Shown here: piece after piece, positions 1 through 40,276 of the stretch | Layout: every line of letters begins with the position of its first letter | How positions within the stretch are numbered: position 1 is the stretch's first letter | Origin: a virus | DNA: 40,276 bases | Virus genome (UHGV): UHGV-0069047 | Strand: one strand, 5' to 3' | Notes under the pieces: model-generated | What the model saw: only the letters and a program-made list of their open reading frames with translations | What the model was told of the DNA's origin: nothing | The model's database searches: none | Translations under genes and position numbers: made by a program

Positions 1-49
1 TTAATGTAAGTACCGTCCACAGCGTGGGACATACTTCAAGGAACCTTTT

Positions 50-241
50 GTGAGTCAGGCAACCAGTATGCGAAAACGACACCGATTTAACAGTCGCATG
101 ACCCGTATCGTACTGCTCATCAGCTTTATCTTCTTCTTTGGCCGTTTTATCTACTCGTCCGTCGGTGCCTGGCAGCACCATCAGAGCAAAAAAGAAGCTC
201 AGCAATCCACACTCTCCGTCGAATCACCGGTACAACGTTAG
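50..241 (+). CDS. possible small membrane protein (63 aa), origin uncertain
   Basis: ORF with one hydrophobic helix (IVLLISFIFFFGRFIY); non-ATG start; no family recognised. Confidence 0.2.
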   Translation: MSQATSMRKRHRFNSRMTRIVLLISFIFFFGRFIYSSVGAWQHHQSKKEAQQSTLSVESPVQR

Positions 242-551
242 CGGTTACCTTCTCCACTTTCACAGAACATAACGGCACTTCGCTGTCGGATGCTTTTGCT
301 GTTTGGGATTATCAAAGCGGCAGATATTCTTTCATCTTAAATTTTACGTCTTTATCCTGACTGATGTTTATCCTGTTTGGCTGCGAAATAAATATAAAAT
401 TAATATATATGTTGTGATGATATATTTTTATAAATTATTCCCTGCGTGAATTTTAATAAATTTAATCTATCCCTTTATACGCAATACATTTACTTTCCTC
501 TTTTGATGATCTTAAATGTCTTATTTTTCGTAATGTGTATAACAAGGAATA

Positions 552-1070
552 GTGATGAAATTTAAAAAATGTCTTCTGCCTGTGGCAATGTTAGCGTCAT
601 TCACTCTGGCAGGATGCCAGTCAAATGCTGACGATCATGCTGCCGATGTTTATCAAACCGATCAACTGAATACCAAACAAGAAACTAAAACCGTTAATAT
701 TATTTCCATTCTTCCCGCAAAAGTTGCCGTAGACAACTCCCAAAATAAACGGAACGCACAAGCCTTCGGCGCGCTTATTGGCGCAGTCGCTGGCGGTGTT
801 ATCGGCCACAACGTCGGGTCTGGCAGCAATTCCGGAACGACGGCAGGTGCAGTTGGCGGCGGAGCTGTAGGCGCGGCAGCGGGTTCTATGGTGAATGATA
901 AAACCTTAGTGGAAGGTGTTTCTTTAACCTATAAGGAAGGCACCAAAGTGTATACCTCTACCCAGGTGGGTAAAGAGTGCCAGTTTACGACAGGTTTAGC
1001 CGTTGTTATTACCACGACGTATAACGAAACGCGTATTCAGCCAAATACCAAATGTCCTGAAAAGAGCTAA
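552..1070 (+). CDS. lipoprotein with glycine-zipper region
   Basis: Signal peptide plus lipobox (LAGC), Gly/Ala-rich zipper (GAVAGGVIGHNVG); AT-rich upstream region. Confidence 0.55.
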   Translation: MMKFKKCLLPVAMLASFTLAGCQSNADDHAADVYQTDQLNTKQETKTVNIISILPAKVAVDNSQNKRNAQAFGALIGAVAGGVIGHNVGSGSNSGTTAGAVGGGAVGAAAGSMVNDKTLVEGVSLTYKEGTKVYTSTQVGKECQFTTGLAVVITTTYNETRIQPNTKCPEKS

Positions 1071-1085
1071 TAATCAGGAGGAGTC

Positions 1086-1625
1086 ATGAAGAAAGTTTTT
1101 CTTTGCGCCATCTTAGCCTCCTTAAGCTATCCGGCTATCGCCTCATCATTGCAGGATCAACTCTCTGCTGTCGCAGAAGCGGAACAGCAAGGTAAAAATG
1201 AAGAGCAAAGGCAGCATGACGAATGGGTCGCGGAGCGCAACAGGGAAATCCAGCAAGAGAAGCAACGTCGCGCAAATGCCCAGGCCGCCGCTAACAAAAG
1301 AGCGGCAACGGCAGCGGCAAATAAGAAAGCTCGTCAGGATAAACTGGACGCCGAAGCCTCTGCGGACAAAAAACGCGATCAAAGTTATGAAGATGAGCTA
1401 CGCAGCTTAGAGATTCAGAAACAAAAACTGGCGCTGGCGAAAGAAGAAGCCCGCGTTAAGCGAGAAAACGAATTTATCGATCAGGAACTGAAGCACAAAG
1501 CTGCGCAAACCGATGTGGTGCAATCTGAAGCTGACGCCAACAGAAATATGACTGAAGGCGGTCGCGATCTGATGAAAAGCGTGGGCAAAGCAGAAGAGAA
1601 CAAATCGGACAGCTGGTTTAATTAA
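1086..1625 (+). CDS. secreted Lys/Ala/Glu-rich coiled-coil protein
   Basis: N-terminal signal peptide, low-complexity charged helical body; SD GGAGGAG before ATG. Confidence 0.5.
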   Translation: MKKVFLCAILASLSYPAIASSLQDQLSAVAEAEQQGKNEEQRQHDEWVAERNREIQQEKQRRANAQAAANKRAATAAANKKARQDKLDAEASADKKRDQSYEDELRSLEIQKQKLALAKEEARVKRENEFIDQELKHKAAQTDVVQSEADANRNMTEGGRDLMKSVGKAEENKSDSWFN

Positions 1626-1664
1626 TCGATGTTAGTAACTTCAATCCTATAATTCTTGAAGATA

Positions 1665-1696
1665 AAAAACCCTCTGTAGTAACAGAGGGTTTTGTT
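1665..1696. terminator. rho-independent terminator (A-run, hairpin, T-run)
   Basis: ACCCTCTG-tagtaa-CAGAGGGT followed by TTTTGTT, just after the 1086..1625 gene. Confidence 0.6.
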
Positions 1697-1819
1697 CATT
1701 CATAGTGCAGGGTCAAATCATTCCCACTCAATTATTTACGACATACATAACCAATTGACTGATAACAACTTTCTGCAGCCTGATTTTCACCGTACCGTTT
1801 TATATACCGTCACCGAAAA

Positions 1820-2317
1820 TCAGTACCACGATTTTTGCTTCTTCAGTGAATCGTATTGCTGTTCGCAGGATTCTCCTGCAATCCGATACTTTTCAGCCTC
1901 AGCTGCTGTTGCGTTGTAAACTCGGTTGCTTTCTTCAAGCATGTCGGCGAGCACACCGATGACCTTGCTGGCTGGCGTGCCAGTGGGGAAAGATCCGGTA
2001 TAGTGTTCGGCGAGTCGCTTGGTTTTGTCAAGCTCGGCGCGCATGCTGTCAGCAGCGGCATTAGCATGCTCAGCATCAACACGCGCCACATCGATACGGG
2101 ATTGTGCTTCACGTTCAATTTGTGTTTTCTCCTGATCACGTTGTGACCTGGCCTTATCATCAGCCTGTTTCTGATCTTCCTGTGCCTGCGCATACCCGGC
2201 GTCGTACTGACGACTGCCGTGTGCATTCCAGGCTACAACTCCTGATATGACCAGAACAGCAAGCATCGCCATGATAACCAACTGTTTCCAGTATGCTTTT
2301 GCGAATGCCCAGATCAT
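1820..2317 (-). CDS. Rz-like i-spanin
   Basis: N-terminal TM helix then charged coiled-coil; start overlaps endolysin stop (ATGA); last gene of lysis cassette. Confidence 0.6.
1843..2091 (-). CDS. Rz1-like o-spanin embedded out of frame in Rz
   Basis: Alternative frame inside Rz encodes lipobox LLTAC followed by Pro-rich mature peptide; start (M46, M51 or M54) uncertain. Confidence 0.45.
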   Translation of the reverse strand: MWRVLMLSMLMPLLTACAPSLTKPSDSPNTIPDLSPLARQPARSSVCSPTCLKKATEFTTQQQLRLKSIGLQENPANSNTIH

Positions 2318-2943
2318 ACCGCCAGCACCTTACTGGCAGTGATGTATCGCGCGCGCCGGTCATCAATGCCGTTCCGGCCACCATTGATAAGCAGAGTTAC
2401 ACGTGCAATATCTCCGGTATACTTCATGCAGCCTTTGCTGGAGAAGAACCACGCCGCGCTTCGAGCCGCGTATTCGTCCTGCGCCAGCAGTTCAGGATTT
2501 TCCAGCAGGTCCACTTTCAGGCCGTTTCCACAGTCACGATAGTTATTCAAACCGGTAATCTGGATAAGTCCGCGCCCACGGTAGTTCCAGCCATCGCCAG
2601 GAGCATTGTTGCCCATGCGTTTGCTGTACACCAGATTGGCAATCGCTCTCTGGCGCTCAGGTGGCAATGGTGGTTCGCCTGCGCGTCGCCCCAATGCGTT
2701 GGCCTGTCCCTGAGTGAGACGCCCAGCCCGAACAAAGTTAGCCAGTCCGCTGACGCTGTAGTTGAAATTTTCCTGCAACCGGGTGAAACCTCCAGACTCA
2801 TGCCCGACCTGAGCAATAAACATTGCCTGATCTTCTGGTTTGCTGATACCAAACTCTTTCATCGCAGAAGTTATATGCGAGAACCAGCGTGCGGCCAGCG
2901 CCTCGCTAATACCAGCAGCTCGCTGGAATTGTTTAATCTCCAT
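2314..2943 (-). CDS. endolysin, GH19 chitinase-like lysozyme
   Basis: Motifs QVGHESGGF and [12 protein letters not shown]; start taken at internal Met MEIKQF with SD GAGG. Confidence 0.75.
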
Positions 2944-3241
2944 GTTTAGACCTCGATACTTTGAAAATTTGAACGACGTTACCGCGCGTTTTAATAACCG
3001 CAGCGAGCATGACAGCGTTGATAATGACCTCAGATAAATCCACAGCCATTGGCGTGCGGAACCAGATTGCATAGGCAACACGAACCGGAATACTGGCCGC
3101 AGCAACAATCAGGAAATAAGCAAGCCATCCTCCCCACCTTCGGTGTTGAGAGCCGTTACGCCGGAATGTGACAACGCGAATTGCTATGCCAGTGCAAATA
3201 ACTGCATTGGTGATAAGCAAAACAAGCTCATTAGTTACCAT
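2933..3241 (-). CDS. holin-like membrane protein
   Basis: About 100 aa with 2-3 hydrophobic helices, directly upstream of endolysin. Confidence 0.45.
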
Positions 3242-3641
3242 CGTCTTTTCTCCCCGGAATTAACTCGCGTGGATTATCGGAATGGTGATAGAGCCAGATG
3301 CCAATGCGCACTGCGACTATTGCTGACACGAATGCGCCAGCAGAGAAGACGATCCCTTTCTCGAAAGAGTCCTGAGTGATGGTAGGGATCAGGCTGGCAA
3401 AGCCGATAAGGATCGACGCTGTGGGTTTATAGAAGAGAAGGCCGCAGAGGAAGCTGAGCAGGGACAGGAGAACCCGGCGACGTATTGGATACTCAACTGC
3501 CGAGGTAACAAAAATTACCGCACCAGCGAGTGAGCCTAACGCCACTTCTGGCGGGACGCCAGCGATAACAGCCGCCAGAGAACCCATACTAAGCCATTGA
3601 TTTAATGATTCACTGGTTAATCCGGCTGACATATTAACCAC
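3231..3641 (-). CDS. holin-like membrane protein (holin or antiholin)
   Basis: Multi-TM small protein, first gene of lysis cassette. Confidence 0.45.
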   Translation of the reverse strand: MVNMSAGLTSESLNQWLSMGSLAAVIAGVPPEVALGSLAGAVIFVTSAVEYPIRRRVLLSLLSFLCGLLFYKPTASILIGFASLIPTITQDSFEKGIVFSAGAFVSAIVAVRIGIWLYHHSDNPRELIPGRKDDGN

Positions 3642-3729
3642 CGTTTATTGTGCATAAAAACCCCCTTAGAAGATGAGGTCCATCATACACAATAAACCAT
3701 TTACGGATAATAATTACCTAAATTTGGTC

Positions 3730-6381
3730 TTATTTTGATTCCAATAGTTCGAGTCGCTCTTCAATACGATCGCATCGACGGCGCTGATATGCAGCCTCAA
3801 GCCAAGCGCACTGGTCAGGCCGTATACCCCATGAACTACCCGCTTTTTTAACCAGCCTCTGTTCTCCGGTGTCATATTCGACGGTGACCAACTCACCAGA
3901 CGTATCGGTAATCTCTTTAGTCGCGATTACCGGCTCAAAAATATCATCCCACTCGTCATAGCAAAGAAGGCCAAATCTGGTTCCATCAATTCCGTGCGCC
4001 AAGAATACATCCCTTACCTGCTGAGCCATGACGCCAAAATGCCATCTGGCACCATCGCCCTTCATGGATATAGCGTCGAGCCATCGATACGCCACAACAG
4101 AAATATCGCCCCAGGCATCAAGAATGCTGTCTCTATCAGAAGAAAGCATTTCACTTAAATCTGATATTGCCTCGGGATTGGTTTTCAGCGTGGCATCTGA
4201 TGAAACGGTTGGGGCATTTGCAAAGTAGGCGTCTTTAATACGAAACGATGCCTGACCAAAATTATAGGTATTGTCAGCAAACGGGCGAAGACCTGTATCA
4301 TAAAACCGCCAGCGTATGGTTCCTCCCAATGCTGTCGGGTCGCTGTTGCATGCAATATCCACCGTGGTGGCAGACCTAAACACAGAAGAACTACCGCCCA
4401 ATACCAAGCTATTTGCGCTAGCTGTAGCCTGCTGGTCAAGGACCAATATTTTCTGAGAGTTTGTAGTTGCACCGGCATATGATGATGCAGTGATGCGGTT
4501 TAATTGGTTTGTATCAGGATCTGCGTTTTGCTGAATGGTTAAGTTAGATGCCCACTGTGCCGGTCGCTGGCGCACAAATACAAAGTCACCAGAAGGATTA
4601 GTTGCAACCAAATAACTAATGCCACTATCAGATGAATAATAGTTGACTATAAAAGTCTGATTATTCGCATTCAGTATTTCAACATATGTGCTGGAAGGGA
4701 TTGCCACGCCAGATATATCAGCAATGCTGACAGTCCCTGTGTAAAAATTAAATGCCTTCTGACTCATCTCCTGCATATAGCGAAGAATTTCAGTCATGTT
4801 AGTGAACAACGTACCATCTACAGGGTTAACAATCCCCTTCGCACTACGGGGATATACCCCAATGCTCGCGTGATCGATATCAAATCCGCGGTAAAGCCTG
4901 GATGCAGGTGTAAAATCGATAGCATCTTTATCAGTGGAGAAATCTTCGAAAATAACCAAACCTGAATTGTAAGGTTCAGAGCCAGTTCTTTCCTGATGAA
5001 TGTAAAGTGAATAAATGGATTTTCCATCCTGAGAAACACAAACGCCTTCATTTTCTATGCGAGTGACGTTCAATCCTGCGGCTTTCATTAAATCCATCAT
5101 GGCCTGAGGATGAAGCATTGATTCAGTTCGCTTTGTACCGTCAGGGTTAAAAACTTTGCTGCCCTGATATTCGTTATATCCTGCGCTTCCTGCCCCATCA
5201 GCTATGAAGCCGCCATAGCCGCAGACAAAGTAGTTATCACCTACCGCAATACCCTGACGCTTGTTGAAATAAGGCGCATAAGGTGAGGTGCTTTTAGTTA
5301 CATACCCAACATCATGTAACGGCAGCGTTATAGTTGACAGGCGATTGAAACCACTGTCGAACACTGCAAGTACAGTTCTTGTGATTTTCTGTCCTACTTC
5401 TGGCGCATTCTGCTCAACGAGCCATATACCTCTTCTGTAGCTGAACTGGTTGAATAATCCAACATCATGGTTTTGTACAAGAGGCAGATTGCTTCCGTAT
5501 AATGCCCCCTCCATATTAAATTCACGCAGTATTCCGTTTGTGTGACCAACAAACATTTTTTTGGGGCCATAGTCTGACGTAACCACGATTCCTTCAGCAG
5601 CGAAGCCTGGGCCGCCAGCCTGAACATAGAAATAACCTTGATAAATACCAGATATGTTAAATACTGCGACGACATTATTCGTCTGTTTAGGCTCAAATGG
5701 ATAAGTGATGTATATCAAATCTTCGCTAACGCAGAATCCTTGAGGATACATATAAGTTGCTGACGGGTTAGCAGCCATAATCGCATCATATTCAGGAAAA
5801 AGAAGCGGCATCGTAGCTACAATCTTTCTTTGGTGATTTGTAAAAATATCGTTTTTAGCGCTGTTAGGTGTAGGCGTTACACCTCCAGTAAAAAGATCAT
5901 CAACATAACCTTTATTGACAGCATCGTTTCTGTCAGTGGCATTTGCTAGATTTGATATCTTATTATTTTTTGCATCATAATAGTTAGCCAGAATGCTTGG
6001 TTTTATAAGTGCTAACCTCATCCATGAAAAACACTTTTGAATAAGCATTGTCAGTTTATCGAACGCGTCTTCATGTACCTCAGCGAAGAACTTACCCTGA
6101 TTACGCAAATCAGTATCCTGCGTAACCGGGATCTCTCGTGATATAGAAATATGATAACCGTTAGCCAACGCCTTCGACAGAATTACATTACCGCCATTAT
6201 ATCCTCCAGCATTGGTTACTGTGTAGTCAGTATCCAGAACCAATTCTGTTACGTTCCCGTTCAGGTCAGACACCTGAACAACCAGGTCTGATTTTCTGAA
6301 AATTCGAAAAGTATACGGAAACGATGTCGTAACGCCGTTACCTGTGTATTCGTTGTGGTCAACTTCGGTTGAGACCGTCAT
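3730..6381 (-). CDS. tailspike with C-terminal intramolecular chaperone (peptidase S74-like) domain
   Basis: 883 aa; conserved tail-fibre-like N-terminus; C-terminal block (SDRDSILDAWGD...GIRPDQCAWLEAAYQRRR) resembles the autoproteolytic chaperone domain of endosialidase-type spikes. Confidence 0.75.
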   Translation of the reverse strand: MTVSTEVDHNEYTGNGVTTSFPYTFRIFRKSDLVVQVSDLNGNVTELVLDTDYTVTNAGGYNGGNVILSKALANGYHISISREIPVTQDTDLRNQGKFFAEVHEDAFDKLTMLIQKCFSWMRLALIKPSILANYYDAKNNKISNLANATDRNDAVNKGYVDDLFTGGVTPTPNSAKNDIFTNHQRKIVATMPLLFPEYDAIMAANPSATYMYPQGFCVSEDLIYITYPFEPKQTNNVVAVFNISGIYQGYFYVQAGGPGFAAEGIVVTSDYGPKKMFVGHTNGILREFNMEGALYGSNLPLVQNHDVGLFNQFSYRRGIWLVEQNAPEVGQKITRTVLAVFDSGFNRLSTITLPLHDVGYVTKSTSPYAPYFNKRQGIAVGDNYFVCGYGGFIADGAGSAGYNEYQGSKVFNPDGTKRTESMLHPQAMMDLMKAAGLNVTRIENEGVCVSQDGKSIYSLYIHQERTGSEPYNSGLVIFEDFSTDKDAIDFTPASRLYRGFDIDHASIGVYPRSAKGIVNPVDGTLFTNMTEILRYMQEMSQKAFNFYTGTVSIADISGVAIPSSTYVEILNANNQTFIVNYYSSDSGISYLVATNPSGDFVFVRQRPAQWASNLTIQQNADPDTNQLNRITASSYAGATTNSQKILVLDQQATASANSLVLGGSSSVFRSATTVDIACNSDPTALGGTIRWRFYDTGLRPFADNTYNFGQASFRIKDAYFANAPTVSSDATLKTNPEAISDLSEMLSSDRDSILDAWGDISVVAYRWLDAISMKGDGARWHFGVMAQQVRDVFLAHGIDGTRFGLLCYDEWDDIFEPVIATKEITDTSGELVTVEYDTGEQRLVKKAGSSWGIRPDQCAWLEAAYQRRRCDRIEERLELLESK

Positions 6382-6485
6382 GTTAAATCTCCAGATAGTC
6401 GCAGCACCCGTTGCGCCGCATATCTGGTTATTCTATTACCCAAAAAACCATATATGGATAGAAAGACTGTGAATATGAATAGATA

Positions 6486-6500
6486 TTACCTTTCAGGTAA
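6486..6500. promoter_or_regulatory. operator-like palindrome TTACC-TTTCA-GGTAA
   Basis: Perfect 5-N5-5 inverted repeat, intergenic. Confidence 0.5.
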
Positions 6501-6537
6501 TTTGCAAAACGTGCTGGATAGCAAACAAATTATTTGC

Positions 6538-6557
6538 TACTGTATAAATATACAGTT
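6538..6557 (+). promoter_or_regulatory. LexA (SOS) box upstream of antirepressor module
   Basis: TACTGTATAAATATACAGTT matches CTGT-N8-ACAG with AT-rich spacer, 5 nt before the first ATG. Confidence 0.6.
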
Positions 6558-6577
6558 ATTGCATGGAGAAGATTAAG

Positions 6578-6835
6578 ATGCAGCAGTATAACTATCCACT
6601 GGAAGACGGATTTACCGAAAGGATTCACACGCCGGGAGGCGTCAGGTCACTGGTGGAGGGATCGCACTTGATGAAATTACTCCGGGATCTCGATAAGGAT
6701 GGATTTAATGTCGATGGCCCACTTGCCGAACTGACTGCACTGATTAACTACGTCACCAGCTCACAGATGTCTATGCAGGATCTGCAAACACATCTCGACT
6801 ATTGTGCCGAACAATTACGAAAGCAAACCAGATAA
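6578..6835 (+). CDS. small protein homologous to the C-terminal domain of the adjacent antirepressor
   Basis: Aligns with the C-terminal ~70 aa of the 7153..7809 product; SD GGAGAAG before ATG 6578. Confidence 0.45.
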   Translation: MQQYNYPLEDGFTERIHTPGGVRSLVEGSHLMKLLRDLDKDGFNVDGPLAELTALINYVTSSQMSMQDLQTHLDYCAEQLRKQTR

Positions 6836-6866
6836 GGTTTGCAATTACCAAGTGGAGTGCTTATAT

Positions 6867-6881
6867 TTACCTTTGCGGTAA
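6867..6881. promoter_or_regulatory. operator-like palindrome TTACC-TTTGC-GGTAA
   Basis: Perfect inverted repeat, upstream of antirepressor gene. Confidence 0.45.
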
Positions 6882-6972
6882 ATTTACATCGCACTCCTCT
6901 TGTGCCATAGTAATCAGGCACTGGCAAAATCCAGTGCCGGGATTGGTCTCCCGGATTACTAAGTGGCGCATA

Positions 6973-6995
6973 CCACGCCAGACGTGGTTTTTTTA
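6973..6995 (+). terminator. rho-independent terminator
   Basis: CCACG-ccaga-CGTGG followed by TTTTTTTT. Confidence 0.55.
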
Positions 6996-7152
6996 TGCGT
7001 ATAGCACAGTCATGCCAGAATTATGGTGGGCTGAATGGGGGTCCGAAAGGACGCCGGTACCACTTAGGCCGGTAAGACCAACTCCGTTCAGTTCACCACC
7101 ATCTGATTGGTCTCAGCGGTGGTGATGTAATTCGCTAAGTGGAGACGCCATC

Positions 7153-7809
7153 ATGAACGCTCAACTCATCCCCGTATTCAACGGCACTATATCTAACGAA
7201 ACAGCCCTACTTTGTAATGCCCGCGATCTGCACGCTTTTTTAGGTGTTAAAAAGGTGTTTGCAGCATGGATTACAAATCGCATTTCAGAATACGAATTCA
7301 TTGAAAATCAAGACTATATTTTGCTTTCCAATTTGGGAAAGCAAACATCTGGTAGAGGCGGACACAACCGCAAAGAGTACCACCTCACCCTTGATACAGC
7401 CAAAGAGCTGGCGATGGTCGAGCGTAACGAAAAAGGTCGCCAGGTGCGACGCTACTTCATTGAATGCGAGAAACGTTTAAGACAACAAGAAACAAAAGTG
7501 GAGAAGGTCTTGTCAGGCTTCATGCCCGCCATTATGGAGGCGATCAAGCTGGAAGACAAAAAAGAATACAGTGCACCGCTGAAGCCCGGCTACCGGAGCC
7601 TGATTCATTCGCCGTCTGGTGTTCTCGGCCTGACGGAGAACTCACTGCTGATGAATTTGCTGAACCAGTTACAGGAAGACGGGCATGACGTATCGGGCGC
7701 GGCGGCGGAACTGACCACCATGTTCTGCTACATCGTTGGTGTGAGCAAATGCCTGCGTGATATCCAGACTCACGCGGAGTACATCAACGACAAAGCAGGA
7801 TTCTTCTGA
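7153..7809 (+). CDS. antirepressor (AntA-type N-terminal domain)
   Basis: N-terminal block (IPVFNGT...[10 protein letters not shown]...[32 protein letters not shown]) matches the AntA/AntB antirepressor domain as I recall it; SD GGAGACG. Confidence 0.65.
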
Positions 7810-7853
7810 CTAGCGGCGGCACAGGGATGTGCCTTTAAATAATTCTGTACAGA

Positions 7854-7896
7854 TTGCAGACTGGGGGTGAATAGAGTACTATTACCCCAAAGGTAA
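7854..7896 (+). promoter_or_regulatory. sigma70-like promoter (TTGCAG-17-TACTAT) overlapped by operator TTACC-CCAAA-GGTAA
   Basis: -35 at 7854-7859, -10 at 7877-7882, palindrome at 7882-7896, strong SD GAGGGGG follows. Confidence 0.5.
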
Positions 7897-7922
7897 ACCG
7901 AGAGTTTACATGAGGGGGAAAC

Positions 7923-8111
7923 ATGGAAATCAACATCATTACATTGCTGAAGGCCATTATTGGCGGAGCGGGCTTAGGCTTTGCCCTACCAGGCGGATTA
8001 TCTTTCCTGCTTCCTGCTTTTACTGTTACAGCTGGGATAGCCTATGCATTTGCTGTGGCTGGTGCTGTTGCACTCCCTGCTATCTATGCCGCAAAGAAGT
8101 TAGCCAACTAA
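7923..8111 (+). CDS. small hydrophobic membrane peptide (62 aa)
   Basis: Strong SD; Gly/Ala-rich, two predicted TM helices. Confidence 0.5.
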   Translation: MEINIITLLKAIIGGAGLGFALPGGLSFLLPAFTVTAGIAYAFAVAGAVALPAIYAAKKLAN

Positions 8112-8112
8112 A

Positions 8113-8445
8113 ATGCCTGATTTATCTTGGCTTGCGCCCAGAGATGCACAGCAATTGACAAGGTTTTATTTCATACTGTGCATTGCTTATCTTGCTGTTC
8201 ATCTGATATGGGATGCCGTTTGCAAAGATACGCCTCCTTTTTCTTTGGATAAGTTGCAATACAAGATGAATGAGGTTTATTCATCATCTACTTTTGCAAC
8301 CAGCGCATTCTTCATTGTTATTCTGTTCGATATGAAGAATCCACTGAGAACTTCAGATGCTTTCATATTCCCATTAATTATTGCTGCTCTAACTGGCTTT
8401 ATGATCTCATTATCAGCAATAGTGCCAAAGAAAGTAAATAACTGA
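8113..8445 (+). CDS. membrane protein (110 aa)
   Basis: ATG 1 nt after upstream stop; three hydrophobic helices; terminator follows. Confidence 0.5.
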   Translation: MPDLSWLAPRDAQQLTRFYFILCIAYLAVHLIWDAVCKDTPPFSLDKLQYKMNEVYSSSTFATSAFFIVILFDMKNPLRTSDAFIFPLIIAALTGFMISLSAIVPKKVNN

Positions 8446-8448
8446 ATA

Positions 8449-8470
8449 AGCCCGCGTTGCGGGCTTTTTT
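8449..8470 (+). terminator. rho-independent terminator
   Basis: AGCCCGC-gttg-CGGGCT followed by TTTTTT. Confidence 0.65.
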
Positions 8471-8542
8471 ATGGACGAAACAAAAGTCAGTGCTACACTC
8501 ATTGACGCCACATTGAGGTGGCTTATAGATGGAAATGTCACA

Positions 8543-8704
8543 ATGAAAAAAGCATTTGCTGCACTGTTCGTTTTGTTGTCTCTGGTAGCTTCAACTCAGG
8601 CCTTTGCCGGTCGTTGTCAGCACGACAGCGATACTGCCGCTGACGGCTCCCGCTGCGGTGGGCGTTCTGCGGATTCCCGCCCGGGCGGCGGTGGCATTCG
8701 TTAA
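8543..8704 (+). CDS. small secreted peptide (53 aa precursor, 2 Cys)
   Basis: Signal peptide MKKAFAALFVLLSLVASTQAFA then Gly/Arg/Cys-rich 30-aa tail; start at internal ATG 8543. Confidence 0.4.
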   Translation: MKKAFAALFVLLSLVASTQAFAGRCQHDSDTAADGSRCGGRSADSRPGGGGIR

Positions 8705-8726
8705 AAACAAGGCCGCGAAAGCGGCC
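8703..8726 (-). terminator. hairpin terminator for the minus-strand tail operon
   Basis: GGCCGC-gaaa-GCGGCC with T-run on the minus strand (TTGTTTTT). Confidence 0.5.
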
Positions 8727-8727
8727 T

Positions 8728-8739
8728 GTGACATGTCAC
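8728..8739. repeat. 12-bp palindrome GTGACATGTCAC (copy 1 of 3)
   Basis: Perfect palindrome; identical copies at 26283 and 28583. Confidence 0.7.
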
Positions 8740-9032
8740 GTTCCTTTTCTGAATGATAGCCGTTCGAAAAATGATGACATTCCACCGCAGACAATAGCAA
8801 AGATGATCCCACCAAAGAAGAGAAGGCCAGCCTGCCACCACTCCCACCGCCATACATCCACAGCGCCAATCATACCAACAATCGCTCCAACAAACGGAAT
8901 ATAACTCACGACAAAAGCAACGGGAGCTGCAATTATCCAGTGCAACCCCCACCATGATTCAAGCCCAGCCATAATTGCTGCCAACTGAAAAAGACCAACG
9001 ACGATATAAACAATGAATCCTATAGCTTGCAT
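8736..9032 (-). CDS. multi-TM membrane protein (98 aa)
   Basis: Hydrophobic, Trp-rich; SD before ATG; at distal end of tail operon. Confidence 0.5.
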   Translation of the reverse strand: MQAIGFIVYIVVGLFQLAAIMAGLESWWGLHWIIAAPVAFVVSYIPFVGAIVGMIGAVDVWRWEWWQAGLLFFGGIIFAIVCGGMSSFFERLSFRKGT

Positions 9033-9044
9033 GTAGTCACCTAT

Positions 9045-9218
9045 TTACCCAGTAAAAATCAGAGGCCTCCCCTCAATAAGGCTTGCAACAAGAACGACTC
9101 CCTGCACAACAAAGATGAACCAGCAAATAGCTTGAGTCTGAGGGTTAAGAAAATATTTGTAGCGGTCAATAAATAACAACCCACCAGAAATTATCACACT
9201 CAAAATAATTAAAAACAC
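9045..9218 (-). CDS. possible small membrane protein (about 57 aa, non-ATG start)
   Basis: Hand-translated ORF between the 824-aa gene and the 8736..9032 gene; hydrophobic; not in the supplied ORF track. Confidence 0.25.
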   Translation of the reverse strand: MFLIILSVIISGGLLFIDRYKYFLNPQTQAICWFIFVVQGVVLVASLIEGRPLIFTG

Positions 9219-9227
9219 AACACTTCC

Positions 9228-11702
9228 TTATTGCGGAGTGACATCCTGAGGTCGCCACCAGTATGTCTGGTTAAACTCTTTCTTCGAACGTTGCTCCATT
9301 TTACGCAGATAGCCTGGTGAAAAATACTCCTGCATCTGGTTAAAGATCATGTGATCGAGAGCCGCCTTCAAGTACCAGAGATTCGCACCTGGCATCAGCC
9401 CCTTCCCCAGCTTAACCAGATCACCACCAGTCTGCTCGTTCTTCCCTTCCACAGCATTTAGAGGTATGCCCTGAGCTATCTTCACTACGTCATCAACCAG
9501 ACCAGCTACCGGGCCAAGCATCGACGCCAGCGCGCCGCTCCCGTACCTAGTGTGGTCAGAGAAAAGAAAATCACCGTACAACCCAGCCCCACCACCTTTT
9601 AAAAATGCATTTATCCAGAATTTAACCATGTGGTCACCGGTCATTTCCTTTGGATTTCTGCCATTAATAAGATCAGTAATCTGCATGGAAAGAGCACCAA
9701 GCATGGTTGTGCTTGCTAAAAACGTTGCTATATATGCTGCACGCCCACCAGCAGACGGCATCCCCATAGCTCTATGCCAGTGACGCATGACAACGGAGAT
9801 CGGAAACGACTTAAACAGGAATACGCTACGGGTTAGTTCTCCCTTCCATGTCCCACGCTGGATGCCTGAACCGGTAACCATCTGCTCACGCGCACCAGGA
9901 GTGATGACCGCCATATCCACTTCTTCGGTCACCGCCCCGAGCAACTTGCGCATCGCTTCAAACTTCACGCGCTCTGGTGCTCCGAGATGCTCTACAGCAG
10001 CATCAGGAATGCGCATGATGCTTTCCGGCGTCAGCATCGTGTTGTTGCCTTTTCCCCAGTCCTCCTGTTGCGCCAGCTTCCATACGCTCCAGTCTGTGTC
10101 AGTAATCCCTTTGCTTTTCAGGATACGAAAATCAGAATCATCGAGGCTACGAAGGTCTGGTGTCCGTGACACTACTTCTCCCAGGCTTCCCATCATGGTT
10201 ACGCCATAGGCGCGCTTGTGCGCATCTGACCATGCTGTAAGCCCACTGGCACGCATTACCGCCGTTGCAGCCCAACGAGACACAGACGGCCCCATATTAT
10301 CCATCGCCCAGCGGTTAACGCTGCCAAGTAGAGATTCCATCGCCAGACCAGCGCGGCGCGCCCGCGCAAGTTCTGTACGGTTCGTTGGGTCCATAGCTTC
10401 AAGCTGGTTGCGGAATAACTGGTTCATTGGAAGGTTGGTAACCTTCGCAGACAGATACATGGTTCCAAGATCAGAGAACGATGACAGCAACGCGGATCCG
10501 AGTCTGCTGGCAACCAGCCAGTTGCGGATATTGTCAGACCATCGCGCGATGTGCGGATTCGCTACAGGCTGTGTCTTTCCGGAAATAAAGTTGTACAGAT
10601 TCTCTGTGTTGTTCGCCAGCCGCTCGACTTTACCGGTTTTACTCGGGTTAGCTGTTGCCGTTTCTGCCTTCACCTGATCAAGAAGAGAGCGGAAAACATG
10701 ATCGGGGTTTGGGCCATATGTTTCCACCAGTGCAATATCTTTACTGATACCTTCCAGGTGACCGACCATGATTTCCCATAGAGAGCGATCGCCATAAAGT
10801 TGTTGATATTGCAGATAGGAATCTGCATCTTTGAAATGTATCTGTCGTGATGCATTACCACGGTTAGCACGTGCGCCGGAAATTCGCATTCCGGTATCAG
10901 TAAGCTTATTCAGCCCACCAGTAGCGATCGTGTTATAAGCCTCTCCAAGAAATGAAGACAACTCGGCATCGTTCATCAGTTGTCCATCGGCTCGGATATA
11001 ATATTTGCGATCCAGCTTACCTATAACATCGCTAACCCACTTATCCTTTGATACCGCCCCAACCTTTTCCATAGAATGATGTTGAGGGATCCCCCAGTTT
11101 TCGAGATAGCCAATGTCCCCACCAGCATCATTAAACCGGCGGCGCAGTAGCTCTGTCACTTCTCTCCACGCCTTAGCACCTTTTCTTGCTTTAGCATTGC
11201 CAGTATTTTGCCCTCGCATTTCATATACCAGGTCACGCACGCCAGCTTCATCTTCAAACAGGCCAAAAAAGCGAGGATCAACTGCTTCAAATGCCTCCTG
11301 CAATTGACTCAATGCATAATCACGAGTGGCTTTTGTTCTGGATTCAACAGAGAGGAAATTCGATTTACCGTCTGCATTAAAAGCAATAGTACGGTTAAGA
11401 GCGCCAAGTTTCCCATCAGCCCCTTGATAGCTATTGATAAATTTATCCAATCTCTGACGTGCGGCTATAGTGAGGGCCACACGACGTTTCTTTAATGCCG
11501 CTTCTAGCTGTAATTCTTCAGATGCCAATTGTGCTGCACGATATAGCCGCTCTGATTCGGAAAGTTGTCTCCACGACATCGGGTCATCACGAGCAATGGA
11601 GCGCATATTTCGATAAATGCGGTCTTCAATGTTCTGTATTTCTCGCGCCGTTAACGTGCGCTGCGCCGCCTGCTGGACCGCTTGTATACATTCCTGTCTC
11701 AT
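9228..11702 (-). CDS. large internal virion / ejection protein (824 aa)
   Basis: Position after tail tube genes in T7-like order; no specific domain recognised. Confidence 0.5.
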   Translation of the reverse strand: MRQECIQAVQQAAQRTLTAREIQNIEDRIYRNMRSIARDDPMSWRQLSESERLYRAAQLASEELQLEAALKKRRVALTIAARQRLDKFINSYQGADGKLGALNRTIAFNADGKSNFLSVESRTKATRDYALSQLQEAFEAVDPRFFGLFEDEAGVRDLVYEMRGQNTGNAKARKGAKAWREVTELLRRRFNDAGGDIGYLENWGIPQHHSMEKVGAVSKDKWVSDVIGKLDRKYYIRADGQLMNDAELSSFLGEAYNTIATGGLNKLTDTGMRISGARANRGNASRQIHFKDADSYLQYQQLYGDRSLWEIMVGHLEGISKDIALVETYGPNPDHVFRSLLDQVKAETATANPSKTGKVERLANNTENLYNFISGKTQPVANPHIARWSDNIRNWLVASRLGSALLSSFSDLGTMYLSAKVTNLPMNQLFRNQLEAMDPTNRTELARARRAGLAMESLLGSVNRWAMDNMGPSVSRWAATAVMRASGLTAWSDAHKRAYGVTMMGSLGEVVSRTPDLRSLDDSDFRILKSKGITDTDWSVWKLAQQEDWGKGNNTMLTPESIMRIPDAAVEHLGAPERVKFEAMRKLLGAVTEEVDMAVITPGAREQMVTGSGIQRGTWKGELTRSVFLFKSFPISVVMRHWHRAMGMPSAGGRAAYIATFLASTTMLGALSMQITDLINGRNPKEMTGDHMVKFWINAFLKGGGAGLYGDFLFSDHTRYGSGALASMLGPVAGLVDDVVKIAQGIPLNAVEGKNEQTGGDLVKLGKGLMPGANLWYLKAALDHMIFNQMQEYFSPGYLRKMEQRSKKEFNQTYWWRPQDVTPQ

Positions 11703-11707
11703 TTAAT

Positions 11708-13510
11708 TTAACCTCTCAAGAAACACGCCACAGCGACATCAAACAGGCTGGAATCCTGTATTGCCTGCTCACTTTCCCTGTTCGCTTCATCCAGTACTTC
11801 ACGCGCGCTGCGCGATTGTGGATTACCATCATCATCCAGCACGGTGATTATCATGTCAGGTGATTCAAGCAGCGAGTCTTCAGCTATGCGCAGATCAATA
11901 TCTCCCGCCTGATCCGCCATCATTTTTTGTTCTGCCTGTTGCAATATTTTATCAGGCTCAAAAGGAGCTACTTCGTCTGGCGTCCTGACCTCTGCTGTTT
12001 TATAGAATGAAACAGCCTGAGCATTAAGTTCACTTTCTGCCTGTTGTCTCCGAGCCAGTTCTGCTCGAGCTTCAAAAAACTGACCGCCAGGCTCGTGCGG
12101 TGCCAACGCGTTACGAGAAAATTCCAGGCGTTCTTGTGCCTGCCGGATTCGTTGGTCAATATCGCGAAGTCTGGCCTGTTTATCTGATCGAGCACGAGAT
12201 AAAGCCTTACCGCTACCGGTTGGCTCTTCTGCAAGAATTTGTGCGCGCTGTTCAGTGAGATTTTCAATAATTCGTTGGCTATTAGCGATTTCAGACTGGT
12301 AAACCTGTCTATCGCCACGCGGCAAAAGCTGCGCGGCCTGTTCTTCAAGCAACCGATTTTCTATAGCGCGCGCCGTTACTCCATCATCTACAGATGACAG
12401 AGCCTCATTAACTGCCTGAGACAGCAGACTCTTGCGCCCAGGAATTTCACTGAAAGATGCAGACTCAACAATGCTGGCAACGTCTACATCTCTCCCCTGG
12501 CTAACATCAGACATGGCTTTTCGCAGAGCCTGAATGTGAGAATTACGCGAAAGCACGTTGATCGGCACGCCAGGAGCAATATCAATTTCAGCATGATGAG
12601 CGGCATTCGCCGCCAGTGCAGCATCGATATCAACTGGTGAAAAATTTGGTGTGCTTGTAGACTCGCCGCGAGAGTTAATAAATCTGCCGACACCACCAAA
12701 CGCCACCCCAAGAACAGCATCAATAGCAATTGCCTGTCGATCCAACACATCATACTGGTTAGCCATTTCGCTATAGCCACCATCACGAAGCGTTTTTGCA
12801 GTAAGCCCACGCTGTGCCATACCGAACGCAATATTTGTACCTGCGGCATAGGCAATATCTGGCGTTGCACGTACTGCTGTTGCTGCGGCGCGTCGCACTG
12901 AACTCTCACCCGTCCGCGCAAGCTGAGCCGCCACACCTTCCGCCAGCGCACCACCAGCACGTAACCCGAGGCTCATAGGGATCAGTGTTCCGGCACCAGC
13001 AGTAATGCCCTGCACTAATCCCGCTTCCTGCGCCGTCCTGAAATCAACACCCTGTGCTGTCAGCCGTTCAAACTCAGAAAAACCCTGTAGCGAAGTTACC
13101 GCCGCTGCACCTCCGACAGGACCACCGAGCGTTGTACCGACAACAGCCTGCCCGCCCATATCGAACAACCCATAAAGAACCTGCCCGGCGGTTCCGGTTG
13201 TCGCGGCATCAGGCGTCAGCCGCTTAACCTGCTGCTCTGCTAGTTTTCTCTGCTCAGCAATGTATGAAACTGAAGTGTCATTGAGCAAGGTGTTTTCGTT
13301 AACAAACTGAGCAATCGGGGATACGATTTTATCCATCCCTGCCCATAGCAACTGATCTGGCTTTGCCACCAGCCCGGAGTACAAACCAGACAATGCCGCC
13401 CCTACAGCATTGTCGAAAAAACCAACATCGCTGTTAAAGCCAGCTGGATTTGATGCTGCTTCGTCAAGCTGCTGATTCTGGTTTACTGGATTAAGGCCAA
13501 AGTAACTCAT
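11708..13510 (-). CDS. internal virion protein (600 aa)
   Basis: Gly/Ala-rich N-terminal half, charged coiled-coil C-terminal half; position in virion module. Confidence 0.5.
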   Translation of the reverse strand: MSYFGLNPVNQNQQLDEAASNPAGFNSDVGFFDNAVGAALSGLYSGLVAKPDQLLWAGMDKIVSPIAQFVNENTLLNDTSVSYIAEQRKLAEQQVKRLTPDAATTGTAGQVLYGLFDMGGQAVVGTTLGGPVGGAAAVTSLQGFSEFERLTAQGVDFRTAQEAGLVQGITAGAGTLIPMSLGLRAGGALAEGVAAQLARTGESSVRRAAATAVRATPDIAYAAGTNIAFGMAQRGLTAKTLRDGGYSEMANQYDVLDRQAIAIDAVLGVAFGGVGRFINSRGESTSTPNFSPVDIDAALAANAAHHAEIDIAPGVPINVLSRNSHIQALRKAMSDVSQGRDVDVASIVESASFSEIPGRKSLLSQAVNEALSSVDDGVTARAIENRLLEEQAAQLLPRGDRQVYQSEIANSQRIIENLTEQRAQILAEEPTGSGKALSRARSDKQARLRDIDQRIRQAQERLEFSRNALAPHEPGGQFFEARAELARRQQAESELNAQAVSFYKTAEVRTPDEVAPFEPDKILQQAEQKMMADQAGDIDLRIAEDSLLESPDMIITVLDDDGNPQSRSAREVLDEANRESEQAIQDSSLFDVAVACFLRG

Positions 13511-16020
13511 TGCGGAATATCTCCGGAGAATCTCTGACGCTTCTGTGTCAGATCAAGAACAACAGGAGAACCATCATCTTTCAGCAGATAACCAGTACCA
13601 AGTTTCACCAGGTACTGACTATCGCCGTAACTTTGCAAACCATACTGACCAGGCGGTGTTTTTATCCCTGTGCCAACAACTTGTTCATTCCAAGCCTGAT
13701 TAACCTGCTTATCGAATTGCTCTGCAGACATTCCCCACGGCAAAAGAACATTCCCCATTCCGTTATAGTCATGCACGCCACCTGTAGCTACGTTAACAGC
13801 CTGTTTCCAGATATCATTGTCAATTTCGCCTGATACCACGCCTTTTTTCGCCATCACACCAGCGTAATAGTCCTTTGCGATCTCGTATGCCATTGATGCC
13901 CCCTGAGCATCACCAGCAAATGCATCCTTCACCATGTCAGAAAACTCAAGGCGAAGATCAGCATCTTTAGGCATCGGAATACCTTTCGCGTCATCAGTAC
14001 CTTTACGAGCCGCCGCGCCAGCAAGAATTGTCTGCGCAGCGGTTTCTGGAGACACGGAAACATCCGGATTAAACCAGTTTTTTTCTGCCAAAATACCACC
14101 TGGCTTATCCATCAGTATCCCGGCAACGGCAGCAGATGGAGCGTTGGCACTGATCTGCTGTAGTGCTGACATATACACCTGCCCACCACCAGTGCTCTGC
14201 CTGATGGTATCGAGATATGCTGCCTGTTGGGAAACGGGCGCATCACGAAAGAAAACACCGATCTGATTGGCCTCGTCTTTGGAAAAGAACGTCAGTGGAG
14301 TGCCATATGACTTAGCAAGGTCACTGACCTGAGCAGCACGCAAGGCAACGCTCTGTCCAAAGTTATCCTTATTGCTCATGTCGATAGGCTTTGCCTGTCC
14401 GGCGGCAAGAGAGAACTGTACAGGATCAGCCTGTCTCTGCTTTATCACCTGACTTGCAGCCGACACAACGTTGTCATAAAGAGCGGCTCGTGCCGCATAA
14501 CCCTCCCCTGTCTCACCAGTATCCGGGCGTAATTGCTCAACATATGCTGTAATGCTGCTTGTCGGCATGTTGCGGAAAGAGCCTATATACTGTCCGGCGA
14601 TTTGCGTATTTCTGAACTCGGTATATCGCAGGTTTCCTTCTCTGACTCCATAAGCTGCAATAAAATCAGCCTCACCAGGTGGGTTAGGAAATTCAACGCC
14701 ACGCATATACGCAGCTGTCGCATCGCGAACTTGGCTGTCAATCATCGTTTTATATTCAGCCTGCTGCTGCCGACGCAGTTGATCCGCCTGTCGCATAAAA
14801 CTTGCCTGCGCCTCAGGAGATGCCGCATCGAATGCTGCATTACCGGTATAGCGTTTGGTGTTGGTTGGAATTGTTGATAAACCAAGTGCTGCACTGACAC
14901 CAGCAGTTAGCTGCTGATCACTGTATGGCTGGCTACCGTTCTCATGATGGATAATGGCTGCACAAAGCGCCTTCAGGGTATCAGGATTAGATGCATCGAG
15001 AGGCTCATCAGCAGAAACGCCAAGTTGTTCGCACACTGCTTTGATATACGACATAGTGTCATTTTTATCAGTAGGCGGTGCCCAGCGATTAATTATCTCG
15101 CTGACGGTATCAATACCCTGCCTCTGATACGACATCAGGTTCCGCCCTAATGCACGAATCCCGTGTTCAGGTGTTTCGAATTTAGCAAATCGACCATCAT
15201 CACCGGTCTGGCCTACCCACGGATTGGTTTTGCTGTATTCGAGATTTCCTGGGTTATTGTTGCGTATGCCACGGGCACGCTCGGAAGAGTCACTATCTGC
15301 TACAGCACGGCGAGCTCCAGCAGCAGTATCACTTAACTCGCCATTACTTTGGATGAATGCGGTCGCATTGTTTGCCGACCACTGGGACAATGCTGCATCA
15401 GCAACCTTCTCTTTAAACTCGATTTTCTTGGCCTGGATTTGCTCGTCGCTCCAGCCATGCGCAATGCCGTAATCCTCAATTTGCTGGAAAGTTTGCTTAT
15501 TAGCCAATATGTATGCGGCGTTGTCGCCATACAATGCTGCGGCATTTTTACCATTGTTCAGCAGTGTCGCCTGAAACTGGCCTTCTTCGTAGGCATTAAT
15601 TTGCCCTATCTCGTGTCGCCCGGCCTGCGTAGTGAACTGAATGCGCTGCTGCTGCGCCTGCTGCATGAAAGCATTACGAGCCTGTTCATCCGGCAGCGAC
15701 ATAGCCAGTTGTTCGACCTGAGCATCAAACTGCTGCGTATACTCATGGCCTTTTCCAATAGCATTTTTCCCTTTCAGGTTAAGCAATCCTGTTTCAGGAT
15801 TATTCAGCAGATCGCTGCTTATCTGACTGAGGTTAAGAGATGCCTCCTGAGCCAGAGCGATATTGGCACGCTGTTTTGCCTGCCCCAAAACATCAATTGC
15901 CTCTGTCCCTGCCCGAACAAAAGCATCACCAATACCTTGCTGAGAAAACGTCTGCAAGCCTGCTGACTGGACTCCACGACTCTCAACCTGACGTCCGGAT
16001 ACTGTTGGTACGACTGGCAT
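13507..16020 (-). CDS. internal virion protein, possibly with a cell-wall-active domain
   Basis: Start taken at ATG 16020 overlapping upstream stop (TAATG); conserved block GIRNNNPGNL...; domain assignment uncertain. Confidence 0.5.
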   Translation of the reverse strand: MPVVPTVSGRQVESRGVQSAGLQTFSQQGIGDAFVRAGTEAIDVLGQAKQRANIALAQEASLNLSQISSDLLNNPETGLLNLKGKNAIGKGHEYTQQFDAQVEQLAMSLPDEQARNAFMQQAQQQRIQFTTQAGRHEIGQINAYEEGQFQATLLNNGKNAAALYGDNAAYILANKQTFQQIEDYGIAHGWSDEQIQAKKIEFKEKVADAALSQWSANNATAFIQSNGELSDTAAGARRAVADSDSSERARGIRNNNPGNLEYSKTNPWVGQTGDDGRFAKFETPEHGIRALGRNLMSYQRQGIDTVSEIINRWAPPTDKNDTMSYIKAVCEQLGVSADEPLDASNPDTLKALCAAIIHHENGSQPYSDQQLTAGVSAALGLSTIPTNTKRYTGNAAFDAASPEAQASFMRQADQLRRQQQAEYKTMIDSQVRDATAAYMRGVEFPNPPGEADFIAAYGVREGNLRYTEFRNTQIAGQYIGSFRNMPTSSITAYVEQLRPDTGETGEGYAARAALYDNVVSAASQVIKQRQADPVQFSLAAGQAKPIDMSNKDNFGQSVALRAAQVSDLAKSYGTPLTFFSKDEANQIGVFFRDAPVSQQAAYLDTIRQSTGGGQVYMSALQQISANAPSAAVAGILMDKPGGILAEKNWFNPDVSVSPETAAQTILAGAAARKGTDDAKGIPMPKDADLRLEFSDMVKDAFAGDAQGASMAYEIAKDYYAGVMAKKGVVSGEIDNDIWKQAVNVATGGVHDYNGMGNVLLPWGMSAEQFDKQVNQAWNEQVVGTGIKTPPGQYGLQSYGDSQYLVKLGTGYLLKDDGSPVVLDLTQKRQRFSGDIPQ

Positions 16021-16565
16021 TATGATCCTCCGGGTAATCTGGTTCCTGCTGCTGCCCCGATTGGCGCAGGAGTGCTTTGAGTAAACGGATTCCACGTCCC
16101 ACCAAACATCTGGTACGCACCGTATGCCTTCAGAGGCGCAGTGAGCAATGTTGTTGCTGCTCCCACATTCCCCTGTTTACGGGCTGAACTGGCTTCTGCT
16201 TTATAGTTGGCAGCCTGAACCTGATAACCGTAAGCCTCGCGTTGCGCGTTATTCACCGTCGTCAGCGAATCAAGAGCGCCAAACTGGGCAGTGTCGCCAA
16301 ATATATCCAGCGCGTTACCTGTAGATAAATCAGCGCCGGTAGCCCCCATTGTCGCCGCCTGTGTACCAAGCCGCTGTCGGGTCTCTCTGCGCCGTTGCTC
16401 AGCTTCAGCGTTACCTCTGTTTATTGCATCATTTGCCTGAGCTGTGGCTATATCTGCGTTCGCTTCTGCAACCTTCGAGGCATACTTTCCCTGTTGGTAC
16501 TGGGTGTATGCCTGAATGCCACTCATGGCGAGCATTGCGCCACCAGCAATAACCGGATCGCACAT
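16020..16565 (-). CDS. virion protein (181 aa)
   Basis: Ala/Gln-rich small protein inside structural operon. Confidence 0.45.
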   Translation of the reverse strand: MCDPVIAGGAMLAMSGIQAYTQYQQGKYASKVAEANADIATAQANDAINRGNAEAEQRRRETRQRLGTQAATMGATGADLSTGNALDIFGDTAQFGALDSLTTVNNAQREAYGYQVQAANYKAEASSARKQGNVGAATTLLTAPLKAYGAYQMFGGTWNPFTQSTPAPIGAAAGTRLPGGS

Positions 16566-17029
16566 TATTTTCTCTCCATGTGAAATCTGTGGAAATTAAG
16601 ACCAAGAGCACCATAAGGCGCGGCTTCTTCAAGCCTGAATCCAAGCCAGTGCAGCCATGCTTTGGCAACATGGTTTCGCTCGTCGACGTAGTTTTCCAGG
16701 CGCGGATAAACTGCCAGCATCTGCTGCAATACAGGTCGGCAGTGGCGAAGAAATGTCTTCTGATATTTTTCAATACGGCTGGTCCCGACCAGCCATGGCG
16801 TACCATTGCCACCGATCATTGACGCCGGAGATACACCAAACATGGTTACCAGTTCTCCGTTCGCGAACCCTGACCAGGACATAGTCGCAGTGCGAAGACC
16901 AACGCGCAGCGCATCTTCGGTAGTCATCAGCGATACCGCATACAGTTCGTCAATATCAGCCTGACGAACATCCGGCAAAATCATCTGAAGATGCTCTTCG
17001 GTAGTGGGAATAATTTGAACTTCGATCAT
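16565..17029 (-). CDS. virion-associated protein (154 aa)
   Basis: Position between tubular protein B-like gene and internal virion proteins. Confidence 0.4.
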   Translation of the reverse strand: MIEVQIIPTTEEHLQMILPDVRQADIDELYAVSLMTTEDALRVGLRTATMSWSGFANGELVTMFGVSPASMIGGNGTPWLVGTSRIEKYQKTFLRHCRPVLQQMLAVYPRLENYVDERNHVAKAWLHWLGFRLEEAAPYGALGLNFHRFHMERK

Positions 17030-19500
17030 CAGAATCCCCCAACAGTAAGGCGAGGAATAACGGCAAGAACAGACAGCGGCAACGGGTCAAGCTGACGGAT
17101 TTTTACACGTCCGTTTTTGCCCCAGTTACTGTCCAGTTTCACTTCTACTTTTCCGGTAGCATCATCAACAGGATCATCGTAGAACTCGAATTCACGCTGT
17201 GGATATTCGTACCATTTACCGCCGGGCGTAGTCGCCCAGATGCCGCGACTGGCATTCACAACCAGAGTAACTGACGGGATCGCCTGTTTTTTGTCCAGCA
17301 GCGTTTCCTGTCCGTTAATGTTGATATCCAGTGTTTCGAATTCAGCAGTTATTGGCAGGCCGATGTGCACAACAGCCCCCGGTGATTCCAGCGTGACGGC
17401 ACCTCCGGAAACCACTTTTTGTGGTTCCACGTTCGCATCAGAGAGGATGTTTACGGTCTGGCCTTCAAGATGAGACAAGCCGCCAAATGTCCGGCGCGCC
17501 ATCTGCCAGTTCGTGGTGGCCGCATTCCTGAGGGATGGCGGGACGTTCCTGTTGGCACGAACAACTACAGCGGTATTGCTTGTTACAGAAATAATGTCGC
17601 AACGTAATTCTTTTGACACTTCATCGCCAGTACCAGGATCAGTTACGGTATAAGGGAACTGTAGTTGCGCACCGACATCACTACTGGTGAAGTACGCACC
17701 ACCAGAAACACTGATTGTATATTCCGCGCTGTAATCCCATTCACCAGAACCACCAGTGATGGTCATCGTTCTGTCAGACGTATTTCTTCCATCATAGCTA
17801 AGGCCAGAATCAACAAAGAAAGCATCTTCATCGCTGGTAAATAAACGGCTGGACAGTCTCTCGATGTATCTCACTGTTTGCCCGTTAACGATTCGGTTAA
17901 CGACGAAATACACCGCATCTTCATTTCCTTCGCTGATACTGCATGTGCTTTCATATTTTCCGGTACTGGACTGTGGTGCCCATGCAAAAACCTGTTGATC
18001 ACGCAAATAGGTCATCACCAGTAATTTACCGTCATCACGAATGCAGAAGGCGCTGGAGTAAGGGACAATAGAGAAGCACCAGTCAACAATGCTGTGCTTC
18101 TGAAAAAGATGATTAGCAAGGATGGTCAGGTCGTTCCCCTGATAGCCGTCAACATCGAATGAGTAGGCCAGATCACGGACAACGCTGCCTTTCTCCTGGA
18201 CGAACAGAGCAATATTCGCCACAGCAATTGGTGGGACGTTGCTTGAGCCATTTGATCCCTGAGAGCTGAATGCAAATGATGATGGGGTTAACACTTTGTT
18301 CTGGTCGCCGGTGATGACGTACTCACCTCCGGAAGTCAGTGCCACCAGCGAACCGACATCAATCAGGTGGCGGATCTCATTAACCTGACGCCCGGCATAG
18401 GTGTAGATAATTCTGTCGTCATCCTGCGTAGGATTGCTTTTGCCAAAATCCTTATAATCCCCGGTACGGCTGGCCCAGATAGTCTGAGGGAACGCAGTCG
18501 ATGCGGCGAAGTAAAGACGTTGTTGATAATAAACAACAGTGCCAGGATAACCATTAACACTGTTCCAGGCATATTTAGCCCATTTATAGCTGGCATTATC
18601 CTCGCCAACGACCTGCGAAGGGATATAGGAAATCACCTCGGCAGTTGCAGTAGTGCCATTTACAGCAGTTATACGGGCAATGCCAAAACCACTGTGCAGA
18701 TACTCCCACTCAATGCCAGTATCATCATCACCGGAGCCGCCCCAGCCATCCCATGATGTGCCTTCTGTATGCGAAGGGCGCAAAGTGCCTGTTTTGCCTG
18801 CTGTAACGGCGCGATAGTAGTTACTGTCTGCACGGCGAATATCGCCAATCGACGTACTCTTACTGGTTTCCCATACCGGTACTGAATCCACTGCTGGCTG
18901 TTCCAGATAGAACAATTTGCCTACCTGCTCCGCGCCAAAAATAGAGGCGCTTGCCGTTAACGTAATTGTCCCGGTGCTGGCGCTGGCATAAACCGTCACT
19001 GACTCGTCAATATTGATATCTTCAAATGGCCCGTTCTTCGTTACCACATCAACCAGTTGCCAGTTGTCATGCGCATAGCGGCGCAACTCTTTCGGCGGGT
19101 ATGCCGGATGAACCAGCGTAAGCACGTCTGCGCTTTGCGTGAATTTAATTCTGAACAGATCGGCTTCAGTATATGGCGTGGCAATTTCATAAATAACATT
19201 GCTGCTGTTCAGCACCAACGCACCATCTTTGATAACGCGCATGTACTGGTGTCCGAACTCCAGAGCATAGGTCTGAACCGTCGAGAACTGGAACGGGATC
19301 AGGCGGCATTTCCGATTTGGGTATTTGGCGGCACCAACAAAACGCGTACCAGGTCGATTCTCAACGCCGCCATACTGCCGCACGATAAAGTTATCGCACT
19401 TGCGCAATGCCACCTGGTACTTCGCCATGTCGATACGACCATACAACGATGGTCCAATCTCACCACCGGCAAAGCTGGGCTGGATCCAACTGATAGCCAT
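17029..19500 (-). CDS. tail tubular protein B-like (nozzle)
   Basis: 823 aa; size, position and N-terminal pattern (MAISWIQPSFAGGEIGPS) resemble T7 gp12-type proteins. Confidence 0.6.
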   Translation of the reverse strand: MAISWIQPSFAGGEIGPSLYGRIDMAKYQVALRKCDNFIVRQYGGVENRPGTRFVGAAKYPNRKCRLIPFQFSTVQTYALEFGHQYMRVIKDGALVLNSSNVIYEIATPYTEADLFRIKFTQSADVLTLVHPAYPPKELRRYAHDNWQLVDVVTKNGPFEDINIDESVTVYASASTGTITLTASASIFGAEQVGKLFYLEQPAVDSVPVWETSKSTSIGDIRRADSNYYRAVTAGKTGTLRPSHTEGTSWDGWGGSGDDDTGIEWEYLHSGFGIARITAVNGTTATAEVISYIPSQVVGEDNASYKWAKYAWNSVNGYPGTVVYYQQRLYFAASTAFPQTIWASRTGDYKDFGKSNPTQDDDRIIYTYAGRQVNEIRHLIDVGSLVALTSGGEYVITGDQNKVLTPSSFAFSSQGSNGSSNVPPIAVANIALFVQEKGSVVRDLAYSFDVDGYQGNDLTILANHLFQKHSIVDWCFSIVPYSSAFCIRDDGKLLVMTYLRDQQVFAWAPQSSTGKYESTCSISEGNEDAVYFVVNRIVNGQTVRYIERLSSRLFTSDEDAFFVDSGLSYDGRNTSDRTMTITGGSGEWDYSAEYTISVSGGAYFTSSDVGAQLQFPYTVTDPGTGDEVSKELRCDIISVTSNTAVVVRANRNVPPSLRNAATTNWQMARRTFGGLSHLEGQTVNILSDANVEPQKVVSGGAVTLESPGAVVHIGLPITAEFETLDININGQETLLDKKQAIPSVTLVVNASRGIWATTPGGKWYEYPQREFEFYDDPVDDATGKVEVKLDSNWGKNGRVKIRQLDPLPLSVLAVIPRLTVGGF

Positions 19501-20108
19501 CAGGACAACCTCGCAATGGTAAACTCGTCAACCGGTGGCTGTGGTTCCTGTGATTCATTCTGGCTATGCGAACCAGCACTAAGAATCACGCGATTGTACA
19601 TCTTGAGAGCAAATGTACCGAGATCCGCATTCCCAGTCAGCGCCATGTTAATAGCTGCCGCAAGACGCCAGGCCAACGCCTCCATAAAAATGGCATCAAA
19701 CATGTTCACATCTGAAACGCGAGAGACATACTTGAGCCATGCCTGAGGCTGGTCTGTGTAGATCAACTTTCCTGTTCCGTTGGTGTCTGCACCAACTTCG
19801 TACTGAACGCGCATTGCTGCTGTTGGATTGCGTACACCAGGAAGCATAATTTCACTAATGCGCAGACAATCGGACGGGTACTGATACGCATATTCCCAGT
19901 CAGGCGGTGGATTGCTCGTATCTGCAAGCGCCACGCGTTTGGTAGCAAAGTTCCAGTCAAAATCAGAAAGCACAGCATCACGGCAGGCCTCAAAGTGCAG
20001 CGAACATTCCCCCGCTTCCTTGCTGGCTTCCGTCAGGCTGTTAATGCTGCGGCTGTTGCCAATATTGGACAGCGCACGATTACAGATCTCTACTACAGAG
20101 GCCATCAC
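19500..20108 (-). CDS. tail tubular protein A-like
   Basis: 202 aa immediately upstream of the gp12-like gene, as in T7 gp11. Confidence 0.55.
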   Translation of the reverse strand: MMASVVEICNRALSNIGNSRSINSLTEASKEAGECSLHFEACRDAVLSDFDWNFATKRVALADTSNPPPDWEYAYQYPSDCLRISEIMLPGVRNPTAAMRVQYEVGADTNGTGKLIYTDQPQAWLKYVSRVSDVNMFDAIFMEALAWRLAAAINMALTGNADLGTFALKMYNRVILSAGSHSQNESQEPQPPVDEFTIARLS

Positions 20109-20434
20109 TCACCTCCGTTACCGTACAGAGTTTCAGCCGCTGATTTTTCTACATCCCCGGAAACAGGAGCGATCGCCATATCAGTGATCTGCAGATCGGC
20201 GCTGCGATTAACGCCATCGTCAGTTTCTCTGGCAGACAGGCCTCGAATAACAGCCTTTGCAGTTATCATCACTTCTGTTCCGACGCCCTGAGGTTGCGCC
20301 TTCAGCTTATTCAATGTGTCGTTATTAAGAGTGATGCACAGCCCCCACGGGTATTCATCGCGAGTTCTGGTTTCTCCGCTCTCATCCTGGTAGCTGTCAG
20401 TGCCGGTTTTGAGGTTTACGAGTTCCATATACAC
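20105..20434 (-). CDS. hypothetical virion protein
   Basis: ORF in structural operon; start may be M3 (MELVNLK). Confidence 0.4.
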   Translation of the reverse strand: MYMELVNLKTGTDSYQDESGETRTRDEYPWGLCITLNNDTLNKLKAQPQGVGTEVMITAKAVIRGLSARETDDGVNRSADLQITDMAIAPVSGDVEKSAAETLYGNGGE

Positions 20435-20478
20435 TCCTGCAATAAAGGGGCCGAAGCCCCTTGTCTGATTCGCGAGGC

Positions 20479-20823
20479 TTACACGCCCAGTTCTTTACGC
20501 TTATCTGCGATCTTCTCGCGGAGCGTTTCGGCTTTGGCGTTATGGTGTGGCTTCTCGTTAAAGAGCAATTCGTACTCTTCACGGAGCTGCTCCAGTTCAC
20601 CATCATCTGACACATCGTTGATGATTTTGGTGCTGGTTTCTGCCATTGACACCTTTCCTGCAACTTTTGCTTTTGCCTGTCTGGCTGCATCGTTAACAGG
20701 TTCCAGTGCGCTACCAGGCTCACCTTCGTATTCGATTTCTGCCCCCTCCGGCCACAGTGTGTTATGGATATGAGAGAGGCGCAGAACGCGGTATCTTGGT
20801 TTCTCACCTGACATCGATATCAC
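20479..20823 (-). CDS. hypothetical virion protein (114 aa)
   Basis: ORF in structural operon, charged C-terminus. Confidence 0.4.
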   Translation of the reverse strand: MISMSGEKPRYRVLRLSHIHNTLWPEGAEIEYEGEPGSALEPVNDAARQAKAKVAGKVSMAETSTKIINDVSDDGELEQLREEYELLFNEKPHHNAKAETLREKIADKRKELGV

Positions 20824-20824
20824 C

Positions 20825-21262
20825 TTAACCAGTTACTTTTGAGCGGATCGGGTACGGCGTATTGGCATCAACATCCAGACTGATACCCGCAGTGAATTTG
20901 CCGGCCGTTAGTGGGCCAGTTGCGACGGAGTAGTTAACACGCAAATATCGCTGAACACCGGCAGGCACCTTTGCAGAAACAACTCGTTTACCTGCTATCA
21001 GGGTAGCCTTTGCCAGTGCGCCACTATCATAAATAGTGGACCATGAGCTGTTATTCTCACTCGTCTGCAACTGGATGTTTACAGTTGCCTCACCACTTGC
21101 CGTGGCGGCTTCGTTAACCAGCGCCCAAAACTCAAGCGGATAACCCACGCCGATATCTCGACGGCTCCCATCAATTGGACCGAGATCGATTACGTCAGTA
21201 GAAGCTGCGGTATTCGTAACCGCCTGAGCTTCGGAGAACATCAACAGTTTGTCGGTGATCAT
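20825..21262 (-). CDS. possible minor capsid or decoration protein (145 aa)
   Basis: Immediately downstream of major capsid gene. Confidence 0.4.
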   Translation of the reverse strand: MITDKLLMFSEAQAVTNTAASTDVIDLGPIDGSRRDIGVGYPLEFWALVNEAATASGEATVNIQLQTSENNSSWSTIYDSGALAKATLIAGKRVVSAKVPAGVQRYLRVNYSVATGPLTAGKFTAGISLDVDANTPYPIRSKVTG

Positions 21263-21313
21263 CTTCTTTCTCCATTAGTGGGTCTGTTACGACCCACAGG
21301 TTAATAACAGGCG

Positions 21314-22306
21314 TTACACCACGCGGGCTTCTGTTTCCAGAAGTGCATCAGTTTCACGGATTGGTACACCACGGAATGACGTCCACCACTCGCCTTCAGT
21401 CTCTTTTACGCTAATCGCCAGAGATGTTTTCTCCAGAGACTGCAGATCAAGAGCCTGGCCTACAGTGCGGTTCATGTAGAACACCGGGCGACCCATGCCA
21501 CGGTTTGGAATGCGATGCAGTGCTTTAACCATCAACTTCGCAATATTTGCGGCAGAGGAAGGTTCTGAAAGATTGCTGACATCGATGTTTGCAATGCGAA
21601 CAACATAACGCCAGTCACGCAGAGCAAGTCCGTTATCCCATTTGTAATGGGTGCGATAGCCTTCGTACTTGCCGCCATTAGCATCTTCCAGTGTCACCTG
21701 GCCTTTATCTTCCATCTGGATTCCAGCCTTCTGCCCTTTCGGGAAGATGCCATGCACGGTGTTTTCTCCCCACACCACTAACCAGATTGAGGTGTTATCT
21801 GTACCCGTGCCACCAGCATCAATGATGTTCTGAGCATTACCCGCAGACAGGCTGGAATAGCGGGAGGACAGTCCCATAAACTGCTGAGGGTTAACGCTGG
21901 AATCACCATAAAACAGAGTCTGCGCCATCTGCTGATTCATCGCTTCAATAAATGCGCGGTCTTCAGACAGGCGGAATTCGGCGGTATTGCCGTTCAGATC
22001 AGCCAGTGACTTATCGACTTCCGCATAGGTTTCCAGCATGCCAACGGAATCGGTGACCTGCACTGTGGTTGATTTGCTTGGCTGTACGCCATAGTTCAGC
22101 AAACGCCAGGTGGCTGAAGGTAAACCAGAACGAATGGTGGTTCGGTGTCCGGTAGGAAGGTTCCCTTCGACAAAAGGCATATCCTGAAGGATCGGGTTAG
22201 TTTGACCGAGAAGCTCGATAATCTTATCGACTTTCCCGTTTGGATCGACGCGCTTACCCCAGTCAGCCAGCGTTAGCGCAGTTAAGCCTTTAACAGCCAT
22301 TGTCAT
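21314..22306 (-). CDS. major capsid protein
   Basis: 330 aa, follows scaffold gene; typical size and position. Confidence 0.7.
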   Translation of the reverse strand: MTMAVKGLTALTLADWGKRVDPNGKVDKIIELLGQTNPILQDMPFVEGNLPTGHRTTIRSGLPSATWRLLNYGVQPSKSTTVQVTDSVGMLETYAEVDKSLADLNGNTAEFRLSEDRAFIEAMNQQMAQTLFYGDSSVNPQQFMGLSSRYSSLSAGNAQNIIDAGGTGTDNTSIWLVVWGENTVHGIFPKGQKAGIQMEDKGQVTLEDANGGKYEGYRTHYKWDNGLALRDWRYVVRIANIDVSNLSEPSSAANIAKLMVKALHRIPNRGMGRPVFYMNRTVGQALDLQSLEKTSLAISVKETEGEWWTSFRGVPIRETDALLETEARVV

Positions 22307-22314
22307 TTCCTCTC

Positions 22315-23016
22315 TTATTTGCCATAGAGCACTTCGGCCGCACTACGCTGGCCTTCATTACCACCGGTGACCATGCCATCTTCAGACATCGCCTTTCCGA
22401 TTTTCACGAACGTCTTGACCAGATCAGGGTGATTACCCAGCCCGGTGGTGTTCAGATATTCTTTGAGTTCAGGTGTCCCGAACTGGTCAAGCGCACGCTG
22501 TGCGGCGCTAAGGTTAGAAATCAACTTGTCGCCACCGATTTCTTTGTCAGCTTTTACATCAGCAGCCCACTGCTCGGTCGTTTTCTGCCAGGCTTCTGCC
22601 TGGCGCTGCTGAACACCTGCCAGAATCTTCGGATAAGCATCAACCAGCTTTTGCGCTTGCTCGTTGGTCAGGTTAAGTTCTCGCGCCACCGGCTCGAATT
22701 CCTTCAACGCTTCTGTATCCAGCTCTACGCCTTCGGCAGCCTGAAACTCGTACTTCTCCGGCGCACCCTCTGGTTTATCGCCGTCCTTTTTTTCATCCTG
22801 CTTATCGTTTTCATGCTTTTTGTCATCAGCAGGTTTATCGCCATCAGCAACAGGTTGTGGCTTATCACCTTCCTGTTGTGATGGATCACCAGCTGGATCA
22901 GGGTTATCACCTGCAGGCGCTGACGGTTCTGACGCAGCCGGAGCTGCCCCACCATCGACTTGTTGCTCATTGCAAAGACGGCGATACAGCAAACGCTCAA
23001 ATAAACTCATGATCAC
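22315..23016 (-). CDS. scaffolding protein
   Basis: Acidic, Pro/Ala/Asp-rich low-complexity N-terminus and helical C-terminus, between portal and capsid. Confidence 0.6.
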   Translation of the reverse strand: MIMSLFERLLYRRLCNEQQVDGGAAPAASEPSAPAGDNPDPAGDPSQQEGDKPQPVADGDKPADDKKHENDKQDEKKDGDKPEGAPEKYEFQAAEGVELDTEALKEFEPVARELNLTNEQAQKLVDAYPKILAGVQQRQAEAWQKTTEQWAADVKADKEIGGDKLISNLSAAQRALDQFGTPELKEYLNTTGLGNHPDLVKTFVKIGKAMSEDGMVTGGNEGQRSAAEVLYGK

Positions 23017-23309
23017 TCCTGTTCACTGGCCTCTTTGGCCATCTTCAAATACTGTTCAGGGCAATGCGCCATAACGCGCTGAAACAGTTCCAGCGCCAGA
23101 TTGCGTTGCCCCTCATTAAATGCCATTGCCATAGCGTCCATCGGTGAGATAGCGGAAAACACACGACCTTTCTCCAGCACAGACCAGACAACGCGACGCC
23201 CCTGTTCACTGCTCATGACAAAGCGAATGTCATCAATTTCACGCTGTGCCATGTCACGTTGCTTACGGGCGTTTTCTTCTTTCAGTTGATCGTCTTCGTA
23301 ATCTGTCAT
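23013..23309 (-). CDS. hypothetical head-assembly protein (98 aa)
   Basis: Overlapping starts/stops with portal and scaffold genes. Confidence 0.45.
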   Translation of the reverse strand: MTDYEDDQLKEENARKQRDMAQREIDDIRFVMSSEQGRRVVWSVLEKGRVFSAISPMDAMAMAFNEGQRNLALELFQRVMAHCPEQYLKMAKEASEQE

Positions 23310-24985
23310 TGTGATTGCCCACCCTGACCACTAACTGCATTCGCCATAGCTGACAAAACACTCGGATCCGAAGTTTTAGCTTCGCTTAGCGTCTTGGCAC
23401 CCTGTGCCGCCGCCATCCCCATCGCCATCATTTGTTGCTGCTGTTGCTGCTGTGCCCGTTGCTGGCGAGCATGCTCAACCTGTTCCTGCGGAACAATGAC
23501 GGTTGGAGACACTCCGGACATATCAGCGAATGCATCGATCGCCTGATCAACGTTGAGTTTGTCGAGAGCTTCTGGTTTCGCTTGCGCAAGTTGACCAATG
23601 AAGTTAACCGTGGACGCCAGACTGGACAGGCCGATAGACTTCTGCGCCTGAGCCATGACGGAAATGTATTCGACCTTCAGGGGCATGCCTTCCATCGCGT
23701 CAGGCGGTGGCGGCAGCATGTTTTTACGCACCATCATCGAGAAAGCGCGGTCAATGAGAGGATTAAGACATTCGTCGTTCAGACGCTCCAGAACCGGCCC
23801 CAACATCAGAAGTTTTTCTTCTTTCATTTCGATCACCGCTTCAACAGGCATCGAGCGGGTATTGATGTTCTGCAACATCATGAACAGATCGACAAAGTAG
23901 GCGCTGTTAATGATTTGACGAGTGTCCTGAATGTCTGCCACCAAATCTGCTGTACTGGGATTAACCAGATAAGCAGGCCTGAAGCCATCCTGACCAGTAA
24001 TCTGATCGATATACGTGATGTCGCCAGGAAGAAGGGAGGCGCGCTGATTCTTGAGGGAAGTCGGAGCAACCATCGGCGGATTGGTGGCTTTATCAATCAA
24101 CTGCGACTTGCGCTTCTGGAGAAGCTGCAATGCCTTAACAGGTCCAAGCGCCAGCATGCCCGGGCATGATGATCCATAAACATCTTCGCCGTTAACTTCC
24201 CAGCGCGGAGCCATAATTGGAAACTCATCGAATCCGGACTCACGCAACAACTTGTCGTTATCGCCACCAACCTCGTAATAAACCGATTTGAATGGCTTGT
24301 TCTTGCTATCCAGCTTCGATGTATCGCGGTCAATGTTCGGGTAAACCGAATGCATCACTTCAATCCACTTCTCGTAGGTGCCGCTTTCCCACATGCTTTT
24401 TACGGATTCGCTGACGTTATTTAGCCCGAACTCCTGAACAAGCTGACGAACAGTCATAGAGAACTTGCGAAAACAGGTGTCCACACTGCCACGAGGTGAG
24501 TTAGCCAGGTAGTAACTGCCTATCGGGAATGGCATTGTGCGAATGATGTCCTCGTCATCCTCCAGCACTGCCATTGCACCAGTGCTGTATGTGCCGAGGC
24601 TTCCGTATAACTGCGGCAGCGACTGATAGAGATTCGACTTATTGAACATATCGTTCATGCGGTTCTGCACCGCCTCAAGCCACAACTTAACAGGGCCATA
24701 ATCCATCATTTCAGGATCTGGCGTAGCCAGGCGAAACCACGGACGCGCGGGGCTTGTGATGCCTGACATCATGCCGCTGGCGAGAGTGCGCGCCGCCATA
24801 GTCCCGGTCGAATCAATAATGCGTGTATTGCGTCGATCGTTACGGTTGACCTCAGAAGTCAGAAAGCGGGAACCACGCGGGTTGATGTAATCACTCAACT
24901 CGCGCCAGTGCGGCTCGAACGACTGACGCTCGCTTTCAAGTTGTGCGAACTGTTTGTTCAATCGCTCTTTAGTTGTTTCCGCCAT
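23306..24985 (-). CDS. portal (head-to-tail connector) protein
   Basis: 559 aa; resembles podovirus head-to-tail connector family; poly-Gln C-terminal tail; SD GGAG. Confidence 0.75.
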   Translation of the reverse strand: MAETTKERLNKQFAQLESERQSFEPHWRELSDYINPRGSRFLTSEVNRNDRRNTRIIDSTGTMAARTLASGMMSGITSPARPWFRLATPDPEMMDYGPVKLWLEAVQNRMNDMFNKSNLYQSLPQLYGSLGTYSTGAMAVLEDDEDIIRTMPFPIGSYYLANSPRGSVDTCFRKFSMTVRQLVQEFGLNNVSESVKSMWESGTYEKWIEVMHSVYPNIDRDTSKLDSKNKPFKSVYYEVGGDNDKLLRESGFDEFPIMAPRWEVNGEDVYGSSCPGMLALGPVKALQLLQKRKSQLIDKATNPPMVAPTSLKNQRASLLPGDITYIDQITGQDGFRPAYLVNPSTADLVADIQDTRQIINSAYFVDLFMMLQNINTRSMPVEAVIEMKEEKLLMLGPVLERLNDECLNPLIDRAFSMMVRKNMLPPPPDAMEGMPLKVEYISVMAQAQKSIGLSSLASTVNFIGQLAQAKPEALDKLNVDQAIDAFADMSGVSPTVIVPQEQVEHARQQRAQQQQQQQMMAMGMAAAQGAKTLSEAKTSDPSVLSAMANAVSGQGGQSQ

Positions 24986-24999
24986 TTCAATGACTCCGG

Positions 25000-25206
25000 T
25001 TACTGACCAAGCAGCGTTTTACCGCTGGTATTAGCAGTTGATGTGTCGCCCTGAGAACCGGTAAGCAGCGTAGAACTACGACCAGCAGCAGCGCGACGGC
25101 GACGAGTTTCTTCGTCGCGGGCATCAACAACGGCGGCATCCTGCTCCTGTGGTGCTGCCTGAACTTCTGGTGTTGCAGGCACTGATGGTGAGCTACCCAT
25201 GCACAT
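25000..25206 (-). CDS. possible small Ala/Gln-rich protein upstream of portal
   Basis: Same initiation context as portal (GGAGTCATTGA-ATG); low-complexity product. Confidence 0.3.
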   Translation of the reverse strand: MCMGSSPSVPATPEVQAAPQEQDAAVVDARDEETRRRRAAAGRSSTLLTGSQGDTSTANTSGKTLLGQ

Positions 25207-25296
25207 ATCAATGACTCCGTACGCAATTAAATTATTACCAATTTAACCATATATGATTTATTTATCGTAGATAGTTGACATTTAACGCACAAATTA

Positions 25297-25311
25297 TTAC
25301 CTTTCAGGTAA
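25297..25311. promoter_or_regulatory. operator-like palindrome TTACC-TTTCA-GGTAA
   Basis: Identical to site at 6486; TTGACA hexamer 17 nt upstream. Confidence 0.5.
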
Positions 25312-25631
25312 GCAAAGAGTTCATTCCGGTTATTAACCTGACTGGCTTGTCGTTAAATTGAACAGGTGGAGTGAGCTTTTATTTTGAGCAGTACGGCGTA
25401 TGGCACATGCGCCGATAGCGGTCTGGATACGTTTAAGGGGCACCCTCCCTTGCTCGGGCAAACGAACCAGGTAGCCGGAATGTGCAAGCCCCGTTCATAT
25501 CGTCGGACCGAGGACTCACCATCCTGGCGATTCGGTGTGACGCCTCGGAAGAGACGAGGGTACAACGATGAGAGCATTTATGGAGCCGCGACAAAGTGTG
25601 GCGCCTTAACAGGCTAAGTGCTCTCAGCGTT

Positions 25632-25708
25632 GTGGCATTAGCTCAGTTTGACAGAGCAACCGCCTTCTAAGCGGTTGGTCGCAGGTTCGAATCCTGCATG
25701 CCACGCCA
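25632..25708 (+). tRNA. tRNA-Arg (anticodon UCU), phage-encoded
   Basis: Hand-folded cloverleaf: 7-bp acceptor GTGGCAT/ATGCCAC, D-stem GCTC/GAGC, anticodon stem ACCGC/GCGGT with loop CTTCTAA, T-arm GCAGG-TTCGAAT-CCTGC, encoded CCA. Confidence 0.85.
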
Positions 25709-25752
25709 GAATCACGCCTAAGGACCGTGATGCCAGAAGTTCCAGGTGCTTG

Positions 25753-25796
25753 GCGGTGATAGTTTCCCTTGAAGGACTATCACCGCCCTTTTTACA
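25753..25796 (+). terminator. rho-independent terminator after tRNA
   Basis: 12-bp stem GGCGGTGATAGT/ACTATCACCGCC followed by CTTTTT. Confidence 0.6.
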
Positions 25797-25871
25797 GCAG
25801 GACGCCATTGCGATGACTTCATGCTGTAAACCCGTGCAGCCACGGAAGGCAGAACTCATTGCTTCCAGTTC

Positions 25872-25895
25872 GCCCGGTTCGCCGGGCATTTTTTT
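25872..25895 (+). terminator. terminator or attenuator hairpin abutting the next gene's SD
   Basis: GCCCGG-ttcg-CCGGGC followed by ATTTTTTT, then AAGGTGAG SD and ATG 25907. Confidence 0.55.
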
Positions 25896-25906
25896 AAGGT
25901 GAGATT

Positions 25907-26278
25907 ATGAACGACCAGCAAATCGAAAAAGAAATCGTTGAGAAAGGCAAAACGGCACCGCGCGTTACGCCAGACCATATCGAAGGCATTATTGCTCAGG
26001 AGGCATATTTCACAGCAGAAGATGGTGCCTTTGGCAAAGCCATAAAAGCGAAACATACTGGCGGAGAGGTAAACTACCAGCCGCACGAATCACTTTCTCT
26101 GCTGACGTTCTGCGTCCTGGTGCTGCGCAACGGCTTCACCGTCACCGGAGAGAGCGCCTGTGCAAGCCAGGAAAACTTTGATGCAGAAATTGGTCGGAAG
26201 ATTGCCCGGCAGAATGCTGTAAACAAAATCTGGATGCTCGAAGGTTACTTGCTGAAGCAGAAGCTAAGCGAGCAATAA
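25907..26278 (+). CDS. conserved hypothetical phage moron protein (123 aa)
   Basis: Strong SD; plus-strand gene inside minus-strand late operon; possibly gp49-like family, from memory only. Confidence 0.55.
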   Translation: MNDQQIEKEIVEKGKTAPRVTPDHIEGIIAQEAYFTAEDGAFGKAIKAKHTGGEVNYQPHESLSLLTFCVLVLRNGFTVTGESACASQENFDAEIGRKIARQNAVNKIWMLEGYLLKQKLSEQ

Positions 26279-26282
26279 CACC

Positions 26283-26294
26283 GTGACATGTCAC
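26283..26294. repeat. 12-bp palindrome GTGACATGTCAC (copy 2 of 3)
   Basis: Perfect palindrome 5 nt after stop of the 25907..26278 gene. Confidence 0.7.
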
Positions 26295-26298
26295 AAAC

Positions 26299-26326
26299 AG
26301 CCAGCCGATGAGCTGGCTTTGTTTTA
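26299..26326 (+). terminator. rho-independent terminator
   Basis: AGCCAGC-cgatga-GCTGGCT followed by TTGTTTTA. Confidence 0.6.
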
Positions 26327-26368
26327 TCCTCATCAGAGGATATCAACGACATTATCCCCACCAGCGGA

Positions 26369-27844
26369 TTAAGCATATGGATCGTAATCTGTGATGGCCT
26401 TGCCTTGCTGGTTCTGCTGCCCGGGAATTCGCAGACGCTTCGACACAGGGAACGCAAACGTCAGCAGTAGCGCATCGCCTTTACCAGGAGAACGCCCAAG
26501 CCGCTCCTTGATATCTTCCTTCGGTTCGATAACGATTTTACCGTCCACTCGAACTTTGTACTCTGCCGCAGACAGGTCGTCCGCTGTTTCCTGGTCATCC
26601 AGCATGCCGCCCAGCCTCAGCCATGTCTTGCATGAGTTGAACATCTCCCCACGCTTGTTGAGCATCTGCGGGTCAGTAGACGCGCCACCGAACGGAACAA
26701 GTTGCCATGTGCGCCCCCAACCATCACCGATTGACTTCAGACCGGTACCGTAACCGAAGTCGATGAACACCGCGTCAGCCTGATACTGGTCTTCAAAGTC
26801 AGCGATACGCTTCGCCATAATCAGATCGTCGGTAGTCTTGTTGCCAGTCCACAGCACCTTACTGTGTAGCCCCTGCCGCAGGTATATCACCGCGTCATCA
26901 ACGCCTGAATATGCCGGGTCAACACCGATTATCACCGGAGCATGCGCCACCTGCGCAGCGGTTACCACCCGTTTCATTGCCTCATCAGTAAGACCGGTAG
27001 GGATAAACTGCAATTCAGATGCATCAGGGAATATGCCGCGCACACGGATTTTAACGAAGTCGCTGTCTTCCCCGTAGTCATCGACCCATTTCTGCAACTG
27101 CTGTTTGTTAGTGCCTTCCACCGTCCGGCTGTCAATCTGCGCAGTTTTCCAGCGGTGTTTATATTTGCGGAAACATTCGCGGAAACGCCCGGTGTTACGT
27201 GTAGGGTTTCCGAACGCCACCCAGATAATCTCAGTGTCTTCGTCCGTAAGCGCACCCTCAGCAACTTCCCACACCAGATCCGCAATGTTCGACGCTTCAT
27301 CGAATACCACGATGATGCGTTTGCGCTCGTTGTGTAGTCCGGCGAATGCCTCAGTGTTGTGCTCAGACCAGGGGATTGCGTCAGCTCGCCACCGCTTGTC
27401 GTGCCCAGGATCATTGCTGTACATCGCGGTAGCGGTACAGGTAAACCAGTCTTTCGTGATAGCAAGGTTCGACCACTTGATAATTTCCGGCCAGGTCTTC
27501 GTTCGTAGCTGGTTGTCGGTGTTGGCGGTCACCACGACCTTACAATCCTCGCAAGTGGACATGCCCCAGTTGATCAGCATTGAGATGAATGCGGATTTAC
27601 CAATACCGTGACCAGAAGCGCGTGCCAGCATAAGCGGCTGATAGCGCGTCTCTGGATTCTGCAGGTGATCACGTATCTCTCGGAACGCATCAGCCTGCCA
27701 CTGACGTGGACCGGTGGCATGTGCCAGTTCAGTCCCCTCTTCCCCCCACGGGAACGCATAGAGGGCATAGCCAAGCGGATCGTGAGTGAACCCTGCAATA
27801 TCCTCGATCAACTGCTCTTCAGGAGATAACGCTGCATCTGTCAC
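26369..27844 (-). CDS. terminase large subunit
   Basis: 491 aa; N-terminal ATPase-like and C-terminal nuclease-like regions; start overlaps terS stop. Confidence 0.8.
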   Translation of the reverse strand: MTDAALSPEEQLIEDIAGFTHDPLGYALYAFPWGEEGTELAHATGPRQWQADAFREIRDHLQNPETRYQPLMLARASGHGIGKSAFISMLINWGMSTCEDCKVVVTANTDNQLRTKTWPEIIKWSNLAITKDWFTCTATAMYSNDPGHDKRWRADAIPWSEHNTEAFAGLHNERKRIIVVFDEASNIADLVWEVAEGALTDEDTEIIWVAFGNPTRNTGRFRECFRKYKHRWKTAQIDSRTVEGTNKQQLQKWVDDYGEDSDFVKIRVRGIFPDASELQFIPTGLTDEAMKRVVTAAQVAHAPVIIGVDPAYSGVDDAVIYLRQGLHSKVLWTGNKTTDDLIMAKRIADFEDQYQADAVFIDFGYGTGLKSIGDGWGRTWQLVPFGGASTDPQMLNKRGEMFNSCKTWLRLGGMLDDQETADDLSAAEYKVRVDGKIVIEPKEDIKERLGRSPGKGDALLLTFAFPVSKRLRIPGQQNQQGKAITDYDPYA

Positions 27845-28569
27845 TGATTGCCATCCTGACGTTCTTTCAGTCTCTTCCTGGCTGCCGCTATGCGATCAGC
27901 AATTGTCACATTCACATTAACATCCAGGCGTTCTTTGAATGCGTTGACGTCGACGTGCTTACCAATCAGTTCGAGGTTTTTCACCTTGTCGGGCCATTTC
28001 ACCTTCTTCAGGATATGCTCGACATCCTCAACAGAGAGATCCGCCTCGCCATTCTCTTTTTGCAGAGAGGCCTGAGTCGTCTTGATAGTAGCGATATCCA
28101 TCGCGCTGAGAGAGGTGCGCCATACCTTAGGCCACTCAGCGATCGGCTTCATCCCGCCGTCGTCGTTCAAGATATCCAGGACATCCATCTGGTCGATCTC
28201 TACCAGGCGCATGAGGACGTAATCAGCGCTGACGCGCATTCGTTTGTTGCGCTCCTCCATCAACTCGGCAATCCGTTTTTGAATGCGTTCATCGCGCATC
28301 ATGACACTGGCTTTAACTGCCGCTGTATTTGGGGAGAATCCTGCGTTAATCGCTGCCTGAGTCTGGTTTTCAGGCGTTTTGATGTATGACTGGCAATAAG
28401 CCTCCTGCATTGCTGTTAGTGGCTTAAATTGCGTTGATTTGCGTTTATAGGTTTTAGGTTCAGCAGGCATCATAACCACCGTGGTAATAGTTACCGTTGT
28501 GGTAATAGTACCATGCAAAATAAAGCCGCCATAGTTGGCGGCAGTATTCAAAACCATCAAATTCATCAT
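27841..28569 (-). CDS. terminase small subunit
   Basis: Immediately upstream of and overlapping terL; true start may be the internal MMPAEP (near 28473). Confidence 0.6.
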   Translation of the reverse strand: MMNLMVLNTAANYGGFILHGTITTTVTITTVVMMPAEPKTYKRKSTQFKPLTAMQEAYCQSYIKTPENQTQAAINAGFSPNTAAVKASVMMRDERIQKRIAELMEERNKRMRVSADYVLMRLVEIDQMDVLDILNDDGGMKPIAEWPKVWRTSLSAMDIATIKTTQASLQKENGEADLSVEDVEHILKKVKWPDKVKNLELIGKHVDVNAFKERLDVNVNVTIADRIAAARKRLKERQDGNQ

Positions 28570-28582
28570 GCATAATCTACTC

Positions 28583-28594
28583 GTGACATGTCAC
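28583..28594. repeat. 12-bp palindrome GTGACATGTCAC (copy 3 of 3)
   Basis: Perfect palindrome overlapping the stop of the 28591..28941 gene, just upstream of terS. Confidence 0.7.
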
Positions 28595-28941
28595 ACTATT
28601 AATTTCGTTTCATGCCAGCCTTTAGTCACCCAGCATTGCGAGTCACCATTACACGGGCATGAATTAACTGGAACTCTCTCGCCGCACTTACCGCAACATT
28701 TTCTGCTGATCGATTTTATACGCCCGCGCACGCGTGCATCATCCTGGCGGATCAGTAACGCTATATACTCACCAAATTCGTAAGGCGCACGCCCGGGGCG
28801 ACGCGTGGCACAGTTACGCTCCAGCATTTCAATTTCCTGAGCATCAAGCACAATTTCCAGCTTACGCACACCAGATGCAGCTTGTCTGGCTCTCTGAGCG
28901 GCTTTGCGCTCTGCTGCTGATTTAGCCATTACCATATCCAC
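28591..28941 (-). CDS. hypothetical protein with Cys-rich C-terminus
   Basis: Basic helical N-terminus; C-terminal CCGKCG...CPCNGDSQC zinc-ribbon-like cluster. Confidence 0.4.
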   Translation of the reverse strand: MDMVMAKSAAERKAAQRARQAASGVRKLEIVLDAQEIEMLERNCATRRPGRAPYEFGEYIALLIRQDDARVRGRIKSISRKCCGKCGERVPVNSCPCNGDSQCWVTKGWHETKLIV

Positions 28942-29014
28942 CCAATTTCACCAGACATGATTCTCGCAATCACTATCATCACCAAAGTGATAATCACAAC
29001 TTTAACTGGCGGCA

Positions 29015-29896
29015 TTATTCACCATCCTGCTCCGGCGGTTCTGGTAGCGGCATCCAGTGTGACGGTTTCCACGACGCACCAGGAATTATCCACCCATCAT
29101 TAGCGTCAGGATGCCCCGGGATGTAAGTCGCCCATTTCATTCGCCAGTCACCTTTCCTGTCAAACTCCACGGCAACAAGAACGGCTGTTTTGGTATCCGG
29201 CATTCGCTCACTACAGCTTATCCAACTATCCGGAGTTGCCGGATAGTTGCCAGACAGTGCGTTCTGCAATCGTTCCAGCTTAACGTATTCCTGAACCCTG
29301 TTTCCGTCGCACGCCTGAAGCCATTGCACAGCCTTTTGCGCATCAGTGTGAAAGGTACAAGTGCGACCGTCATCAAATTGCATTTCGTAGAGGTCAGCAA
29401 CCTGTTTAAACTGCGTTTGTGGCGACTTGTAAGTTTGGTTTACAGGTTCGGCACCATGAAGCATGGCGGCGCGGCAGGAGTTAAGCGCGTTTTGCACGCG
29501 TTTAGCGTTCTGTACTTCGTATTTAGGTGCGGCTGCCAATGCCCATAGCCAACCAATTTCATAGCTATCAGCTTTTGATAGAGCACATTCCATTTCCAGT
29601 GTTATTTTCTTAGGTACGAGTTGCCAATCATCTGGCACTACCGGTGCTGGCAGCTCGCGATACAGCGAGATTACACGACGCGGGTCCGCATATTTATCTG
29701 GCGGACACTGAAATATCTCACCGAAACCATACTTCCTGACATCGCGCAGTTCCTCTTCATCAGTCCATGCCACCGGTTCTGCTTCCAGCGATGCCAGCGC
29801 AATCCGTGCCAGTTCCATTTGTTCACCACGGGTAAGCCCGTTTTCAAGCGGATTTTTAATGAACAATTCAATACGTTCTTTGGTAATAGTGGTCAT
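29015..29896 (-). CDS. DUF551-like Ead/Ea22-region protein
   Basis: C-terminal block (WISCSERMPD...WMPLPEPP) resembles DUF551 as I recall it; start overlaps upstream stop (ATGA). Confidence 0.5.
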   Translation of the reverse strand: MTTITKERIELFIKNPLENGLTRGEQMELARIALASLEAEPVAWTDEEELRDVRKYGFGEIFQCPPDKYADPRRVISLYRELPAPVVPDDWQLVPKKITLEMECALSKADSYEIGWLWALAAAPKYEVQNAKRVQNALNSCRAAMLHGAEPVNQTYKSPQTQFKQVADLYEMQFDDGRTCTFHTDAQKAVQWLQACDGNRVQEYVKLERLQNALSGNYPATPDSWISCSERMPDTKTAVLVAVEFDRKGDWRMKWATYIPGHPDANDGWIIPGASWKPSHWMPLPEPPEQDGE

Positions 29897-30102
29897 GTGT
29901 TAATCCTCAAAACTTTATGCCCGGGCGCAAAAGTACGTGTTTTGTCTTTGCTTATTCGCCAGCCATCCTTGCGCGCCTCTTTTGCACAGCCAGCCCATGA
30001 CGTACCTATATACTCACCGAAGTCTGGCACTGGATATACACCTTCCGTGCACTGACGGCAGTCACAATAGAGATGCATGGTGTAACTTGCGGCAATAGCC
30101 AT
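29893..30102 (-). CDS. small Cys-containing hypothetical protein (69 aa)
   Basis: Start at MAIAAS with SD AAGGAGA; translationally coupled on both sides. Confidence 0.4.
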   Translation of the reverse strand: MAIAASYTMHLYCDCRQCTEGVYPVPDFGEYIGTSWAGCAKEARKDGWRISKDKTRTFAPGHKVLRINT

Positions 30103-30103
30103 A

Positions 30104-30625
30104 TCATTCTCCTTTGATGCGAATGCCTGTTGCAATGCTGTTTATGATGCTGTCAGTGCATGGGGTAGAAAGCTGGGCATCTCCAGCAATTTTCATGACC
30201 TCAACATCCGCATATCGAATACCGAGGTGTATCAGACCGGCTATACCTGACTTAAGTCGAACATTTTCCATAAACAGATCTTTTTCCCGCTGTTTAGCGG
30301 CTTCCAACTCCATCGACAATTTTTCCAACTGCTCTTTATGCTTCTTGTATTCCTGATACGCGTGCCAAGACTGACCTTTGCGCACACTATCAGTGATATC
30401 AGCAACCTGCTCCGGTGTTAGCGTGGTCAGTGGCTGTGCTGGAAAAATCATCACTTTCCCGGCATCCCAATCAAAACCCGCCTGAATTGACTGAACCTCA
30501 ACTGATGGTGTTGAACCGATGCGACCAGGCGAATGAACAACGATCGTTACATCCATATCGCGACGATGGCTGTGGTTGTTGGACAAAATACGATTCACCA
30601 ACTCAGAAAATTTGGAAAATTTCAT
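30104..30625 (-). CDS. Ead/Ea22-like protein
   Basis: Start at MKFSKF overlapping upstream stop; coiled-coil segment; C-terminal GIRIKGE tail shared with the 30947..31435 product. Confidence 0.45.
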
Positions 30626-30945
30626 GCTGATCCCTCTTTCTCTCCCCGGATAATTCTGTTGCACACATCCACACACTCGTCGCAGATGAAAACGGCGTCC
30701 CCAGCAATTAACTTTTTGACGGCGTACTGGGATTTGTTGCAGAAGCTGCAACAAAGTGTTCGCCTGACTGATAAGGATGGAGCGCCAGATGTCAGCCGCT
30801 CCATATCGTTCTTGCGACGCAATATCACACGGCTGAACTCAACCAGTTTCTCCGGGGATATCTCCTCCTCCGTAGCAAGCGCCTCTAATCGTTCGAGTAT
30901 GTGGAAGGCTTTTTTCTGGGTAATTGCAGAATGCGATGTGGTCAT
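30622..30945 (-). CDS. ClpX-type zinc-finger domain protein
   Basis: C-terminal [34 protein letters not shown] closely matches the ClpX N-terminal zinc-binding domain pattern; start MTTSHS with SD. Confidence 0.55.
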
Positions 30946-30946
30946 C

Positions 30947-31435
30947 TCACTCTCCTTTGATGCGAATGCCAGCGGCGCGGGAATCATTCCATCGCTTTAC
31001 TTCTTCACGAATTACGTCAATGCATTCTTTCGAATCCATTAGGTAATCTTCATCAAAAAGACGTTCCTGTTCGTTTTCTATCGCAACAATGATTGCTTCA
31101 ACTAACTTTTGTGCCTGAGAATCACTTTCTAACTCTGCTATGCGCTTACTTCCATCCGAGATAACGCCCTCGTAATACTCACGCTGCTCGTTGAGTTTTG
31201 ATTTTGCCAACTCCAGTTGTTTTGTTAGTTCCGCAATACGGCAAACATCGTTGATACGCGTTTCCTCTAATGCGTTGATCTCATCCAACAATGCCAGCGC
31301 GATATCTGGCGAAAAGTGCTTCATAAAATCGTTAAGCGCATTAATTCGCTGATCGAAAGGCATTACAGGTGCTTCACCAGCAATTTTTGTTTTTTCAGCG
31401 ATTTCACGAAGCTTTTGATAATCAATCTTGCTCAC
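30947..31435 (-). CDS. Ead/Ea22-like coiled-coil protein
   Basis: 162 aa helical protein ending in GIRIKGE. Confidence 0.45.
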
Positions 31436-31958
31436 TGACTGCCTCCTTCTTAATCAGTTTACACAGGTGCTCCACAGCCACAGAGAGTGCATCCACCGCT
31501 CGTTTATCCAGGCTCGGGGCCAGAGCAACCAGTTCATTTATTGCAATCTGAATACCCTGCGCTCGCGATTTTTCCAGAATGGCGTCAATAGCTGGCGTGT
31601 CGGGCATGAGTGGCGATTCATCCGCAGGCGAATATTCATCAGAAATGTCGGCCTGCTCTCCATGAAATACATAGCAACTGCCCTTGATAAACCGCTTCAA
31701 TGCGACATTCTCCGCCGCAAGCGCCGAAAACTTCTCGTGTGCCAACTTAACAGCCGCATCAGCCTGCTTAATTGACTCAATCGCTTTCTGCTGGTCTTCG
31801 GCCAGCGCATTAGCACGCACCAGTTGCACTTCCAGTTGCGTTGCCAAATCGCTGATCAGCTTTGCCACACTGCGCATATCAACGGCACCACATTCTGCTT
31901 TCAGTTCCGAAGCCATCTCATGCCCGGCGGAAACTAACCCTTTGATATTACTTTCCAT
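31422..31958 (-). CDS. hypothetical protein (178 aa)
   Basis: ORF in nin/Ead-like region; helical. Confidence 0.45.
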   Translation of the reverse strand: MESNIKGLVSAGHEMASELKAECGAVDMRSVAKLISDLATQLEVQLVRANALAEDQQKAIESIKQADAAVKLAHEKFSALAAENVALKRFIKGSCYVFHGEQADISDEYSPADESPLMPDTPAIDAILEKSRAQGIQIAINELVALAPSLDKRAVDALSVAVEHLCKLIKKEAVSEQD

Positions 31959-32019
31959 CTTTACCCTCGCTTATCCACATAACTTATTGATTACATTGAT
32001 AACTAAAAAGATCGTCGAT

Positions 32020-32364
32020 TCAGAACTCTTCGATATTCCAGCCACCACCTGCTTTCTTTGGTTTAACCGTTACCCCGATGATTCGGAACGGATACTGATC
32101 TGCGGCGACTTTGGTTTTCACCCTGGCGTCGTCGGTCCAGAAACCTTTCACTTCGTGCAGTTCCATCTCTCCGGTGGCGAGCATCACAGCGAAATCTGGC
32201 GTATAGAACGTGTTGTCAGCTAACCGCAGCTTGATACCCTCAAATCGATACCAGACGATTTCTCCTGCACGTTTACGCATCTCAAGGTGCTGACAATACG
32301 CAGATTCTGTTTTGTTCATCTGGCCTGTTTTGAGTCGACCAAGAGCCTGTATCTGTTTTCTCAT
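32020..32364 (-). CDS. small PD-(D/E)XK-like nuclease (DUF1064-like)
   Basis: Motifs YTPDF and ELHEVKG resemble a D...ExK nuclease core. Confidence 0.4.
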   Translation of the reverse strand: MRKQIQALGRLKTGQMNKTESAYCQHLEMRKRAGEIVWYRFEGIKLRLADNTFYTPDFAVMLATGEMELHEVKGFWTDDARVKTKVAADQYPFRIIGVTVKPKKAGGGWNIEEF

Positions 32365-32429
32365 GATTTACCCCTGAGGTAATTAAAAACCACATAAGAC
32401 ACGAAATCAATAGATTTTAGAATATTTTA

Positions 32430-32444
32430 TTACCTCATAGGTAA
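32430..32444. promoter_or_regulatory. operator-like palindrome TTACC-TCATA-GGTAA
   Basis: Perfect inverted repeat in the intergenic region between P-like gene and downstream genes. Confidence 0.45.
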
Positions 32445-32481
32445 TTATTGAGACGTAAAAAAATGCGCTATCGCGCTGGTA

Positions 32482-33282
32482 TTACTTGATAAATCCTGCC
32501 GCCTTTCCCCGCCTGTATTCCTCCATCAGCCACTGCGCCGGTGTTATTCCCCCCAGGGTGGCGGCGTTAGGCATGCACCCGAAACTTCGCCCTGATGGAT
32601 GGTAAACGTCTCTCCCTGTGTCCGGAGGTGTACTCATGGGTTCTGGCTTTGCCTGTATGCTGATCACCGGATCGGGTATCTGCTGTCCGGAAGCTACCTT
32701 TTTCGCCCAATCATCGAGCAGCCTGCGCGCGTGTTTCTCAACCTCAATCTCGCTAAGCTGGCGCTGATACATTGCACGGCGGGTATCACATACGACCCAG
32801 TACATAACCGGATGTCGCCACGGAAATCTTTCGGGACCACCAGGATATAAACTTTTTTCCTTGCTGTACCGGTGAAACTCCGCCATCACATCGTCAATGG
32901 TGACGCCAAGAACCATCTTGCTGTCTTTGCACCACTTGATAAATTGCCCTGGCGACGGCCAGAACGGAGATTCGCTGGCGCGGGCGTGGCGCATACCAGC
33001 AGAAACCTGTTCACGGGTTCGGATCCCCCCTTCGGCAAACGCAGCAATCCACTGCTGTTTTGCAGCAACTTCCTGCTCTGGCGTCTTCAGGTTGGTTACC
33101 ACTGCCGCCGGAAACAGTTGTTTCAACTGTTTGAAAAGGGCATCAACAAGCCTCTCTGCTGACATGTTCACTACGTTGTCATTGTTGGTGTACTGATGCT
33201 CATAACCTGACATGCGAGAAAGGGCTTCTCCGTCACGGTTTTGTATCGCGGTAAAAACGTTGTTCACAAGAAATCCTCCCAT
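32482..33282 (-). CDS. replication protein, lambda P-like helicase loader
   Basis: Block AGMRHARASESPFWPSPGQFIKWC matches lambda P (NAGMRVARRQNRPFLPSPGQFVAWC) from memory; exact start uncertain. Confidence 0.7.
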   Translation of the reverse strand: MGGFLVNNVFTAIQNRDGEALSRMSGYEHQYTNNDNVVNMSAERLVDALFKQLKQLFPAAVVTNLKTPEQEVAAKQQWIAAFAEGGIRTREQVSAGMRHARASESPFWPSPGQFIKWCKDSKMVLGVTIDDVMAEFHRYSKEKSLYPGGPERFPWRHPVMYWVVCDTRRAMYQRQLSEIEVEKHARRLLDDWAKKVASGQQIPDPVISIQAKPEPMSTPPDTGRDVYHPSGRSFGCMPNAATLGGITPAQWLMEEYRRGKAAGFIK

Positions 33283-34079
33283 GCTTCAGGGCTGTTCCAG
33301 TGCGGAACGTTGTTATCAGGTAATGTTGATTGCTTCTGTCTGCTAATCTGCAGCCGCCTTGCCAGCTTCTGCTCCCACTGTGCCTGATGGTATGCCTTAC
33401 CCTCAGCCATCCAGTAAATTCTGAACTCTGCAAGTTCCTGTGCCGTTGGCAGACTGTCCAGGTAGATCCCCTGCAATGAGCTTTTCCGAAGAAAGTCATC
33501 TGATGGTTGCCATTGTTCATGCATGACAAATTTGCCTAATTGCCCTGGCCCACCAGGAGGAACAAAGTTATTCATCACGGCGTTGTTTGCGCCGGGGTCA
33601 TGAGGCACAGAATCCCCGCTTTTTGTCCTGCTCTCCCTCTCTTGGTTAAATGACTGGTTATATGACTGGTTCTGGATCCCGTTTTTGGGATCATTCAACA
33701 TCCCGTTTTTGGGATCATTCAACATCCCGTTTTTGGGTATATTCCCGTTTTCGGTAACATTACCGCTTTCGGGTTCATTACCCCCTTCCCGGTTGCCTTT
33801 AATGTTCCCGTTTTTGGTTATATTAAGAGAGAAAACCCGCACTCTTTTCGTCGCTCCCTTTCTCTCTCCGGTATCTGAAATAAGCCCCATTTTCATGAGC
33901 GATATAAGCCCGGCCTGCACGGTTTTTTTATTCATGCAAGTGTCTTTAACGAGGCGTTCTATGCTGGGGTAGCAGAGGTTATATTCATCGGCTCTGTCAG
34001 CCATCGAGAGCAGTATGAGCTTTAATGACGAGCTACCTGGATCTGTCTCCCAGGCCCAATCTGTTGCATGTCTGCTCAT
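33264..34079 (-). CDS. replication initiator, O-like
   Basis: N-terminal winged-helix-like region, internal iteron array encoding repeated PKNGMLND peptides, directly upstream of P-like gene. Confidence 0.6.
   Translation of the reverse strand: MSRHATDWAWETDPGSSSLKLILLSMADRADEYNLCYPSIERLVKDTCMNKKTVQAGLISLMKMGLISDTGERKGATKRVRVFSLNITKNGNIKGNREGGNEPESGNVTENGNIPKNGMLNDPKNGMLNDPKNGIQNQSYNQSFNQERESRTKSGDSVPHDPGANNAVMNNFVPPGGPGQLGKFVMHEQWQPSDDFLRKSSLQGIYLDSLPTAQELAEFRIYWMAEGKAYHQAQWEQKLARRLQISRQKQSTLPDNNVPHWNSPEAWEDFL
33676..33824. repeat. origin-like iteron array inside initiator gene
   Basis: Two perfect 24-bp units ATCCCGTTTTTGGGATCATTCAAC, then about four degenerate CCGTTTT-GG-type units. Confidence 0.65.
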
Positions 34080-34094
34080 GATTAATCTCCGCTA

Positions 34095-34358
34095 TCAGCT
34101 TGAATGTTGTGGGGAGGAATTAATCATGATCTGCTTAATCTCTGCCCTGATACGACGGTTTGATTCCATGGTGCACTCAACACAGTGTCCATTGTAAACC
34201 CAGCGTTCACTGTCATGTCCGTGCTTACATGTTTTTCCGGTGTAGTAGCGTTTAAGTCCGCGCTTTGCGGCATCAATACGTGTAATGATTTCCATGGTAA
34301 GCCCTGTTATTAGTATTGGGATTACGGTTATTTTGTGCTGACACAAAAAAAAGATCAA
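34095..34358 (-). CDS. small zinc-finger protein at the cII position
   Basis: Likely start at MEIITR; CKHGHDSERWVYNGHCVEC cluster; between cro-like and O-like genes. Confidence 0.4.
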   Translation of the reverse strand: MIFFLCQHKITVIPILITGLTMEIITRIDAAKRGLKRYYTGKTCKHGHDSERWVYNGHCVECTMESNRRIRAEIKQIMINSSPQHSS

Positions 34359-34375
34359 CCATATTTGGTTTTTTA

Positions 34376-34390
34376 TTACCTTTAAGGTGC
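34376..34390. promoter_or_regulatory. imperfect operator-like site TTACC-TTTAA-GGTGC
   Basis: One half-site variant; adjacent AACCATATTTGGTT palindrome. Confidence 0.35.
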
Positions 34391-34445
34391 GAATAGATAT
34401 GAAAAGACCGCCGGGTGGCGGTCTACAGAGGGGTGTAGCTGGATA

Positions 34446-34676
34446 TCATGAGTAGAAGAAGTATGCCAGTTCTGCTTTTGAGCGCAACCATTGTCTTGTT
34501 TTACAGGCTTTAAAAAGCCCGTTCATCAATACTTTACCTGGCATTTTGCGCTTACCTGTTAAGTGAGTCTGGATATAGTGACTCGTCGTTCCGGCTTCCT
34601 GTGCGAAGGCTTCACGCTCATCCGGAGTAAGTGCAAGCCAGTGCTTTTTGAAATCGAAATGTCCGTTATCGCTCAT
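34446..34676 (-). CDS. Cro-like HTH regulator
   Basis: 76 aa with HTH-like segment; divergent from repressor gene; first gene of the replication-side operon. Confidence 0.5.
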   Translation of the reverse strand: MSDNGHFDFKKHWLALTPDEREAFAQEAGTTSHYIQTHLTGKRKMPGKVLMNGLFKACKTRQWLRSKAELAYFFYS

Positions 34677-34712
34677 AGCTATTGCCTGATATTTATTTCA
34701 GATAATAAATAT

Positions 34713-34775
34713 TCACCCATAAGGTAACAAAAATCAAGGATAGTTACCTATGAGGTGCATTTACCTGTTGGGTAA
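34713..34775. promoter_or_regulatory. OR-like operator cluster in the immunity switch
   Basis: Three sites: TCACC-N5-GGTAA (34713-34727), TTACC-N5-GGTGC (34744-34758), TTACC-N5-GGTAA (34761-34775). Confidence 0.55.
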
Positions 34776-34830
34776 TATTGCTTTAAATTGAATCATCTAC
34801 TGATTCATATATGAGGCGATTTTCCAGAAA

Positions 34831-35415
34831 ATGAAAAGTATCCAGGACGTCCGCAGGCAAAATCTCAACGACTTGATCGACCGTGAATTCAATGGTGTTC
34901 AGACGCGGATGGCAGAAAAACTTGGAACTCAGGCAAATCTGGTAAACCGCTGGGCTCTTGGCAAGAAGGTTATCGGCGACCAGGTTGCGCGAAAAATTGA
35001 AGCTGCCGCCAATAAACCACGTAACTGGCTTGATATCGATCGCTCGCTTTCTCAGGAAGGTTTTCAGCCTGTCGGCCCAAGCGACATTGGTCAGCTGGCG
35101 GCTCACAACCTGGAACGCTGGATGAGCGAAAGCCGCGACCTTTCAACACAGGGAAAACTTCACCGCGCATCCGGCGTCGCCCAGGTGACAATCAGCCGCC
35201 TGTTAAACAATGAGGTCAGCGTTTCCATTTCCACCCTGGAGAATGTTGCATCCGCATTCGGGCGTCACGGCTATGAATTACTGATTCACCCGCACGACCC
35301 TGCGACCATCAACTATGACCGCTCGCGCTACGCATTGTTACCCGAAACCGAGAAAGCAAAGATCGAAAGTTACATTGAATTTGTCATCAACCAGAACGAA
35401 AAAAACAAACAATAA
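34831..35415 (+). CDS. prophage repressor-like protein lacking an S24 peptidase domain
   Basis: 194 aa with two HTH-like segments, no Ala-Gly / Ser-Lys autocleavage module; divergent from cro-like gene. Confidence 0.55.
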   Translation: MKSIQDVRRQNLNDLIDREFNGVQTRMAEKLGTQANLVNRWALGKKVIGDQVARKIEAAANKPRNWLDIDRSLSQEGFQPVGPSDIGQLAAHNLERWMSESRDLSTQGKLHRASGVAQVTISRLLNNEVSVSISTLENVASAFGRHGYELLIHPHDPATINYDRSRYALLPETEKAKIESYIEFVINQNEKNKQ

Positions 35416-35436
35416 AATCATATTTTTCAGTAAGTA

Positions 35437-35461
35437 AGCCGCCTTCTGGCGGCTTTTTTAT
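35437..35461 (+). terminator. rho-independent terminator after repressor gene
   Basis: AGCCGCC-ttct-GGCGGCT followed by TTTTTTA. Confidence 0.65.
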
Positions 35462-35472
35462 TGTCTACACAA

Positions 35473-40276: not shown

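Follow-up and report, generated by a model that had tools for sequence, protein, structure and literature searches.

Candidate divergent-promoter control regions with a Rep operator, a half-site and a recurrent second motif in a Uetakevirus prophage

Related switches and the identity of the window

In phage P1, operators of the C1 repressor are spread across the whole genome, and one of them precedes an operon of C4 antisense RNA and antirepressor (immI, c4-icd-ant). In P22, ant, arc and mnt belong to the immI region, which has the late genes on one side and the tailspike gene on the other. The window analyzed here—the whole 40,276-nt stretch of virus genome UHGV-0069047—is a Uetakevirus prophage of the epsilon15/phiV10/SPC32H type. 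It resembles P1 immI in having a C4 RNA upstream of an AntA-domain antirepressor gene (7153–7809); however, neither the repressor family nor the operator (asymmetric in P1, palindromic in the window) is related, a LexA-controlled small Ant lies upstream in the window, and no icd gene was identified there. As in P22, an antirepressor module opposes the late operon and adjoins the tailspike gene, with LexA, Rep and a C4-type RNA in place of the regulators Mnt, Arc and sar RNA.

With the Rep/Ant/LexA switch of SPC32H and epsilon15, the window shares homologous Rep and Ant proteins (PDB 5D50, chains A and E), half-sites, the positions of the two cassettes described below and an SOS box before ant. 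For "noncanonical" binding by a repressor, and for prophage induction driven by an antirepressor, the SPC32H pair is a structural model: Rep binds DNA as a tetramer in which paired N-terminal domains belong to different dimers, and Ant dismantles this tetramer (PMC9638917). Phages of the phiV10 type find use as O157 reporters and frequently occur as prophages in pathogenic E. coli and Salmonella. The window differs from epsilon15 and SPC32H in an isrK/C4/second-antirepressor module that both lack. Public annotation of epsilon15 covers full operators only, leaving the half-site, a motif that we call the AACC box, the 50/62 bp spacing and the leftward promoters unannotated; as a second motif beside Rep half-sites, the box has apparently gone unannotated so far.

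In TP901-1, a CI–MOR complex occupies a composite OM–OR site whose topology is conserved across related phages (PMC7250872). There, too, sites of a second factor lie directly beside the repressor operator, but the TP901-1 site controls the repressor's own promoter, whereas in the window lytic promoters carry the box and OR/PRM does not; and TP901-1 has MOR as a partner, whereas none was identified in the window, where the Cro-like gp39 is disfavored. With the tetrameric repressors that form short-range DNA loops (Rco of plasmid pLS20; gal and lac), the window has in common operator pairs at fixed spacing and the tetramerization domain of Rep, which is similar to DNA-looping domains (PMC9986798); the loops proposed here would span only 48–63 bp, and one partner in both cassettes is a half-site.

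The components of the switch are as follows.

34831–35415, plus strand: rep, repressor gene (PDB 5D50_A, E = 4e-42; Pfam; alignment)
6578–6835, plus strand: ant, small antirepressor, homologue of SPC32H Ant (PDB 5D50_E, E = 4e-46)
6540–6555: LexA (SOS) box CTGTATAAATATACAG, directly upstream of ant (motif search)
34446–34676, minus strand: gp39, Cro-like HTH protein, divergent from rep
34712–34776: OR, three operators between gp39 and rep
34095–34295: gp40 gene (zinc-ribbon protein)

Rep comprises an N-terminal HTH domain with the recognition helix NLVNRW, a middle HTH_3 domain and a C-terminal domain for tetramerization and Ant binding (PMC9986798). In our alignment the helix is unvaried among nine genomes, and the HTH_3 domain is weakly conserved between phages. 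The orthologue of the small antirepressor carries the name "ant" in the SPC32H record, and the LexA box, which has a single match in the whole window (0.10 expected), is kept in all relatives aligned.

Two cassettes sharing a Rep operator and a half-site block

The initial annotation had described segments 6431–6500 (site 1) and 25231–25311 (site 2) as two copies of a regulatory cassette of about 75 bp at plus-strand entry points. The coordinates and the common arrangement were borne out at both sites, and both segments precede plus-strand gene islands within the minus-strand late operon. Pairwise alignment extended the likeness beyond the operator to two common blocks: block A, TATTACC-N5-AACCATATATG, identical at 19 of 23 positions, and block B, TATTACCTTTCAGGTAA. 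The element AACCATATATG lies at 6446–6456 and 25245–25255, with a following G at site 1 only. Between the blocks the sequence is unrelated and differs in length (25 nt at site 1, 37 nt at site 2), so that a shared two-block architecture stands but a single contiguous duplication does not. Chance duplication of the segments was ruled out by shuffles and conservation.

Block B contains the 16-mer ATTACCTTTCAGGTAA, identical at 6485–6500 and 25296–25311, which we assign as the predicted operator of the phage repressor Rep, an inverted repeat TTACC-N5-GGTAA with a variable N5 center; at full length the operator spans 17 bp (ATTACC-N5-GGTAAT). Allowing up to one mismatch, this motif has 12 matches in the window against 0.57 expected from shuffles; both 16-mers match it exactly, and copies are located at OR, at OL, upstream of terS, upstream of the DUF1064 gene and in both cassettes. 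The RefSeq record of epsilon15 annotates "protein_bind repressor" at 2931–2947 (corresponding to site 2) and 19895–19911 (site 1), and these align with the two 16-mer operators of the window. The copy number and this annotation support the earlier assignment of the 16-mer as a repressor operator.

Site 1 lies in the intergenic region between the tailspike gene and ant.

6435–6440, plus strand: lone Rep half-site ATTACC, invariant in 14 of 14 related sequences
6446–6459: AACC box AACCATATATGGAT (PWM score 24.1; conserved in relatives)
6430–6458, minus strand: predicted leftward late promoter, which would drive the tailspike gene (3730–6381, minus strand)
6485–6501: full Rep operator ATTACCTTTCAGGTAAT, including the 16-mer and beginning 50 bp from the half-site
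6826–6882, plus strand: second control region within the site 1 island (site 7)
6826–6839 and 6844–6849: AACC box and half-site ATTACC of this second region
6839–6867 and 6866–6882: its predicted promoter TTGCAA-N17-TATATT and its predicted Rep operator
6918–6994, plus strand: isrK-like RNA (Rfam match)
7019–7103, plus strand: C4 antisense RNA (Rfam C4, 61.2 bits; threshold 45)
7153–7809, plus strand: AntA-type second antirepressor (Pfam, PHROGs), its C-terminal part similar to small Ant

The predicted leftward promoter of site 1 consists of a −35 element TCCATA (6458–6453), a 17-nt spacer and a −10 element TAGAAT (6435–6430), the latter overlapped by the half-site in its minus-strand reading, GGTAAT. 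Both elements fall within invariant alignment columns, and in epsilon15 the orthologous TTCATA-N17-TAGAAT is the sole promoter match in the intergenic region upstream of the tailspike gene. On the other side, the full operator lies directly upstream of the LexA-boxed ant promoter region. The second control region precedes the isrK-like RNA, the C4 RNA and the second antirepressor; the Rfam c4-a1b1 model, which scored 38.4 bits against a threshold of 46.7, overlaps the isrK match.

Site 2 lies on the head-gene side and precedes a tRNA island.

25234–25239: half-site ATTACC
25245–25258: AACC box
25229–25257, minus strand: predicted late promoter reading leftward into gp3 and the head genes
25276–25312, plus strand: predicted rightward promoter, −35 TTGACA (25276–25281), 17-nt spacer, −10 TACCTT
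25390–26278, plus strand: cargo of site 2, comprising the next three features
about 25390–25560, plus strand: conserved structured leader RNA
25632–25708, plus strand: tRNA-Arg(TCT)
25907–26278, plus strand: ORF of the gp49/gp66 family

The predicted leftward promoter of site 2 (−35 ATCATA, 25257–25252; 17-nt spacer; −10 TAATTT, 25234–25229) overlaps the half-site and the AACC box in the same geometry as at site 1, and its region is nearly invariant in 80 close relatives and nine genomes. The predicted rightward −10, TACCTT, falls inside the Rep operator (25296–25312, including the 16-mer), which begins 62 bp from the half-site. Here conservation covers TTGAC(A/C) and the two halves of the operator; the spacer varies.

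Both cassettes occupy the same positions in nine of nine phage genomes (phages of Escherichia, Salmonella, Enterobacter and Klebsiella), and site 1 was also found in five further enterobacterial prophages (Citrobacter, Erwinia, Pseudocitrobacter and Scandinavium). Half-site and operator are separated by 50 bp at site 1 in all 14 sequences and by 62 bp at site 2 in all nine, even though the 25 nt between the half-site block and the operator at site 1 are unconserved. Among the 80 close relatives, half-site, box, −35 and operator arms barely vary, whereas spacers and operator center do. The operator pairs at OL and upstream of the DUF1064 gene are likewise 62 bp apart in all genomes, except for one pair at 63 bp in each of two Klebsiella phages. 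What varies is the downstream cargo: ant alone or ant with isrK/C4 and a second antirepressor, the tRNA present or absent, and differing ORFs. These fixed positions and invariant spacings point to resident control regions of divergent promoter pairs and not to portable moron promoters, for which presence in some and absence from other collinear relatives would be expected.

The AACC box across the window

The box has the consensus AACCAnATAnGGwT and occurs at about seven sites in the window, always 4–5 bp from a Rep half-site. With up to one mismatch, AACCATATATG has seven matches against 0.68 expected; the combinations ATTACC-N5-AACCNNATNNG (two matches, 0.01 expected) and AACC box-N4-ATTACC (four matches, 0.02 expected) are likewise enriched, and a repeat search of the window independently recovered the operator and AACC families (D2 and D6). 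The initial annotation had placed the motif at three sites; those were found, but the count was too low, as further copies start at 3695, 6826, 32388 and 35516. Its third arrangement was confirmed as AACCATATTTGGTT at 34357–34370 followed by ATTACCtttaaGGTGC at 34375–34390. The sites outside the two islands are the following.

34357–34370 (site 3): AACC box, followed after 4 nt by the degenerate operator ATTACCtttaaGGTGC
34358–34353 and 34335–34330, minus strand (site 3): predicted pair TTGATC-N17-CAAAAT, conserved and promoter-like, upstream of gp40 and past the terminator of the cro-like gene
32367–32383 and 32429–32445, minus strand (site 4): operator pair, 62 bp apart, upstream of the DUF1064 gene
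32388–32401 (site 4): degenerate AACC box between the operators, with a conserved CTATTGA −35 region
35472–35488 and 35534–35550, plus strand (site 5): OL/PL operator pair, 62 bp apart
35507–35535, plus strand (site 5): predicted PL, TTGACA-N17-AATCAT, 10 of 12 consensus matches
35516–35529 (site 5): degenerate AACC box within the PL spacer
3695–3708 (site 6): AACC box, followed after 4 nt by ATTACC (3713–3718), between the tailspike gene end and the lysis genes

Read along the minus strand, the site 6 box is followed after 7 nt by a −10-like TATGAT; in phiV10 an operator preceding oac comes 28 nt after the box of this site. No conserved AACC box is present at OR/PRM, where a weak look-alike at 34806–34819 is unconserved. 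Searches of IMG/VR with the exact 14-mer AACCATATATGGTT returned mostly chance matches or Uetakevirus, and a locus with five copies proved to consist of unrelated 31-bp iterons.

The register of the box relative to the predicted promoters changes from site to site: at sites 1, 2 and 6 it covers the −35, PL and site 4 carry it within the spacer, and sites 3 and 7 have it near −41. These registers do not all agree with any one mode of action. A fixed activator position was rejected, since the distances to the predicted −10 differ between sites; class II and MerR-like models each fail at some of them.

A putative silencing micro-loop and its alternatives

We propose that sites 1 and 2 are probably control regions of divergent promoters, at each of which a Rep tetramer would bridge the operator and the half-site and so silence both promoters. 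All promoters concerned are consensus predictions; the leftward ones are weak, with eight of 12 (site 1) and seven of 12 (site 2) consensus matches, and scored below the threshold of the tool used for the promoter scan of the window, from whose list they were absent. Read on the other strand, block A (TATTACC-N5-AACCnTATATG) would supply the core elements of a weak late promoter pointing leftward, with its −35 in the right half of the "palindrome" and its −10 (TAGAAT or TAATTT) overlapping the lone GGTAAT half-site. These promoters may restart transcription of the tailspike and head genes past the plus-strand islands. At site 2, the operator would cover the −10 of a strong rightward promoter that may drive the structured RNA, the tRNA-Arg and the small ORF. 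In a lysogen, the Rep tetramer, a dimer of dimers, would place two of its N-terminal domains on the full operator while the other two reach the half-site, closing a micro-loop of 50 or 62 bp and shutting off both promoters. Cleavage of LexA would allow Ant to accumulate and dismantle the tetramer, releasing both promoters. The AACC box, as the site of a dimeric factor or an alternative Rep contact, would be coupled to Rep occupancy.

Several considerations weigh against looping: a single half-site is a poor target for an HTH domain pair, a loop of 50–62 bp is energetically costly without a bending factor, and the two distances, 50 and 62 bp, cannot both equal a whole number of helical turns. 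Should half-site, box and fixed spacing prove functional, isolated palindromic operators would not give the whole picture: repression would involve composite sites and very short loops through which the promoters of the late genes are linked with the antirepressor and tRNA islands.

Turning to the box itself, it is a second motif found across the genus and most likely serves to bind a dimeric factor or to provide an alternative Rep contact. The earlier suggestion of a second DNA-binding factor at the palindrome AACCA-N4-TGGTT is a reasonable reading: the element is distinct, conserved and always coupled to repressor half-sites. One reading, possible but clearly weaker than that of the silencing loop, is a two-factor composite operator in which a separate dimeric phage or host protein binds the box beside the Rep-occupied half-site, the two factors cooperating or competing to give two "keys" per lytic promoter, like OM–OR of TP901-1, which provides a precedent (PMC7250872). 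The box is quasi-palindromic, retaining AACC and GGTT while its center varies at sites 3, 6 and 7; it keeps its distance of 4–5 bp from the half-site; and it is present at lytic promoters and absent from OR/PRM. A conserved ATA center and a 6-bp arm spacing set it apart from the Rep operator with its variable N5 center. However, Salmonella phages have lost the box from the PL spacer, and no candidate binder is supported. Homologue–box co-occurrence in other phages favored none of gp49, gp39 and gp40 as a partner.

Among these candidates, gp49, a Cys-rich regulator encoded directly upstream of terS, has a 67%-identical homologue in Pectobacterium phage ZF40, a genome without the box. The recognition helix of gp39 is invariant and initially appeared promising for box binding. 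This Cro-like protein, which the initial annotation had implied as the partner, was rejected on the evidence of Psychrobacter phage pOW20-A, in which the homologue of gp39 lies opposite a CI that shares a homologous N-terminal domain with Rep; the operators at that locus are all canonical (ATACC-N5-GGTAT, with the core TACC-N5-GGTA), and no AACC box is present. The gp40 zinc-ribbon also occurs N-terminally in HNH and endonuclease VII proteins of many lytic phages, and this wide distribution makes it uninformative. IHF is disfavored as well: the best box alignments to WATCAANNNNTTR (with an A/T tract upstream), judged by eye, had at least two mismatches in nine specified positions. The sites that the epsilon15 record assigns to IHF are next to the operator, off the box, and are unconserved.

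It is rather unlikely that the box, as (T/A)AACC-N6-GGTT(A/T), is instead a Rep operator variant of low affinity, its arms one base further apart. Together with the adjacent half-site or operator, it would then supply three to four half-sites and fill the four N-terminal domains of a single Rep tetramer without long-range looping, so that one repressor would act at every promoter and no extra protein would be required. An ACC...GGT core is common to box and operator, and true operators accept a TAACC arm (at 28473 in the window, and in Tyrion); moreover, N-terminal domains paired on the operator come from different dimers (PMC9638917), so pairing may be flexible. Yet the ATA center of the box is conserved where that of the operator is free, a shift of 1 bp in arm spacing is normally enough to prevent an HTH dimer from binding, the related pOW20-A module lacks such variant sites, and the HTH_3 domain of Rep shows little conservation between phages although the box is invariant.

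We consider it improbable that block A amounts to no more than promoter core, with a −35, a spacer and a −10, in two paralogous late promoters that point leftward and act with no extra factor, its likeness to the other AACC sites reflecting common ancestry of A/T-rich promoter DNA. In that case the arrangement would be an ordinary one of operators, mostly already annotated. The predicted −35 and −10 do fall on the most conserved bases, and the AACC half of site 1 degenerates in three lineages (to ATCC, ACAAC and ATCC) while TATATGAAT is retained. However, spacers of sigma-70 promoters are not normally conserved, whereas AACCA of site 2 is invariant in nine genomes and 80 close relatives; the 14-mer recurs at five other sites in other registers, each time 4 bp from ATTACC or GGTAAT; and the invariant distances of 50 and 62 bp to the operator are left unexplained.

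The notion of the initial annotation that a portable promoter cassette travels with morons, taken here as a mobile promoter–operator unit of about 75 bp inserted twice, is largely refuted and now scarcely credible: the variable cargo at both sites and the third box and operator unit before oac in phiV10 would suit it, but the cassettes hold orthologous positions in every Uetakevirus genome examined regardless of cargo, the sequences between their blocks are unrelated, half of each serves essential late genes on the opposite strand, and the cargo of site 1, the antirepressor gene ant, is an SOS-controlled core switch gene and not a moron.

More tentatively than the silencing loop, we suggest that the AACC box may mark a so-far-unrecognized regulator of the epsilon15/SPC32H switch—a phage or host protein or a second mode of Rep—and that the switch may combine two-key logic at each promoter with micro-loops of fixed length (48–63 bp) that would couple divergent promoters. 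If so, about seven concrete sites would be at hand for tracing the missing factor. In this view the box would be hard-wired next to a Rep half-site, at 4–5 bp from it, in nearly all lytic promoters, with PR as the exception.

Shared blocks and their conservation

The surroundings of both cassettes match Escherichia phages phiv142-3, phiV10 and TL-2011b, Enterobacter phage Tyrion and Salmonella epsilon15-like phages, all of which belong to the genus Uetakevirus. The late operon lies on the minus strand in window orientation and runs from terS near 28500 through the head and tail genes to the tailspike gene and the lysis genes. Site 1 (6431–6500) separates the tailspike gene from the antirepressor gene ant, and site 2 (25231–25311) separates the head genes from a tRNA-Arg gene.

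6381–3730, minus strand: tailspike gene
34831–35415, plus strand: rep, the repressor gene of the immunity region; product matches solved SPC32H Rep (PDB 5D50_A, E = 4e-42)
34676–34446, minus strand: gp39, cro-like, divergent from rep
6578–6835: ant, a small ORF; product matches SPC32H Ant (5D50_E, E = 4e-46)

The orthologues in the SPC32H record carry the names rep and ant. Elsewhere, the early-left operon (38479–40226) encodes a DndB-like protein, associated with DNA sulfur modification, and an MT-A70-family adenine methyltransferase. The replication initiator gene (33264–34079, minus strand) holds three 24-bp tandem repeats (ATCCCGTTTTTGGGATCATTCAAC) at 33669–33747, with related copies at 33739–33825; these are probably origin iterons (compare the lambda O gene).

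When the two intergenic regions were aligned locally, two common blocks emerged: block A, TATTACC-N5-AACCATATATG, a lone repressor half-site followed by the AACC box (AACCAnATAnGGwT) and identical at 19 of 23 positions, and block B, TATTACCTTTCAGGTAA, the 16-mer. The sequence between them is unrelated (25 nt at site 1, 37 nt at site 2). The coordinates in the initial annotation were all correct on re-reading, and the likeness extends past the 16-mer; the duplicated cassette of ~75 bp described there thus stands as two matching blocks with unrelated spacers, not as a single contiguous duplication. The motif counts far exceed chance, and both motif families (D2 and D6) were recovered independently by repeat search.

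Motif occurrences, found and expected
TTACC-N5-GGTAA, at most one mismatch: 12 found, 0.57 expected
AACCATATATG, at most one mismatch: 7 found, 0.68 expected
ATTACC-N5-AACCNNATNNG: 2 found, 0.01 expected
AACC box-N4-ATTACC: 4 found, 0.02 expected

We assessed conservation in nine genomes (the window, phiV10, epsilon15, SPC32H, Tyrion, BUCT554, BUCT711, Kp4865-1 and PAT1) and added five prophages (two from Citrobacter and one each from Erwinia, Pseudocitrobacter and Scandinavium). Both cassettes occupy the same two positions in all nine phage genomes, and all five prophages also carry the site 1 cassette. The lone ATTACC and the operator ATTACC are spaced 50 bp apart at site 1 in 14/14 sequences and 62 bp apart at site 2 in 9/9, while the 25 bases between the blocks at site 1 are essentially without conservation. 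Across 80 close relatives, which represent 56 distinct sequences, hardly any variation affects the half-site, the box, the two operator arms or the TTGACA −35; substitutions cluster just 5' of that −35, within the promoter spacer, at the operator centre and downstream. This pattern is the signature of functional sites kept at a fixed mutual distance. The downstream cargo varies among phages while the cassettes remain constant in position, so the proposal of a portable cassette travelling with morons does not hold.

Repressor operators and the AACC box

The 16-mer is an operator of Rep, and the 12 TTACC-N5-GGTAA sites in the window sit where phage repressor action is expected:

OR, between rep and gp39: includes an operator pair spaced 48 bp
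OL, downstream of rep: two operators 62 bp apart, flanking predicted PL
Site 4, before the DUF1064 gene: two operators 62 bp apart
terS start: two operators in tandem
6.4–8.7 kb island: three operators
Site 2, 25297: one operator

In the RefSeq record of epsilon15, 2931–2947 and 19895–19911, the positions homologous to both 16-mers, carry the annotation 'protein_bind: repressor', as do the remaining operator clusters; this part of the finding was therefore already known in substance. The architecture of half-site, box and spacing carries no annotation in the records examined.

The terS operators (28472–28506) lie 18 bp apart in the gap that separates a strong hairpin resembling a terminator from the start codon of terS, leaving almost no space for a promoter. 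Transcription may therefore have to enter the late operon by reading through from the early-right operon, and Rep would serve as a roadblock. A further operator (ATTACCCCAAAGGTAAA) at 7881–7897, at the island end, directly precedes three small ORFs of unassigned function (7910–8704, plus strand), which together may constitute a third Rep-controlled unit with accessory genes. At the sites orthologous to 34319–34331, beside the predicted −10 of the promoter of the zinc-ribbon gene gp40, relatives carry a compressed palindrome, ATTACCGTAAT, composed of two spacerless Rep-like half-sites; the window version on the minus strand is ATAACCGTAAT.

Position-weight matrix and pattern searches located the AACC box at seven places:

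Site 6, 3695: before the lysis genes
Site 1, 6446
Site 7, 6826: before the isrK/C4 promoter
Site 2, 25245
Site 4, 32388: degenerate, between the two operators ahead of the DUF1064 gene
Site 3, 34357: before gp40, past the terminator of the cro-like gene
Site 5, 35516: degenerate, in the PL spacer

No conserved box was found at OR/PRM. The phiV10 counterpart of the 3695 box is followed 28 nt further on by an operator heading oac, which makes a third cassette built alike. Every copy stands 4 or 5 bp from an ATTACC/GGTAAT, as box-N4-ATTACC at five sites and as ATTACC-N5-box at the two cassettes. The palindrome proposed to bind a second factor is thus a real second motif, coupled to repressor sites. 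At sites 3, 6 and 7 the AACC and GGTT arms are kept and the centre varies, as would be expected of a dimer binding site. Its register relative to the predicted promoter is not constant: the box falls within the spacer at PL and at site 4, covers the −35 at sites 1, 2 and 6, and directly adjoins it at sites 3 and 7.

Predicted promoters on both sides of the cassettes

Each cassette directly precedes late genes on the minus strand that come after a plus-strand island, and leftward transcription may therefore have to restart there. The sole promoter-like match in the epsilon15 intergenic region is TTCATA-N17-TAGAAT, directed at the tailspike gene, and equivalent elements are predicted here:

Site 1, minus strand: TCCATA (6458–6453)-N17-TAGAAT (6435–6430)
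Site 2, minus strand: ATCATA (25257–25252)-N17-TAATTT (25234–25229)

At both sites the right palindrome half supplies the predicted −35, and the −10 shares bases with the lone GGTAAT, so that Rep at the half-site would cover the leftward −10. These predicted promoters are weak, and their elements would explain much of the conservation of block A.

Rightward, site 2 carries a conserved predicted promoter, TTGACA-N17-TACCTT, with its −10 within the operator, heading a conserved non-coding leader, tRNA-Arg(TCT) and an ORF of the gp49/gp66 family. The leader (25390–25560, plus strand; ~170–220 nt non-coding), between this promoter and the tRNA at 25632–25708, is strongly conserved in Escherichia, Salmonella, Enterobacter and Klebsiella Uetakeviruses. 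Its RNAalifold consensus contains 29 pairs, 4 with compensatory changes; no Rfam family matched at E up to 1, and the only label on the region in the epsilon15 record is an 'RNaseIII' site. The leader is a candidate for a new structured RNA that would be transcribed together with the phage tRNA.

At site 1 the operator adjoins a conserved TTGCA, with a perfect LexA box ~40 bp downstream:

6540–6555: LexA box CTGTATAAATATACAG, directly upstream of ant

Given a LexA box before an ant homologue, the prophage is presumably induced through SOS-controlled antirepression and not through repressor cleavage. A second control region in the same island, site 7, combines an AACC box and a half-site with TTGCAA-N17-TATATT and an operator; it precedes an isrK-like RNA, a C4 antisense RNA and an antirepressor of the AntA type. 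This P1 immI-like module (6905–7809) scored 67.7 bits for the isrK-like RNA and 61.2 bits for the C4 RNA; its c4-a1b1 target match fell below threshold. The antirepressor, of 218 aa, has an AntA N-terminal domain, and its residues 135–216 match the PHROG family of the small Ant, which suggests a second antirepressor, gated by RNA, with the same Rep-binding module.

Proposed repressor bridging and candidate binders of the box

Rep binds DNA as a tetramer in which the N-terminal domains paired on one operator derive from different dimers, and Ant breaks this tetramer (PMC9638917); the tetramerisation domain is similar to domains of regulators that loop DNA (PMC9986798). The invariant 50- and 62-bp spacings of the cassettes fit the pattern of fixed-spacing operator pairs at OL (62 bp), site 4 (62 bp) and OR (48 bp). 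We propose, as the best-supported reading, that a single Rep tetramer links the full operator to the block A half-site, that it would thereby silence the leftward late promoter along with the rightward one, and that SOS-induced Ant would free both. The AACC box is a coupled site, which could be bound by a second factor or could instead offer an alternative Rep contact. Sequence comparison establishes the motifs with their statistics, conservation and spacing and the protein homologies; promoters, loop and function of the box are inferred from these. The initial annotation is thus confirmed and extended in its observation and partly right in its interpretation; the second-factor reading of the box is analogous, not homologous, to the TP901-1 OM-OR composite operator (PMC7250872).

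Several candidate binders were considered, and none emerged as the partner. The Cro-like gp39 has a recognition helix that is invariant in 9/9 genomes and differs from the Rep helix. In Psychrobacter phage pOW20-A, the gp39 homologue stands opposite a CI with an N-terminal domain homologous to that of Rep (38% identity, E = 1e-10), at a locus where the only palindromes are ATACC-N5-GGTAT; by analogy, gp39 is most likely a conventional Cro acting on canonical operators. The middle HTH_3 domain of Rep is poorly conserved among phages whereas the box is invariant, and the Cys-rich regulator gp49 has a 67%-identical homologue in Pectobacterium phage ZF40, whose genome lacks the box. The zinc-ribbon domain of gp40 is widespread in lytic phages and nucleases, and IHF is disfavored by a mismatched consensus and by annotated epsilon15 IHF sites located elsewhere. 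A search of IMG/VR with the exact 14-mer gave mostly chance matches and one unrelated iteron array.

The pOW20-A immunity module (2659–3731) is itself akin to that of Uetakevirus: its repressor has an N-terminal domain like that of Rep, its Cro is like gp39 and its operators read TACC-N5-GGTA. The C-terminal part of its 232-aa repressor, annotated 'CI-like repressor', is wholly different, did not align to the tetramerisation/Ant-binding domain of Rep, and by eye looked S24/LexA-like; this would represent a domain swap upon a common DNA-binding module.

What the first reader, a model, noticed from the sequence alone, without database searches (positions are those of the whole stretch)
6538..7809. 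Perfect LexA box directly upstream of an antirepressor module, paired with a repressor that lacks an autocleavage domain
TACTGTATAAATATACAGTT (CTGT-N8-ACAG) lies 5 nt before the first ATG of a two-gene plus-strand unit: a 90-aa protein resembling the antirepressor C-terminal domain and a 218-aa AntA-type antirepressor. The 194-aa repressor shows no S24 peptidase module. Together these predict SOS induction by LexA-derepressed antirepressor rather than RecA-stimulated repressor cleavage, as described for Gifsy-type and 186-type phages. Two TTACC-N5-GGTAA sites bracket the same module, implying dual control.
Basis: partly seen in the sequence, partly recalled or inferred. Interest (0 to 1): 0.55.

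Follow-up and report, generated by a model that had tools for sequence, protein, structure and literature searches.

The report
SOS-controlled phage antirepressor module

Summary
TACTGTATAAATATACAGTT lies at 6538-6557, two mismatches from the 20-bp LexA consensus, and is the only such site in the window (0/100 shuffles). The window is a Uetakevirus (97.5% identical to E. coli phage phiv142-3).

The small ORF is not just "antirepressor-like". It is the orthologue (87% identity) of Ant of Salmonella phage SPC32H. The 194-aa protein is the orthologue of SPC32H Rep (PDB 5D50) and has no S24 peptidase domain. One of the two bases separating SPC32H from its variant SPC32N falls in the ACAG half of the box at the same position. 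So LexA-Ant-Rep induction is well supported, but it is already known for this genus.

The "two-gene unit" is wrong in detail.
- The real start is probably ATG 6578 (85 aa).
- Between the genes lie a repressor operator flanked by two candidate promoters, an isrK-like RNA with a terminator, and a C4 antisense RNA.
- The exposed C4 segments pair with the ribosome-binding site of the 218-aa gene, and they co-vary with their targets across five phages.
- The 218-aa protein is an AntA N-domain fused to a second copy of the Ant domain.

TTACC-N5-GGTAA is the genome-wide predicted Rep operator: 10 sites in the window, 3 of them here.

Verdict: an ordinary member of a known system with an undescribed tandem layout. 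Interest is low to moderate.

The parts
6486..6500 (.). Predicted Rep operator TTACCTTTCAGGTAA, lying between the divergent tailspike gene and ant1 and 1 nt upstream of the candidate -35 TTGCAA (6502-6507).
   Evidence: The same site is found at the same place in relatives. The homologous epsilon15 site is annotated 'protein_bind repressor; lysogeny'.
6538..6557 (.). LexA (SOS) box TACTGTATAAATATACAGTT.
   Evidence: Across Uetakeviruses the half-sites are conserved and the spacer varies. The SPC32H-to-SPC32N G>T change falls in the ACAG half of the homologous box.
6578..6835 (+). ant1: an 85-aa antirepressor, orthologue of SPC32H Ant. SD GGAGA at 6565-6569. The ORF-finder start at 6563 gives 90 aa and is probably not used.
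   Evidence: 86.7% identity to SPC32H ant. PDB 5D50_E E=4e-46. phrog_450. Start-codon argument.
6839..6867 (+). Candidate promoter P_up (TTGCAA-17-TATATT). Its -10 abuts the next operator, so it is probably Rep-repressed.
   Evidence: A -35/-10 pair abutting the operator is present in all five cassette-bearing phages, even where the upstream sequence is unrelated.
6867..6881 (.). Predicted Rep operator TTACCTTTGCGGTAA, between P_up and the isrK promoter.
6883..6911 (+). Candidate isrK promoter (TTTACA-17-CATAGT with TG upstream), placing the transcription start near 6918.
   Evidence: Conserved in window, phiV10, TL-2011b, Tyrion and Kp4865-1.
6918..6994 (+). isrK-like sRNA. It carries the upstream copies of the C4 targets (TTGGTCT 6943-6949, CTAAGTGG 6959-6966) and ends in an intrinsic terminator (6972-6988 plus a T7 run).
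   Evidence: Rfam RF01394, 67.7 bits, gathering score 50. Terminator. Target copies.
7019..7103 (+). C4-type antisense RNA. Exposed loop CCACUUAG (7060-7067) and single-stranded AGACCAA (7075-7081).
   Evidence: Rfam RF01695, 61.2 bits, gathering score 45. Fold and complementarity. Co-variation with targets in five phages.
7107..7142 (+). ant2 leader with the downstream C4 targets: TTGGTCT 7107-7113 and CTAAGTGG 7135-7142. The second overlaps the ant2 SD GGAG (7140-7143).
7153..7809 (+). ant2: a 218-aa antirepressor made of an AntA N-domain (residues 22-92) and a C-terminal domain (about 128-213) homologous to ant1 / SPC32H Ant.
   Evidence: Pfam AntA E=4e-26. 42% identity to Ant1 over 83 aa, E=1e-17. 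5D50_E E=4.6e-14. phrog_377. Relatives carry a Bro-N N-domain with the same C-domain. Overexpressing the ZX5 homologue lowers lysogeny (PMC9782041).
7882..7896 (.). Predicted Rep operator TTACCCCAAAGGTAA, downstream of ant2. It abuts a weak promoter-like TTGCAG-17-TACTAT (7854-7882) in front of small membrane-protein genes.
34831..35415 (+). rep: a 194-aa repressor with two HTH-type domains and no S24 domain, orthologue of SPC32H Rep. It is flanked by operators at 34761, 35473 and 35535.
   Evidence: PDB 5D50_A E=4e-42 and 5D4Z_A E=4e-20. Pfam matches HTH families only. 100% identical to the Rep of phiV10, phiv142-3 and ZX5, and 41.8% identical to SPC32H Rep.
25297..35549 (.). The seven remaining TTACC-N5-GGTAA sites, starting at 25297, 28491, 32368, 32430, 34761, 35473 and 35535. 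They lie upstream of the portal and terminase operons and within or around the immunity region.
   Evidence: Contexts. Syntenic sites in SPC32H, and sites annotated as repressor sites in epsilon15.

Best explanation
The region is the antirepression (induction) module of a phiV10/epsilon15-type temperate podophage. It has two tiers.

Tier 1 is known from SPC32H.
- In the lysogen, host LexA sits on the box at 6538-6557, at or just downstream of the ant1 transcription start, and keeps ant1 silent.
- Rep holds the lytic promoters off through about 10 TTACC-N5-GGTAA operators. Rep is a two-HTH-domain protein that binds DNA as a tetramer and has no autocleavage domain.
- DNA damage activates RecA and LexA cleaves itself. 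The 85-aa Ant1 is then made, binds Rep and takes it off the DNA.

- Immediately downstream lies a separate cassette: operator-flanked promoters, an isrK-like RNA with a terminator, a C4 antisense RNA, then ant2.
- C4 RNA pairs through its hairpin loop and an adjacent single-stranded stretch with the ant2 leader, covering the Shine-Dalgarno sequence. This blocks Ant2 translation, as c4 does for icd/ant in P1 and P7.
- The isrK RNA carries a second copy of both target sequences.
- Ant2 is an AntA N-domain fused to a second Ant domain, so it most likely attacks the same Rep.
- It probably serves as an anti-immunity or commitment device under Rep and RNA control, not as the SOS sensor.

Shown here: sequence homologies, positions, RNA family matches and the co-varying complementarity.

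Inferred: LexA binding, Ant1-Rep and Ant2-Rep binding in this phage, which promoters are used, and the direction of Rep's effect at each operator.
For: LexA box.
- It is unique in the window and near consensus.
- It sits at the same position in E. coli, Salmonella and Enterobacter Uetakeviruses, with fixed CTGT/ACAG halves and a variable spacer.
- SPC32H and SPC32N differ at only two bases, and one changes ACAG to AAAG in the homologous box.

Ant1 and Rep.
- Ant1 is 86.7% identical to the gene annotated 'ant: anti-repressor protein' in SPC32H and matches PDB 5D50 chain E at E=4e-46.
- Rep matches 5D50 chain A at E=4e-42, has no S24 domain, and no LexA- or CI-like sequence exists in the window.
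- Reviews state that in SPC32H an antirepressor made after LexA self-cleavage inactivates the repressor, and that tetrameric Ant binds two Rep dimers (PMC7380047; PMC9638917).
- Rep, Ant and the Ant-like domain occur in essentially the same 34-36 phage records.

Operators.
- The motif occurs 10 times against 0.01 expected.
- It is syntenic in SPC32H and annotated as repressor sites in epsilon15.

Tier 2.
- Both Rfam matches exceed their gathering scores.
- The C4 loop and single-stranded segment are each complementary to two target copies, one of which overlaps the ant2 SD.
- Three loop alleles and three single-strand alleles across five phages are matched by compensating changes in both target copies, with one mismatch in Tyrion.
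- The operator-promoter-isrK-C4-ant2 unit stays intact when it lies 914 or 1306 bp from ant1, and it is absent from SPC32H, epsilon15, BUCT554, BUCT711 and PAS61.
- The Ant2 C-domain is homologous to Ant.
- Overexpressing the ZX5 Ant2-type protein cut lysogens about 1000-fold. Its C-domain is 93% identical to the window's and its Rep is identical to the window's (PMC9782041).
- In Gifsy-1, an isrK-STnc1160-anrP locus controls translation of an antirepressor that induces the prophage (PMC4825925).
Against: - No experiment exists for this phage. LexA binding and both protein-protein interactions are inferred.
- Rep is only 41.8% identical to SPC32H Rep (38% in the Ant-binding C-terminal domain), while Ant1 is 87% identical. 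The 5D50 interface may not transfer exactly.
- The consensus scan found no sigma-70 promoter over or next to the LexA box. The best guess, TTGCAA-17-ACAAAT, has a poor -10.
- The primary SPC32H papers (Kim & Ryu 2013; Kim et al. 2016) could not be read here. Their content is cited from memory, from reviews and from database annotations.
- The operator at 6486 could serve the divergent tailspike promoter and not ant1.
- The operator at 6867 lies at about -44 relative to the isrK start, a position from which a bound protein could activate as easily as repress.
Confidence: 0.8

Rival explanations
1. One reading: one LexA-controlled two-gene operon, in which the 218-aa AntA-type protein is the SOS-induced antirepressor and the small protein is an accessory.
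For: Both genes are on the + strand and are 317 nt apart. No terminator is predicted between the ant1 stop and isrK, so LexA-released transcripts do enter the cassette. Overexpressing an Ant2-type protein lowers lysogeny in ZX5.
Against: - An intrinsic terminator (6972-6994) lies between the genes, together with two candidate promoters and a Rep operator.
- The ant2 SD is covered by a co-varying antisense RNA.
- SPC32H and epsilon15 carry the LexA box and the small ant alone, and that gene is the one named ant in SPC32H.
- In TL-2011b and Kp4865-1 the ant2 cassette lies 0.9-1.3 kb from ant1 and keeps its own operator and promoter.
- phiV10 has a truncated Ant2.
Confidence: 0.1
2. SOS relay (this adds to the best explanation and does not exclude it). 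LexA-released ant1 transcripts run on to the isrK terminator, so SOS floods the cell with RNA carrying both C4 target copies. That RNA titrates C4, or remodels the leader as IsrK does in Gifsy-1, and so switches on Ant2 translation. The result is a feed-forward second wave of antirepressor.
For: - No terminator is predicted between the ant1 stop (6835) and isrK.
- isrK carries exact copies of both C4 targets.
- ant1 and the cassette are adjacent (79-82 nt apart) in the window, phiV10 and Tyrion.
Against: Adjacency is not conserved: the gap is 914 bp in TL-2011b and 1306 bp in Kp4865-1. The cassette has its own promoters. There is no expression data. The orf45-type coupling ORF of Gifsy-1 is not conserved here.
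Confidence: 0.25
3. Ant2 does not target this phage's Rep. It acts on repressors of other prophages (cross-talk), or it modulates Ant1 by forming mixed oligomers through the shared Ant domain.
For: Gifsy antirepressors act on non-cognate repressors (PMC3121763). SPC32H Ant is a tetramer, so a paralogous domain could co-assemble with it. The N-domain is swapped between AntA and Bro-N among relatives.
Against: In 50,697 phage records the Ant-like C-domain is found only in genomes that also encode this Rep family. Overexpressing the ZX5 Ant2-type protein reduces lysogeny of its own phage, whose Rep is identical to the window's.
Confidence: 0.1
4. The palindrome is a chance match, or it controls the divergent tailspike gene and not ant1.
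For: The bare CTGT-N8-ACAG pattern is not enriched. No strong promoter is called next to the box.
Against: The 20-mer match is unique, with 0 of 100 shuffles giving a hit. Its position 20 nt before the ant1 start is conserved across genera with a variable spacer. It lies 157 bp from the tailspike start. One of the two SPC32H/SPC32N differences maps to the homologous box.
Confidence: 0.02

Closest known systems
Rep/Ant antirepression switch of Salmonella phage SPC32H (Kim & Ryu 2013, J Virol 87:11775; Kim et al. 2016, PNAS 113:E2480; PDB 5D50 and 5D4Z)
   Same: - Same genus.
- The small Ant is 87% identical, and the gene sits in the same place, divergent from the tailspike.
- The LexA box is at the same position.
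- Rep has the same two-domain, S24-less architecture.
- The same TTACC-N5-GGTAA motif occupies syntenic sites, including pairs 62 bp apart.
   Different: Rep is only 42% identical. SPC32H has ant alone, followed by a convergent gene. The window adds the isrK-C4-ant2 cassette and small membrane-protein genes.
immI of phages P1 and P7: c4 antisense RNA, icd, ant (Citron & Schuster 1990; Rfam RF01695)
   Same: - The C4 RNA passes the family threshold.
- Two exposed segments (a', b') are complementary to one target pair upstream and one downstream of the RNA in the same transcript.
- The downstream pair covers the ribosome-binding site in front of an antirepressor gene.
- The pairing segments occur as specificity alleles.
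- A repressor operator lies at the promoter region (P1 details from memory and PMC7313666).
   Different: There is no icd-like coupling ORF, and the target covers the ant2 SD directly. The antirepressor protein and the repressor it meets are unrelated to P1 Ant and C1. The unit sits next to a LexA-controlled paralogue.
Gifsy-1 isrK-orf45(STnc1160)-anrP locus (Hershko-Shalev et al. 2016, PMC4825925)
   Same: An isrK family RNA with a leaky terminator is followed by a processed RNA and an antirepressor gene. Control is at the level of translation, and the antirepressor induces the prophage.
   Different: orf45 is not conserved here. The downstream effector in Gifsy-1 is AntQ-linked. In Gifsy phages the LexA-controlled antirepressor lies elsewhere and is unrelated in sequence.
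Phage N15: LexA-controlled AntC plus the immA anti-immunity operon controlled by a small processed RNA (Mardanov & Ravin 2007; Ravin et al. 1999)
   Same: One phage carries both an SOS-regulon antirepressor for induction and a small-RNA-controlled antirepressor (PMC4488713; PMC3121763).
   Different: In N15 the two systems lie at separate loci, and no relationship between their proteins is known to me. Here they are adjacent and share a homologous effector domain.
186 Tum and Gifsy GfoA/GftA LexA-controlled antirepressors
   Same: The logic is the same: LexA represses a small antirepressor that inactivates a non-cleavable repressor by binding it.
   Different: No sequence relationship was detected. 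Ant1 matches no Pfam family and only phrog_450, phrog_15539 and the C-terminus of phrog_1760.

Membership tests
SPC32H-type Rep/Ant antirepression system | A small (about 86 aa) Ant protein homologous to SPC32H Ant. | tested here: met
   86.7% identity by tblastn. PDB 5D50_E E=4e-46 over residues 2-84.
SPC32H-type Rep/Ant antirepression system | A Rep homologous to SPC32H Rep: an N-terminal DNA-binding domain plus a C-terminal HTH-type domain, with no S24 autocleavage domain. | tested here: met
   5D50_A E=4e-42 full length and 5D4Z_A E=4e-20. Pfam matches HTH families only. No LexA- or CI-like hit in the window. Identity is only 41.8%.
SPC32H-type Rep/Ant antirepression system | A LexA box at the ant promoter, at the conserved position upstream of ant. 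| tested here: met
   Unique near-consensus 20-mer. Same position as in SPC32H, epsilon15, phiV10, Tyrion and BUCT554. An SPC32N mutation falls in the homologous box.
SPC32H-type Rep/Ant antirepression system | LexA actually binds the box. Ant binds Rep and releases it from DNA. Rep is not cleaved during SOS. | not testable with these tools
   This needs EMSA, pull-down and western experiments. It is known only for SPC32H (reviews).
P1/P7-type C4 antisense RNA control of an antirepressor (Rfam RF01695) | An RNA matching the C4 covariance model above the gathering score. | tested here: met
   61.2 bits against 45, covering the full model 1-87. Relatives score 73-78 bits.
P1/P7-type C4 antisense RNA control of an antirepressor (Rfam RF01695) | Two exposed segments complementary to targets in the same transcript, with the downstream target covering the ribosome-binding site ahead of ant. 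| tested here: met
   CCACUUAG pairs with CTAAGTGG at 6959 and at 7135, the latter overlapping the SD. AGACCAA pairs with TTGGTCT at 6943 and 7107. Compensatory alleles occur in five phages.
P1/P7-type C4 antisense RNA control of an antirepressor (Rfam RF01695) | An icd-like (P1) or orf45-like (Gifsy-1) upstream ORF whose translation is coupled to ant. | tested here: not met
   ORFs starting after the isrK terminator are 26, 24, 24, 4 and 45 aa long in the five phages and are not conserved in frame or end point.
isrK RNA family (Rfam RF01394) | An RNA matching the isrK model, with a terminal intrinsic terminator, upstream of a C4/STnc1160-like RNA and an antirepressor gene. | tested here: met
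   67.7 bits against 50. Terminator at 6972-6988 plus a T7 run. The gene order matches Gifsy-1.
AntA/AntB antirepressor family (Pfam PF08346) | An AntA domain above the curated cutoff. | tested here: met
   The 218-aa protein scores 91.8 bits against a cutoff of 27, residues 22-92. This defines only the N-domain. The C-domain is Ant-like.
RecA-dependent autocleaving repressors (lambda CI / LexA, Peptidase S24) | An S24 peptidase domain in the prophage repressor. | tested here: not met
   No S24 hit in Rep at E<=0.1. No tblastn hit of LexA or CI in the window better than E=1.3.
186 Tum / Gifsy GfoA-GftA antirepressors | Sequence homology to Tum (DinI-like C-terminal half) or to the Gifsy antirepressors. 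| tested here: not met
   Ant1 has no Pfam family hit apart from a sub-threshold DUF724 match. Its PHROG hits are limited to phrog_450, phrog_15539 and phrog_1760. It was not compared directly with Tum or GfoA sequences.

The most novel reading that the evidence does not exclude
phiV10-group phages run a two-stage antirepressor circuit built from one portable Rep-binding (Ant) domain. The first stage is a free-standing copy released by LexA cleavage. The second is a copy fused to an AntA or Bro-N domain and locked by a C4 antisense RNA. The ant1 transcript ends in the isrK element, which carries both C4 target sequences. SOS-driven ant1-isrK RNA would therefore titrate C4 and unlock Ant2, making induction a self-reinforcing, RNA-relayed switch. 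The several C4 pairing alleles would add a second, RNA-based immunity specificity on top of an identical Rep.
Probability: 0.25. Interest if true: 0.5.

Novelty: new member of a known kind. Interest (0 to 1): 0.3.

Why it matters
The window shows that the SPC32H mechanism, LexA-controlled Ant acting on a non-cleavable Rep, carries over to the E. coli phiV10 group.
- At least 80% of the module is present in 74 of 5,426 complete E. coli genomes.
- The small gene is still annotated 'hypothetical protein' there, and in the phiV10, phiv142-3 and ZX5 records.
- The one experimental paper on such an E. coli phage tested only the large antirepressor. It does not mention the small Ant, a LexA box or the RNAs.

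Correct annotation would explain mitomycin C inducibility in these prophages, which include O157 typing phages and serotype-converting phages.

The tandem layout gives a compact system for asking how SOS-dependent and RNA-dependent antirepression are combined. It holds a free Ant domain and a fused Ant domain under different controls, and at least four C4 pairing types exist among the five phages compared, three of which (window, phiV10 and TL-2011b) have identical or near-identical Rep. Each element taken alone is already known.

Tried and rejected
- Primary papers. I tried to read Kim & Ryu 2013, Kim et al. 2016 and Kropinski et al. 2007. None is held, so SPC32H facts come from GenBank and PDB annotations, reviews and my memory of the abstracts.
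- Bare LexA motif. CTGT-N8-ACAG alone is not significant. The second hit, at 21284, has a GC-rich spacer and I dismissed it.
- Promoter at the box. The consensus scan found no promoter overlapping the LexA box. Hand inspection gives only a weak -10, so the ant1 promoter stays unresolved.
- Coupling ORF. I looked for an orf45- or icd-like ORF across C4 and found none conserved.
- Hidden autocleaving repressor. I looked for one anywhere in the window and found none.
- Wider Ant-domain distribution. The protein search returned only close, mostly 85-86 aa Enterobacterales homologues with no Pfam domain. tblastn of the Ant2 C-domain hit only the phages that already carry Ant and Rep.
- Structure. 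I considered predicting the Ant2 structure but skipped it, because the sequence match to 5D50_E (E=4.6e-14) already answers the question.
- GTGCTGGATAG. I considered whether this conserved block upstream of the box is a shared regulatory motif. It does not recur near other operators.
Full report
**What is in the sequence**

The 20-mer TACTGTATAAATATACAGTT sits at 6538-6557. The loose pattern CTGT-N8-ACAG is not enriched: 2 hits against 0.63 expected. The full LexA consensus TACTGTATATATATACAGTA, allowing three mismatches, matches only here. It does so with two mismatches outside the CTGT/ACAG cores, and no shuffle of 100 gave any match.

An ORF starts 5 nt downstream, at ATG 6563. That ATG is in frame only because of a single extra base that phiv142-3, phiV10 and the others lack. 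The start annotated in every relative, and present in the crystallised protein, is ATG 6578, preceded by GGAGA at 6565-6569. The product is therefore 85 aa.

The 218-aa ORF at 7153-7809 has a Pfam AntA domain.

**Where the window comes from**

The region is 97.5% identical to Escherichia phage phiv142-3. It is related to phiV10, TL-2011b, ZX5, epsilon15 and SPC32H, all in the genus Uetakevirus. The module lies between the divergently transcribed tailspike gene (3730-6381, minus strand) and the structural genes, exactly as in those phages.

**The small protein and the repressor are a solved pair**

- The 85-aa protein is 86.7% identical to the SPC32H gene annotated 'ant: anti-repressor protein'. 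It matches PDB 5D50 chain E ('Anti-repressor protein') at E=4e-46.
- The 194-aa ORF at 34831-35415 matches 5D50 chain A ('Repressor') over its full length at E=4e-42, and 5D4Z at E=4e-20.
- Its only Pfam hits are HTH families, with no Peptidase_S24. Nothing in the window resembles LexA or lambda CI.
- Reviews report that in SPC32H an antirepressor made after LexA self-cleavage inactivates the repressor (PMC7380047).
- They also report that Rep binds DNA as a tetramer, which a tetrameric Ant takes apart (PMC9638917).
- My memory of the Kim & Ryu 2013 abstract adds that Rep is not cleaved during SOS. It also says SPC32N, which differs from SPC32H by two nucleotides, carries a LexA-box mutation that makes Ant constitutive. 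The primary papers were not available.

I compared the two deposited genomes directly. They differ at exactly two positions. One changes TACTGTATGTTTATACAGTG to ...ATAAAGTG in the ant orientation, which destroys the ACAG half of a box at the same position relative to the ant start as the window's box.

**Conservation of the box**

In ten relatives the box occupies the same position upstream of ant. CTGT and ACAG are fixed while the 8-bp spacer varies (ATAAATAT, GTATTTAT, ATATTTAT, ATGTTTAT, ATAAGCAT, ACATATAT). Only the two Klebsiella phages have a weakened left half. That pattern is what selection on a LexA site predicts.

The ant1 promoter itself is not resolved. The consensus scan calls nothing over the box. 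The best hand reading is TTGCAA (6502-6507), 17 nt, then ACAAAT, which would put the box at about +1 to +20.

**The TTACC-N5-GGTAA sites**

There are ten sites in the window against 0.01 expected. Three surround this module, at 6486, 6867 and 7882.

SPC32H also has ten, at syntenic places: upstream of ant, of the small terminase gene and of the portal operon, on both sides of rep, and a pair in the early operon. In both phages some pairs are exactly 62 bp apart.

The epsilon15 GenBank record annotates seven such sites, including the one upstream of its ant homologue gp19, as 'protein_bind: repressor; lysogeny'. These are therefore the predicted Rep operators of the whole genome, not a special feature of this module.

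In several places a -10-like hexamer abuts the operator (6862-6867, 7877-7882, and the strong TTGACA promoter before 35535). At ant1 and at isrK the operator instead lies 1 nt upstream of a -35-like hexamer.

The 317 nt between the two genes are not a spacer. Rfam finds an isrK RNA at 6918-6994 (67.7 bits, threshold 50) ending in an intrinsic terminator (6972-6988 plus T7). It also finds a C4 antisense RNA at 7019-7103 (61.2 bits, threshold 45).

In the predicted C4 fold, the second hairpin loop (CCACUUAG, 7060-7067) and the following single-stranded stretch (AGACCAA, 7075-7081) are each exactly complementary to two sites:
- TTGGTCT and CTAAGTGG inside isrK (6943, 6959);
- the same two words in the ant2 leader (7107, 7135), where the second overlaps the ant2 Shine-Dalgarno GGAG.

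This is the a1 b1 / c4 / a2 b2 layout of P1 and P7 immI (from memory of Citron & Schuster 1990; summarised in PMC7313666).

The pairing is supported by co-variation:

| Phage | C4 loop | Loop target | C4 single strand | Single-strand target |
|---|---|---|---|---|
| window | CCACUUAG | CTAAGTGG | AGACCAA | TTGGTCT |
| phiV10, TL-2011b | CCUUUUAG | CTAAAAGG | ACGCCAA | TTGGCGT |
| Tyrion | CCUUUGUAG | CTACAAAGG | AGACCAA | TTGGTCT |
| Kp4865-1 | CCUUUGUAG | CTACAAAGG | GUCUCAA | TTGAGAC |

In every case both target copies match, apart from one mismatch in Tyrion's isrK copy.

**The cassette is a unit of its own**

isrK and C4 are present in the window, phiv142-3, phiV10, TL-2011b, Tyrion and Kp4865-1. 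They are absent from SPC32H, epsilon15, BUCT554, BUCT711 and PAS61, all of which still have the LexA box (degenerate in BUCT711) and the small ant.

The same block is conserved in all cassette-bearing phages: a -35/-10 pair, the operator, TTTACA-17-CATAGT, then isrK. This holds in TL-2011b and Kp4865-1, where the cassette lies 914 and 1306 bp from ant1 and the sequence upstream of the operator is unrelated.

No orf45- or icd-like ORF is conserved across C4.

Similar isrK-C4 units precede antirepressor, Bro-N or Rha-type genes in APSE, Stx, phiP27 and Yersinia phages. In Gifsy-1, isrK-orf45/STnc1160-anrP controls translation of an antirepressor that induces the prophage. IsrK and STnc1160 are abundant in lysogens (PMC4825925; PMC7067206).

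**The second antirepressor**

The C-terminal third of the 218-aa protein is homologous to Ant1: 42% identity over 83 aa, E=1e-17. It also matches 5D50_E at E=4.6e-14.

In TL-2011b, Tyrion and Kp4865-1 the N-domain is Bro-N instead of AntA, but the C-domain is the same. phiV10's copy is truncated inside that domain.

Among 50,697 phage records the Ant-like domain, free or fused, occurs only in the roughly 35 records that also encode this Rep family. This argues that Ant2 targets the same Rep.

There is direct support from phage ZX5. Its Rep is 100% identical to the window's, and its Bro-N/Ant-type ORF4 has a C-domain 93% identical to the window's Ant2. Overexpressing ORF4 cut lysogens from 10^9 to 10^6, and the prophage is inducible with mitomycin C (PMC9782041). 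That paper does not mention the small Ant, a LexA box or the RNAs.

**Mechanism proposed**

- Lysogen: Rep occupies its operators, LexA holds ant1 off, and the isrK promoter supplies IsrK plus some read-through RNA. C4 is made from the read-through RNA and blocks ant2 translation.
- DNA damage: LexA is cleaved and Ant1 is made. Rep is then stripped from the DNA and lytic promoters fire. The Rep-occluded P_up promoter of the cassette fires too, which could outrun C4 and add Ant2.
- Shown: the homologies, positions, RNA matches and co-variation.
- Inferred: every binding event and every promoter assignment in this phage.
- More speculative: no terminator is predicted between ant1 and isrK, so SOS-driven ant1 transcripts would carry the isrK target copies and could titrate C4. 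I rate this at about 0.25, because adjacency of ant1 and the cassette is not conserved.

**Caveats**

Rep is only 41.8% identical to SPC32H Rep (52% in the N-domain, 38% in the C-domain), whereas Ant1 is 87% identical. I cannot explain this asymmetry, and it means the 5D50 interface is assumed, not demonstrated, for this Rep. The operator at 6486 may serve the tailspike promoter. The operator at 6867 is centred near -44 of the isrK start, a position compatible with activation as well as repression.

**Comparison and novelty**

As a LexA/Ant/Rep switch, this is a member of the SPC32H system by every feature that could be tested. As an RNA-controlled antirepressor, it works like P1/P7 immI and Gifsy-1 isrK-anrP but lacks their coupling ORF.

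One phage carrying both an SOS-controlled and a small-RNA-controlled antirepressor has a precedent in N15, with AntC plus immA (PMC4488713, PMC3121763). What I have not seen described is the tandem arrangement of two paralogous Ant domains under these two different controls.

At least 80% of the module is present in 74 of 5,426 complete E. coli genomes, where the small gene is annotated 'hypothetical protein'.

**Overall**

The finding is a new member of a known kind, and interest is low to moderate (0.3).

Noticed in passing
window 32368/32430 and 35473/35535; L005 (SPC32H) 33604/33666 and 35972/36034: Pairs of TTACC-N5-GGTAA operators lie exactly 62 bp apart, start to start, in both phages. 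The spacing would suit one Rep tetramer bridging two sites on the same face of the helix.
   Followed up: partly
window 6578-6835 versus 34831-35415: Ant1 is 87% identical to SPC32H Ant. Its presumed target Rep is only 41.8% identical (C-terminal, Ant-binding domain 38%). The antirepressor is far better conserved than the repressor, and I have no explanation.
   Followed up: partly
L002 (phiV10) 3748-4427: phiV10's second antirepressor (PhiV10p23, 194 aa) is cut short by a frameshift inside the Ant-like C-domain. TL-2011b has the intact 231-aa form. phiV10 may therefore lack a working Ant2.
   Followed up: partly
L010 (Kp4865-1) 2495-2755 and 4298 onwards: The Klebsiella phage Ant1 carries the block [12 protein letters not shown], which is otherwise typical of Ant2 C-domains. 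This suggests exchange between the two paralogues. The same phage has a degenerate left LexA half-site, ATGT in place of CTGT.
   Followed up: no
window 6510-6521: GTGCTGGATAG is a block conserved in the E. coli, Salmonella and Enterobacter relatives, lying between the candidate -35 and the LexA box. It has no assigned role and does not recur near other operators.
   Followed up: partly
window 7854-8704: Downstream of ant2 lie three small genes: 7923-8111 (62 aa), 8113-8445 (110 aa) and 8471-8704 (77 aa). From their sequences the first two look like membrane proteins and the third appears to have a signal peptide; this was not tested with a predictor. PHROGs gives 'unknown function', plus one 'membrane associated protein' moron family. 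They are preceded by a weak TTGCAG-17-TACTAT abutting operator 7882. They may be Rep-controlled accessory genes.
   Followed up: partly
window 25632-25705 (+): A tRNA gene (Rfam 70.4 bits) whose anticodon loop reads UCU (Arg). It corresponds to the tRNA-Arg annotated in SPC32H, and an operator lies nearby at 25297.
   Followed up: no
L011 (TL-2011b) 2783-3871; L010 (Kp4865-1) 2756-4061: Insertions of about 0.9 and 1.3 kb separate ant1 from the isrK-C4-ant2 cassette in these two phages. The TL-2011b stretch is annotated only as 'similar to hypothetical protein' on the opposite strand.
   Followed up: no
window 21284-21299: A second CTGT-N8-ACAG match (CTGTTACGACCCACAG) with a GC-rich spacer. 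It does not fit the 20-mer LexA consensus within three mismatches and is probably chance.
   Followed up: partly

Follow-up and report, generated by a model that had tools for sequence, protein, structure and literature searches.

A structured segment upstream of ant in a Uetakevirus genome is an IsrK-like, c4-a1b1-type RNA

The structured segment that precedes the antirepressor gene ant in a 40,276-nt virus genome (UHGV-0069047; this whole stretch of DNA is termed the window) is an IsrK-like, c4-a1b1-type RNA, a kind that is already known and experimentally studied and whose member here is unannotated. We consider it probable that this RNA serves as leader small RNA in an immI antisense module of the P1/P7 type, which controls Ant of a Uetakevirus prophage, and that it acts by titrating the antisense RNA C4. 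The argument builds on RNA family matches, exact complementarity between short sites, three-way covariation of these sites among loci, and an architecture common to phage P1 and Gifsy-1, all drawn from sequence comparison. The initial annotation had described a non-coding segment (6884–6995) within about 300 nt holding no convincing open reading frame (ORF); the ORF list bears out the limits of this gap (upstream ORF stop at 6835, ant ATG at 7153), and no conserved ORF is present between them. These ~300 nt of seemingly “empty” intergenic DNA hold two RNA genes (Table 1), which probably decide antirepressor synthesis of the prophage.

The window represents an epsilon15/phiV10-like podovirus of the genus Uetakevirus. 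Its 6400–7900 stretch is 97.5% identical to Escherichia phage phiv142-3, a 325-nt core recurs with 100% identity in a chromosomal prophage of E. coli, and megablast matches to this 325-nt stretch were obtained in 467 of 5,426 complete E. coli genomes (64 at an identity of at least 99%). One such copy, at 99.1% identity, lies in E. coli IAI39 (NC_011750, 2757085–2757409). RNA annotation of the stretch is absent from one RefSeq record and from the closest phage records, and the phiV10 record annotates just a “putative rho-independent terminator” here. In the literature searched, we found no link of C4 antisense RNA with the genus Uetakevirus, and the words “antisense” and “sRNA” are absent from a Uetakevirus study (PMC9782041). 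The module proposed here would extend P1-type antisense immunity to epsilon15/phiV10-like podoviruses, in a version whose C4 would target ant directly. It would furthermore link the Salmonella IsrK and P1 c4 a1/b1 literatures, which are usually cited apart (three papers in the literature searched name both), and it does not overturn current understanding.

Table 1 Positions of regulatory sites, RNAs and genes around the ant leader in the window
Feature	Position	Strand	Basis or remark
Promoter-like site TTGCAA-17-TATATT	6839–6867	+	consensus scan alone, 9/12 positions; weak
Operator-like palindrome TTTACC-TTTGC-GGTAAA	6866–6882		dispersed palindrome family, conserved position
IsrK-like RNA promoter, -35 TTTACA, 17-nt spacer, extended -10 TGcCATAGT	6883–6911	+	promoter scan
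IsrK-like small RNA (a1b1 decoy RNA)	6918–6995	+	Rfam isrK RF01394
Site a1 UUGGUCU, loop of hairpin 2	6943–6949	+	exact complement of C4 a'
Site b1 CUAAGUGG, linker 5' of terminator	6959–6966	+	exact complement of C4 b'
Terminator-bracketing helix GCGCAU (6966–6971) / AUGCGU (6995–7000)	6966–7000	+	present in homologues
Intrinsic terminator, 6-bp stem, 5-nt loop, seven U	6972–6994	+	terminator scan
C4 antisense RNA gene	7019–7103	+	Rfam C4 RF01695, 61.2 bits vs cut-off 45
C4 b' CCACUUAG, loop of second inner hairpin	7060–7067	+	complementary to b1 and b2
C4 a' AGACCAA, single-stranded joint	7075–7081	+	complementary to a1 and a2
Site a2 UUGGUCU, ant leader, starts 4 nt past C4 match end	7107–7113	+	same as a1; complement of a'
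Site b2 CUAAGUGG (7135–7142), overlapping ant Shine-Dalgarno GGAG (7141–7144)	7135–7144	+	same as b1; complement of b'
ant, 218 aa, AntA/AntB antirepressor domain	7153–7809	+	Pfam PF08346, E = 4e-26

The IsrK-like RNA, its terminator and its promoter region

An Rfam scan of the whole window returned three matches above gathering score, namely a tRNA, isrK and C4. The isrK match (RF01394, 6918–6994) is full-length (model positions 1–77) and, at 67.7 bits, exceeds its cut-off of 50 (E = 3e-14). With relaxed settings, c4-a1b1 (RF03163) was also matched, at 6905–6957; at 38.4 bits this match lies below its cut-off of 46.7 (E = 5e-8); most Uetakevirus-type homologues likewise reach 39–46 bits with this model. 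By these Rfam matches, the segment falls within a described RNA family. When folded as RNA, the check proposed in the initial annotation, positions 6884–6995 gave -45.5 kcal/mol compared to -27.2 ± 3.4 kcal/mol for 200 dinucleotide shuffles (z = -5.4), and none of the 200 shuffles folded as stably.

All three inverted repeats noted earlier can be read in the sequence: GTAATC (6910–6915) with GATTAC (6954–6959), GGCACTGG (6917–6924) with CCAGTGCC (6931–6938), and CGGGA (6938–6942) with TCCCG (6949–6953). The strong terminator was recovered by the terminator scan as a stem, ACCACG/CGTGGT (6972–6988), followed by seven T (6988–6994). The RNA is thus laid out as hairpin 1 (6918–6937), hairpin 2 (6938–6953), a single-stranded linker and the intrinsic terminator, and a fold of 6918–6995 shows both hairpins. 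As elements of RNA structure, the two inner hairpins are conserved among 34 homologues, with 95% of cells paired and compensatory changes in all seven pairs of hairpin 1, and with 93% of cells paired, again with compensatory changes, in hairpin 2. The outermost repeat fared differently: it overlaps the -10 element and, with ~53% of cells paired across the family, is not a conserved part of the RNA. We therefore rejected the outer helices (10–17/74–81 and 18–24/63–69 of alignment A1) as core RNA structure, given this low pairing (~53%) and a 5' arm that coincides with the -10 box. Separately, the loop of hairpin 1, GCAAAAUC, is strongly conserved and has no partner in C4 or the ant leader.

The terminator is bracketed by a further helix, which spans it and can therefore form in read-through RNA only. 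This helix is present at 5–9 bp in 34 of 34 homologues, in at least five co-varying versions; in an anchor-based scan, cognate arms paired over 7.0 bp and non-cognate arms over 5.3 bp, a modest contrast. The anchor-based scan replaced column pair counts for both the terminator and the bracketing helix, as MAFFT moves the 5' arms by 1–2 columns. The ant gene begins 158 nt 3' of the IsrK-like RNA.

Promoter alignments place the start of this RNA further 3' than the initial annotation had it. Briefly, the -10 box CATAGT (6906–6911) aligns with the annotated -10 of the P1 promoter P1c4/P51b and with the Gifsy-1 isrK promoter, its A and final T are invariant in the 34 homologues, and Gifsy-1 IsrK starts 7 nt past the equivalent box. 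From this alignment and spacing, the RNA most likely starts at G6918, and 6883–6911 would then be promoter and not RNA; the earlier segment start at 6884 falls inside the -35 box TTTACA (6883–6888). The promoter scan detected no further promoter between the IsrK-like RNA and ant, and the terminator scan found no plus-strand terminator between 6835 and 6972 besides the IsrK terminator.

The operator site reported upstream was also recovered, as the palindrome TTTACC-N5-GGTAAA (6866–6882), a member of a palindrome family with 14 matches in the window compared to 1.0 expected. It directly adjoins the IsrK promoter at its -35 box. Its centre lies ~44 nt 5' of the predicted RNA start in the window, and ~41–44 nt 5' of it in five of five Uetakevirus-type loci. 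The half-sites are kept at the same position, with a variable spacer, in phiv142-3, phiV10, Tyrion and Klebsiella phage ST512-KPC3phi13.3, and a pair of palindrome copies flanks a 194-aa HTH_3 protein (34831–35415), a candidate repressor. The weak promoter-like site at 6839–6867 overlaps the palindrome with its -10 box and predicted start. The upstream gene, of 85–90 aa, carries a conserved LexA box.

C4 RNA, its paired sites and the ant leader

The suggestion that the segment could be a small RNA or an attenuator of read-through into ant suits the family, given that Gifsy-1 IsrK is a discrete RNA of ~77 nt whose read-through yields antirepressor mRNA, but it overlooked C4, the targets of C4 in the ant leader and their decoy copies. 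The C4 match folds at -41.2 kcal/mol (z = -5.5) and reproduces the family structure, a long outer stem with two inner hairpins, leaving a' and b' unpaired; its 3' end is the tRNA-like ...CACCACCA. Site b' is the exact complement of both b1 and b2 over 8 nt, and a' of both a1 and a2 over 7 nt. The 8-mer CUAAGUGG has three sites in the 40 kb, which are b1, b2 and, as its reverse complement, C4, and we found no extra C4 targets elsewhere in the window.

We estimated binding from site-level duplex and opening energies instead of RNAcofold. Predicted opening costs were 0.0 kcal/mol for a' and 0.4 kcal/mol for b', and the decoys were cheaper to open (a1 1.4 and b1 2.7 kcal/mol) than the leader sites (a2 3.4 and b2 4.6 kcal/mol). 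With flanks included, the a1 duplex (-13.9 kcal/mol) was also predicted to be stronger than that of a2 (-9.6 kcal/mol), and these modelled site energies agree with a decoy design. RNAcofold gave ddG values of -1.1 kcal/mol for IsrK with C4 and -0.2 kcal/mol for the leader with C4 and failed to separate cognate from phiV10 partners; it is uninformative here because loop–loop contacts are pseudoknots, which the algorithm forbids.

Downstream of C4, the Shine-Dalgarno sequence overlapped by b2 sits 8 nt before the ant ATG. A gene identical to ant carries the RefSeq name “phage antirepressor Ant”. We found no coupling ORF of the icd or orf45 type between C4 and ant in the window. With b2 on the ant ribosome binding site and no such ORF, C4 would act on ant directly. 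A leader hairpin joining a2 with the Shine-Dalgarno region was considered and dropped (z only -1.2, not evident in phiV10). In phage vB_EcoP_ZX5, overexpression of the gene in the ant-equivalent position favoured the lytic cycle (PMC9782041); that equivalent belongs to the Bro family and shares only 39% identity with the phiv142-3 antirepressor.

To place the module among its relatives, 14 annotated phage loci were collected by a distant BLAST search (including phiV10, Tyrion, Klebsiella, Hafnia and Yersinia phages, APSE, phiP27 and lambdoid Stx phages). In all 14, isrK and C4 lie in tandem, ~24 nt apart, 5' of antirepressor-type genes. An IMG/VR scan with a 14-mer of the C4 5' strand delivered 120 more stretches, of which ~20 were not C4, and removal of these chance matches left 100 distinct C4-type loci. 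Constant offsets separate the elements of these loci: from the C4 start, a1 lies at about -75, b1 at about -59 and the U-run at about -30; past the C4 end, a2 lies at about +7 and b2 at +32 to +54.

In 77 of the 100 loci, a and b each show an exact three-way match of 5 nt or more at these offsets. The sites themselves vary widely, with at least nine a types and at least 15 b types in mosaic combinations; one locus (L065) joins the b type of the window to another a type. A b match of at least 6 nt was seen for cognate partners in 77 of 100 loci, compared to 8% of non-cognate combinations, and most of the remaining loci pair via G-U or one mismatch (e.g., the CP-1639 type). Judged from sequence, such three-way covariation strongly indicates pairing of C4 with both sets of sites.

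Proposed mechanism and competing explanations

In the mechanism that we propose, transcription would begin near G6918, from a promoter adjoining the putative repressor operator, and the majority of transcripts would end at the terminator (~6994), giving a ~77-nt IsrK-like RNA with a1 exposed on a hairpin loop and b1 on a single-stranded linker. Read-through transcripts would contain C4, which by analogy with P1 would be excised by RNase P, and whose a' and b' would bind a2 and b2 of the ant leader. As b2 covers the Shine-Dalgarno sequence, ant would stay untranslated and the prophage repressed. The a1 and b1 sites would be competitors for C4, acting in trans on the short RNA or in cis on the precursor; when in excess, they would titrate C4, freeing the ribosome binding site so that Ant is made and the prophage repressor inactivated. 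RNA expression, C4 processing, the block on translation and decoy action are carried over here from P1 and Gifsy-1 experiments. The earlier idea of read-through control needs amending, as the regulated step would mainly be ant translation through RNA–RNA pairing and not termination alone.

The main rival to titration is a role in cis only, in which a1 and b1 keep nascent C4 inactive or guide its folding or processing, and the short RNA is a by-product. It earns this place because the minimum-energy fold of the full 6918–7165 transcript contains the a1–a' and b1–b' pairings in cis, matching “structure A” of Gifsy-1 (PMC4825925). The conserved bracketing helix, able to form in read-through RNA only, points in the same direction, as do the weaker, interrupted U-run and below-threshold isrK match of P1. 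Against it stand the Gifsy-1 experiments, in which anrP translation increases more than 100-fold with IsrK in trans and in which the long-RNA change G173A, which weakens IsrK pairing, is partly offset by the compensatory IsrK-C18U in trans (36-fold activation, compared to 21-fold for wild-type IsrK) (PMC4825925). The short RNA is moreover abundant in Gifsy-1 lysogens, as is STnc1160, the RNA just 3' of IsrK, and a terminator with its U-run is kept at a fixed distance from C4 in nearly all of the 100 loci; we judge an exclusively cis role unlikely.

Were the RNA mainly an Hfq-dependent trans regulator of host mRNAs, with its link to ant secondary, its Rfam family name (“IsrK Hfq binding RNA”), its usual small-RNA layout of a single-stranded seed followed by a terminator with U tail, and a conserved hairpin 1 loop without partner in C4 or the leader would all be in keeping; yet variation falls exactly on the positions pairing with cognate C4, which fits a phage-internal partner and renders a chiefly host-directed role quite improbable. 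It is highly improbable that the segment is a plain terminator or insulator shielding ant from upstream transcription. Such an element would account for a strong terminator between two genes, with no other plus-strand one between 6835 and 6972, but it leaves the two conserved upstream hairpins and their compensatory changes unexplained, and exact duplicates of C4 targets that co-vary with C4 in 77 of 100 loci contradict it.

We give almost no credence to a small protein encoded in the gap (6995–7075, 26 aa; a 7013–7125 frame; or a minus-strand ORF, 6867–6971), even though ORFs of 26–107 codons can be drawn across the region, and several phage records in GenBank place CDSs over the equivalent RNAs. 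The ATG at 6995 is ATT, ATC, GTT or GTG in many homologues, and the frame opened by the conserved AUG (7023) of the C4 5' strand stops after three codons (7032–7034) in the window and runs from 3 to >47 codons among the 100 loci, a variation in length which argues that it is the RNA that is conserved. In the Gifsy-1 report, likewise, the nucleotide sequence of orf45 is conserved and its amino-acid sequence is not (PMC4825925). Since conservation is missing and the RNA family matches account for what is conserved, we rejected the small-ORF readings.

Beyond the titration of C4 by the IsrK-like RNA, a broader reading is possible, which we put forward tentatively: the IsrK class and the P1 a1b1 leader would be one device, a C4 sponge, the a/b codes would be exchangeable immunity specificities, and in this phage group the sponge may also be delivered by the SOS response. 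The LexA box upstream, together with the lack of any terminator before that of IsrK, would make the sponge the 3' end of an SOS-induced mRNA. If true, DNA damage would cause mRNA of the LexA-box gene to flood the cell with a1b1 3' ends, releasing Ant, and this SOS-fed RNA switch would work without the coupling ORF of P1 and Gifsy-1.

Comparison with P1, Gifsy-1 and other systems

The closest architectural match is the immI region of P1/P7 (c4-icd-ant), which shares with the window the order a1, b1, C4, a2 and b2, preceded in P1 by an operator and two tandem promoters and in the window by an operator-like palindrome and two promoter-like sites. We took the P1 parts from GenBank annotation (C1 operator Oc4, promoters P2c4 and P1c4, a1, b1, c4, a2 and b2), and the promoter-like site at 6839–6867 is analogous in position to P2c4 (P51a). 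As here, a2 of P1 directly follows c4 and b2 is placed over the first ORF's ribosome binding site, with a' in a single-stranded joint and b' in a hairpin loop; the a2-to-b2 spacing is 29 nt in P1 and 28 nt here, and b2 lies 11 nt from the ATG in both. P1 scores 51 bits for c4-a1b1, 68.8 bits for C4 and 35 bits, below threshold, for isrK (a terminator-like hairpin is included). The P1/P7 C4 precursor has been described as an RNase P substrate (Hartmann et al. 1995, as given in PMC2190699), and competition of a1/b1 with a2/b2 for C4 was proposed for P1 by Citron and Schuster in 1990 (quoted in the PMC2864571 supplement).

Several features nonetheless set the two apart. The P1 a/b sequences are UUGACAG and GUUAGUG, compared to UUGGUCU and CUAAGUGG in the window, so that the window phage and P1 would be hetero-immune. 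P1 has the icd coupling ORF, whereas b2 of the window lies on ant itself, and the window Ant (218 aa) is of the AntA-domain type. P1 is annotated with monovalent 17-bp C1 operators, unlike the symmetric TTACC-N5-GGTAA seen here, and the U-run after b1 is interrupted and weaker in P1, in contrast to the much stronger window terminator with its U7.

Gifsy-1 (isrK - orf45 (STnc1160) - anrP - isrJ) offers the experimental counterpart, with an IsrK above the Rfam threshold, a C4-family RNA ~24 nt 3' of it and then an antirepressor. On the Gifsy-1 transcript, IsrK spans nt 1–77 and the C4-family RNA nt 103–186; STnc1160 most likely corresponds to this C4 match. One promoter gives both short IsrK and an mRNA that reads through the terminator into the antirepressor, and its IsrK, the only one known to do so, binds Hfq and activates antirepressor translation in trans (PMC4825925). 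Its a1 site is U26–U32 (UUGGCGU) and its a' site A158–A164 (ACGCCAA), onto which the published compensatory pairs G28A/C162U and G31A/C159U (Table 1D, PMC4825925) map exactly. Pairing of a1 with a' is thereby experimentally proven in a family member, where it was named helix b-I, of IsrK with “orf45”, and IsrK carrying G28A or G31A was inactive in trans (PMC4825925). The authors attributed these data to a long mRNA that refolds and did not invoke titration of a processed C4-like RNA, and IsrK was not antagonised when the downstream RNA was co-expressed (PMC4825925).

Gifsy-1 also departs from the window in its coding content. It needs translation of orf45, whose start is the conserved AUG in C4 and which overlaps the anrP start, whereas the window frame closes after three codons. 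With the coupling ORF missing, the details of derepression may differ from both Gifsy-1 and P1. Gifsy-1 furthermore has isrJ and an adjacent Q-like antiterminator, neither of which is present in the window, and the context differs, as the window module lies between a tail-fibre gene and ant of a podovirus.

The Rfam family c4-a1b1 (RF03163; Weinberg et al. 2010) comprises a pair of hairpins, of which, as here, the second carries a1 in its loop and is directly followed by b1. Its optional “third stem” (PMC2864571 supplement) corresponds to the outer GTAATC/GATTAC repeat of the window. The Rfam model ends before b1 and the terminator, and its first 13 positions probably cover the -10 box.

More distant parallels are found in other phages. 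The immI region of P22 (mnt, arc, ant and sar RNA) is, like the window module, a second immunity region that silences an antirepressor and includes an antisense RNA; control is exerted mainly by the Mnt and Arc proteins, however, sar is a true cis-antisense transcript, and no C4 fold or decoy sites are known there. Satellite phage P4 resembles the window in having a processed antisense RNA with complementary sites up- and downstream on the same transcript, but the outcome there is premature transcription termination of replication genes, the RNA belongs to another family, and no antirepressor is known to be involved. It was the P4 CI RNA, with seqA and seqC, that the IsrK authors named as a structural analogue (PMC4825925).

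RNA elements around the IsrK terminator

The IsrK-like small RNA is accompanied by a helix that brackets its terminator, in which GCGCAU pairs with AUGCGU (Table). The AUGCGU arm lies just 3′ of the U-run, and the helix can therefore form only in read-through RNA. We found it in all 34 aligned homologues, where it is 5–9 bp long and occurs in at least five co-varying versions; it is not part of the Rfam isrK model. This helix may serve as a processing or stability element.

Within the same RNA, the loop of hairpin 1 reads GCAAAAUC, a sequence that hardly varies within one large subgroup of homologues; another subgroup has UUAUAAAGC instead. A search of the C4 antisense RNA and the leader of the antirepressor gene ant returned no complementary partner for this loop, whose role may be protein binding, perhaps of Hfq.

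Positions of features in the window and of CDS calls in comparison phage loci
Feature	Position	Strand	Source
LexA box	6538-6557		
85–90-aa ORF	6563/6578-6835		
Hairpin 1 loop, IsrK-like RNA	6925-6930		
Helix bracketing the IsrK terminator	6966-6971 / 6995-7000		
Candidate alternative hairpin (C4 outer stem 3′ strand / ant leader)	7093-7100 / 7118-7125		
tRNA gene	25632-25705	+	Rfam, 70.4 bits
HTH_3 protein	34831-35415		
TTACC-N5-GGTAA 17-bp sites	6485, 6866, 7881, 25296, 28490, 32367, 32429, 34712, 34760, 35472, 35534		
CDS calls across isrK/C4 RNA genes	L006 988-1671; L010 1131-1790; L013 770-1606; L005 1345-1542		GenBank records

An upstream ORF and the annotation of the RNA genes

Directly upstream of the 85–90-aa ORF lies a near-consensus LexA box (TACTGTATAAATATACAGTT, 18 of 20 positions matched), the sole copy in the window against an expectation of 0, which phiV10 and Tyrion also keep with an altered spacer. 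The ORF is similar to residues 128-210 of Ant (42% identity, E = 1e-21) and thus seems to encode the C-terminal domain of Ant as a separate protein under SOS control. A terminator scan found no plus-strand terminator between this ORF and the IsrK terminator.

In several GenBank phage records, the isrK and C4 RNA genes are overlaid by annotated protein-coding genes, labeled for instance “Ash family protein”, “immunity region” or hypothetical proteins. These calls probably arise because, in 55 of the 100 C4-type loci compared, the frame that begins at the conserved AUG within C4 runs on without a stop codon into the gene that follows. Among 5,426 complete genomes of E. coli, megablast matched the 325-nt module holding both RNA genes in 467, with at least 99% identity in 64 E. 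coli records; the one RefSeq E. coli record inspected carries no RNA feature at the module, only flanking CDSs.

Leader complementarity, dispersed palindromes and phage P1

Palindromes of the TTACC-N5-GGTAA family are scattered over the window (14 matches versus 1.0 expected). The probable prophage repressor, an HTH_3 protein of 194 aa, is flanked by such sites in pairs, the two members of a pair being 48–62 bp apart. Between the C4 target sites a2 and b2, the ant leader contains the stretch GGUGGUGA, which could base-pair with the 3′ strand of the outer stem of C4; this pairing would form an alternative hairpin displaying a2 in its loop. Most homologues keep GGTGGTGA. The scattered operator-like palindromes bring to mind the C1 regulon of phage P1, and P1 has a related version of the complementarity between leader and C4 stem, GGTAGCAGG versus CCTGCCACC.

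Follow-up and report, generated by a model that had tools for sequence, protein, structure and literature searches.

We analysed a 40,276-nt stretch of viral DNA (UHGV virus genome UHGV-0069047; hereafter the window) and found at positions 7854-8470 two small genes for membrane proteins that share a promoter, a predicted repressor operator and a terminator. The phage carrying them is temperate, has E. coli as its host and belongs to the epsilon15/phiV10 type (Uetakevirus). We tentatively regard 7854-8470, with a confidence that stays a little short of even, as a self-contained accessory operon sitting in a cargo slot of this genus. The anatomy of the cassette and its membership in the repressor regulon are very probably as described here. 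Judged from its sequence, the operon appears to be switched off by the phage's own repressor, and the two products most likely act together as one inner-membrane complex, because their genes are linked and translationally coupled. The features are listed in Table 1.

Table 1 Positions of the cassette elements and related genes in the window
Feature	Position	Strand	Remark
Antirepressor gene (ant)			Upstream neighbour of the cassette; AntA domain, E 4e-26
Hairpin GGCACA-GGGA-TGTGCC, then TTTAAATAATT	7818..7833	+	Just after the ant stop codon
Sigma-70-type promoter	7854..7882	+	-35 TTGCAG 7854-7859, 17-nt spacer, -10 TACTAT 7877-7882
Operator A-TTACC-CCAAA-GGTAA	7881..7896	.	One copy of the Uetakevirus repressor-binding palindrome (predicted)
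5'-UTR stem-loop GTAAAC-CGAGA-GTTTAC	7893..7909	+	Near the predicted mRNA 5' end
Shine-Dalgarno sequence GAGGGGG	7912..7918	+	4 nt before ATG
Gene 1, 62-aa Gly/Ala-rich hydrophobic peptide	7923..8111	+	ORF
Gene 2, 110-aa membrane protein, three transmembrane helices	8113..8445	+	ORF
Intrinsic terminator AAGCCCGCG-TTG-CGGGCTT + T run	8448..8472	+	Terminator scan
53-aa secreted peptide gene, 98-aa membrane protein gene, 824-aa gene			Downstream of the cassette
HTH repressor gene, 194 aa	34831-35415

All sequence features listed in a first-pass annotation of this DNA were recovered at their positions. The promoter had been called near-consensus, a description that we do not retain: it matches the consensus at 3/6 positions of the -35 and 4/6 of the -10 hexamer (7/12), and the promoter scan did not report it. 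We nevertheless accepted it as real because it is conserved across loci: of 18 distinct upstream regions that otherwise diverge, about 14 keep TTGnnn-17-TAnnAT at this position. The ant promoter (6839-6867) has matching geometry, as have two further promoters of the window that are linked to operators. The strong Shine-Dalgarno sequence proposed for the 62-aa reading frame was confirmed, and a GGAGG or GGGGG run occupies its position in all prophage homologues. The stem-loop just upstream (-4.2 kcal/mol by RNA folding) has a loop sequence that varies in L021, L031, L032, L036 and L038; its stem is swapped for another complementary pair, TTCAAC/GTTGAA, in Klebsiella and contains a G-U pair in L040. 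The stop codon of gene 1 and the start codon of gene 2 are separated by 1 nt (TAA-A-ATG), a gap found in 20 of 27 loci, and gene 2 often has a TTG or GTG start; translation of gene 2 would come from reinitiation after gene 1. The terminator, previously described as clean, has a stem at 8448-8466 of 8 pairs, 6 of them G-C, followed by a T run, and it ranked best of the 10 terminator-like sites in the 3.1-kb region scanned, where 2.9 were expected.

The regulation of the cassette was examined through its palindrome, TTACC-CCAAA-GGTAA at 7882-7896. The longer form, ATTACCCCAAAGGTAA (7881-7896), has two exact 5-nt arms and an outer base that agrees on the left side alone. The site overlaps the last -10 base and the expected transcription start, and the last T of the -10 is at the same time the first T of TTACC, a register that is identical at four promoters including that of ant. 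Twelve copies with at most one mismatch were counted in the window against 0.57 expected, a number reached in 0 of 100 shuffles, and pairs of copies at 34713/34761 and 35473/35535 bracket the repressor gene. The epsilon15 record (AY150271.2) annotates ATTACC-N5-GGTAAT as 'protein_bind: repressor' at equivalent positions. The epsilon15 operators and those of the window share the motif, the over-representation and the positions, namely next to the gene for the repressor and ahead of the small terminase gene, the portal region, tailspike/gp19 and the resolvase gene. The operator control suggested earlier for the site overlapping the promoter is thus backed by the 12 copies and by the epsilon15 annotation. 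In a related phage, overexpression of the repressor lowered endolysin and holin transcription by >99.9% (PMC9782041). With the operator lying over the last part of the -10 and over the start site, the operon is expected to be shut in the lysogen. It would be switched on at the same time as ant and the other early promoters, upon infection or induction, when repressor is lacking or has been inactivated. Inspection by eye of the ant promoter and of the sequence upstream of the chromosomal Yersinia copies showed no LexA box.

It is very improbable that the palindrome is instead a relic or an RNA/DNA hairpin, the operon being a true lysogen-expressed moron transcribed constitutively or by read-through from ant. 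Such an arrangement would agree with the single site at this promoter, the nearest other one (6867) being about 1 kb away, with the weakness of the hairpin after ant as a terminator, and with the lambdoid phages that carry the cassette, which keep the palindrome without a matching immunity region, their own cI-cro region lacking it. The palindrome arms may also have another role, or the lambdoid copies may be recent imports. Against the relic or hairpin stand the conservation of the arms across loci while the central 5 nt vary freely, the common register at four promoters, and the loss of the operator from those chromosomal copies around which the phage is gone too; moreover, with a transcription start about 7 nt past the -10, the RNA would not include the left arm.

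The cassette lies between ant (7153-7809) and the genes at the position of the ejection-protein genes, the 824-aa gene among them. The neighbours had earlier been taken for tail genes, which does not hold for ant on the upstream side or for the small peptide gene, the membrane protein gene and the 824-aa gene downstream. In related prophages, five different cargoes are bracketed by the same promoter/operator and the same terminator, and the latter, which forms the right slot boundary, follows every alternative cargo. On this comparison of sequences we assign the promoter, operator and terminator to the phage backbone and regard the genes in between as the part that is swapped among related prophages. 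The alternative cargoes in related E. coli prophages include YafO-like toxins, DUF4760 proteins and a 210-aa protein; the one in L016 resembles YafO below the Pfam cut-off (23.4 bits vs 25), and PADLOC gave no match for the alternative cargoes. A census of the slot in 5,426 complete E. coli genomes counted the two-gene pair 19 times and the other cargoes 41-93 times each, and related flanks were present in 893 E. coli genomes as against the pair in 19 of the 5,426. None of the 50,697 phage records searched has the pair, nor do phiV10 and phiv142-3; the phiV10 slot contains a 29-aa ORF only, and neither epsilon15 nor phiV10 has an equivalent two-gene cargo. On the left, the hairpin at 7818..7833 is a weak terminator-like element that forms the boundary of the cassette; it was not among the sites of the terminator scan, and it accompanies the cassette into the lambdoid phage L040. 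The AT-richness ascribed to the whole region applies to gene 2, whose GC content (0.375) falls in the lowest 2% of 333-nt windows, and not to gene 1 (0.481, against 0.488 for the whole window).

These properties are partly those of a moron, as the cassette had been named. Like the lambdoid morons of Hendrix and colleagues (HK97 gp15, lambda bor, lom), it has its own promoter and terminator between backbone genes and is present or absent among relatives; its base composition gives a divided picture, atypical in gene 2 and equal to the window mean in gene 1. Classical morons are described as being expressed while the prophage is repressed (PMC3594210, PMC7067206). The cassette differs from them in carrying the predicted operator of the phage repressor on its core promoter, which argues against expression in the repressed prophage, and a cassette gated in this way does not fit the usual picture of a moron or of a lysogen-expressed exclusion gene. 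A repressor-gated promoter is the opposite of what is seen in the classical exclusion genes expressed in lysogens. The cassette provides a clean case of accessory cargo in a fixed expression socket made of promoter, repressor operator and terminator, and it prompts the question why the lysogen should keep YafO-like toxins, DUF4760 proteins and a membrane pair silent and have them switched on at induction.

We then characterized the two proteins. Gene 1 (GRAVY 1.33) has two hydrophobic segments, small-xxx-small zipper motifs and a basic C-terminus, and its conserved core reads K-A-I-I-G-G-A-G-L-G-F-A-L-P-G-G-L-S-F-L-I-P-A-F-T-V-T. AlphaFold2 placed helices at residues 5-21 and 25-61 of gene 1 (pLDDT 77) and at residues 12-36, 45-72 and 82-103 of gene 2 (pLDDT 72). 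The reading frames, the hydropathy and these models agree with the earlier description of a 62-aa two-helix peptide followed by a 110-aa three-helix protein, and the transmembrane topology called for at that stage came out as two helical segments in gene 1 and three transmembrane helices in gene 2. Both proteins belong to PHROGs families of unknown function (gene 1, phrog_13406, E 2.5e-38; gene 2, phrog_36716, E 2.5e-40), and among the 34 homologues of gene 1 all named ones are 'hypothetical'. Both are under strong purifying selection, dN/dS being 0.02-0.15 in most pairs for gene 1 and, in comparisons with unsaturated dS, 0.03-0.04 for gene 2. Neither protein matched Pfam or NCBIfam at E up to 1, or PADLOC, a search that covers the toxin-antitoxin families of the first two and the defence and exclusion profiles of the third, and a Pfam scan of 66 members of the broader gene 2 family found no domain. 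Profile searches of the PDB with both alignments returned chance-level hits only (FliR, E 0.087; neurotensin receptor, E 2.8), the fold search gave no match for either protein, and the literature searches found no study of them. Across all these searches, no homology of the pair to known toxin/immunity, superinfection-exclusion or abortive-infection members was detected.

The two genes travel together. Wherever the upstream sequence was long enough to tell (about 50 loci), gene 1 lies directly before gene 2, and none of these loci has an orphan gene 2. From locus to locus, the identities of the two proteins to the copy in the window vary in parallel. The pair occurs in two phage types, Uetakevirus and lambdoid phages; in the latter its place is between the gene for the Q antiterminator and the lysis genes. 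Next to guaA, the attachment site of this phage genus, it occurs in Serratia, Kosakonia and Klebsiella sp. with no other prophage genes, and these copies are apparent prophage remnants. In eight species of Yersinia it is found at one fixed chromosomal site, between a CorA-family gene and an SBP_bac_5 gene, an arrangement shared by Sodalis, and dN/dS at this site is <=0.15. The E. coli and Klebsiella copies retain about 90% protein identity at saturated synonymous sites, which is unlike the pattern expected of an arms-race gene. Distant relatives of gene 2 (25-40% identity) also have a Gly/Ala-rich two-segment hydrophobic peptide encoded directly upstream; such pairs reach the Alphaproteobacteria, including one in a Rhodospirillales MAG, and adjoin HigB or HicB genes and a restriction-modification island. 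No third gene was conserved beside the pair across the contexts compared. An ABM-domain gene lies upstream in Serratia and in a marine contig and did not recur elsewhere, so its presence there was considered a coincidence. The earlier caveat that the homologues might simply be conserved virion components is excluded by the distribution, since most related prophages lack the pair and it also stands at chromosomal sites free of phage. From the chromosomal retention in Yersinia and Sodalis and the copies beside guaA, we infer that the pair is beneficial or addictive rather than lytic.

What the putative complex does can be proposed only in outline. A protective function resembling superinfection exclusion is possible, though we hold it with reserve. 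The complex would act by changing the inner membrane, or by binding to a conserved inner-membrane component of the host, and entry of foreign phage DNA would be blocked. In the phage it would do so at an early stage of infection or induction, and in chromosomes where the pair has become established it would do so constitutively. The repressor-gated promoter and the conservation between the E. coli and Klebsiella copies, both described above, speak against this role. Lytic-programme exclusion has precedents. T4 has imm and sp, which exclude other phages during the lytic programme. A further case is gene 10 of Pseudomonas phage Fc02 (PMC9936078). The pair resembles all three in consisting of small proteins, predicted here to be made upon derepression or early in infection; T4 Imm, T4 Sp and the product of Fc02 gene 10 are, however, single proteins and not homologous, whereas here a strictly coupled pair is found. 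In P22, sieA occupies a place analogous to the slot, where accessory membrane-protein genes lie beside an antirepressor gene and between the tailspike and ejection-protein genes. The P22 immI region with sieA has been described (PMC10883804), and no sequence similarity was detected between it and the pair.

Nearly as likely as protection is a membrane toxin with its antidote, although this too is doubtful when taken by itself. Gene 1 would be a pore-forming or depolarising glycine-zipper hairpin and gene 2 a membrane antidote made along with it, and the two, set off at induction, would serve in addiction, abortive infection or host shutoff. The strong hydrophobicity and zipper motifs of gene 1 are consistent with this, as are the YafO-family toxin cargo in the same slot of other prophages, the HigB/HicB genes and the restriction-modification island beside distant pairs, and the survival of the pair alone beside guaA, which fits addiction. 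Gene order and tight coupling also recall bacteriocin/immunity operons, in which a gene for a Gly/Ala-rich hydrophobic peptide is followed by one for a three-helix membrane protein of about 110 aa. Toxin/immunity systems, however, usually leave orphan immunity genes, and none was seen among the roughly 50 loci; an antidote whose translation is tied to that of the toxin, often from a TTG or GTG start, would tend towards under-production; and the lack of a toxin family match in Pfam, NCBIfam and PADLOC and the long vertical stability of the pair at one Yersinia locus argue in the same direction.

The bacteriocin likeness was followed further. Residues 14-15 of gene 1 are GG, with I at -4 and L at -7, as in the double-glycine leader (MEINIITLLKAIIGG/AG...) of a class II microcin-like bacteriocin, which would be released by phage lysis and accompanied by gene 2 as immunity protein. 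The immunity proteins of E1-type colicins and of microcin E492 have about 110 aa and three helices, like gene 2. This idea was nevertheless largely refuted and is barely credible: the leader is not conserved, the GG lying inside the most conserved hydrophobic core and being missing in several distant homologues (TVAGAGAG in L023); no ABC exporter with a C39 peptidase was present in about 20 annotated contexts; and no bacteriocin or immunity profile of Pfam or NCBIfam matched. The mature part would also be uncharged until its last five residues and so poorly soluble, and immunity would be co-repressed in uninduced sibling cells.

A modulator of a conserved host inner-membrane machine, unrelated to phage exclusion and modelled on epsilon15 gp22, is an unlikely alternative to the protective complex. 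This cargo of the same genus is a 66-aa peptide with two transmembrane domains that is annotated as inhibiting the host alpha O-antigen polymerase. The extreme conservation of the pair across genera suggests a conserved partner, and the chromosomal copies look domesticated. Homology of gene 1 to gp22 was rejected (hhalign probability 0.1%), however, and the absence of a conserved third gene across contexts also counts against this reading. The two peptides also differ in their company, gp22 being paired with a 10-helix polymerase and gene 1 with a 110-aa three-helix protein.

Several features of gene 1, namely its small size, two Gly/Ala-rich hydrophobic segments and basic C-terminus, are those of a pinholin, and with gene 2 as the antiholin-like partner the pair might adjust the timing of lysis; the predicted lytic-phase expression and the position of the lambdoid copies would suit such an accessory. 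The interval between Q and the lysis genes is, however, a general cargo site. The window has a separate holin/endolysin/spanin block at about 1820-3641, apart from the pair, the C-terminal tail of gene 1 is merely KKLAN, no holin family of Pfam matched, and the pair is retained in phage-free chromosomes. A role in lysis timing is therefore quite improbable.

Whatever its function, the pair makes up a membrane module that is strictly paired and strongly conserved, lacks any annotation, and occurs in phages, apparent prophage remnants and chromosomes. It could be, although we consider this rather doubtful, the founding example of a widespread two-component membrane system of Proteobacteria that is wired to phage repressors. 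Such a system would be a new early membrane switch whose mechanism differs from those of described systems, and which might serve exclusion, depolarisation or toxin/antidote action; it would fire only when a prophage wakes or a naive cell is infected. Its motifs would be the A-G-x-G glycine motif of the gene 1 hairpin peptide and W-D...T-P-x-F...K...P-L in gene 2. The gene 2 family comprises at least 83 clusters at 50% identity, all of which a functional assignment of the pair would annotate. Gene callers often miss gene 2, because it begins at TTG or GTG by reinitiation.

The window belongs to the epsilon15/phiV10 type (genus Uetakevirus) and matches Escherichia phages phiv142-3 and phiV10 as well as many prophages of E. 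coli. Between its ant and 53-aa protein genes it carries a genuine, well-formed accessory operon, predicted to be repressor-gated, in a cargo slot, an interval from promoter/operator to terminator whose enclosed genes differ between related prophages. The operon comprises gene 1, for a Gly/Ala-rich hydrophobic peptide, and gene 2, for a three-helix membrane protein (together, the pair). All the elements named in the first-pass annotation were found where it had placed them, and the terminator scored highest among those of the neighbourhood in a terminator scan. The flanks, described there as tail genes, are actually the antirepressor gene and genes for small membrane or secreted proteins; the 53-aa and 98-aa protein genes adjoin the slot and both are conserved in the phage backbone. 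The AT-richness claimed for the region applies to gene 2 (GC 0.375, among the lowest 2% of 333-nt segments) and not to gene 1 (0.481 vs 0.488 for the window).

Features of the operon, its neighbourhood and the operator sites in the window
Feature	Position	Strand	Remarks
Tailspike gene	3730-6381	minus	Peptidase_S74 chaperone domain
Operator site	6486		tailspike/90-aa divergent region
90-aa ORF	6563-6835		between tailspike gene and ant
Operator site	6867		precedes ant
ant, antirepressor gene	7153-7809		AntA domain
Operon promoter	7854-7882		TTGCAG-17-TACTAT
Operon operator	7882-7896		TTACC-CCAAA-GGTAA
5' stem-loop	7893-7909		GTAAAC-N5-GTTTAC
Gene 1	7923-8111	plus	62 aa
Gene 2	8113-8445	plus	110 aa
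Terminator stem	8448-8466
53-aa protein gene	8543-8704		signal peptide; 30-residue mature part with two Cys; phrog_14503, labelled 'membrane associated protein'
98-aa Gly-rich membrane-protein gene	8736-9032	minus	phrog_3075; weak holin-like Pfam match, E 0.011
824-aa gene	9228-11702	minus	position of ejection-protein genes
Operator site	25297		portal-side region
Operator sites	28473/28491		precede small terminase gene
Operator sites	32368/32430		precede resolvase-like gene
Operator sites	34713/34761		flank repressor gene
Repressor gene	34831-35415		194 aa; HTH_3
Operator sites	35473/35535		flank repressor gene

The operator control proposed in the first-pass annotation gained considerable support. 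The palindrome matches the phage repressor operator motif TTACC-N5-GGTAA, present in 12 copies in the window (at most 1 mismatch) where chance predicts 0.57; two pairs of copies flank the gene for an HTH_3 protein with matches to phage repressor families, and the epsilon15 GenBank record labels ATTACC-N5-GGTAAT sites at equivalent positions as "protein_bind: repressor (lysogeny)". The register of operator and -10 element is identical at four promoters: those of ant, this operon and the resolvase gene, plus the rightward early one at 35535. Homologous loci keep the arms constant and leave the central 5 nt free (CCAAA, CCAGA, AATAA, TCTCA, TCACG, ACATT or TTATT), the pattern expected for the site of a dimeric binding protein. 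Read from sequence, the palindrome is very probably the operator of the phage's own repressor and belongs with the eleven other copies to a genome-wide repressor regulon. Because the operator spans the -10 end and the start point, bound repressor would repress the operon, which should be silent in a lysogen and activated together with ant. Endolysin and holin transcripts fell by >99.9% on repressor overexpression in a related phage (PMC9782041). The repressor has its HTH_3 domain in the C-terminal half (residues 106-147), and a domain search found no S24 self-cleavage peptidase domain in it. The ant promoter bears the same operator, which suggests a positive feedback in which Ant would be made only once repression begins failing. 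Epsilon15 also contains four exact sites without repressor annotation (24704, 33341, 33358 and 35969), one lying in the interval that separates the serotype-conversion genes (gp22/gp21) from the lysis block and two across the repressor gene from the annotated trio.

The promoter, called near-consensus, matches only 3/6 and 4/6 consensus positions and was missed by a promoter scan. Despite this weak match it is, in comparative terms, a real promoter. We compared the regions upstream of gene 1 homologues in prophages of E. coli, Klebsiella and other Enterobacterales and in metagenomic viral contigs: about 14 of 18 distinct variants contain TTGnnn-17 nt-TAnnAT, with the last T being the first base of TTACC-N5-GGTAA, and the spacer and all sequence farther upstream have diverged past recognition. 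One viral contig (L029; L-numbers denote homologous or comparison loci in other genomes) has a 10-nt deletion in the spacer, giving TTGCAG-10-TACTAT, with operator and genes intact; the deletion should disable the promoter. At the predicted mRNA 5' end lies a stem-loop with a fold energy of only -4 to -6 kcal/mol, which may stabilise the mRNA. Among the loci compared (L007, L021, L031, L032, L036, L038 and L040) its loop varies, the stem is replaced in Klebsiella by a different complementary pair (TTCAAC/GTTGAA), and the L040 stem contains a G-U pair.

The promoter/operator and the terminator (GCCCGCG..GCGGGC plus a T run) recur in related E. coli prophages, where they bracket other genes: those for 55-aa and 146-aa proteins (phiv142-3, L014), a 181-aa protein with a YafO-family toxin annotation, slightly under the Pfam cut-off, a DUF4760 protein or a 210-aa protein, and in phiV10 a 29-aa ORF only. 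Among 5,426 complete E. coli genomes, four other cargoes occur in 41-93 genomes each and the pair in 19, every copy with at least 99.8% identity; the pair was found in no record of the phage collection searched. Phage accessory cargo as such is a known kind of thing; the protein families of the pair and its repressor wiring are, as far as these tools show, undescribed.

The operon encodes a conserved, uncharacterised two-protein membrane module. Gene 1 lies directly upstream of gene 2 in every locus with sufficient upstream sequence (about 50). A 1-nt gap separates the two in 20 of 27 loci and gene 2 often starts with TTG or GTG without a ribosome-binding site, indicating probable translation of gene 2 by reinitiation after gene 1. 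The same features likely explain why gene callers frequently miss gene 2; public calls at L007-L011, L017, L018 and L021 often omit it or place a spurious opposite-strand ORF there. Purifying selection on both genes is strong: dN/dS is 0.02-0.15 for most gene 1 pairs compared and, at unsaturated dS, 0.03-0.04 for gene 2, and the E. coli and Klebsiella copies share ~90% protein identity with synonymous sites saturated. The N-terminal two-thirds of gene 1 is almost invariant and its last helix variable. A full-database profile search placed gene 2 relatives in 83 clusters at 50% identity, with no Pfam domain in any relative scanned, and all five distant relatives placed on contigs (from marine metagenomes, a restriction-modification island, a prophage beside a HicB gene and a Rhodospirillales chromosome) have a small Gly/Ala-rich peptide with two hydrophobic segments immediately upstream. 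The two proteins are best read as one inner-membrane complex, produced in the absence of repressor.

The pair was found in four types of context. Uetakevirus-like prophages of E. coli, Klebsiella, Pectobacterium and others usually carry it after ant, and some Klebsiella prophages (L010, L035) before ant. In lambdoid phages (L020-L022, L040, L044) the Q antiterminator gene and the lysis genes flank the cassette, which comes with its promoter, operator and terminator and, in L040, also with the hairpin at the end of ant in Uetakeviruses. Operator arms are intact in these carriers, whose visible cI-cro region lacks such a site; one possibility is that the copies are recent imports from Uetakeviruses, and a second role of the arms is plausible, since the right arm overlaps the conserved stem-loop and the left the -10 element. 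The third context is the neighbourhood of the guaA 3' end, where the genus Uetakevirus has its attachment site (PMC9782041): in Serratia fonticola, Kosakonia cowanii and Klebsiella sp. (L006, L048, L060) the pair lies 60 nt to 2.4 kb away with no other prophage genes detected nearby, as if it were the sole survivor of prophage decay. Finally, eight Yersinia species and Sodalis hold it at one fixed position between a CorA-family and an SBP_bac_5 gene. On the Yersinia, Serratia, Sodalis and Kosakonia chromosomes the copies have neither the operator nor a surrounding phage. In two independent Serratia fonticola assemblies (L003, L005) the frame changes near the gene 2 start (~8188-8241), with gene 1 intact.

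Retention without a phage implies that the pair is useful or addictive by itself, and not lethal when both genes are present. A protective, exclusion-like role is the preferred reading, held tentatively and at low confidence, and is favoured by this retention, by the purely membrane nature of both products, by the precedents for exclusion genes in lytic programmes and by a slot adjoining ant and genes in the ejection-protein position. P22 carries sieA at the analogous place. The T4 genes imm and sp are exclusion genes expressed in the lytic programme. A further such precedent has been described (PMC9936078). A toxin/antidote pair is almost as likely as the protective role. As a third option, the pair might modulate a conserved membrane machine of the host, with epsilon15 gp22 as the analogue; gp22 itself is not homologous. 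Weaker still as readings are a function in lysis timing and a microcin. A virion component was excluded.

Upstream of ant, the 90-aa ORF matches phrog_450 and phrog_15539, the same PHROG families as the C-terminal part of Ant, and looks like a free-standing copy of that domain, the counterpart of epsilon15 gp19.

What the first reader, a model, noticed from the sequence alone, without database searches (positions are those of the whole stretch)
8727..8740. Perfect 12-bp palindrome GTGACATGTCAC occurs three times at gene ends
Copies at 8728-8739, 26283-26294 and 28583-28594; the latter two share the 14-mer CGTGACATGTCACA. Each lies within a few bases of a stop codon at an operon boundary (end of the secreted peptide gene, end of the tRNA-moron gene, immediately upstream of terS). 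Three perfect 12-mers in 40 kb are not expected by chance. It may be a binding site for an unidentified regulator, a packaging-related site near terS, or a recombination hotspot marking moron junctions.
Basis: seen in the sequence. Interest (0 to 1): 0.5.

Follow-up and report, generated by a model that had tools for sequence, protein, structure and literature searches.

The report
Conserved palindrome marking phage operon ends
A 12-base palindrome that occurs three times in this epsilon15-like prophage is a conserved site, most likely bound by a small uncharacterised phage regulator whose stop codon overlaps one copy, and it sits at the ends of transcription units rather than at promoters.

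Summary
GTGACATGTCAC occurs exactly three times, against 0.01 expected. All three copies share the 14-mer CGTGACATGTCACA, with site 1 inverted.

The window is an epsilon15/phiV10-like prophage. Salmonella phage epsilon15, phiV10, TL-2011b and phiv142-3 carry the motif at the same places: after the stop of the gp49-like gene ahead of terS, beside the terminator after terL, and beside the terminator ending the structural operon.

In 61 gene-containing loci chosen only for encoding a homologue of that 112-aa protein (phrog_536, no Pfam family), 38 have GTGAC-NN-GTCAC at the gene's end. They span more than ten genera. The half-sites never change, the centre varies, and the flanks are unconserved. 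N15, phiKO2 and Pantoea AH07 show the same arrangement.

I read it as the operator of this regulator. I infer, without direct evidence, that it gates transcription at unit boundaries, somewhat like mycobacteriophage stoperators. A packaging role is not supported. The site does coincide with mosaic junctions, but that is probably a consequence of its position. The protein's fold and the effect of binding remain unresolved. I found no prior description.

The parts
8728..8739 (.). Site 1: palindrome GTGACATGTCAC. It contains the TGA stop of the last structural-operon gene and abuts the operon's terminator.
   Evidence: homologous sites in phiV10 (19493), epsilon15 (19517), TL-2011b (32282) and phiv142-3 (7086)
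26283..26294 (.). Site 2: palindrome between the stop of the plus-strand moron gene and the bidirectional terminator shared with terL.
   Evidence: homologous sites in phiV10 (2262), epsilon15 (2142) and phiv142-3 (24300, variant GTGACACGTCAC), and after terL in several genera
28583..28594 (.). Site 3: palindrome overlapping the TGA stop of the regulator gene, about 40 nt before a terminator.
   Evidence: the same arrangement in epsilon15 (39612) and TL-2011b (11500), and in 38 of 61 unbiased gene-containing loci
28591..28929 (-). Candidate cognate regulator, 112 aa (epsilon15 gp49 / N15 gp46 family, phrog_536). It has a basic N-terminus, three predicted helices and an invariant Cys4 cluster.
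28525..28542 (-). Intrinsic terminator ending the early-right operon, between site 3 and terS.
   Evidence: conserved hairpin GCCGCC(A/G)ACTATGGCGGC in epsilon15 and other loci
8710..8727 (-). Intrinsic terminator of the structural operon, directly adjacent to site 1.
26299..26318 (+). Terminator hairpin with an A-tract and a T-tract (bidirectional), serving the moron and terL, 4 nt from site 2.
28491..28505 (.). Repressor (Rep) operator TTACC-N5-GGTAA in the terS promoter region. This is context showing that terS has its own controlled start downstream of site 3.
   Evidence: annotated as a repressor site in epsilon15
27841..28473 (-). terS (small terminase). The start is revised from the longest ORF.
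   Evidence: Terminase_2 from residue 51 of the long ORF
8736..9032 (-). Last gene of the structural operon (membrane protein, phrog_3075). Its stop lies inside site 1.
25907..26278 (+). Moron gene (Phage_gp49_66 family) converging on terL. It ends 4 nt before site 2.
8471..8704 (+). Small secreted or membrane peptide gene (phrog_3117) converging on the structural operon at site 1.

Best explanation
GTGAC-NN-GTCAC (here YGTGACATGTCACR) is a double-stranded DNA operator. It is recognised by a symmetric oligomer of the small phage protein encoded at 28591..28929 (epsilon15 gp49 / N15 gp46 family, phrog_536).

In epsilon15-like phages the protein has three sites, all at the 3' boundaries of transcription units:
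- after its own stop codon, at the end of the early-right operon and ahead of the terminator that precedes terS;
- on the far side of the terminator shared by terL and a converging moron;
- between the last structural gene and that operon's terminator.

Inferred mechanism: once made, the protein occupies these sites. It then gates or blocks RNA polymerase that would otherwise run across unit boundaries, reinforcing the adjacent terminators and insulating convergent or consecutive units. In other phage types the single site after the gene would gate transcription into whatever follows (xis/int, the next gene, or an SOS-controlled promoter).

Shown: the site exists, it is conserved, it is linked to the gene, it has invariant half-sites, and it sits at stop codons and terminators.
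Inferred: that this particular protein binds it (about 0.7), and that binding acts as an elongation gate or boundary (about 0.35).
For: Over-representation: 3 copies against 0.01 expected. Epsilon15 and ZF40 each have 3 copies against about 0.04-0.05 expected.

Positional conservation: the same three positions are kept in phiV10, TL-2011b, phiv142-3 and Salmonella epsilon15.

Unbiased test: 62 genome loci were picked only by protein homology, and 61 of them contain the gene. Of these, 38 have GTGAC-NN-GTCAC within -40..+100 nt of the gene's end, and at least 36 have an exact 12-mer somewhere within about 3 kb. The chance expectation is about 4e-4 per locus.

Footprint: the half-sites are invariant and the centre varies (AT, AC, CT, GT, AG, TG, and the still-palindromic GC in five Yersinia loci). 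The flanks carry only 0.2-0.5 bits, and the offset to the stop codon ranges from -1 to +13. This rules out a coding constraint.

Distant homologues: proteins only about 35% identical (N15 gp46, phiKO2 gp45) keep CGTGAC-TG-GTCACG across their stop codon. Pantoea AH07 keeps CGTGAC-CT-GTCACG.

The protein: PHROGs and RefSeq call it a transcriptional regulator. It has an invariant Cys4 cluster and a basic N-terminus.

Terminators next to all three window sites. Across 163 unique contexts, 56% have a terminator-like hairpin within 70 nt, against a 24% background. Forty-one hairpins lie 0-7 nt away, against a 6.7% background.

No covariation in the would-be RNA stem, and the 4-bp hairpin is marginal. 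This favours recognition of DNA sequence.
Against: There is no direct binding evidence.

The protein's fold is unresolved. AlphaFold gave pLDDT 51 and 66, Foldseek found no PDB match, and there is no Pfam family. The only hint of a ribbon-helix-helix fold is a non-significant NCBIfam match at E = 0.055.

About 20 of the 61 homologue loci lack the motif at the gene end, although some have it elsewhere in the locus.

In ZF40 two further exact copies lie inside genes, not at terminators. One AH07 copy encodes part of a CxxC motif in a Q-like gene and may be coincidental.

The terminator statistics come from related, non-independent loci, most of them selected by the 14-mer.

A roadblock role is an inference from position only. 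Activation, DNA looping or an RNA-level role are not excluded.
Confidence: 0.55

Rival explanations
1. Module-boundary ('linker') sequence. The palindrome plus adjacent terminator is a short shared sequence at which different phages recombine, creating moron and module swaps. No dedicated binding protein is needed.
For: Homology breakpoints between the window and related loci cluster at the motif edges: position 8740 seven times, 28581 six times, 28598 five times, and 26274-26282. Many unrelated genes abut the same 14-mer, and different morons end with TAA-YRC directly before it. The phage encodes RecE/RecT-like proteins (annotations).
Against: Shared ancestry or recombination alone does not explain invariant half-sites with a free centre and unconserved flanks across genera. 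It also does not explain the tight link to one gene family in podo-, myo- and siphovirus contexts. Twelve to fourteen base pairs is very short for homologous exchange. The breakpoint analysis used loci selected for containing the motif. This reading is compatible with the operator explanation rather than a true alternative to it.
Confidence: 0.15
2. RNA-level element. The transcribed GUGACAUGUCAC forms a mini-hairpin stacked on the terminator hairpin, or binds a protein as RNA. It would tune termination, 3'-end stability or translation of the next gene.
For: The motif lies on the transcript 0-6 nt 5' of terminator hairpins at sites 1 and 2. RNAfold places a 4-bp hairpin next to the terminator stem. 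In several phages the motif lies just before the Shine-Dalgarno sequence of the next gene. The protein has a Cys4 knuckle that could bind RNA.
Against: The stem has only 4 bp. It shows no compensatory changes at all, while the 'loop' ends C and G are invariant. Strict dyad symmetry with a fixed 2-bp spacer is the signature of a dimer on double-stranded DNA. At the terL terminator the motif is 3' of the hairpin for the late transcript.
Confidence: 0.1
3. Loading site of a Q-like late antiterminator. The protein binds site 3, modifies RNA polymerase leaving the early-right operon, and lets it read through the terminator into terS-terL and beyond.
For: The gene is the last one of the early-right operon. 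It is followed by the site, about 40 nt of spacer, a strong terminator and then the late genes, which resembles lambda Q / PR' / tR'. No Q homologue is annotated in epsilon15-like phages.
Against: No conserved sigma-70 promoter overlaps the site. The spacer between site and terminator differs in length and sequence among relatives. terS, the structural operon and the tailspike gene each have their own repressor-controlled start. ZF40 and AH07 carry a canonical Q-like antiterminator in addition to this family. In many prophages the gene precedes xis or other genes with no terminator. Sites 1 and 2 make little sense as loading sites.
Confidence: 0.08
4. Packaging signal (pac or terS-binding site), or a site for a host factor or some other phage protein, with the link to the gp49-like gene being mere synteny.
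For: Two of the three sites flank terS-terL in epsilon15-like phages.
Against: The gene-motif pair persists next to unrelated neighbours and far from terminase genes in N15, phiKO2, ZF40, AH07, P2-like Yersinia phages and PL-type prophages. Three identical cleavage or recognition sites in one genome would be odd for a pac site. Synteny alone cannot explain conservation of 10 bases amid randomised flanks.
Confidence: 0.07

Closest known systems
Mycobacteriophage L5 'stoperators' (gp71 repressor sites inside operons that block elongation; Brown et al. 1997, recalled from memory)
   Same: Short protein-binding sites placed in the small gaps at gene ends within or at the ends of operons, rather than only at promoters. 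The proposed effect is on elongating RNA polymerase.
   Different: L5 sites are asymmetric, orientation-dependent, number about 30, and are bound by the immunity repressor. Here there are 3 palindromic sites, and the immunity repressor has a different operator (TTACC-N5-GGTAA). The candidate binder is a delayed-early protein, and the sites adjoin intrinsic terminators. No functional test exists.
Lambda Q / qut / tR' late-control module
   Same: A small, possibly zinc-binding protein is encoded as the last early-right gene. It is followed by a DNA site, a terminator and the late genes.
   Different: There is no sequence relationship to Q and no conserved promoter around the site. Additional sites lie at operon ends. 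The family coexists with true Q genes in ZF40 and AH07.
Ribbon-helix-helix repressors with palindromic operators (P22 Arc/Mnt, CopG, MetJ)
   Same: Small size, a basic N-terminus, a strand-like stretch followed by two helices in the profile, and a short dyad-symmetric target.
   Different: Fold not confirmed. There is an extra Cys4 C-terminal module. The operators lie at 3' ends of genes rather than overlapping promoters.
Boundary or linker sequences at mosaic joints of lambdoid phages, and 'morons' bounded by a promoter and terminator (Susskind and Botstein 1978; Juhala et al. 2000; Clark et al. 2001; recalled from memory)
   Same: A conserved short sequence lies exactly where homology between related phages breaks, next to moron terminators.
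   Different: Here the sequence is a strict palindrome with a protein-footprint-like conservation pattern, and it is tied to one regulator gene family.
Epsilon15/SPC32H Rep operators (ATTACC-N4-GGTAAT)
   Same: The other multi-copy palindrome of the same phage, also spread over the late region.
   Different: Rep sites sit at the 5' ends (promoters) of units, whereas the GTGAC palindromes sit at the 3' ends. The sequences are unrelated.

Membership tests
Transcription-factor operator (dimer-binding dyad site) | Dyad symmetry with conserved half-sites, fixed spacing and a tolerant centre | tested here: met
   GTGAC-NN-GTCAC is invariant in 38 unique loci. The centre is AT, AC, CT, GT, AG, GC or TG, and the flanks carry 0.2-0.5 bits.
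Transcription-factor operator (dimer-binding dyad site) | Demonstrated binding by a cognate protein | not testable with these tools
   Only genomic linkage to the phrog_536 gene is available. No EMSA, ChIP or complex model is possible here.
Ribbon-helix-helix DNA-binding proteins | Beta-alpha-alpha fold forming an intertwined dimer | tested here: inconclusive
   AlphaFold monomer models have pLDDT 51 and 66, with helices at 5-18, 30-43 and 52-75 and a disordered stretch at 21-25 where the strand would be. Foldseek found no PDB hit with E below 5. NCBIfam YbfE matched at E = 0.055. No Pfam RHH hit.
Lambda Q-type antitermination module | Protein homologous to a Q family | tested here: not met
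   No Pfam, NCBIfam or PHROG Q match. ZF40 and AH07 have separate Q-like genes.
Lambda Q-type antitermination module | Binding element embedded in a sigma-70 promoter, followed by a terminator ahead of the late genes | tested here: inconclusive
   The terminator is present 40 nt downstream. Only a weak promoter-like match is found (GTGACA-18-CATGAT, 9 of 12), no better than shuffles, and it is not conserved among relatives.
L5-type stoperators | Sites in short intergenic gaps within or at the ends of operons | tested here: met
   A stop codon lies within 20 nt in 93 of 163 contexts, and the sites overlap or follow stop codons.
L5-type stoperators | Bound by the prophage immunity repressor; many asymmetric, orientation-dependent copies | tested here: not met
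   The Rep operators are a different motif, present 10 times. There are only 3 copies here, and they are palindromic.
L5-type stoperators | Blocks transcription elongation | not testable with these tools
   Requires reporter or term-seq experiments.
pac/cos packaging site | A unique site linked to the terminase genes and to virion DNA ends | tested here: not met
   There are three copies. The gene-motif pair is found far from terminase genes in N15, ZF40, AH07 and P2-like phages. The start of the phiV10 record inside the motif simply follows the last stop codon.
Intrinsic terminator | GC-rich hairpin followed by a U-tract | tested here: not met
   The motif itself gives only a 4-bp stem with no U-tract. 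True terminators lie beside it.

The most novel reading that the evidence does not exclude
A widespread family of small temperate-phage proteins (epsilon15 gp49 / N15 gp46, found in about 12% of complete E. coli genomes) defines a previously unrecognised kind of transcription-unit boundary control. The protein binds palindromes placed after stop codons and beside intrinsic terminators, including directly after its own gene. There it acts as a switchable gate that decides whether polymerase crosses from early into late, integration or moron units. These protein-occupied boundaries would also be the preferred joints of phage mosaicism.
Probability: 0.3. Interest if true: 0.75.

Novelty: new variant of a known kind. 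Interest (0 to 1): 0.55.

Why it matters
Late-gene and boundary control in epsilon15-like phages is poorly understood, and no Q-like protein has been identified in them. These phages include serotype-converting Salmonella phages, O157 reporter phages and common E. coli prophages.

This finding gives a concrete, testable pairing: one uncharacterised protein family and one exactly defined 12-bp site at three mapped positions. It could explain how consecutive and convergent units are insulated from each other, and why moron and module swaps occur at the same points.

The same site and gene occur in N15-like, P2-like and lambdoid prophages. In lambdoid prophages they often sit just ahead of xis/int, so the mechanism may affect excision control more broadly. 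If it turns out to be only an ordinary operator, it still supplies a functional annotation for a protein now labelled hypothetical in hundreds of genomes.

Tried and rejected
- Record-end coincidence. The phiV10 GenBank record begins inside the palindrome, which suggested a cos/pac end. The record merely starts after the last stop codon.
- Promoter reading. GTGACA resembles a -35 hexamer, and the scan gave two weak 9/12 matches. These are no better than shuffles and have no conserved -10 partner in relatives.
- Known host-factor sites (CRP, LexA and others). Compared from memory only; the spacing and half-sites do not fit. LexA boxes do occur downstream of the motif in some prophages but are separate elements.
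- Protein fold. Two AlphaFold runs gave pLDDT 51 and 66, and Foldseek against the PDB, phmmer and hmmsearch against the PDB, Pfam, NCBIfam and PADLOC were all uninformative.
- Literature. The 12-mer string is absent from the searchable full texts. The ZX5 'regulatory protein' paper concerns other proteins. The epsilon15 genome paper is not held. A search on N15 gp46 found nothing relevant.
- Rfam. No family matches at the three sites.
- A defective E. coli prophage (YJ6) fetched to look for further copies held only the gene-proximal site.
- Altered-specificity palindromes in homologue loci that lack the motif. None were found; those loci have insertions such as toxin-antitoxin modules or LexA-controlled genes instead.

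Full report
**Observation**

GTGACATGTCAC occurs exactly at 8728, 26283 and 28583. The expected number is 0.01, and no dinucleotide-preserving shuffle reached three copies. Allowing two mismatches adds only GTGCCATGTCAC at 23246.

Reading both strands shows that all three copies share CGTGACATGTCACA, with site 1 in the opposite orientation. In an unbiased set of sites, the flanking positions are Y at -1 and R at +1. The C...A flank is therefore just one form of a degenerate 14-bp dyad.

**What the window is**

BLAST places the window among epsilon15/phiV10-like podoviruses (genus Uetakevirus) and their E. coli prophages. The late genes are on the minus strand.

I used the annotated genomes of phiV10, TL-2011b, phiv142-3 and epsilon15, together with terminator scans. 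From these, the three sites lie as follows.

- Site 3 overlaps the TGA stop of the last early-right gene (28591..28929, minus strand; the epsilon15 gp49 homologue). About 40 nt further along comes a strong terminator (28542..28525). After that come a repressor operator (28491-28505) and terS, whose real start is about 28473, not the start of the longest ORF at 28569.
- Site 2 lies 4 nt after the stop of a plus-strand moron (Phage_gp49_66 family) and 4 nt before a hairpin with A- and T-tracts. That hairpin also terminates terL coming from the other side.
- Site 1 contains the stop of the last structural-operon gene (8736..9032) and abuts that operon's terminator (8727..8710). A plus-strand peptide gene converges on the same terminator.

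All three sites therefore sit at the 3' boundaries of transcription units. By contrast, the phage's other palindrome family sits at the 5' ends of units. That family is TTACC-N5-GGTAA, it occurs ten times in the window, and it is annotated as repressor sites in epsilon15.

**Conservation**

phiV10, TL-2011b and phiv142-3 carry the motif at the homologous positions. One phiV10 copy is split by the record ends, and TL-2011b lacks the post-terL copy.

Salmonella phage epsilon15 is too diverged for megablast over most of its length. Even so, it has exact copies at all three homologous places: 2142, 19517 and 39612.

A scan of IMG/VR with the 14-mer returned more than 120 stretches. Sorting them by context gave three recurring classes that match the three window sites. 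In each class the sequence on one side of the motif is highly variable. The variable partners are different terS types or other downstream genes, different last late genes, and different morons with different terminator hairpins. The motif itself is unchanged.

**Link to one gene family**

The protein encoded at 28591..28929 belongs to phrog_536, labelled 'transcriptional regulator'. It has no Pfam family.

To avoid selecting on the motif, I fetched 62 genome loci using protein homology alone. One of them is only a 19-residue fragment match, which leaves 61 loci containing the gene.

- 38 of the 61 have GTGAC-NN-GTCAC within -40..+100 nt of the gene's end, and most of these copies are exact.
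- They come from Citrobacter, Klebsiella, Pantoea, Erwinia, Xenorhabdus, Providencia, Rahnella, Yersinia and other genera.
- At least 36 loci contain an exact 12-mer somewhere within about 3 kb. Chance expectation is about 4e-4 per locus.
- The offset from the stop codon ranges from -1 to +13, so the motif is not a coding constraint.
- The half-sites never vary. The central dinucleotide does: AT, AC, CT, GT and AG, and GC in five Yersinia loci, where the palindrome is preserved.
- The flanks carry only 0.2-0.5 bits.

Homologues only about 35% identical keep the arrangement. N15 gp46 and phiKO2 gp45 have CGTGAC-TG-GTCACG across their stop codon, and Pantoea AH07 has CGTGAC-CT-GTCACG.

ZF40 has three exact copies against 0.05 expected, one of them 3 nt after its homologue's stop.

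The gene appears in several different settings:
- early-right operons, as in epsilon15-like phages and ZF40;
- PL-type operons just ahead of xis/int, as in AH07 and E. coli YJ6;
- P2-like early operons and N15-like phages.

About 12% of complete E. coli genomes carry the gene region.

This pattern is what a cognate protein-operator pair looks like. It is hard to reconcile with a packaging site, a promoter or pure synteny.

**What follows the site**

In roughly 60% of the gene-proximal sites an intrinsic terminator follows within 10-60 nt. In the rest, one of three things follows:
- the Shine-Dalgarno sequence and start of the next gene, as in N15, Providencia/Proteus and YJ6;
- xis;
- a LexA-box promoter.

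The arrangement terL, terminator, motif, converging moron is kept in several genera.

Over 163 unique contexts, 56% have a terminator-like hairpin within 70 nt, against 24% for random window positions. Forty-one hairpins lie 0-7 nt away, against a background of 6.7%. These contexts are not phylogenetically independent, so the figures are descriptive only.

**Mechanism**

Strict dyad symmetry with a fixed 2-bp spacer, invariant half-sites and no compensatory changes points to a symmetric protein on double-stranded DNA. An RNA structure is less likely, because the best RNA fold is only a 4-bp hairpin.

Across all contexts the site sits directly after a stop codon and before the next unit. My best inference is therefore a gate or roadblock for elongating polymerase at unit boundaries, which in epsilon15-like phages would reinforce the adjacent terminators. 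That step is inferred from position only.

A Q-like antitermination reading was considered, because site 3 resembles Q / qut / tR'. It is weakened by four observations:
- no conserved promoter overlaps the site;
- the late units have their own repressor-controlled starts;
- ZF40 and AH07 carry true Q genes as well;
- many sites have no terminator after them.

**The protein**

The alignment shows a basic N-terminus and invariant C79, C82, C91 and C99, probably a zinc knuckle. AlphaFold gave only low to moderate confidence (pLDDT 51 and 66), with three helices. Foldseek and sequence searches of the PDB found nothing. A ribbon-helix-helix fold is suggested only by a non-significant NCBIfam match at E = 0.055. 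I treat the fold as unresolved.

**Mosaic junctions**

Homology between the window and related loci often ends exactly at the motif edges. Different morons end with TAA-YRC immediately before it. However, a constrained element lying between exchangeable modules would produce the same picture, and the locus set was biased toward motif-containing DNA.

**Novelty**

The 12-mer does not occur in the searchable literature. The richly annotated epsilon15 record lists repressor, IHF, RNase III, integrase and terminator features, but not this site. I found no study of the protein family.

The closest concept I know of is the stoperators of mycobacteriophage L5. This site differs in symmetry, copy number, binder and its adjacency to terminators. 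I rate it as a new variant of a known kind and of moderate interest. The identification of the site and its gene link is solid, but the function is still hypothetical.

Noticed in passing
window 6486, 6867, 7882, 25297, 28491, 32368, 32430, 34761, 35473, 35535: A second palindrome family, TTACC-N5-GGTAA, occurs ten times against 0.08 expected. It matches the sites annotated as repressor-binding in epsilon15. The sites lie at the 5' ends of units, including terS, the structural operon and the tailspike gene, so late units appear to be directly repressor-controlled.
   Followed up: partly
window 6918-6994 (+) and 7019-7103 (+): Rfam matches above gathering score to isrK (Hfq-binding sRNA) and C4 antisense RNA, just upstream of the antirepressor gene 7153..7809. 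This suggests a P1/P7-like antisense-controlled ant module.
   Followed up: no
window 27841-28569 (-): The longest terS ORF runs across an intrinsic terminator and a repressor operator. The real start is probably ATG at 28473 or 28470, as annotated in epsilon15 and TL-2011b.
   Followed up: partly
window 25632-25708 (+), with hairpins at 25752-25787 and 25872-25887: tRNA-Arg(TCT) lies on the strand opposite to the late genes. It is followed by two terminator-like hairpins before the moron gene that ends at site 2.
   Followed up: no
window 23246-23257: A one-mismatch copy, GTGCCATGTCAC, lies inside coding sequence near the portal gene. One half-site is broken, so it is probably not functional.
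   Followed up: no
L110, L024, L072, L053, L043, L065 (IMG/VR): In unrelated viral contigs the 14-mer lies within dense arrays of GTGAC/GTCAC half-sites. These look like iterons, or sit within repetitive coding sequence. It could be a different system using the same half-site.
   Followed up: no
L190 (Yersinia phage vB_YenM_42.18) 8073-11720: In this P2-like phage a 2.6-kb SMC-like gene and several small ORFs lie between the regulator gene and the palindrome. This looks like a cargo insertion between the gene and its site.
   Followed up: no
L126, L127, L135 (Citrobacter, Pseudocitrobacter, Kluyvera prophages), just downstream of the motif: The motif is followed within 6-7 nt by a sigma-70-like promoter overlapped by a LexA box. 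In the related phage Chlobot, a UmuD-like gene is annotated next to the regulator gene.
   Followed up: no
L197 (Pantoea phage AH07) 34430; L191 (ZF40) 5125 and 7622: Extra exact copies lie inside genes. The AH07 copy encodes VTCH of a CxxC motif in a Q-like antiterminator and is possibly coincidental. The ZF40 copies lie in gp08 and in the cII-like gene gp12.
   Followed up: partly
IMG/VR class C loci (for example L011, L045, L071, L094, L102, L116) and window 26276-26282: Many different morons after terL end with TAA followed by YRC directly before the palindrome, as if incoming genes are joined at a fixed point that includes the stop codon.
   Followed up: no

Follow-up and report, generated by a model that had tools for sequence, protein, structure and literature searches.

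The sequence directly 5' of the tRNA-Arg(UCU) gene in the window, that is the whole stretch of 40,276 nucleotides analyzed from virus genome UHGV-0069047, encodes a structured RNA of ~245 nt composed of a core (25390-25566) and a long hairpin, P6 (25563-25632). Together with the tRNA it makes up two RNA genes in a single plus-strand transcription unit, and it belongs to an RNA family that is widespread in temperate enterobacterial phages, unannotated or under 'hypothetical protein' in the records we inspected, and that may control early phage transcription. The original prediction had described ~300 nt upstream of the tRNA as non-coding and possibly holding a degenerate second tRNA or another structured RNA. 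The region is indeed non-coding, with short overlapping ORFs only, and the guess of another structured RNA was correct and much understated, given a large conserved family common to unrelated phages. The tRNA itself is ordinary, and the upstream RNA is the object of interest.

Table 1. Features of the RNA/tRNA unit and its surroundings, in positions of the window.
Feature	Position	Strand	Basis or remark
Probable promoter of the RNA/tRNA unit	25275..25303	+	Read from sequence
Operator-like palindrome TTACCTTTCAGGTAA, overlapping the -10	25297..25311	.	Putative repressor-binding site
Structured RNA core	25390..25566	+	Covariance model R1; no Rfam family; no conserved ORF
Helix P1, 25394-25401 with 25407-25414, conserved apex UAUGGCACAUG	25394..25414	+	
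Helix P2, 25418-25419 with 25474-25475 and 25422-25425 with 25468-25471	25418..25475	+	
Conserved stretch GGUAGCCGGAAUGUGCAAG	25470..25488	+	Same in almost all copies from searches that did not fix it
Helix P4, 25511-25514 with 25522-25525, loop CUCACCA	25511..25525	+	
Pseudoknot, P4 loop CACC 25517-25520 with GGUG 25534-25537	25517..25537	+	
Helix P5, CCUCG-GAAGAGA-CGAGG, loop GAAGAG conserved	25543..25559	+	
Long hairpin P6, arms 25563-25576 and 25619-25632, variable apex	25563..25632	+	
tRNA-Arg(UCU), CCA encoded	25632..25708	+	ARAGORN, Rfam tRNA model, comparison with argU
Conserved hairpin AUCACG-CCUAAGGAC-CGUGAU, just 3' of the tRNA	25711..25731	+	
Intrinsic terminator T1, 14-pair stem then CUUUUU	25752..25797	+	
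Intrinsic terminator T2, GCCCGG-UUCG-CCGGGC then AUUUUUUU	25872..25896	+	
Cargo ORF orf123, 123 aa	25907..26278	+	Pfam Phage_gp49_66

The core is recognized by a covariance model built from homologues (R1; 156.5 bits, E about 3e-41) and consists of five helices (P1, P2, P2a, P4, and P5) plus a loop-to-3' pseudoknot. In a MAFFT alignment (A2), 95.4% of cells were paired versus 32-46% with the partners slid, and 15 pairs showed compensatory changes, while among 62 distinct model-aligned sequences 94.8% of cells were paired versus 31-42% in slid controls, with 184 compensatory cells versus 47 in shuffles. This covariation extends across the individual helices: the fifth pair of P1 is G-C in 32 and A-U in 29 of the 62 sequences, 99.7% of P2 is paired and 16 sequences show C-G to U-A changes there, the variable hairpin within P2 (P2a, 25430-25433 with 25461-25464) has compensatory changes in 4 of 4 pairs, and P4 is 99.2% paired with compensatory changes in 3 of 4. 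The pseudoknot is 100% paired in alignment A2, and its variable pair is C-G in 55 and A-U in 7 of the 62 distinct sequences and is never mismatched. The hairpin quoted in the original prediction, CCTCG-GAAGAGA-CGAGG, proved real, being helix P5, in which 4 of 5 pairs carry compensatory changes. Across homologues, 28 different pairs of P6 arms stay complementary (for example GAUGAGAGCA/UGCUCUCAGC versus AGGUAAGAGCA/UGCUCUUUCC), and the closing G of P6 at 25632 is also position 1 of the tRNA. P6-like hairpins are repeated and movable.

The GGUAGCCGGAAUGUGCAAG stretch is very strongly conserved: its 19 nt agree fully among the seven phages that were aligned first, and it then served as the search anchor for further copies. 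When a search fixed GGUAGCCGGAA and AAG and left UGUGC free, those five bases differed in only 1 of 24 true hits. RNAalifold preferred to pair this UGUGC at long range with GCACA in the loop of P1. We rejected that pairing, as the local stem of P1 shows perfect covariation and the two natural variants of these bases (UUUGC at locus L133 and GAACA at locus L152) are uncompensated.

We considered whether the same stretch could encode a small protein or be what is left of a second tRNA, given that it holds a 77-aa ORF with a TTG start (25384-25617) and that some records annotate hypothetical proteins over the element. Yet no reading frame is open throughout 26 homologues, several of which have stops in every frame on one strand or on both; length differences among the variable segments fall into every class modulo 3, and the pattern of conservation follows the helices. 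The degenerate second tRNA fared no better, as neither ARAGORN nor Rfam finds one, and both readings, whose probability we put at next to nothing, are already refuted. Searched at E up to 10, Rfam places no family over 25390-25631 (scan of 24900-26400), nor over the copy in phage cdtI, and at the gathering threshold Rfam 15 returned only tRNAs, C4, isrK, and int-alpA across 15 loci, all away from the element. None of five sequence strings from the family was found printed in the literature searched.

The Rfam searches also bear on a riboswitch-like sensor, whose core would bind a metabolite or signal and set early transcription by alternative pairing, with GUUG joined either to an upstream CAAC (closing P6) or to a downstream CCACAAC. 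The RNA resembles an aptamer in its invariant joining regions, its pseudoknot, and its place in a 5' leader, which fits such a sensor, as do the two mutually exclusive partners of GUUG(UGG) in tRNA-less loci. However, there is no Rfam riboswitch match, no overlap of a terminator or antiterminator with the core is evident, P6 lacks a U-tract, and the element also precedes a tRNA and lies mid-operon in P1, and we consider a sensor highly improbable.

Turning to the tRNA, ARAGORN reports exactly one in the window, the tRNA-Arg (anticodon tct) of Table 1, and the Rfam tRNA model RF00005 agrees (70.4 bits, E 5.6e-15, threshold 29), so the complete plus-strand tRNA with anticodon UCU that had been read from the letters is confirmed. 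The tRNA shares its anticodon, T-arm, and overall cloverleaf with argU and with other phage tRNA-Arg(UCU), and is set apart from K-12 argU, as had been suspected, by paired, compensatory changes in two stems: the acceptor stem (GUGGCAU/AUGCCAC in the phage versus GCGCCCU/AGGGCGC) and the anticodon stem (CCGCC/GGCGG versus CGACC/GGUCG). It is therefore a separate phage copy. The accompanying claim that it is no integration target also stands, in that it differs from argU through both stems, lies between portal and terminase genes, and is listed among the phage genes in records of related phages and prophages, and that related phages integrate at guaA (PMC9782041). Compared with its relatives, the window's tRNA alone has a G-to-U change at D-loop position 18. 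A proposed check on AGA usage in late versus host genes was answered in part: the long ORFs of the window use AGA at 6.7 per 1000 codons, above the ~2 per 1000 of E. coli, which makes codon supply a plausible role for the tRNA.

Beyond the window, the family occurs in phiV10/epsilon15-type podophages, in P1, P7, D6, and SJ46, in lambdoid phages of the cdtI, mEp460, and Stx2c types (where no N-like gene was found), in 2H10, and in Klebsiella and Enterobacter phages. In all, we recovered it from >120 viral contigs, 24 species, all within the Enterobacterales, 1263 of 5426 complete E. coli genomes, and 591 plasmids, which are mostly 80-145 kb and non-mobilizable and thus suggestive of P1-like phage-plasmids. 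There is one copy per genome. At one locus, L024, two copies flank a reverse-oriented insert of three ORFs. The K-12 prophage CPS-53 has the same yfdPQR genes and has lost the element, so K-12 data are of no help here, and a P1 CRISPRi essentiality table scores the neighbouring genes as non-essential and does not list the element. An RNA described in HK639 as 'M3-like', as well as the subjects of a Pas sRNA preprint and of a paper on phage ZX5, proved unrelated to the family.

Across these genomes the element is usually flanked by a tRNA or a tRNA-like domain. Podophages have the tRNA-Arg directly 3' of the element, P1 and D6 have a tRNA with anticodon CAU (annotated tRNA-Ile2) about 15 nt upstream of it, and at other loci GUUGUGGU pairs with ACCACAAC 70-150 nt downstream, around at least 10 unrelated intervening sequences that have D-like and T-like arms. 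These tRNA-like domains are called by neither ARAGORN nor Rfam, and the one in cdtI folds as a cloverleaf with a fold that is not significant (z = -1.66). One explanation would make the RNA a helper for tRNA expression, a leader or trailer aiding the synthesis, processing, or stability of AGA/AUA tRNAs that in lambdoids would persist beside degenerate tRNA remnants. Its place beside a tRNA-Arg(UCU) or CAU-anticodon tRNA, the overlap of P6 with tRNA position 1, and the raised use of AGA in the window all agree with this. Most copies, however, have no real tRNA alongside (in one ARAGORN scan 18 of 19 loci lacked any, and in another just 4 of 23 had an adjacent tRNA), conservation is stronger in the core than in the tRNA-like domains, and ordinary tRNA genes need no 245-nt pseudoknotted leader, which leaves a helper improbable.

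We then evaluated the local context of the unit. As had been stated, it sits between the portal (23306-24985) and large terminase (26369-27844) genes, with the correction that both genes are on the minus strand and the unit runs opposite to them. Its probable promoter combines a -35 TTGACA (25275-25280), a 17-nt spacer, and a -10 TACCTT (25298-25303) that is weak by consensus, which is why a promoter scan missed it, and 13 of 13 podophage-type loci compared keep both its TTGAC(A/C) block and the ATTATTACC...GGTAA block. The pattern TTACC-N5-GGTAA occurs 10 times in the window versus 0.08 expected, including a site at 34761 inside an AT-rich stretch that we read as the immunity region. Exact ATTATTACC occurs only at 25231 and 25293, the former being an extra half-site (25231-25239). 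From these sites we infer that a repressor binds the palindrome over the promoter, and that this promoter is early and repressor-controlled. Downstream of the tRNA, the AUCACG/CGUGAU hairpin is one that also lies 3' of the tRNA or tRNA-like domain at other loci, T2 is immediately 5' of the ribosome-binding site of the next ORF, and no promoter-like site was found between T1 and orf123.

In lambdoid phages, at least 6 lineages have the order repressor gene, element, early-left genes, all on one strand. Detailed scans of three of them placed a terminator and a promoter (TTGAC(A/C), 16 or 17 nt, then the -10) in the interval that separates repressor gene from element, with the element beginning 45-50 nt 3' of the -10; in a fourth (L074) this gap is about 117 nt. 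We predict that this promoter is PL. None of the downstream ORFs tested in three lambdoid lineages has an N-like Pfam match, and in cdtI a terminator with a 12-bp stem, and no promoter-like site, lies between the element and the first early gene. A 2025 study of lambdoids whose early-left operon is of this type (yfdP/Q/R-like) noted the absence of N and guessed at a put-like mechanism (PMC12315714). In P1 the element is in the C1-controlled ban operon, about 2.3 kb in and not at the operon start. In each of the three phage groups the element lies behind an early promoter that is either annotated as repressor-controlled or appears to be so. Of 120 distinct contexts covered by a fold-based scan, 101 have sense-strand terminator-like hairpins in the 900 nt downstream and about 16% have none. 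Podophage loci look like self-contained RNA genes, with a promoter, the RNA, a tRNA or tRNA-like domain, and two terminators; one (L101) has no downstream ORF on the element strand, and in two others (L082 and L097) the cargo ORF appears to have its own operator and promoter.

These contexts could also reflect a DNA-level element, such as a site of recombination, a junction between modules, or a hot spot for insertions that is retained because phages exchange mosaic segments through it. It would account for the location at module boundaries in mosaic phages, for the paired copies around the L024 insert, and for the mobility of P6-like hairpins. But a double-stranded DNA site leaves unexplained the strand-specific compensatory pairing, which includes G-U pairs and a pseudoknot, and in all phage contexts inspected the element lies in the sense of local transcription; the chance that it acts as DNA is, in our view, very slim.

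Further comparison was made with the put RNAs of HK022 and HK639. Helix P1 shares the motif A-CGGCG…CAUG-CGUCG-nn-AGCG with HK022 putL (A-CGGCG...CAUG-CGCCG in the window), that is, the base of put stem I (CGGCG/CGUCG) with its CAUG bulge. A consensus derived from P1, CGGCR-N5-25-CAUGYGYCG, has one match in 6.5 kb of HK022, at putL (expected 0.01), and one in 18 kb of HK639, within the annotated putL-like RNA (expected 0.03). The common CAUG contains the equivalent of put U28, an essential base that inserts into the zinc-binding domain of beta' (PMC9378689); putR lacks the CAUG. Lambdoid members, unlike the window podophage, also share the put niche just 3' of an early-left promoter with no N gene seen, both RNAs have Enterobacterales as their host range, and both have terminators 3' of them. 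The put RNAs differ in being ~70 nt long, with two stem-loops that meet at an A9-G35 platform, whereas the core, of about 165 nt, has five helices and a pseudoknot; with the extra long hairpin, family RNAs span 165-245 nt. Moreover, put comes as an L/R pair whereas the family RNA has one copy per genome, has a tRNA or tRNA-like partner, and is also found in P1-type and podophage genomes. BLAST against HK022 gave no match, R1 had no hit at E up to 10 in either HK022 or HK639, and a scan for forms between the family and put revealed only a tight put family and chance hits; we consequently rejected membership in the put family, and the short motif alone stands.

We tentatively favor, at somewhat less than an even chance, a put-like leader RNA that modifies RNA polymerase. 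An early promoter with a phage operator palindrome would drive the RNA/tRNA unit, and the nascent leader would fold on emergence and bind the transcribing host RNA polymerase, as HK022 put RNAs do, so that the modified polymerase would resist pausing, intrinsic terminators, and Rho across a long untranslated leader into the downstream genes. In N-less lambdoids, the element, placed past the predicted PL and ahead of the terminator and early-left genes, would replace N/nutL or putL. The flanking tRNA or tRNA-like domain would serve as an RNase P cutting site that separates the RNA from the remaining transcript, and the unusually long-stemmed T1 plus T2 would halt the modified polymerase before antisense entry into the terminase gene. 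Several observations weigh against a polymerase-modifying leader: the put similarity is a short motif whose CAUG putR lacks, R1 does not detect put, no intermediate forms were found, the podophage loci look self-contained, the P1 element is far inside its operon, some contexts have no sense terminator within 900 nt, and the window promoter is weak.

The constant tRNA or tRNA-like pairing instead points to excision as a discrete stable RNA, for which a cis-acting antiterminator has no obvious need. The main rival, which we judge rather unlikely, is accordingly a stand-alone, trans-acting RNA of ~245 nt, released from an early transcript by the enzymes that process tRNAs: cleavage by RNase P would occur at the tRNA or tRNA-like domain 3' of the RNA, and in P1 and D6 the 5' end would come from 3' processing of the upstream tRNA. 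Phage regulatory RNA processed by RNase P has a precedent in the C4 RNA of P1 and P7. The released RNA would accumulate and bind a conserved host protein or RNA, with possible roles in host takeover, counter-defence, or aid to the co-expressed rare-codon tRNA. The nearly constant tRNA or tRNA-like neighbour, the RNA-gene-like podophage loci with their two terminators (in L101 without a cargo ORF), and the very strong conservation of 19 nt in the first seven phages, which fits a conserved host partner, are all consistent with a trans-acting RNA. On the other side, its fixed place after the predicted PL of many mosaic lambdoids, in the sense of the operon, would be unexpected, and the tRNA-like domains go unrecognized by ARAGORN and Rfam, with a cdtI cloverleaf that is not significant. 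Processing is also compatible with the put-like leader, as a put-type RNA can remain bound to polymerase after cleavage from the transcript (PMC9378689).

On a broader reading, which we place just short of an even chance, the RNA and its tRNA-like partner would represent an unrecognized class of phage non-coding RNA, made at the start of the lytic cycle in P1-type, N-less lambdoid (including Stx-converting), and epsilon15-type phages and acting on a conserved host machine. That class could act on RNA polymerase with a mechanism and architecture distinct from put or, alternatively, could be released by RNase P as a trans-acting, RNA-only factor for host takeover or counter-defence. Through this family, phage P1 and the prophages of about one in four complete E. 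coli genomes would gain a conserved RNA with a pseudoknot, and for N-less lambdoids, some of them Shiga toxin carriers, the family is a concrete candidate for the control of early-left gene expression. If it binds RNA polymerase, it would widen the very small set of RNA-only antiterminators and offer a second architecture to compare with the cryo-EM structure of put, and if it acts in trans it would be a new early phage RNA effector. In both cases, ORF calls over the element should be dropped from annotation.

Other known systems resemble the family in part. ROOL and GOLLD are large phage-associated RNAs beside tRNAs, YrlA is a tRNA-like bacterial Y RNA, and the family RNA is like them in being an ornate, prophage-encoded RNA by tRNA genes or with a tRNA-like domain. 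It is, however, far smaller than ROOL or GOLLD, has no Rfam match to any of these at E up to 10 and no rsr/Ro gene nearby, and occurs in Enterobacterales only. EAR and the conAn2 element of pLS20 are, as the family RNA may be, structured leader RNAs of at least 100 nt that start long mobile-element operons, but they are Gram-positive with no sequence or Rfam relation to the family, and conAn also needs a protein partner. Their operons are closed by a long-stem terminator resistant to antitermination, and in the conAn system stems of at least 14 bp withstood it (PMC10325885); T1 has 14 pairs. The RfaH ops element (GGCGGTAGCGTG) could be aligned only with a 1-nt gap, is absent from E. coli variants, and was rejected by eye. 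Lambda N/nut sites and rrn boxA leaders start the early-left operon, as lambdoid family members do, whereas the family has no boxB and no N-like protein in the downstream ORFs tested. A boxA-like UGCUCU(UU) opens the 3' arm of P6, and its bases are paired with partners that co-vary, so that a NusB/NusE site in P6 is unlikely. A relative at locus L086 has a perfect rrn-type boxA (UGCUCUUUAACAAU) directly 3' of the core.

Evaluating the non-coding stretch that precedes the phage tRNA-Arg revealed that this upstream sequence, rather than the tRNA, is the real finding. A BLAST search with window positions 25200-25900 showed ~245 nt just 5' of the tRNA to be 80-87% identical to non-coding DNA of unrelated temperate phages. 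Of the two identities originally predicted for this stretch, a degenerate second tRNA or another structured RNA, covariation upheld the latter and the decayed tRNA was excluded. The element is an RNA: no reading frame is conserved over it, its variable segments vary in length in every class modulo 3, and a protein gene is excluded as well.

Helices were assigned from a MAFFT alignment (A2) of 26 representatives, in which paired cells reached 95.4% (94.8% among 62 distinct model-aligned sequences) against 32-46% (31-42%) when partners were slid. Compensatory change was seen at 15 pairs in either set, with 84 compensatory cells in A2 versus a shuffled mean of 24, and 184 versus 47 in the 62 sequences. 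The variable pair of the pseudoknot is C-G in 55/62 and A-U in 7/62, with no mismatch (0/62). The hairpin CCTCG-GAAGAGA-CGAGG, quoted in the original prediction, is real and corresponds to helix P5, after which the long hairpin P6 keeps its complementarity across 28 different arm pairs while varying at its apex and in total length (44-271 nt); its closing G is position 1 of the tRNA. A covariance model of the core (R1) scored 156.5 bits on the window and found one copy per locus, except for locus L024 with a second, degenerate one. These data show a new, widespread RNA family with covariation support and a defined anatomy.

Window coordinates of the structured RNA, its neighbours and the palindromic sites
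Feature	Position	Strand	Detail
Core	25390-25566	+	
P1	25394-25401 with 25407-25414	+	A2
P2	25418-25419 with 25474-25475; 25422-25425 with 25468-25471	+	A2
P2a		+	A2; variable hairpin inside P2
P4	25511-25514 with 25522-25525	+	A2
Pseudoknot	25517-25520 with 25534-25537	+	A2; P4 loop CACC with GGUG
P5	25543-25547 with 25555-25559	+	A2
P6	25563-25632	+	long hairpin after P5
tRNA-Arg(UCU)	25632-25708	+	
Conserved hairpin	25711-25731	+	AUCACG-CCUAAGGAC-CGUGAU, directly after tRNA
Terminator T1	25752-25787	+	14 pairs
Terminator T2	25872-25887	+	
Portal	23306-24985	-	
Large terminase	26369-27844	-	
TTACC-N5-GGTAA	6486, 6867, 7882, 25297, 28491, 32368, 32430, 34761, 35473, 35535		15 bp each

Two GenBank "hypothetical protein" ORFs lie over the RNA (mEp460_037 at 3943-4311 of L131, and 2101-2262 of L007) and are probably false gene calls. 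The core copies of L024 (3993-4156 and 4800-4961, minus strand; one degenerate, 110.6 bits) enclose three reverse-oriented ORFs, an insert that separates the predicted early-left promoter from the early-left genes.

The window phage is a phiV10/epsilon15-type podophage (Uetakevirus) with 96-98% identity to known phages and prophages. BLAST also placed the element in lambdoids (cdtI, mEp460, 2H10 and Stx2c/Stx2a-converting phages), in P1, P7, D6, SJ46 and RCS47, and in Salmonella SPN1S, Klebsiella phages and Enterobacter phages. It occurs in at least 120 IMG/VR contigs, 1263 of 5426 complete E. coli genomes and 591 plasmids, the latter mostly non-mobilizable and 80-145 kb long, hinting at P1-like phage-plasmids. 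A scan of 185,579 species genomes yielded 24 Enterobacterales species, plus two matches outside the order that we judged to be chance. Against this restriction to Enterobacterales stands out a typical copy behind a cI-like gene in phage vB_SmeS_BUCT708, with Stenotrophomonas as its recorded host, which may reflect an error in the host assignment or recent transfer. The family is absent from Rfam 15, where nothing matches at E up to 10, and none of five sequence strings of the element turned up in the papers searched, leaving a small chance of earlier description.

Gene order connects the RNA to early transcription. At least six lambdoid lineages, differing in repressors and early-left genes, carry a cI-like gene, the element and the early-left genes in that order on a single strand. 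In cdtI and loci L011 and L033 the repressor gene is followed by a terminator, a promoter (TTGAC(A/C)-16/17-(-10)) and then the element, which starts 45-50 nt from the -10 (~117 nt in L074). A 12-bp-stem terminator separates the cdtI element from the first early gene, with no promoter-like site between the two. Pfam searches of downstream ORFs from three lambdoid lineages yielded no N-like match, and a 2025 genome study of such lambdoids remarks on the absence of N and guesses at a put-like mechanism (PMC12315714). In P1 and D6 the element belongs to the C1-controlled ban operon. A tRNA with anticodon CAU (tRNA-Ile2 in the P1 record) ends ~15 nt before it, and it is followed immediately by ban in P1 and by orf6-orf5-lpa-pacA in D6. 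Overall, in the phage contexts inspected the element is always sense-oriented behind promoters annotated or predicted as early, and a terminator-like hairpin follows on the sense strand within 900 nt in 101 of 120 distinct downstream contexts. In cdtI, Rfam also matched C4 antisense RNA and isrK on the minus strand (777-864 and 889-965), within an annotated antirepressor CDS (177-1325).

Comparison with the put antiterminator RNAs revealed a motif, A-CGGCG…CAUG-CGUCG-nn-AGCG, common to helix P1, HK022 putL and the annotated HK639 putL-like RNA. A degenerate pattern derived from the family's helix P1 had a single match in each phage sequence scanned: putL in the 6.5 kb from HK022 (expected 0.01), and a site inside the annotated put-like RNA in the 18 kb from HK639 (expected 0.03). 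The U of CAUG corresponds to U28 of put, an essential residue seen in the put/polymerase cryo-EM structure to insert into the beta' zinc-binding domain (PMC9378689). The likeness ends at this short motif, placing the element outside the put family as defined: R1 did not detect put in HK022 or HK639, putR lacks CAUG, unlike putL and the element, and a scan for intermediates found only a tight put family. The element may still be a distant or convergent relative of put. We rate it as a putative early-leader RNA of phages whose put-like motif sits in a different and much larger architecture, and the odds that it represents a new class are substantial.

Our best explanation, which we hold tentatively, is that the nascent leader would modify RNA polymerase for processive antitermination or anti-pausing in the manner of put. 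It draws on the fixed PL-leader position ahead of terminators in lambdoids without a detected N-like gene, the put motif in helix P1, an rrn-type boxA after the core in L086, and T1, whose long stem is of a kind shown to resist antitermination in another system (PMC10325885). The L086 boxA (UGCUCUUUAACAAU, perfect, ~3340-3385) and the hairpin before it replace P6 directly after the core, and are adjoined by an inserted reverse-oriented ORF.

The flanks of the RNA bear on its main rival. If P6 is not followed by a genuine tRNA, the conserved GUUGUGGU at the 3' end of this hairpin perfectly complements ACCACAAC 70-150 nt downstream, in at least ten families of otherwise unrelated intervening sequence. 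The enclosed domain has a D-like arm (e.g. GCGC-AGGCUGAU-GCGC) and a T-like arm (GCCGG-AGAUCAGCA-CCGGC) adjoining the 3' strand; ARAGORN and Rfam made no calls on these domains, and the cdtI domain folds into a cloverleaf that is statistically not significant. Thus the RNA is associated with tRNAs or tRNA-like domains, and its core is almost always flanked by one or the other, a pattern pointing to end formation by RNase P and further enzymes of tRNA processing. Such flanks favour a processed, stable, trans-acting RNA, as do the podophage units, which are self-contained and in L101 lack a cargo ORF; we rank this reading somewhat below the leader model. Less weight goes to three further readings: a helper for tRNA expression, a riboswitch-like sensor, or a junction element acting at the DNA level.

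The tRNA-like domains replace the tRNA in most lambdoid and some podophage loci (L001 3233-3350; 3' of P6 in L007, L028, L041, L082, L148, L151 and L157). P6-like hairpins (CAAC-…AGAGCA … UGCUCU…-GUUG) behave like a repeated, movable module, with two tandem copies in L101 and copies upstream of the core in L023, L097 and L007; their apices in L097 and L101 hold T-arm-like GGUUCGAUUCC hairpins.

Podophage elements are preceded by a conserved TTGAC(A/C) box and a ATTATTACC…GGTAA block and followed by the tRNA or its substitute, a conserved hairpin that recurs in other loci after either, T1, T2 and variable cargo, which in the window is a Phage_gp49_66 protein and in L082 and L097 apparently has a separate operator. 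The window contains 10 copies of the palindrome TTACC-N5-GGTAA, compared with 0.08 expected, and one of them (34761) falls in an AT-rich stretch interpreted as the immunity region. The palindrome probably serves as the phage repressor's operator, and its sites would mark the window phage's early promoters.

The tRNA-Arg itself bears out the original prediction: it is the sole ARAGORN tRNA in the 40-kb window, is supported by the Rfam tRNA model (70.4 bits), and lies between portal and large terminase, on the strand opposite to both, as does the sequence preceding it. Compensatory differences from K-12 argU in its acceptor and anticodon stems indicate a phage gene separate from the host's, as had been proposed; relatives integrate at guaA (PMC9782041). 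The tRNA is known, being carried as an annotated gene in related records. AGA makes up 6.7 per 1000 codons across 17 long ORFs, being absent from the coat (capsid), scaffold, portal and large terminase ORFs (21314-27844). AGA codons cluster in long tail/injection genes, of which five ORFs (3730-19500) contain 36, and in some early genes. The D-loop at 25647-25651 reads AGUUUGACA, compared with AGU(U/C)GGAUA in the SPN1S tRNA, the L023 tRNA and host argU; the conserved G18 is thereby replaced by U, which could weaken the D-loop/T-loop contact.

Follow-up and report, generated by a model that had tools for sequence, protein, structure and literature searches.

The mosaic genomes of phages have long been discussed in terms of two models, homologous exchange at boundary sequences, and random illegitimate joining followed by selection. 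Clark and colleagues reportedly recorded seven such boundary sequences. Cassettes are exchanged at the attC sites of integrons, and C-terminal domains are swapped in polymorphic toxins such as CdiA and Rhs. Many bacterial and phage operons also exhibit translational coupling, in which a gene has its Shine-Dalgarno (SD) sequence in the 3' end of the ORF that precedes it, with overlapping or nearly overlapping stop and start (ATGA or TGAnATG).

In the lambdoid phages, 'boundary' or 'linker' sequences have been associated with modular evolution (Susskind & Botstein 1978; Clark et al. 2001, on HK620; both as cited in PMC3233612). Rad52-like phage recombinases have been identified as a source of mosaics, through relaxed homologous recombination, by De Paepe et al. 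(2014, PMC3945230), where the minimal segment for efficient pairing is given as 23-27 bp with Red-beta and 31-34 bp with RecA. The Ea22 protein has a three-part mosaic architecture (Goddard et al. 2024, PMC10834534), with a conserved N-terminus and coiled coil followed by variable C-terminal domains (PMC7093339, PMC10834534). Its C-terminal tripeptide, '+GE', was reported by Dydecka et al. (2020, PMC7093339) as a motif in the protein whose significance is unknown. In the papers searched, 'GIRIKGE' is not mentioned.

We have studied a repeated sequence at two gene ends in a phiV10-like phage, for which the whole stretch of DNA analysed (the window) is the 40,276 nt of UHGV virus genome UHGV-0069047. 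The first-pass annotation had drawn attention to two different proteins that both end in GIRIKGE, encoded by the same 20-mer, and had read this as a portable junction for the exchange of modules. Both C-termini are confirmed, and the exact 20-mer GGCATTCGCATCAAAGGAGA is present twice on the minus (coding) strand. One copy had been located correctly at 30108-30127, while the other, given as 30948-30967, is displaced by 3 nt and really occupies 30951-30970. No match to the 20-mer was found in 100 shuffles with up to 3 mismatches tolerated, and the chance expectation is none. While the 20-mer is real, it is not the whole of the conserved unit, which is about 28-37 nt in length. In a repeat search the similarity in the window extended over 28 nt, of which 26/28 are identical (30100-30127 against 30943-30970), at a spacing of 843. 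The coordinates are collected in Table 1.

Table 1. Features of the operon and of the recombination module in the window
Feature	Coordinates	Strand	Details
Boundary block, copy 1	30943..30979	-	CGCGCCGCT + 20-mer (30951-30970) + GTGAGATG; SD AAGGAG; stop TGA 30949-30947; ATG of next gene 30945-30943
Boundary block, copy 2	30100..30127	-	20-mer (30108-30127) + ATGATATG; stop TGA 30106-30104; ATG of 69-aa gene 30102-30100; differs from copy 1 at -9..-1: ATTGCAACA
178-aa gene, upstream of Ea22-like gene	31422..31958	-	14-nt overlap with the GTG start of the Ea22-like gene
Ead/Ea22-like gene, 162 aa, GTG start, ends GIRIKGE	30947..31435	-	Pfam PF13935, E=6e-14, residues 2-103
107-aa gene, ClpX C4-type zinc finger	30622..30945	-	Pfam PF06689, E=1.3e-15; first gene of the 843-bp insert
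173-aa chimeric gene, ends GIRIKGE	30104..30625	-	Ea22-type C-terminal module on another N-terminus
69-aa gene (MAIAASYTMHLYCDC...)	29893..30102	-	Started by block copy 2
293-aa DUF551 gene	29015..29896	-	Pfam PF04448, E=8.7e-21; ATGA overlap with 69-aa gene
PDDEXK-like exonuclease (DUF3799)	36020-36841	+	Pfam PF12684, E=4e-22
RecT-family annealing protein	36811-37779	+	Pfam PF03837, E=2e-44

Each copy of the 20-mer forms a gene end that reads GIRIKGE and is followed by N-TGA-N-ATG, so that the geometry common to both is AAAGGAGA-N-TGA-N-ATG. The codons of K-G-E are AAA-GGA-GAG. The AAGGAG contained in these codons lies 6-7 nt ahead of the downstream ATG, which begins 1 nt past the stop codon at both copies. 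Pairing with the 3' end of 16S rRNA is predicted at -12.1 and -8.7 kcal/mol for the two copies, among the strongest values in the operon. The two copies bracket an insert of two genes, encoding the ClpX-zinc-finger protein and the chimeric 173-aa protein.

The genes around the repeat are tightly packed, as the first-pass annotation had recognized. The proposed ATGA overlaps were found (at 30625-30622 and 29896-29893), but the packing extends to six consecutive genes rather than four, since the 178-aa ORF runs 14 nt into the 162-aa gene, past its GTG start. The last codons of this upstream ORF hold the SD AAGAAGGAGG for the Ea22-like GTG start. Neither a promoter nor a terminator signal was found on the minus strand in the interior of the operon.

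How different are the two proteins that share the tail? BLASTP comparison of the 162-aa and 173-aa sequences aligned the tail alone (12/28 identities with gaps, E=0.004), so as a pair they are otherwise unrelated, as had been claimed. Yet both carry alternative C-terminal modules of the Ead/Ea22 family. The 173-aa protein gave no Pfam family at E<=0.01, and thus does not match the PF13935 profile; its N-terminal module of about 105 aa is without a Pfam match. Only its C-terminal 68 aa or so are common to Ea22-family proteins of other phages, in some of which this module is found on canonical Ea22 N-termini. The module begins near codon 106 (30310), and starts of homology cluster at the same position. 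This 'hypothetical protein' is therefore best read as an Ea22-module chimera, and not as a member of PF13935 by profile. The two proteins are thus less different than they look, since the tail is the canonical ea22 3' end and the 173-aa protein is itself an Ea22-type C-terminal chimera. A PDB sequence search with both proteins returned no significant relative.

The 20-mer is the core of a block of about 28-37 nt, CGCGYCGCT-20-mer-GTGAKATG, that spans the stop and start codons at the gene boundary. The ea22 gene of lambda ends in the same block, the normal 3' end for genes of the mosaic Ead/Ea22-like family, which are carried by E. coli and Shigella temperate phages and phage-plasmids. A scan of viral contigs for the exact 20-mer listed matches in more than 120 contigs, a lower bound. 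In complete E. coli genomes, a match of at least 28 nt to the 37-nt block was found in 1617 of 5426 (about 30%), with as many as 5 places in one genome and with 194 places on plasmids. The carriers include lambda (L048/L080), a P22-like prophage of E. coli H3, the phiV10-like phage of the window and plasmids of about 90-110 kb. In lambda the block is followed by ATC, not ATG, and has no coupled gene, so that it can persist as a relic. A scan of species-representative genomes gave hits outside Enterobacteriaceae, mostly in contigs of about 0.3-1.6 kb that were often of low coverage, with a few of about 48 kb. Both kinds of contig, the larger being roughly the size of the lambda genome, were taken to be contaminating lambda DNA and not to reflect a true distribution.

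The flanking sequences change while the block is retained. Among the matches listed, 116 junctions fell into 15 upstream and 22 downstream flank classes in 49 combinations; these counts are not of independent events, because many of the contigs are redundant prophages. About a dozen unrelated upstream ends, with many unrelated 45-nt contexts preceding the 20-mer, are joined to some 15 unrelated downstream gene families (15 protein clusters), again among the matches listed. The C-terminal module of the 162-aa protein is alone followed by 7 different downstream classes in other contigs. The 69-aa gene occurs in E. coli H3 and other genomes after the same block, with a different gene directly upstream. 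The information profile is high only between about -9 and +28 from the start of the 20-mer and at background outside, with similarity lost within about 10 nt on each side. The tail therefore does not lie within a longer domain common to all carriers, which had been named as the observation that would overturn the portable-junction proposal.

The linkage between bases and flanks reverses across the block. For bases -9..-1 the upstream class explains 73-100% of the variation and the downstream class 21-45%, whereas for bases +21..+31 the downstream class explains 75-100% and the upstream class 17-45%. The association thus switches across the invariant block. The invariance of the 20-mer itself among the viral contigs is by construction, because they were selected for the exact sequence. 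Shuffling is not free, since some pairs of flanks are tightly linked (as with U0-D0 in 20/20 and U3-D2 in 7/7). Moreover about ten other clusters of breakpoints are found in the region, at gene and domain boundaries, making the block one exchange point among several.

Each gene end might have independently evolved a strong SD and a stop/start layout for coupling, with neither common origin nor a role for recombination. SD-driven C-termini are indeed common in these regions, since other tails also encode in-frame SDs; in one, the end LRKGGNQ (AAAGGAGG) precedes a GTGA overlap, and the 178-aa gene of the window provides another. An SD requires only about 6 nt, however, whereas 20-33 nt are identical here, including GGCATTCGCATC and often CGCGCCGCT, neither of which is ribosome-binding. 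The choice of stop codon and the 1-nt spacer are identical too, and the shuffles gave no matches. Convergence should leave the same geometry amid unrelated bases at most junctions, which is the opposite of what is observed, and we consider it very improbable.

In the H3 prophage (NZ_CP028732.1) a single block lies between the left flank of copy 1 and the right flank of copy 2. When compared with a synthetic join of these two flanks it aligned as one piece over 300/300 nt, with 96.7% identity. The prophage is exactly the product that would be expected from recombination between the two copies in the window. The same slot holds other inserts in other genomes, and in BLAST comparisons the homology of the closest relatives stops at the blocks or a few bases past them (window positions 30943 and 30098-30122). 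The comparison of related phages proposed at the outset, looking for the 20-mer at breakpoints, thus turned out as predicted, and the idea of a portable junction is supported by the association of one 20-mer with many upstream ends and many downstream genes; exchange is the interpretation placed upon this. Two identical copies 843 bp apart could in principle have arisen by a recent duplication or gene conversion within this one phage. The block is widespread elsewhere, including in lambda, and in one other contig (L091) two copies are arranged in the same way but lead into a different downstream gene. The distribution refutes a purely local event, to which we give almost no credence.

Is it the peptide or the nucleic acid that is constrained? 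GIRIKGE could be a functional C-terminal peptide (a degron, or a tag for oligomerization or partner binding) that is selected at the level of protein and transferred for that reason. It ends many proteins, often after a conserved R-A-A, and all the Ea22 proteins examined in the earlier study end in K/R-G-E (PMC7093339). Several observations run counter to this. Among the matches listed, the nucleotides of the 20-mer are identical across unrelated genes at all synonymous sites. Where the block does vary the residues change freely, giving GIGIKGE, GICIKGE, VICIKGE, DIRIKGE, NIRIKGE and NIGIKGE. In ea22-type ORFs sampled by their central region the exact 20-mer is present in 75 of 117, and the variants mostly alter an amino acid (R>G, R>C, G>D/V/N), with about 13 unique nonsynonymous changes and about 5 synonymous. 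All fall at positions 1-11 or 19-21, bar one site of 4 mismatches that is probably a chance match, and with that same exception the SD CAAAGGAG (positions 12-19) is unchanged. The retention of CAAAGGAG while the GIR codons change freely points to a constraint on the DNA and ribosome-binding site rather than the peptide.

The location of the tail is also at odds with a peptide signal. It is non-terminal in 40 of 123 copies among the matches listed (GIRIKGEEHGNKTRG/R and related forms), and one frameshifted ea22-type allele and the 27-aa 'scar' ORFs retain the DNA block. NMR of the C-terminal domain of lambda Ea22 revealed 64 structured amino acids after the unassigned residues 102-111 (PMC10834534). 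These would correspond to residues 112-175, placing GIRIKGE at 176-182, outside the fold. A peptide motif would be expected to show synonymous variation and a strictly terminal position, and this is not the pattern seen; the numbers are small, and we regard it as suggestive. Within homologous C-terminal classes the block differs by 0.053 per site and the adjacent coding sequence by 0.036-0.069. With no clear difference between these values, there is no separate indication that the part of the block outside the SD is under special selection. Overall, a selected peptide seems an unlikely basis for the repeat. The '+GE' (K/R-G-E) end of Ea22 is explained as the ribosome-binding site of the next gene read in frame.

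A dedicated site-specific recombinase acting on an integron-like cassette site, or a structured RNA or regulatory element, was also considered. The layout resembles that of cassettes, with 2-3 copies or variants on the same strand 0.5-1.6 kb apart in 21 of 219 sources. However, no inverted repeat was found in the block, the phage and plasmid backbones are very different, and there is no common recombinase in the annotated neighbourhoods; an integron-like system was rejected on these grounds. Similarly, an RNA element was rejected because 111-nt windows around the two copies fold no better than shuffled sequences (z = -1.15 and +0.24), and a scan of the whole window at Rfam gathering thresholds gave no family at the junction. 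We therefore regard this class of explanation as highly improbable.

The reading that we favour, with a probability of about 0.75, is that the repeat is a gene-boundary block of about 28-37 nt, the 3' end of the ea22 family, that allows crossovers by which modules are re-paired. Read in frame, the block provides the upstream gene with its last 7-10 codons ([RAA]GIRIKGE), while in the mRNA it provides a strong SD (AAGGAG), the stop codon and the next ATG one base past the stop. Since contexts that are otherwise unrelated share it unchanged, and since it equals or slightly exceeds in length the minimum for pairing by phage annealing recombinases, homologous crossovers would be possible within it. 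Every crossover would put a new upstream module together with a new downstream gene, restoring an intact ORF end, ribosome-binding site and start, and so retaining the tight stop/start arrangement typical of coupling. From these comparative patterns we infer that the mechanism is homologous recombination at the block, by RecT/Red-beta/Erf-type proteins or by RecA, and the predicted SD is probably used for coupled translation of the downstream gene. E. coli phages thus appear to cross over at the block and in this way to shuffle their accessory genes.

This mechanism is akin to that of De Paepe et al., in acting through short identical segments, and the window encodes a RecT-family protein; the recombination module (36020..37779) is a plausible catalyst of short-homology exchange. 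That earlier work concerned diverged homology over lengths from several hundred bp to 3.4 kb, whereas the block offers only about 22-37 bp, at the lower limit.

On the evidence of its sequence the block may be called a 'boundary sequence' in the sense of Susskind and Botstein and of Clark et al., and a well-populated example of a known idea. It is tens of base pairs in length, lies at a gene boundary between alternative flanks, and occurs in several lineages. Like the lambdoid examples it is a short conserved sequence with non-homologous alternatives on either side and a proposed focus of homologous recombination. It differs from them in being part of the coding sequence, where it forms the last 7-10 codons and carries SD, stop and start as well, and in the dozens of flank combinations and the non-lambdoid backbones (a phiV10-like podophage and plasmids of about 90-110 kb) documented here. 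The Ea22 papers deal with these proteins and with this C-terminal end; here the end is read as in-frame AAAGGAGAG, which in a conserved DNA junction is the next gene's ribosome-binding site, and the tail is found on non-Ea22 N-terminal modules too. The block has the AAGGAG-AnTGAn-ATG geometry of coupled gene pairs, coupling itself being predicted, but unlike the usual pairs, where the layout evolves pair by pair, the whole is one copy-identical unit across unrelated gene pairs. The likeness to integrons and to CdiA and Rhs is a functional analogy, of exchangeable units between recurrences of a short sequence and of variable C-termini after a conserved demarcation. The block lacks a dedicated integrase, an attC-like inverted repeat and immunity-gene pairing, and exchange presumably occurs by general or SSAP homologous recombination.

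It is a good deal more doubtful that the block is maintained as a 'recombination handle', a recombinase-independent in-frame cassette junction, and is not just a relic of ancestry. If this were true, unrelated temperate E. coli elements (phages of the lambda-like, P22-like and epsilon15/phiV10-like types, and phage-plasmids) would exchange the C-terminal domains of Ea22 along with small, early accessory genes, and all the products of exchange would be translatable. It would be a functional analogue of integron cassettes, operated by phage annealing recombinases on about 22-37 bp of identity.

For the Ea22 family the block provides a simple account of the '+GE' end, and for annotation it indicates that short conserved C-terminal peptides in tight phage operons may reflect DNA and ribosome-binding-site constraint, not protein function. 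For phage mosaicism it would be an unusually well-populated natural case for the model of exchange at boundary sequences. With carriers that include lambda and about 30% of complete E. coli genomes, it is directly testable by standard crosses using lambda/Red or RecT.

The window carries two exact copies of the 20-mer GGCATTCGCATCAAAGGAGA on the minus (coding) strand, at 30108-30127 and 30951-30970; the first-pass annotation had the first interval right and the second shifted by 3 nt. As no match was found in 100 dinucleotide-preserving shuffles, even with up to three mismatches tolerated, the repeat is genuine and non-random. It lies within a wider repeat of 28 nt (30100-30127 and 30943-30970, 26/28 identical, spacing 843 bp), and we refer to the 20-mer with its conserved flanks, some 28-37 nt, as the block. 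The 20-mer encodes GIRIKGE, the last seven residues of both the 162-aa and the 173-aa protein, as had been proposed, and it is this tail alone that aligns when the two are compared by BLASTP. Each copy is followed by one base, TGA, one further base and the ATG of the next gene, with AAGGAG 6-7 nt 5′ of that ATG. The predicted pairing with the 3′ end of 16S rRNA, −12.1 and −8.7 kcal/mol, is among the strongest of the operon. The expected ATGA overlaps are present at 30625-30622 and 29896-29893. Six successive minus-strand genes are packed without gaps from 31958 down to 29015, and no promoter-like or terminator-like minus-strand sites were found within this run.

Genes of the Ea22 region and the recombination genes of the window
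Feature	Coordinates	Strand	Family
162 aa, Ead/Ea22-like	30947-31435	minus	PF13935
107 aa, ClpX C4 zinc finger	30622-30945	minus	Pfam
173 aa	30104-30625	minus	no Pfam family
69 aa	29893-30102	minus	no Pfam family
293 aa, DUF551	29015-29896	minus	Pfam
RecT-family annealing protein adjoining PDDEXK-like nuclease (DUF3799)	36020-37779	plus	

Lambda-P-like and DnaT/HTH replication genes and a DUF1064 gene lie 5′ of the Ea22-region genes. In its structural half the window shares ~96-97% identity with phiV10, phiv142-3 and related E. coli podophages. Beyond the nuclease/RecT pair lies a gene for a DndB-like (DNA-sulfur-modification-associated) protein of 367 aa (38479-39582, plus). Sequences elsewhere on the plus strand that reach the Rfam gathering score are an isrK Hfq-binding RNA (6918-6994), a C4 antisense RNA directly after it (7019-7103) and, at 25632-25705, a tRNA gene.

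A scan of viral contigs found the exact 20-mer in at least 120 viral stretches. Among the matches listed, GIRIKGE is followed by a stop at 83 of 123 copies, and the downstream start lies at an identical offset in 115. The stop is absent after the tail in the other 40, where the ORF continues, mostly as ...GIRIKGEEHGNKTRG/R, and the next gene (MEIKPEDE...) begins at an overlapping ATG. The C-terminus of lambda Ea22 is encoded by the same 20-mer (contigs L048 and L080). There the block is followed by GTGAGATCGG, with ATC in place of the ATG of other phages and with the coupled downstream ORF absent; in lambda it seems to be the relic of a downstream gene that was lost. In a kindred arrangement, a 7-codon mini-ORF (ATGAGCAGGAATACGGGTTTGTAA) precedes the same lambda sequence.

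Of 5426 complete E. coli genomes, 1617 carry a match of at least 28 nt to the 37-nt form CGCGCCGCTGGCATTCGCATCAAAGGAGAGTGATATG, at up to five places per genome; 194 places are on plasmids. Credible hosts in a one-genome-per-species collection are Escherichia, Shigella, Shimwellia and Phytobacter. The exact 20-mer was also seen in unrelated taxa (L219-L263): in many contigs of ~0.3-1.6 kb, often of low coverage, from Streptococcus equinus, Streptomyces, Prevotella, Bacillus, Bradyrhizobium, Psychrobacter and others, and in a few of ~48 kb from assemblies of Pseudomonas and Shewanella. Because lambda ea22 contains the 20-mer, contamination of these assemblies with lambda DNA is the most likely source of both kinds of contig.

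The 20-mer had been proposed to be a portable junction for module exchange that preserves translational coupling; alternatively, GIRIKGE could be the end of a longer conserved domain. We grouped the flanking sequences into classes at 75% identity, taking the 60 nt that end 10 nt 5′ of the 20-mer and the 60 nt that start 12 nt 3′ of it. Among the matches listed, the 116 complete junctions comprise 15 upstream and 22 downstream classes in 49 combinations, the downstream proteins forming 15 families by BLASTP clustering and the unrelated upstream ends numbering about a dozen, since some upstream classes are variants of each other. An upstream class occurs with up to eight downstream partners, and a downstream gene with up to seven upstream, in this same set. 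With one representative per flank combination among the matches listed, information content is high solely from about −9 (CGCGYCGCT) to +28 (GTGAKATG), and drops to background beyond. It follows that the carriers do not share a longer domain of which the tail is the end.

The variable bases at each edge of the block follow different neighbors. Among the matches listed, the upstream class explains 73-100% of the entropy at positions −9 to −1 and the downstream class 21-45%, whereas at +21 to +31 the downstream class explains 75-100% and the upstream class 17-45%. Thus the linkage changes side within ~22 invariant bases. The sample was chosen by the exact 20-mer, so that the invariance of the 20-mer is by construction, but the linkage switch is not. 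The contigs are redundant and in part selected on the 20-mer, and some upstream and downstream flanks are tightly linked as pairs. Within homologous classes the conservation of the block is not measurably above that of its neighborhood, and about ten further breakpoint clusters occur in the region, at gene and domain boundaries.

A natural genome has the order expected of recombination between the two copies. We joined the 150 nt ending in copy 1 (30943-30979) to the 150 nt following copy 2 (30100-30127), and this synthetic sequence matches the chromosome of E. coli H3 as one piece, over 300/300 nt at 96.7%. In the H3 prophage, which also carries Erf and anti-RecBCD genes, an ead/Ea22-like gene is followed directly by the 69-aa gene and a DUF551 gene, the order expected if the 843-bp two-gene segment had been inserted or deleted by recombination between the copies. 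In other genomes the same slot holds inserts of ~200-500 bp; that of plasmid pEc-050-T0_3 is a 64-aa gene ending in ...HLRTKGE-stop, with a diverged block that retains an identical AAAGGAGAGTGATATG core. Many E. coli genomes and ~106-110 kb plasmids share, at 98-99.6% identity, the segment that runs from the Ea22-like gene through the zinc-finger gene to the 173-aa gene, and this homology ends at 30098-30122, in or just 3′ of copy 2. Matches of other phages reach no further than 30943, at the ATG that follows copy 1. Of 219 sources, 21 have the block or a variant of it two or three times on the same strand, at spacings of 0.5-1.6 kb.

The 173-aa protein is a chimera. Other phages have its C-terminal ~68 residues attached to canonical Ea22 N-termini (VSEINSQALREAA...LALLDERERNQQYIKRRDQENEDIALTVGKLRVELEAEKQRAKDLFMEN...), and BLAST homology starts cluster at 30310, codon 106 of the gene. 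The N-terminal ~105 residues (30311-30625, minus) form an alternative N-terminal module without a Pfam family. This module is widespread (2412 protein-database matches). Short coiled-coil segments of the ELDAAKQRIAELE type link it to many C-terminal modules, among them DUF551 domains, TPATDAFLAEVRAQG...LRKGGNQ and several that end in GIRIKGE. Unlike the 173-aa protein of the window, its closest relatives (94-98% identical; database proteins P0002-P0015) end in ...SIAAGIFTKEGAAR-stop, and nucleotide homology to them ends directly after GGCATT, at 30122. The C-terminal module shared with Ea22 proteins and this break indicate that both of the window's GIRIKGE genes are Ea22-derived, their C-terminal modules being alternatives unrelated to each other. 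The C-terminal regions of the two proteins had been regarded as otherwise unrelated; this holds, tail aside, but the common derivation makes the proteins less different than they look. The second tail type likewise encodes an SD-like sequence (accAAAGAGGGGgca), and protein P0001 has this tail joined in frame with the gene that follows.

Is the constraint on the peptide or on the DNA? Sampling ea22-type ORFs by a 20-mer from their conserved center, which is unbiased as to the tail, we found the exact tail 20-mer in 75 of 117. The variant tails are GIGIKGE, GICIKGE, VICIKGE, DIRIKGE, NIRIKGE, NIGIKGE and GIRIKGGE; one allele has a 1-nt insertion that loses the frame and keeps the block, and one has a premature TAG. 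Of the unique changes, which are few, ~5 are synonymous and ~13 nonsynonymous; by our estimate ~24% would be synonymous in the absence of selection on the peptide, and the observed share is close to this. All lie at positions 1-11 or 19-21, with the exception of one site with four mismatches that is probably a chance match; but for that site, CAAAGGAG (positions 12-19) is unchanged in this small sample. In ~30 contigs (e.g., L001 2863-2950, L005, L006) the first ~9 ea22 codons are joined almost directly to the tail in 'scar' ORFs of 16-27 aa, some with EHGNKTRG, and the boundaries outlast deletion of the gene body. NMR work on lambda Ea22 (PMC10834534) used a C-terminal fragment, residues 102-182, in which 102-111 are unassigned and for which '64 structured amino acids' are given. 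By our count this number corresponds exactly to residues 112-175, so that the GIRIKGE tail (176-182) appears to lie outside the fold. Variants, scar ORFs and structural numbers together argue for a constraint on the ribosome-binding site and shared DNA, not on peptide function.

All Ea22 proteins compared by Dydecka et al. (2020; PMC7093339) end in K/R-G-E, a '+GE' motif of unknown significance. Since AAA-GGA-GAG contains AAAGGAG, the motif is the Shine-Dalgarno sequence of the next gene read in frame. Other tails in these regions are alike: ...LRKGGNQ-stop, for example, is encoded by AAAGGAGGcaaccaGTGA, overlapping the ea22 GTG start. Ea22-type genes have a stereotyped 5′ boundary too, the preceding genes ending in this tail as cttcgcAAAGGAGGcaaccaGTGAgc, with a GTGA overlap onto that start; the window variant at 31422-31445, AAGAAGGAGGcagtcaGTG, has a 14-nt overlap. 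At loci including L121, L128, L003, L013 and L048, a 15-nt core, AAGGAGAGTGAKATG, also ends genes of other types; their tails, each followed by a stop, are ...HLRTKGE, ...NTGIKGD, ...CRAAMLQGKGE, ...ILRSNKGE (in a 69-aa gene variant) and ...RAAAGKGE (on a lambda contig). The GIRIKGE block is therefore the commonest of a broader 'KGE-stop-ATG' boundary family. Many otherwise different downstream genes (at 29896 in the window; L006, L008, L010, L022, L036, L070) have a similar N-terminus, M-[TSA]-[TA]-[ILF]-T-[KD]-[KE]-[EQR], such as MTTITKERI, MSAITKERI, MATLTKKEQ, MTTFTKEQL or MTTFTDKEL, which may constitute a second shared boundary, this one lying on the 5′ side.

Five other explanations were considered, namely a functional peptide, convergent SD evolution, a site-specific cassette system, an RNA element and local duplication, and each was contradicted by at least one test. 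The many flank combinations, the linkage switch and the recombined order in H3 indicate that the portable-junction proposal is essentially right: the block is a portable gene-boundary sequence that would couple translation of neighboring genes. Judged from sequence comparison, it marks module exchange and most likely mediates it. Crossover would occur inside the block, through RecT/Red/Erf or RecA. De Paepe et al. (2014; PMC3945230) show that the formation of mosaics is driven by phage recombinases of the Rad52 type, and they quote minimal efficient pairing segments of 23-27 bp (Red-beta) and 31-34 bp (RecA). The block has 22 invariant nt, and many pairs are identical over up to ~33 nt, which places it at the limit of these lengths.

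The block belongs to a known kind of feature, the boundary-sequence idea being ascribed in PMC3233612 to Susskind and Botstein (1978) and Clark et al. (2001). The string 'GIRIKGE' was not found in the literature searched. The analysis adds the identification of the block as the 3′ end of lambda-ea22-type genes, the range of phage types in which it occurs, the finding that the linkage switch maps to it, a natural genome with the 'recombined' arrangement, and an explanation for the '+GE' motif.
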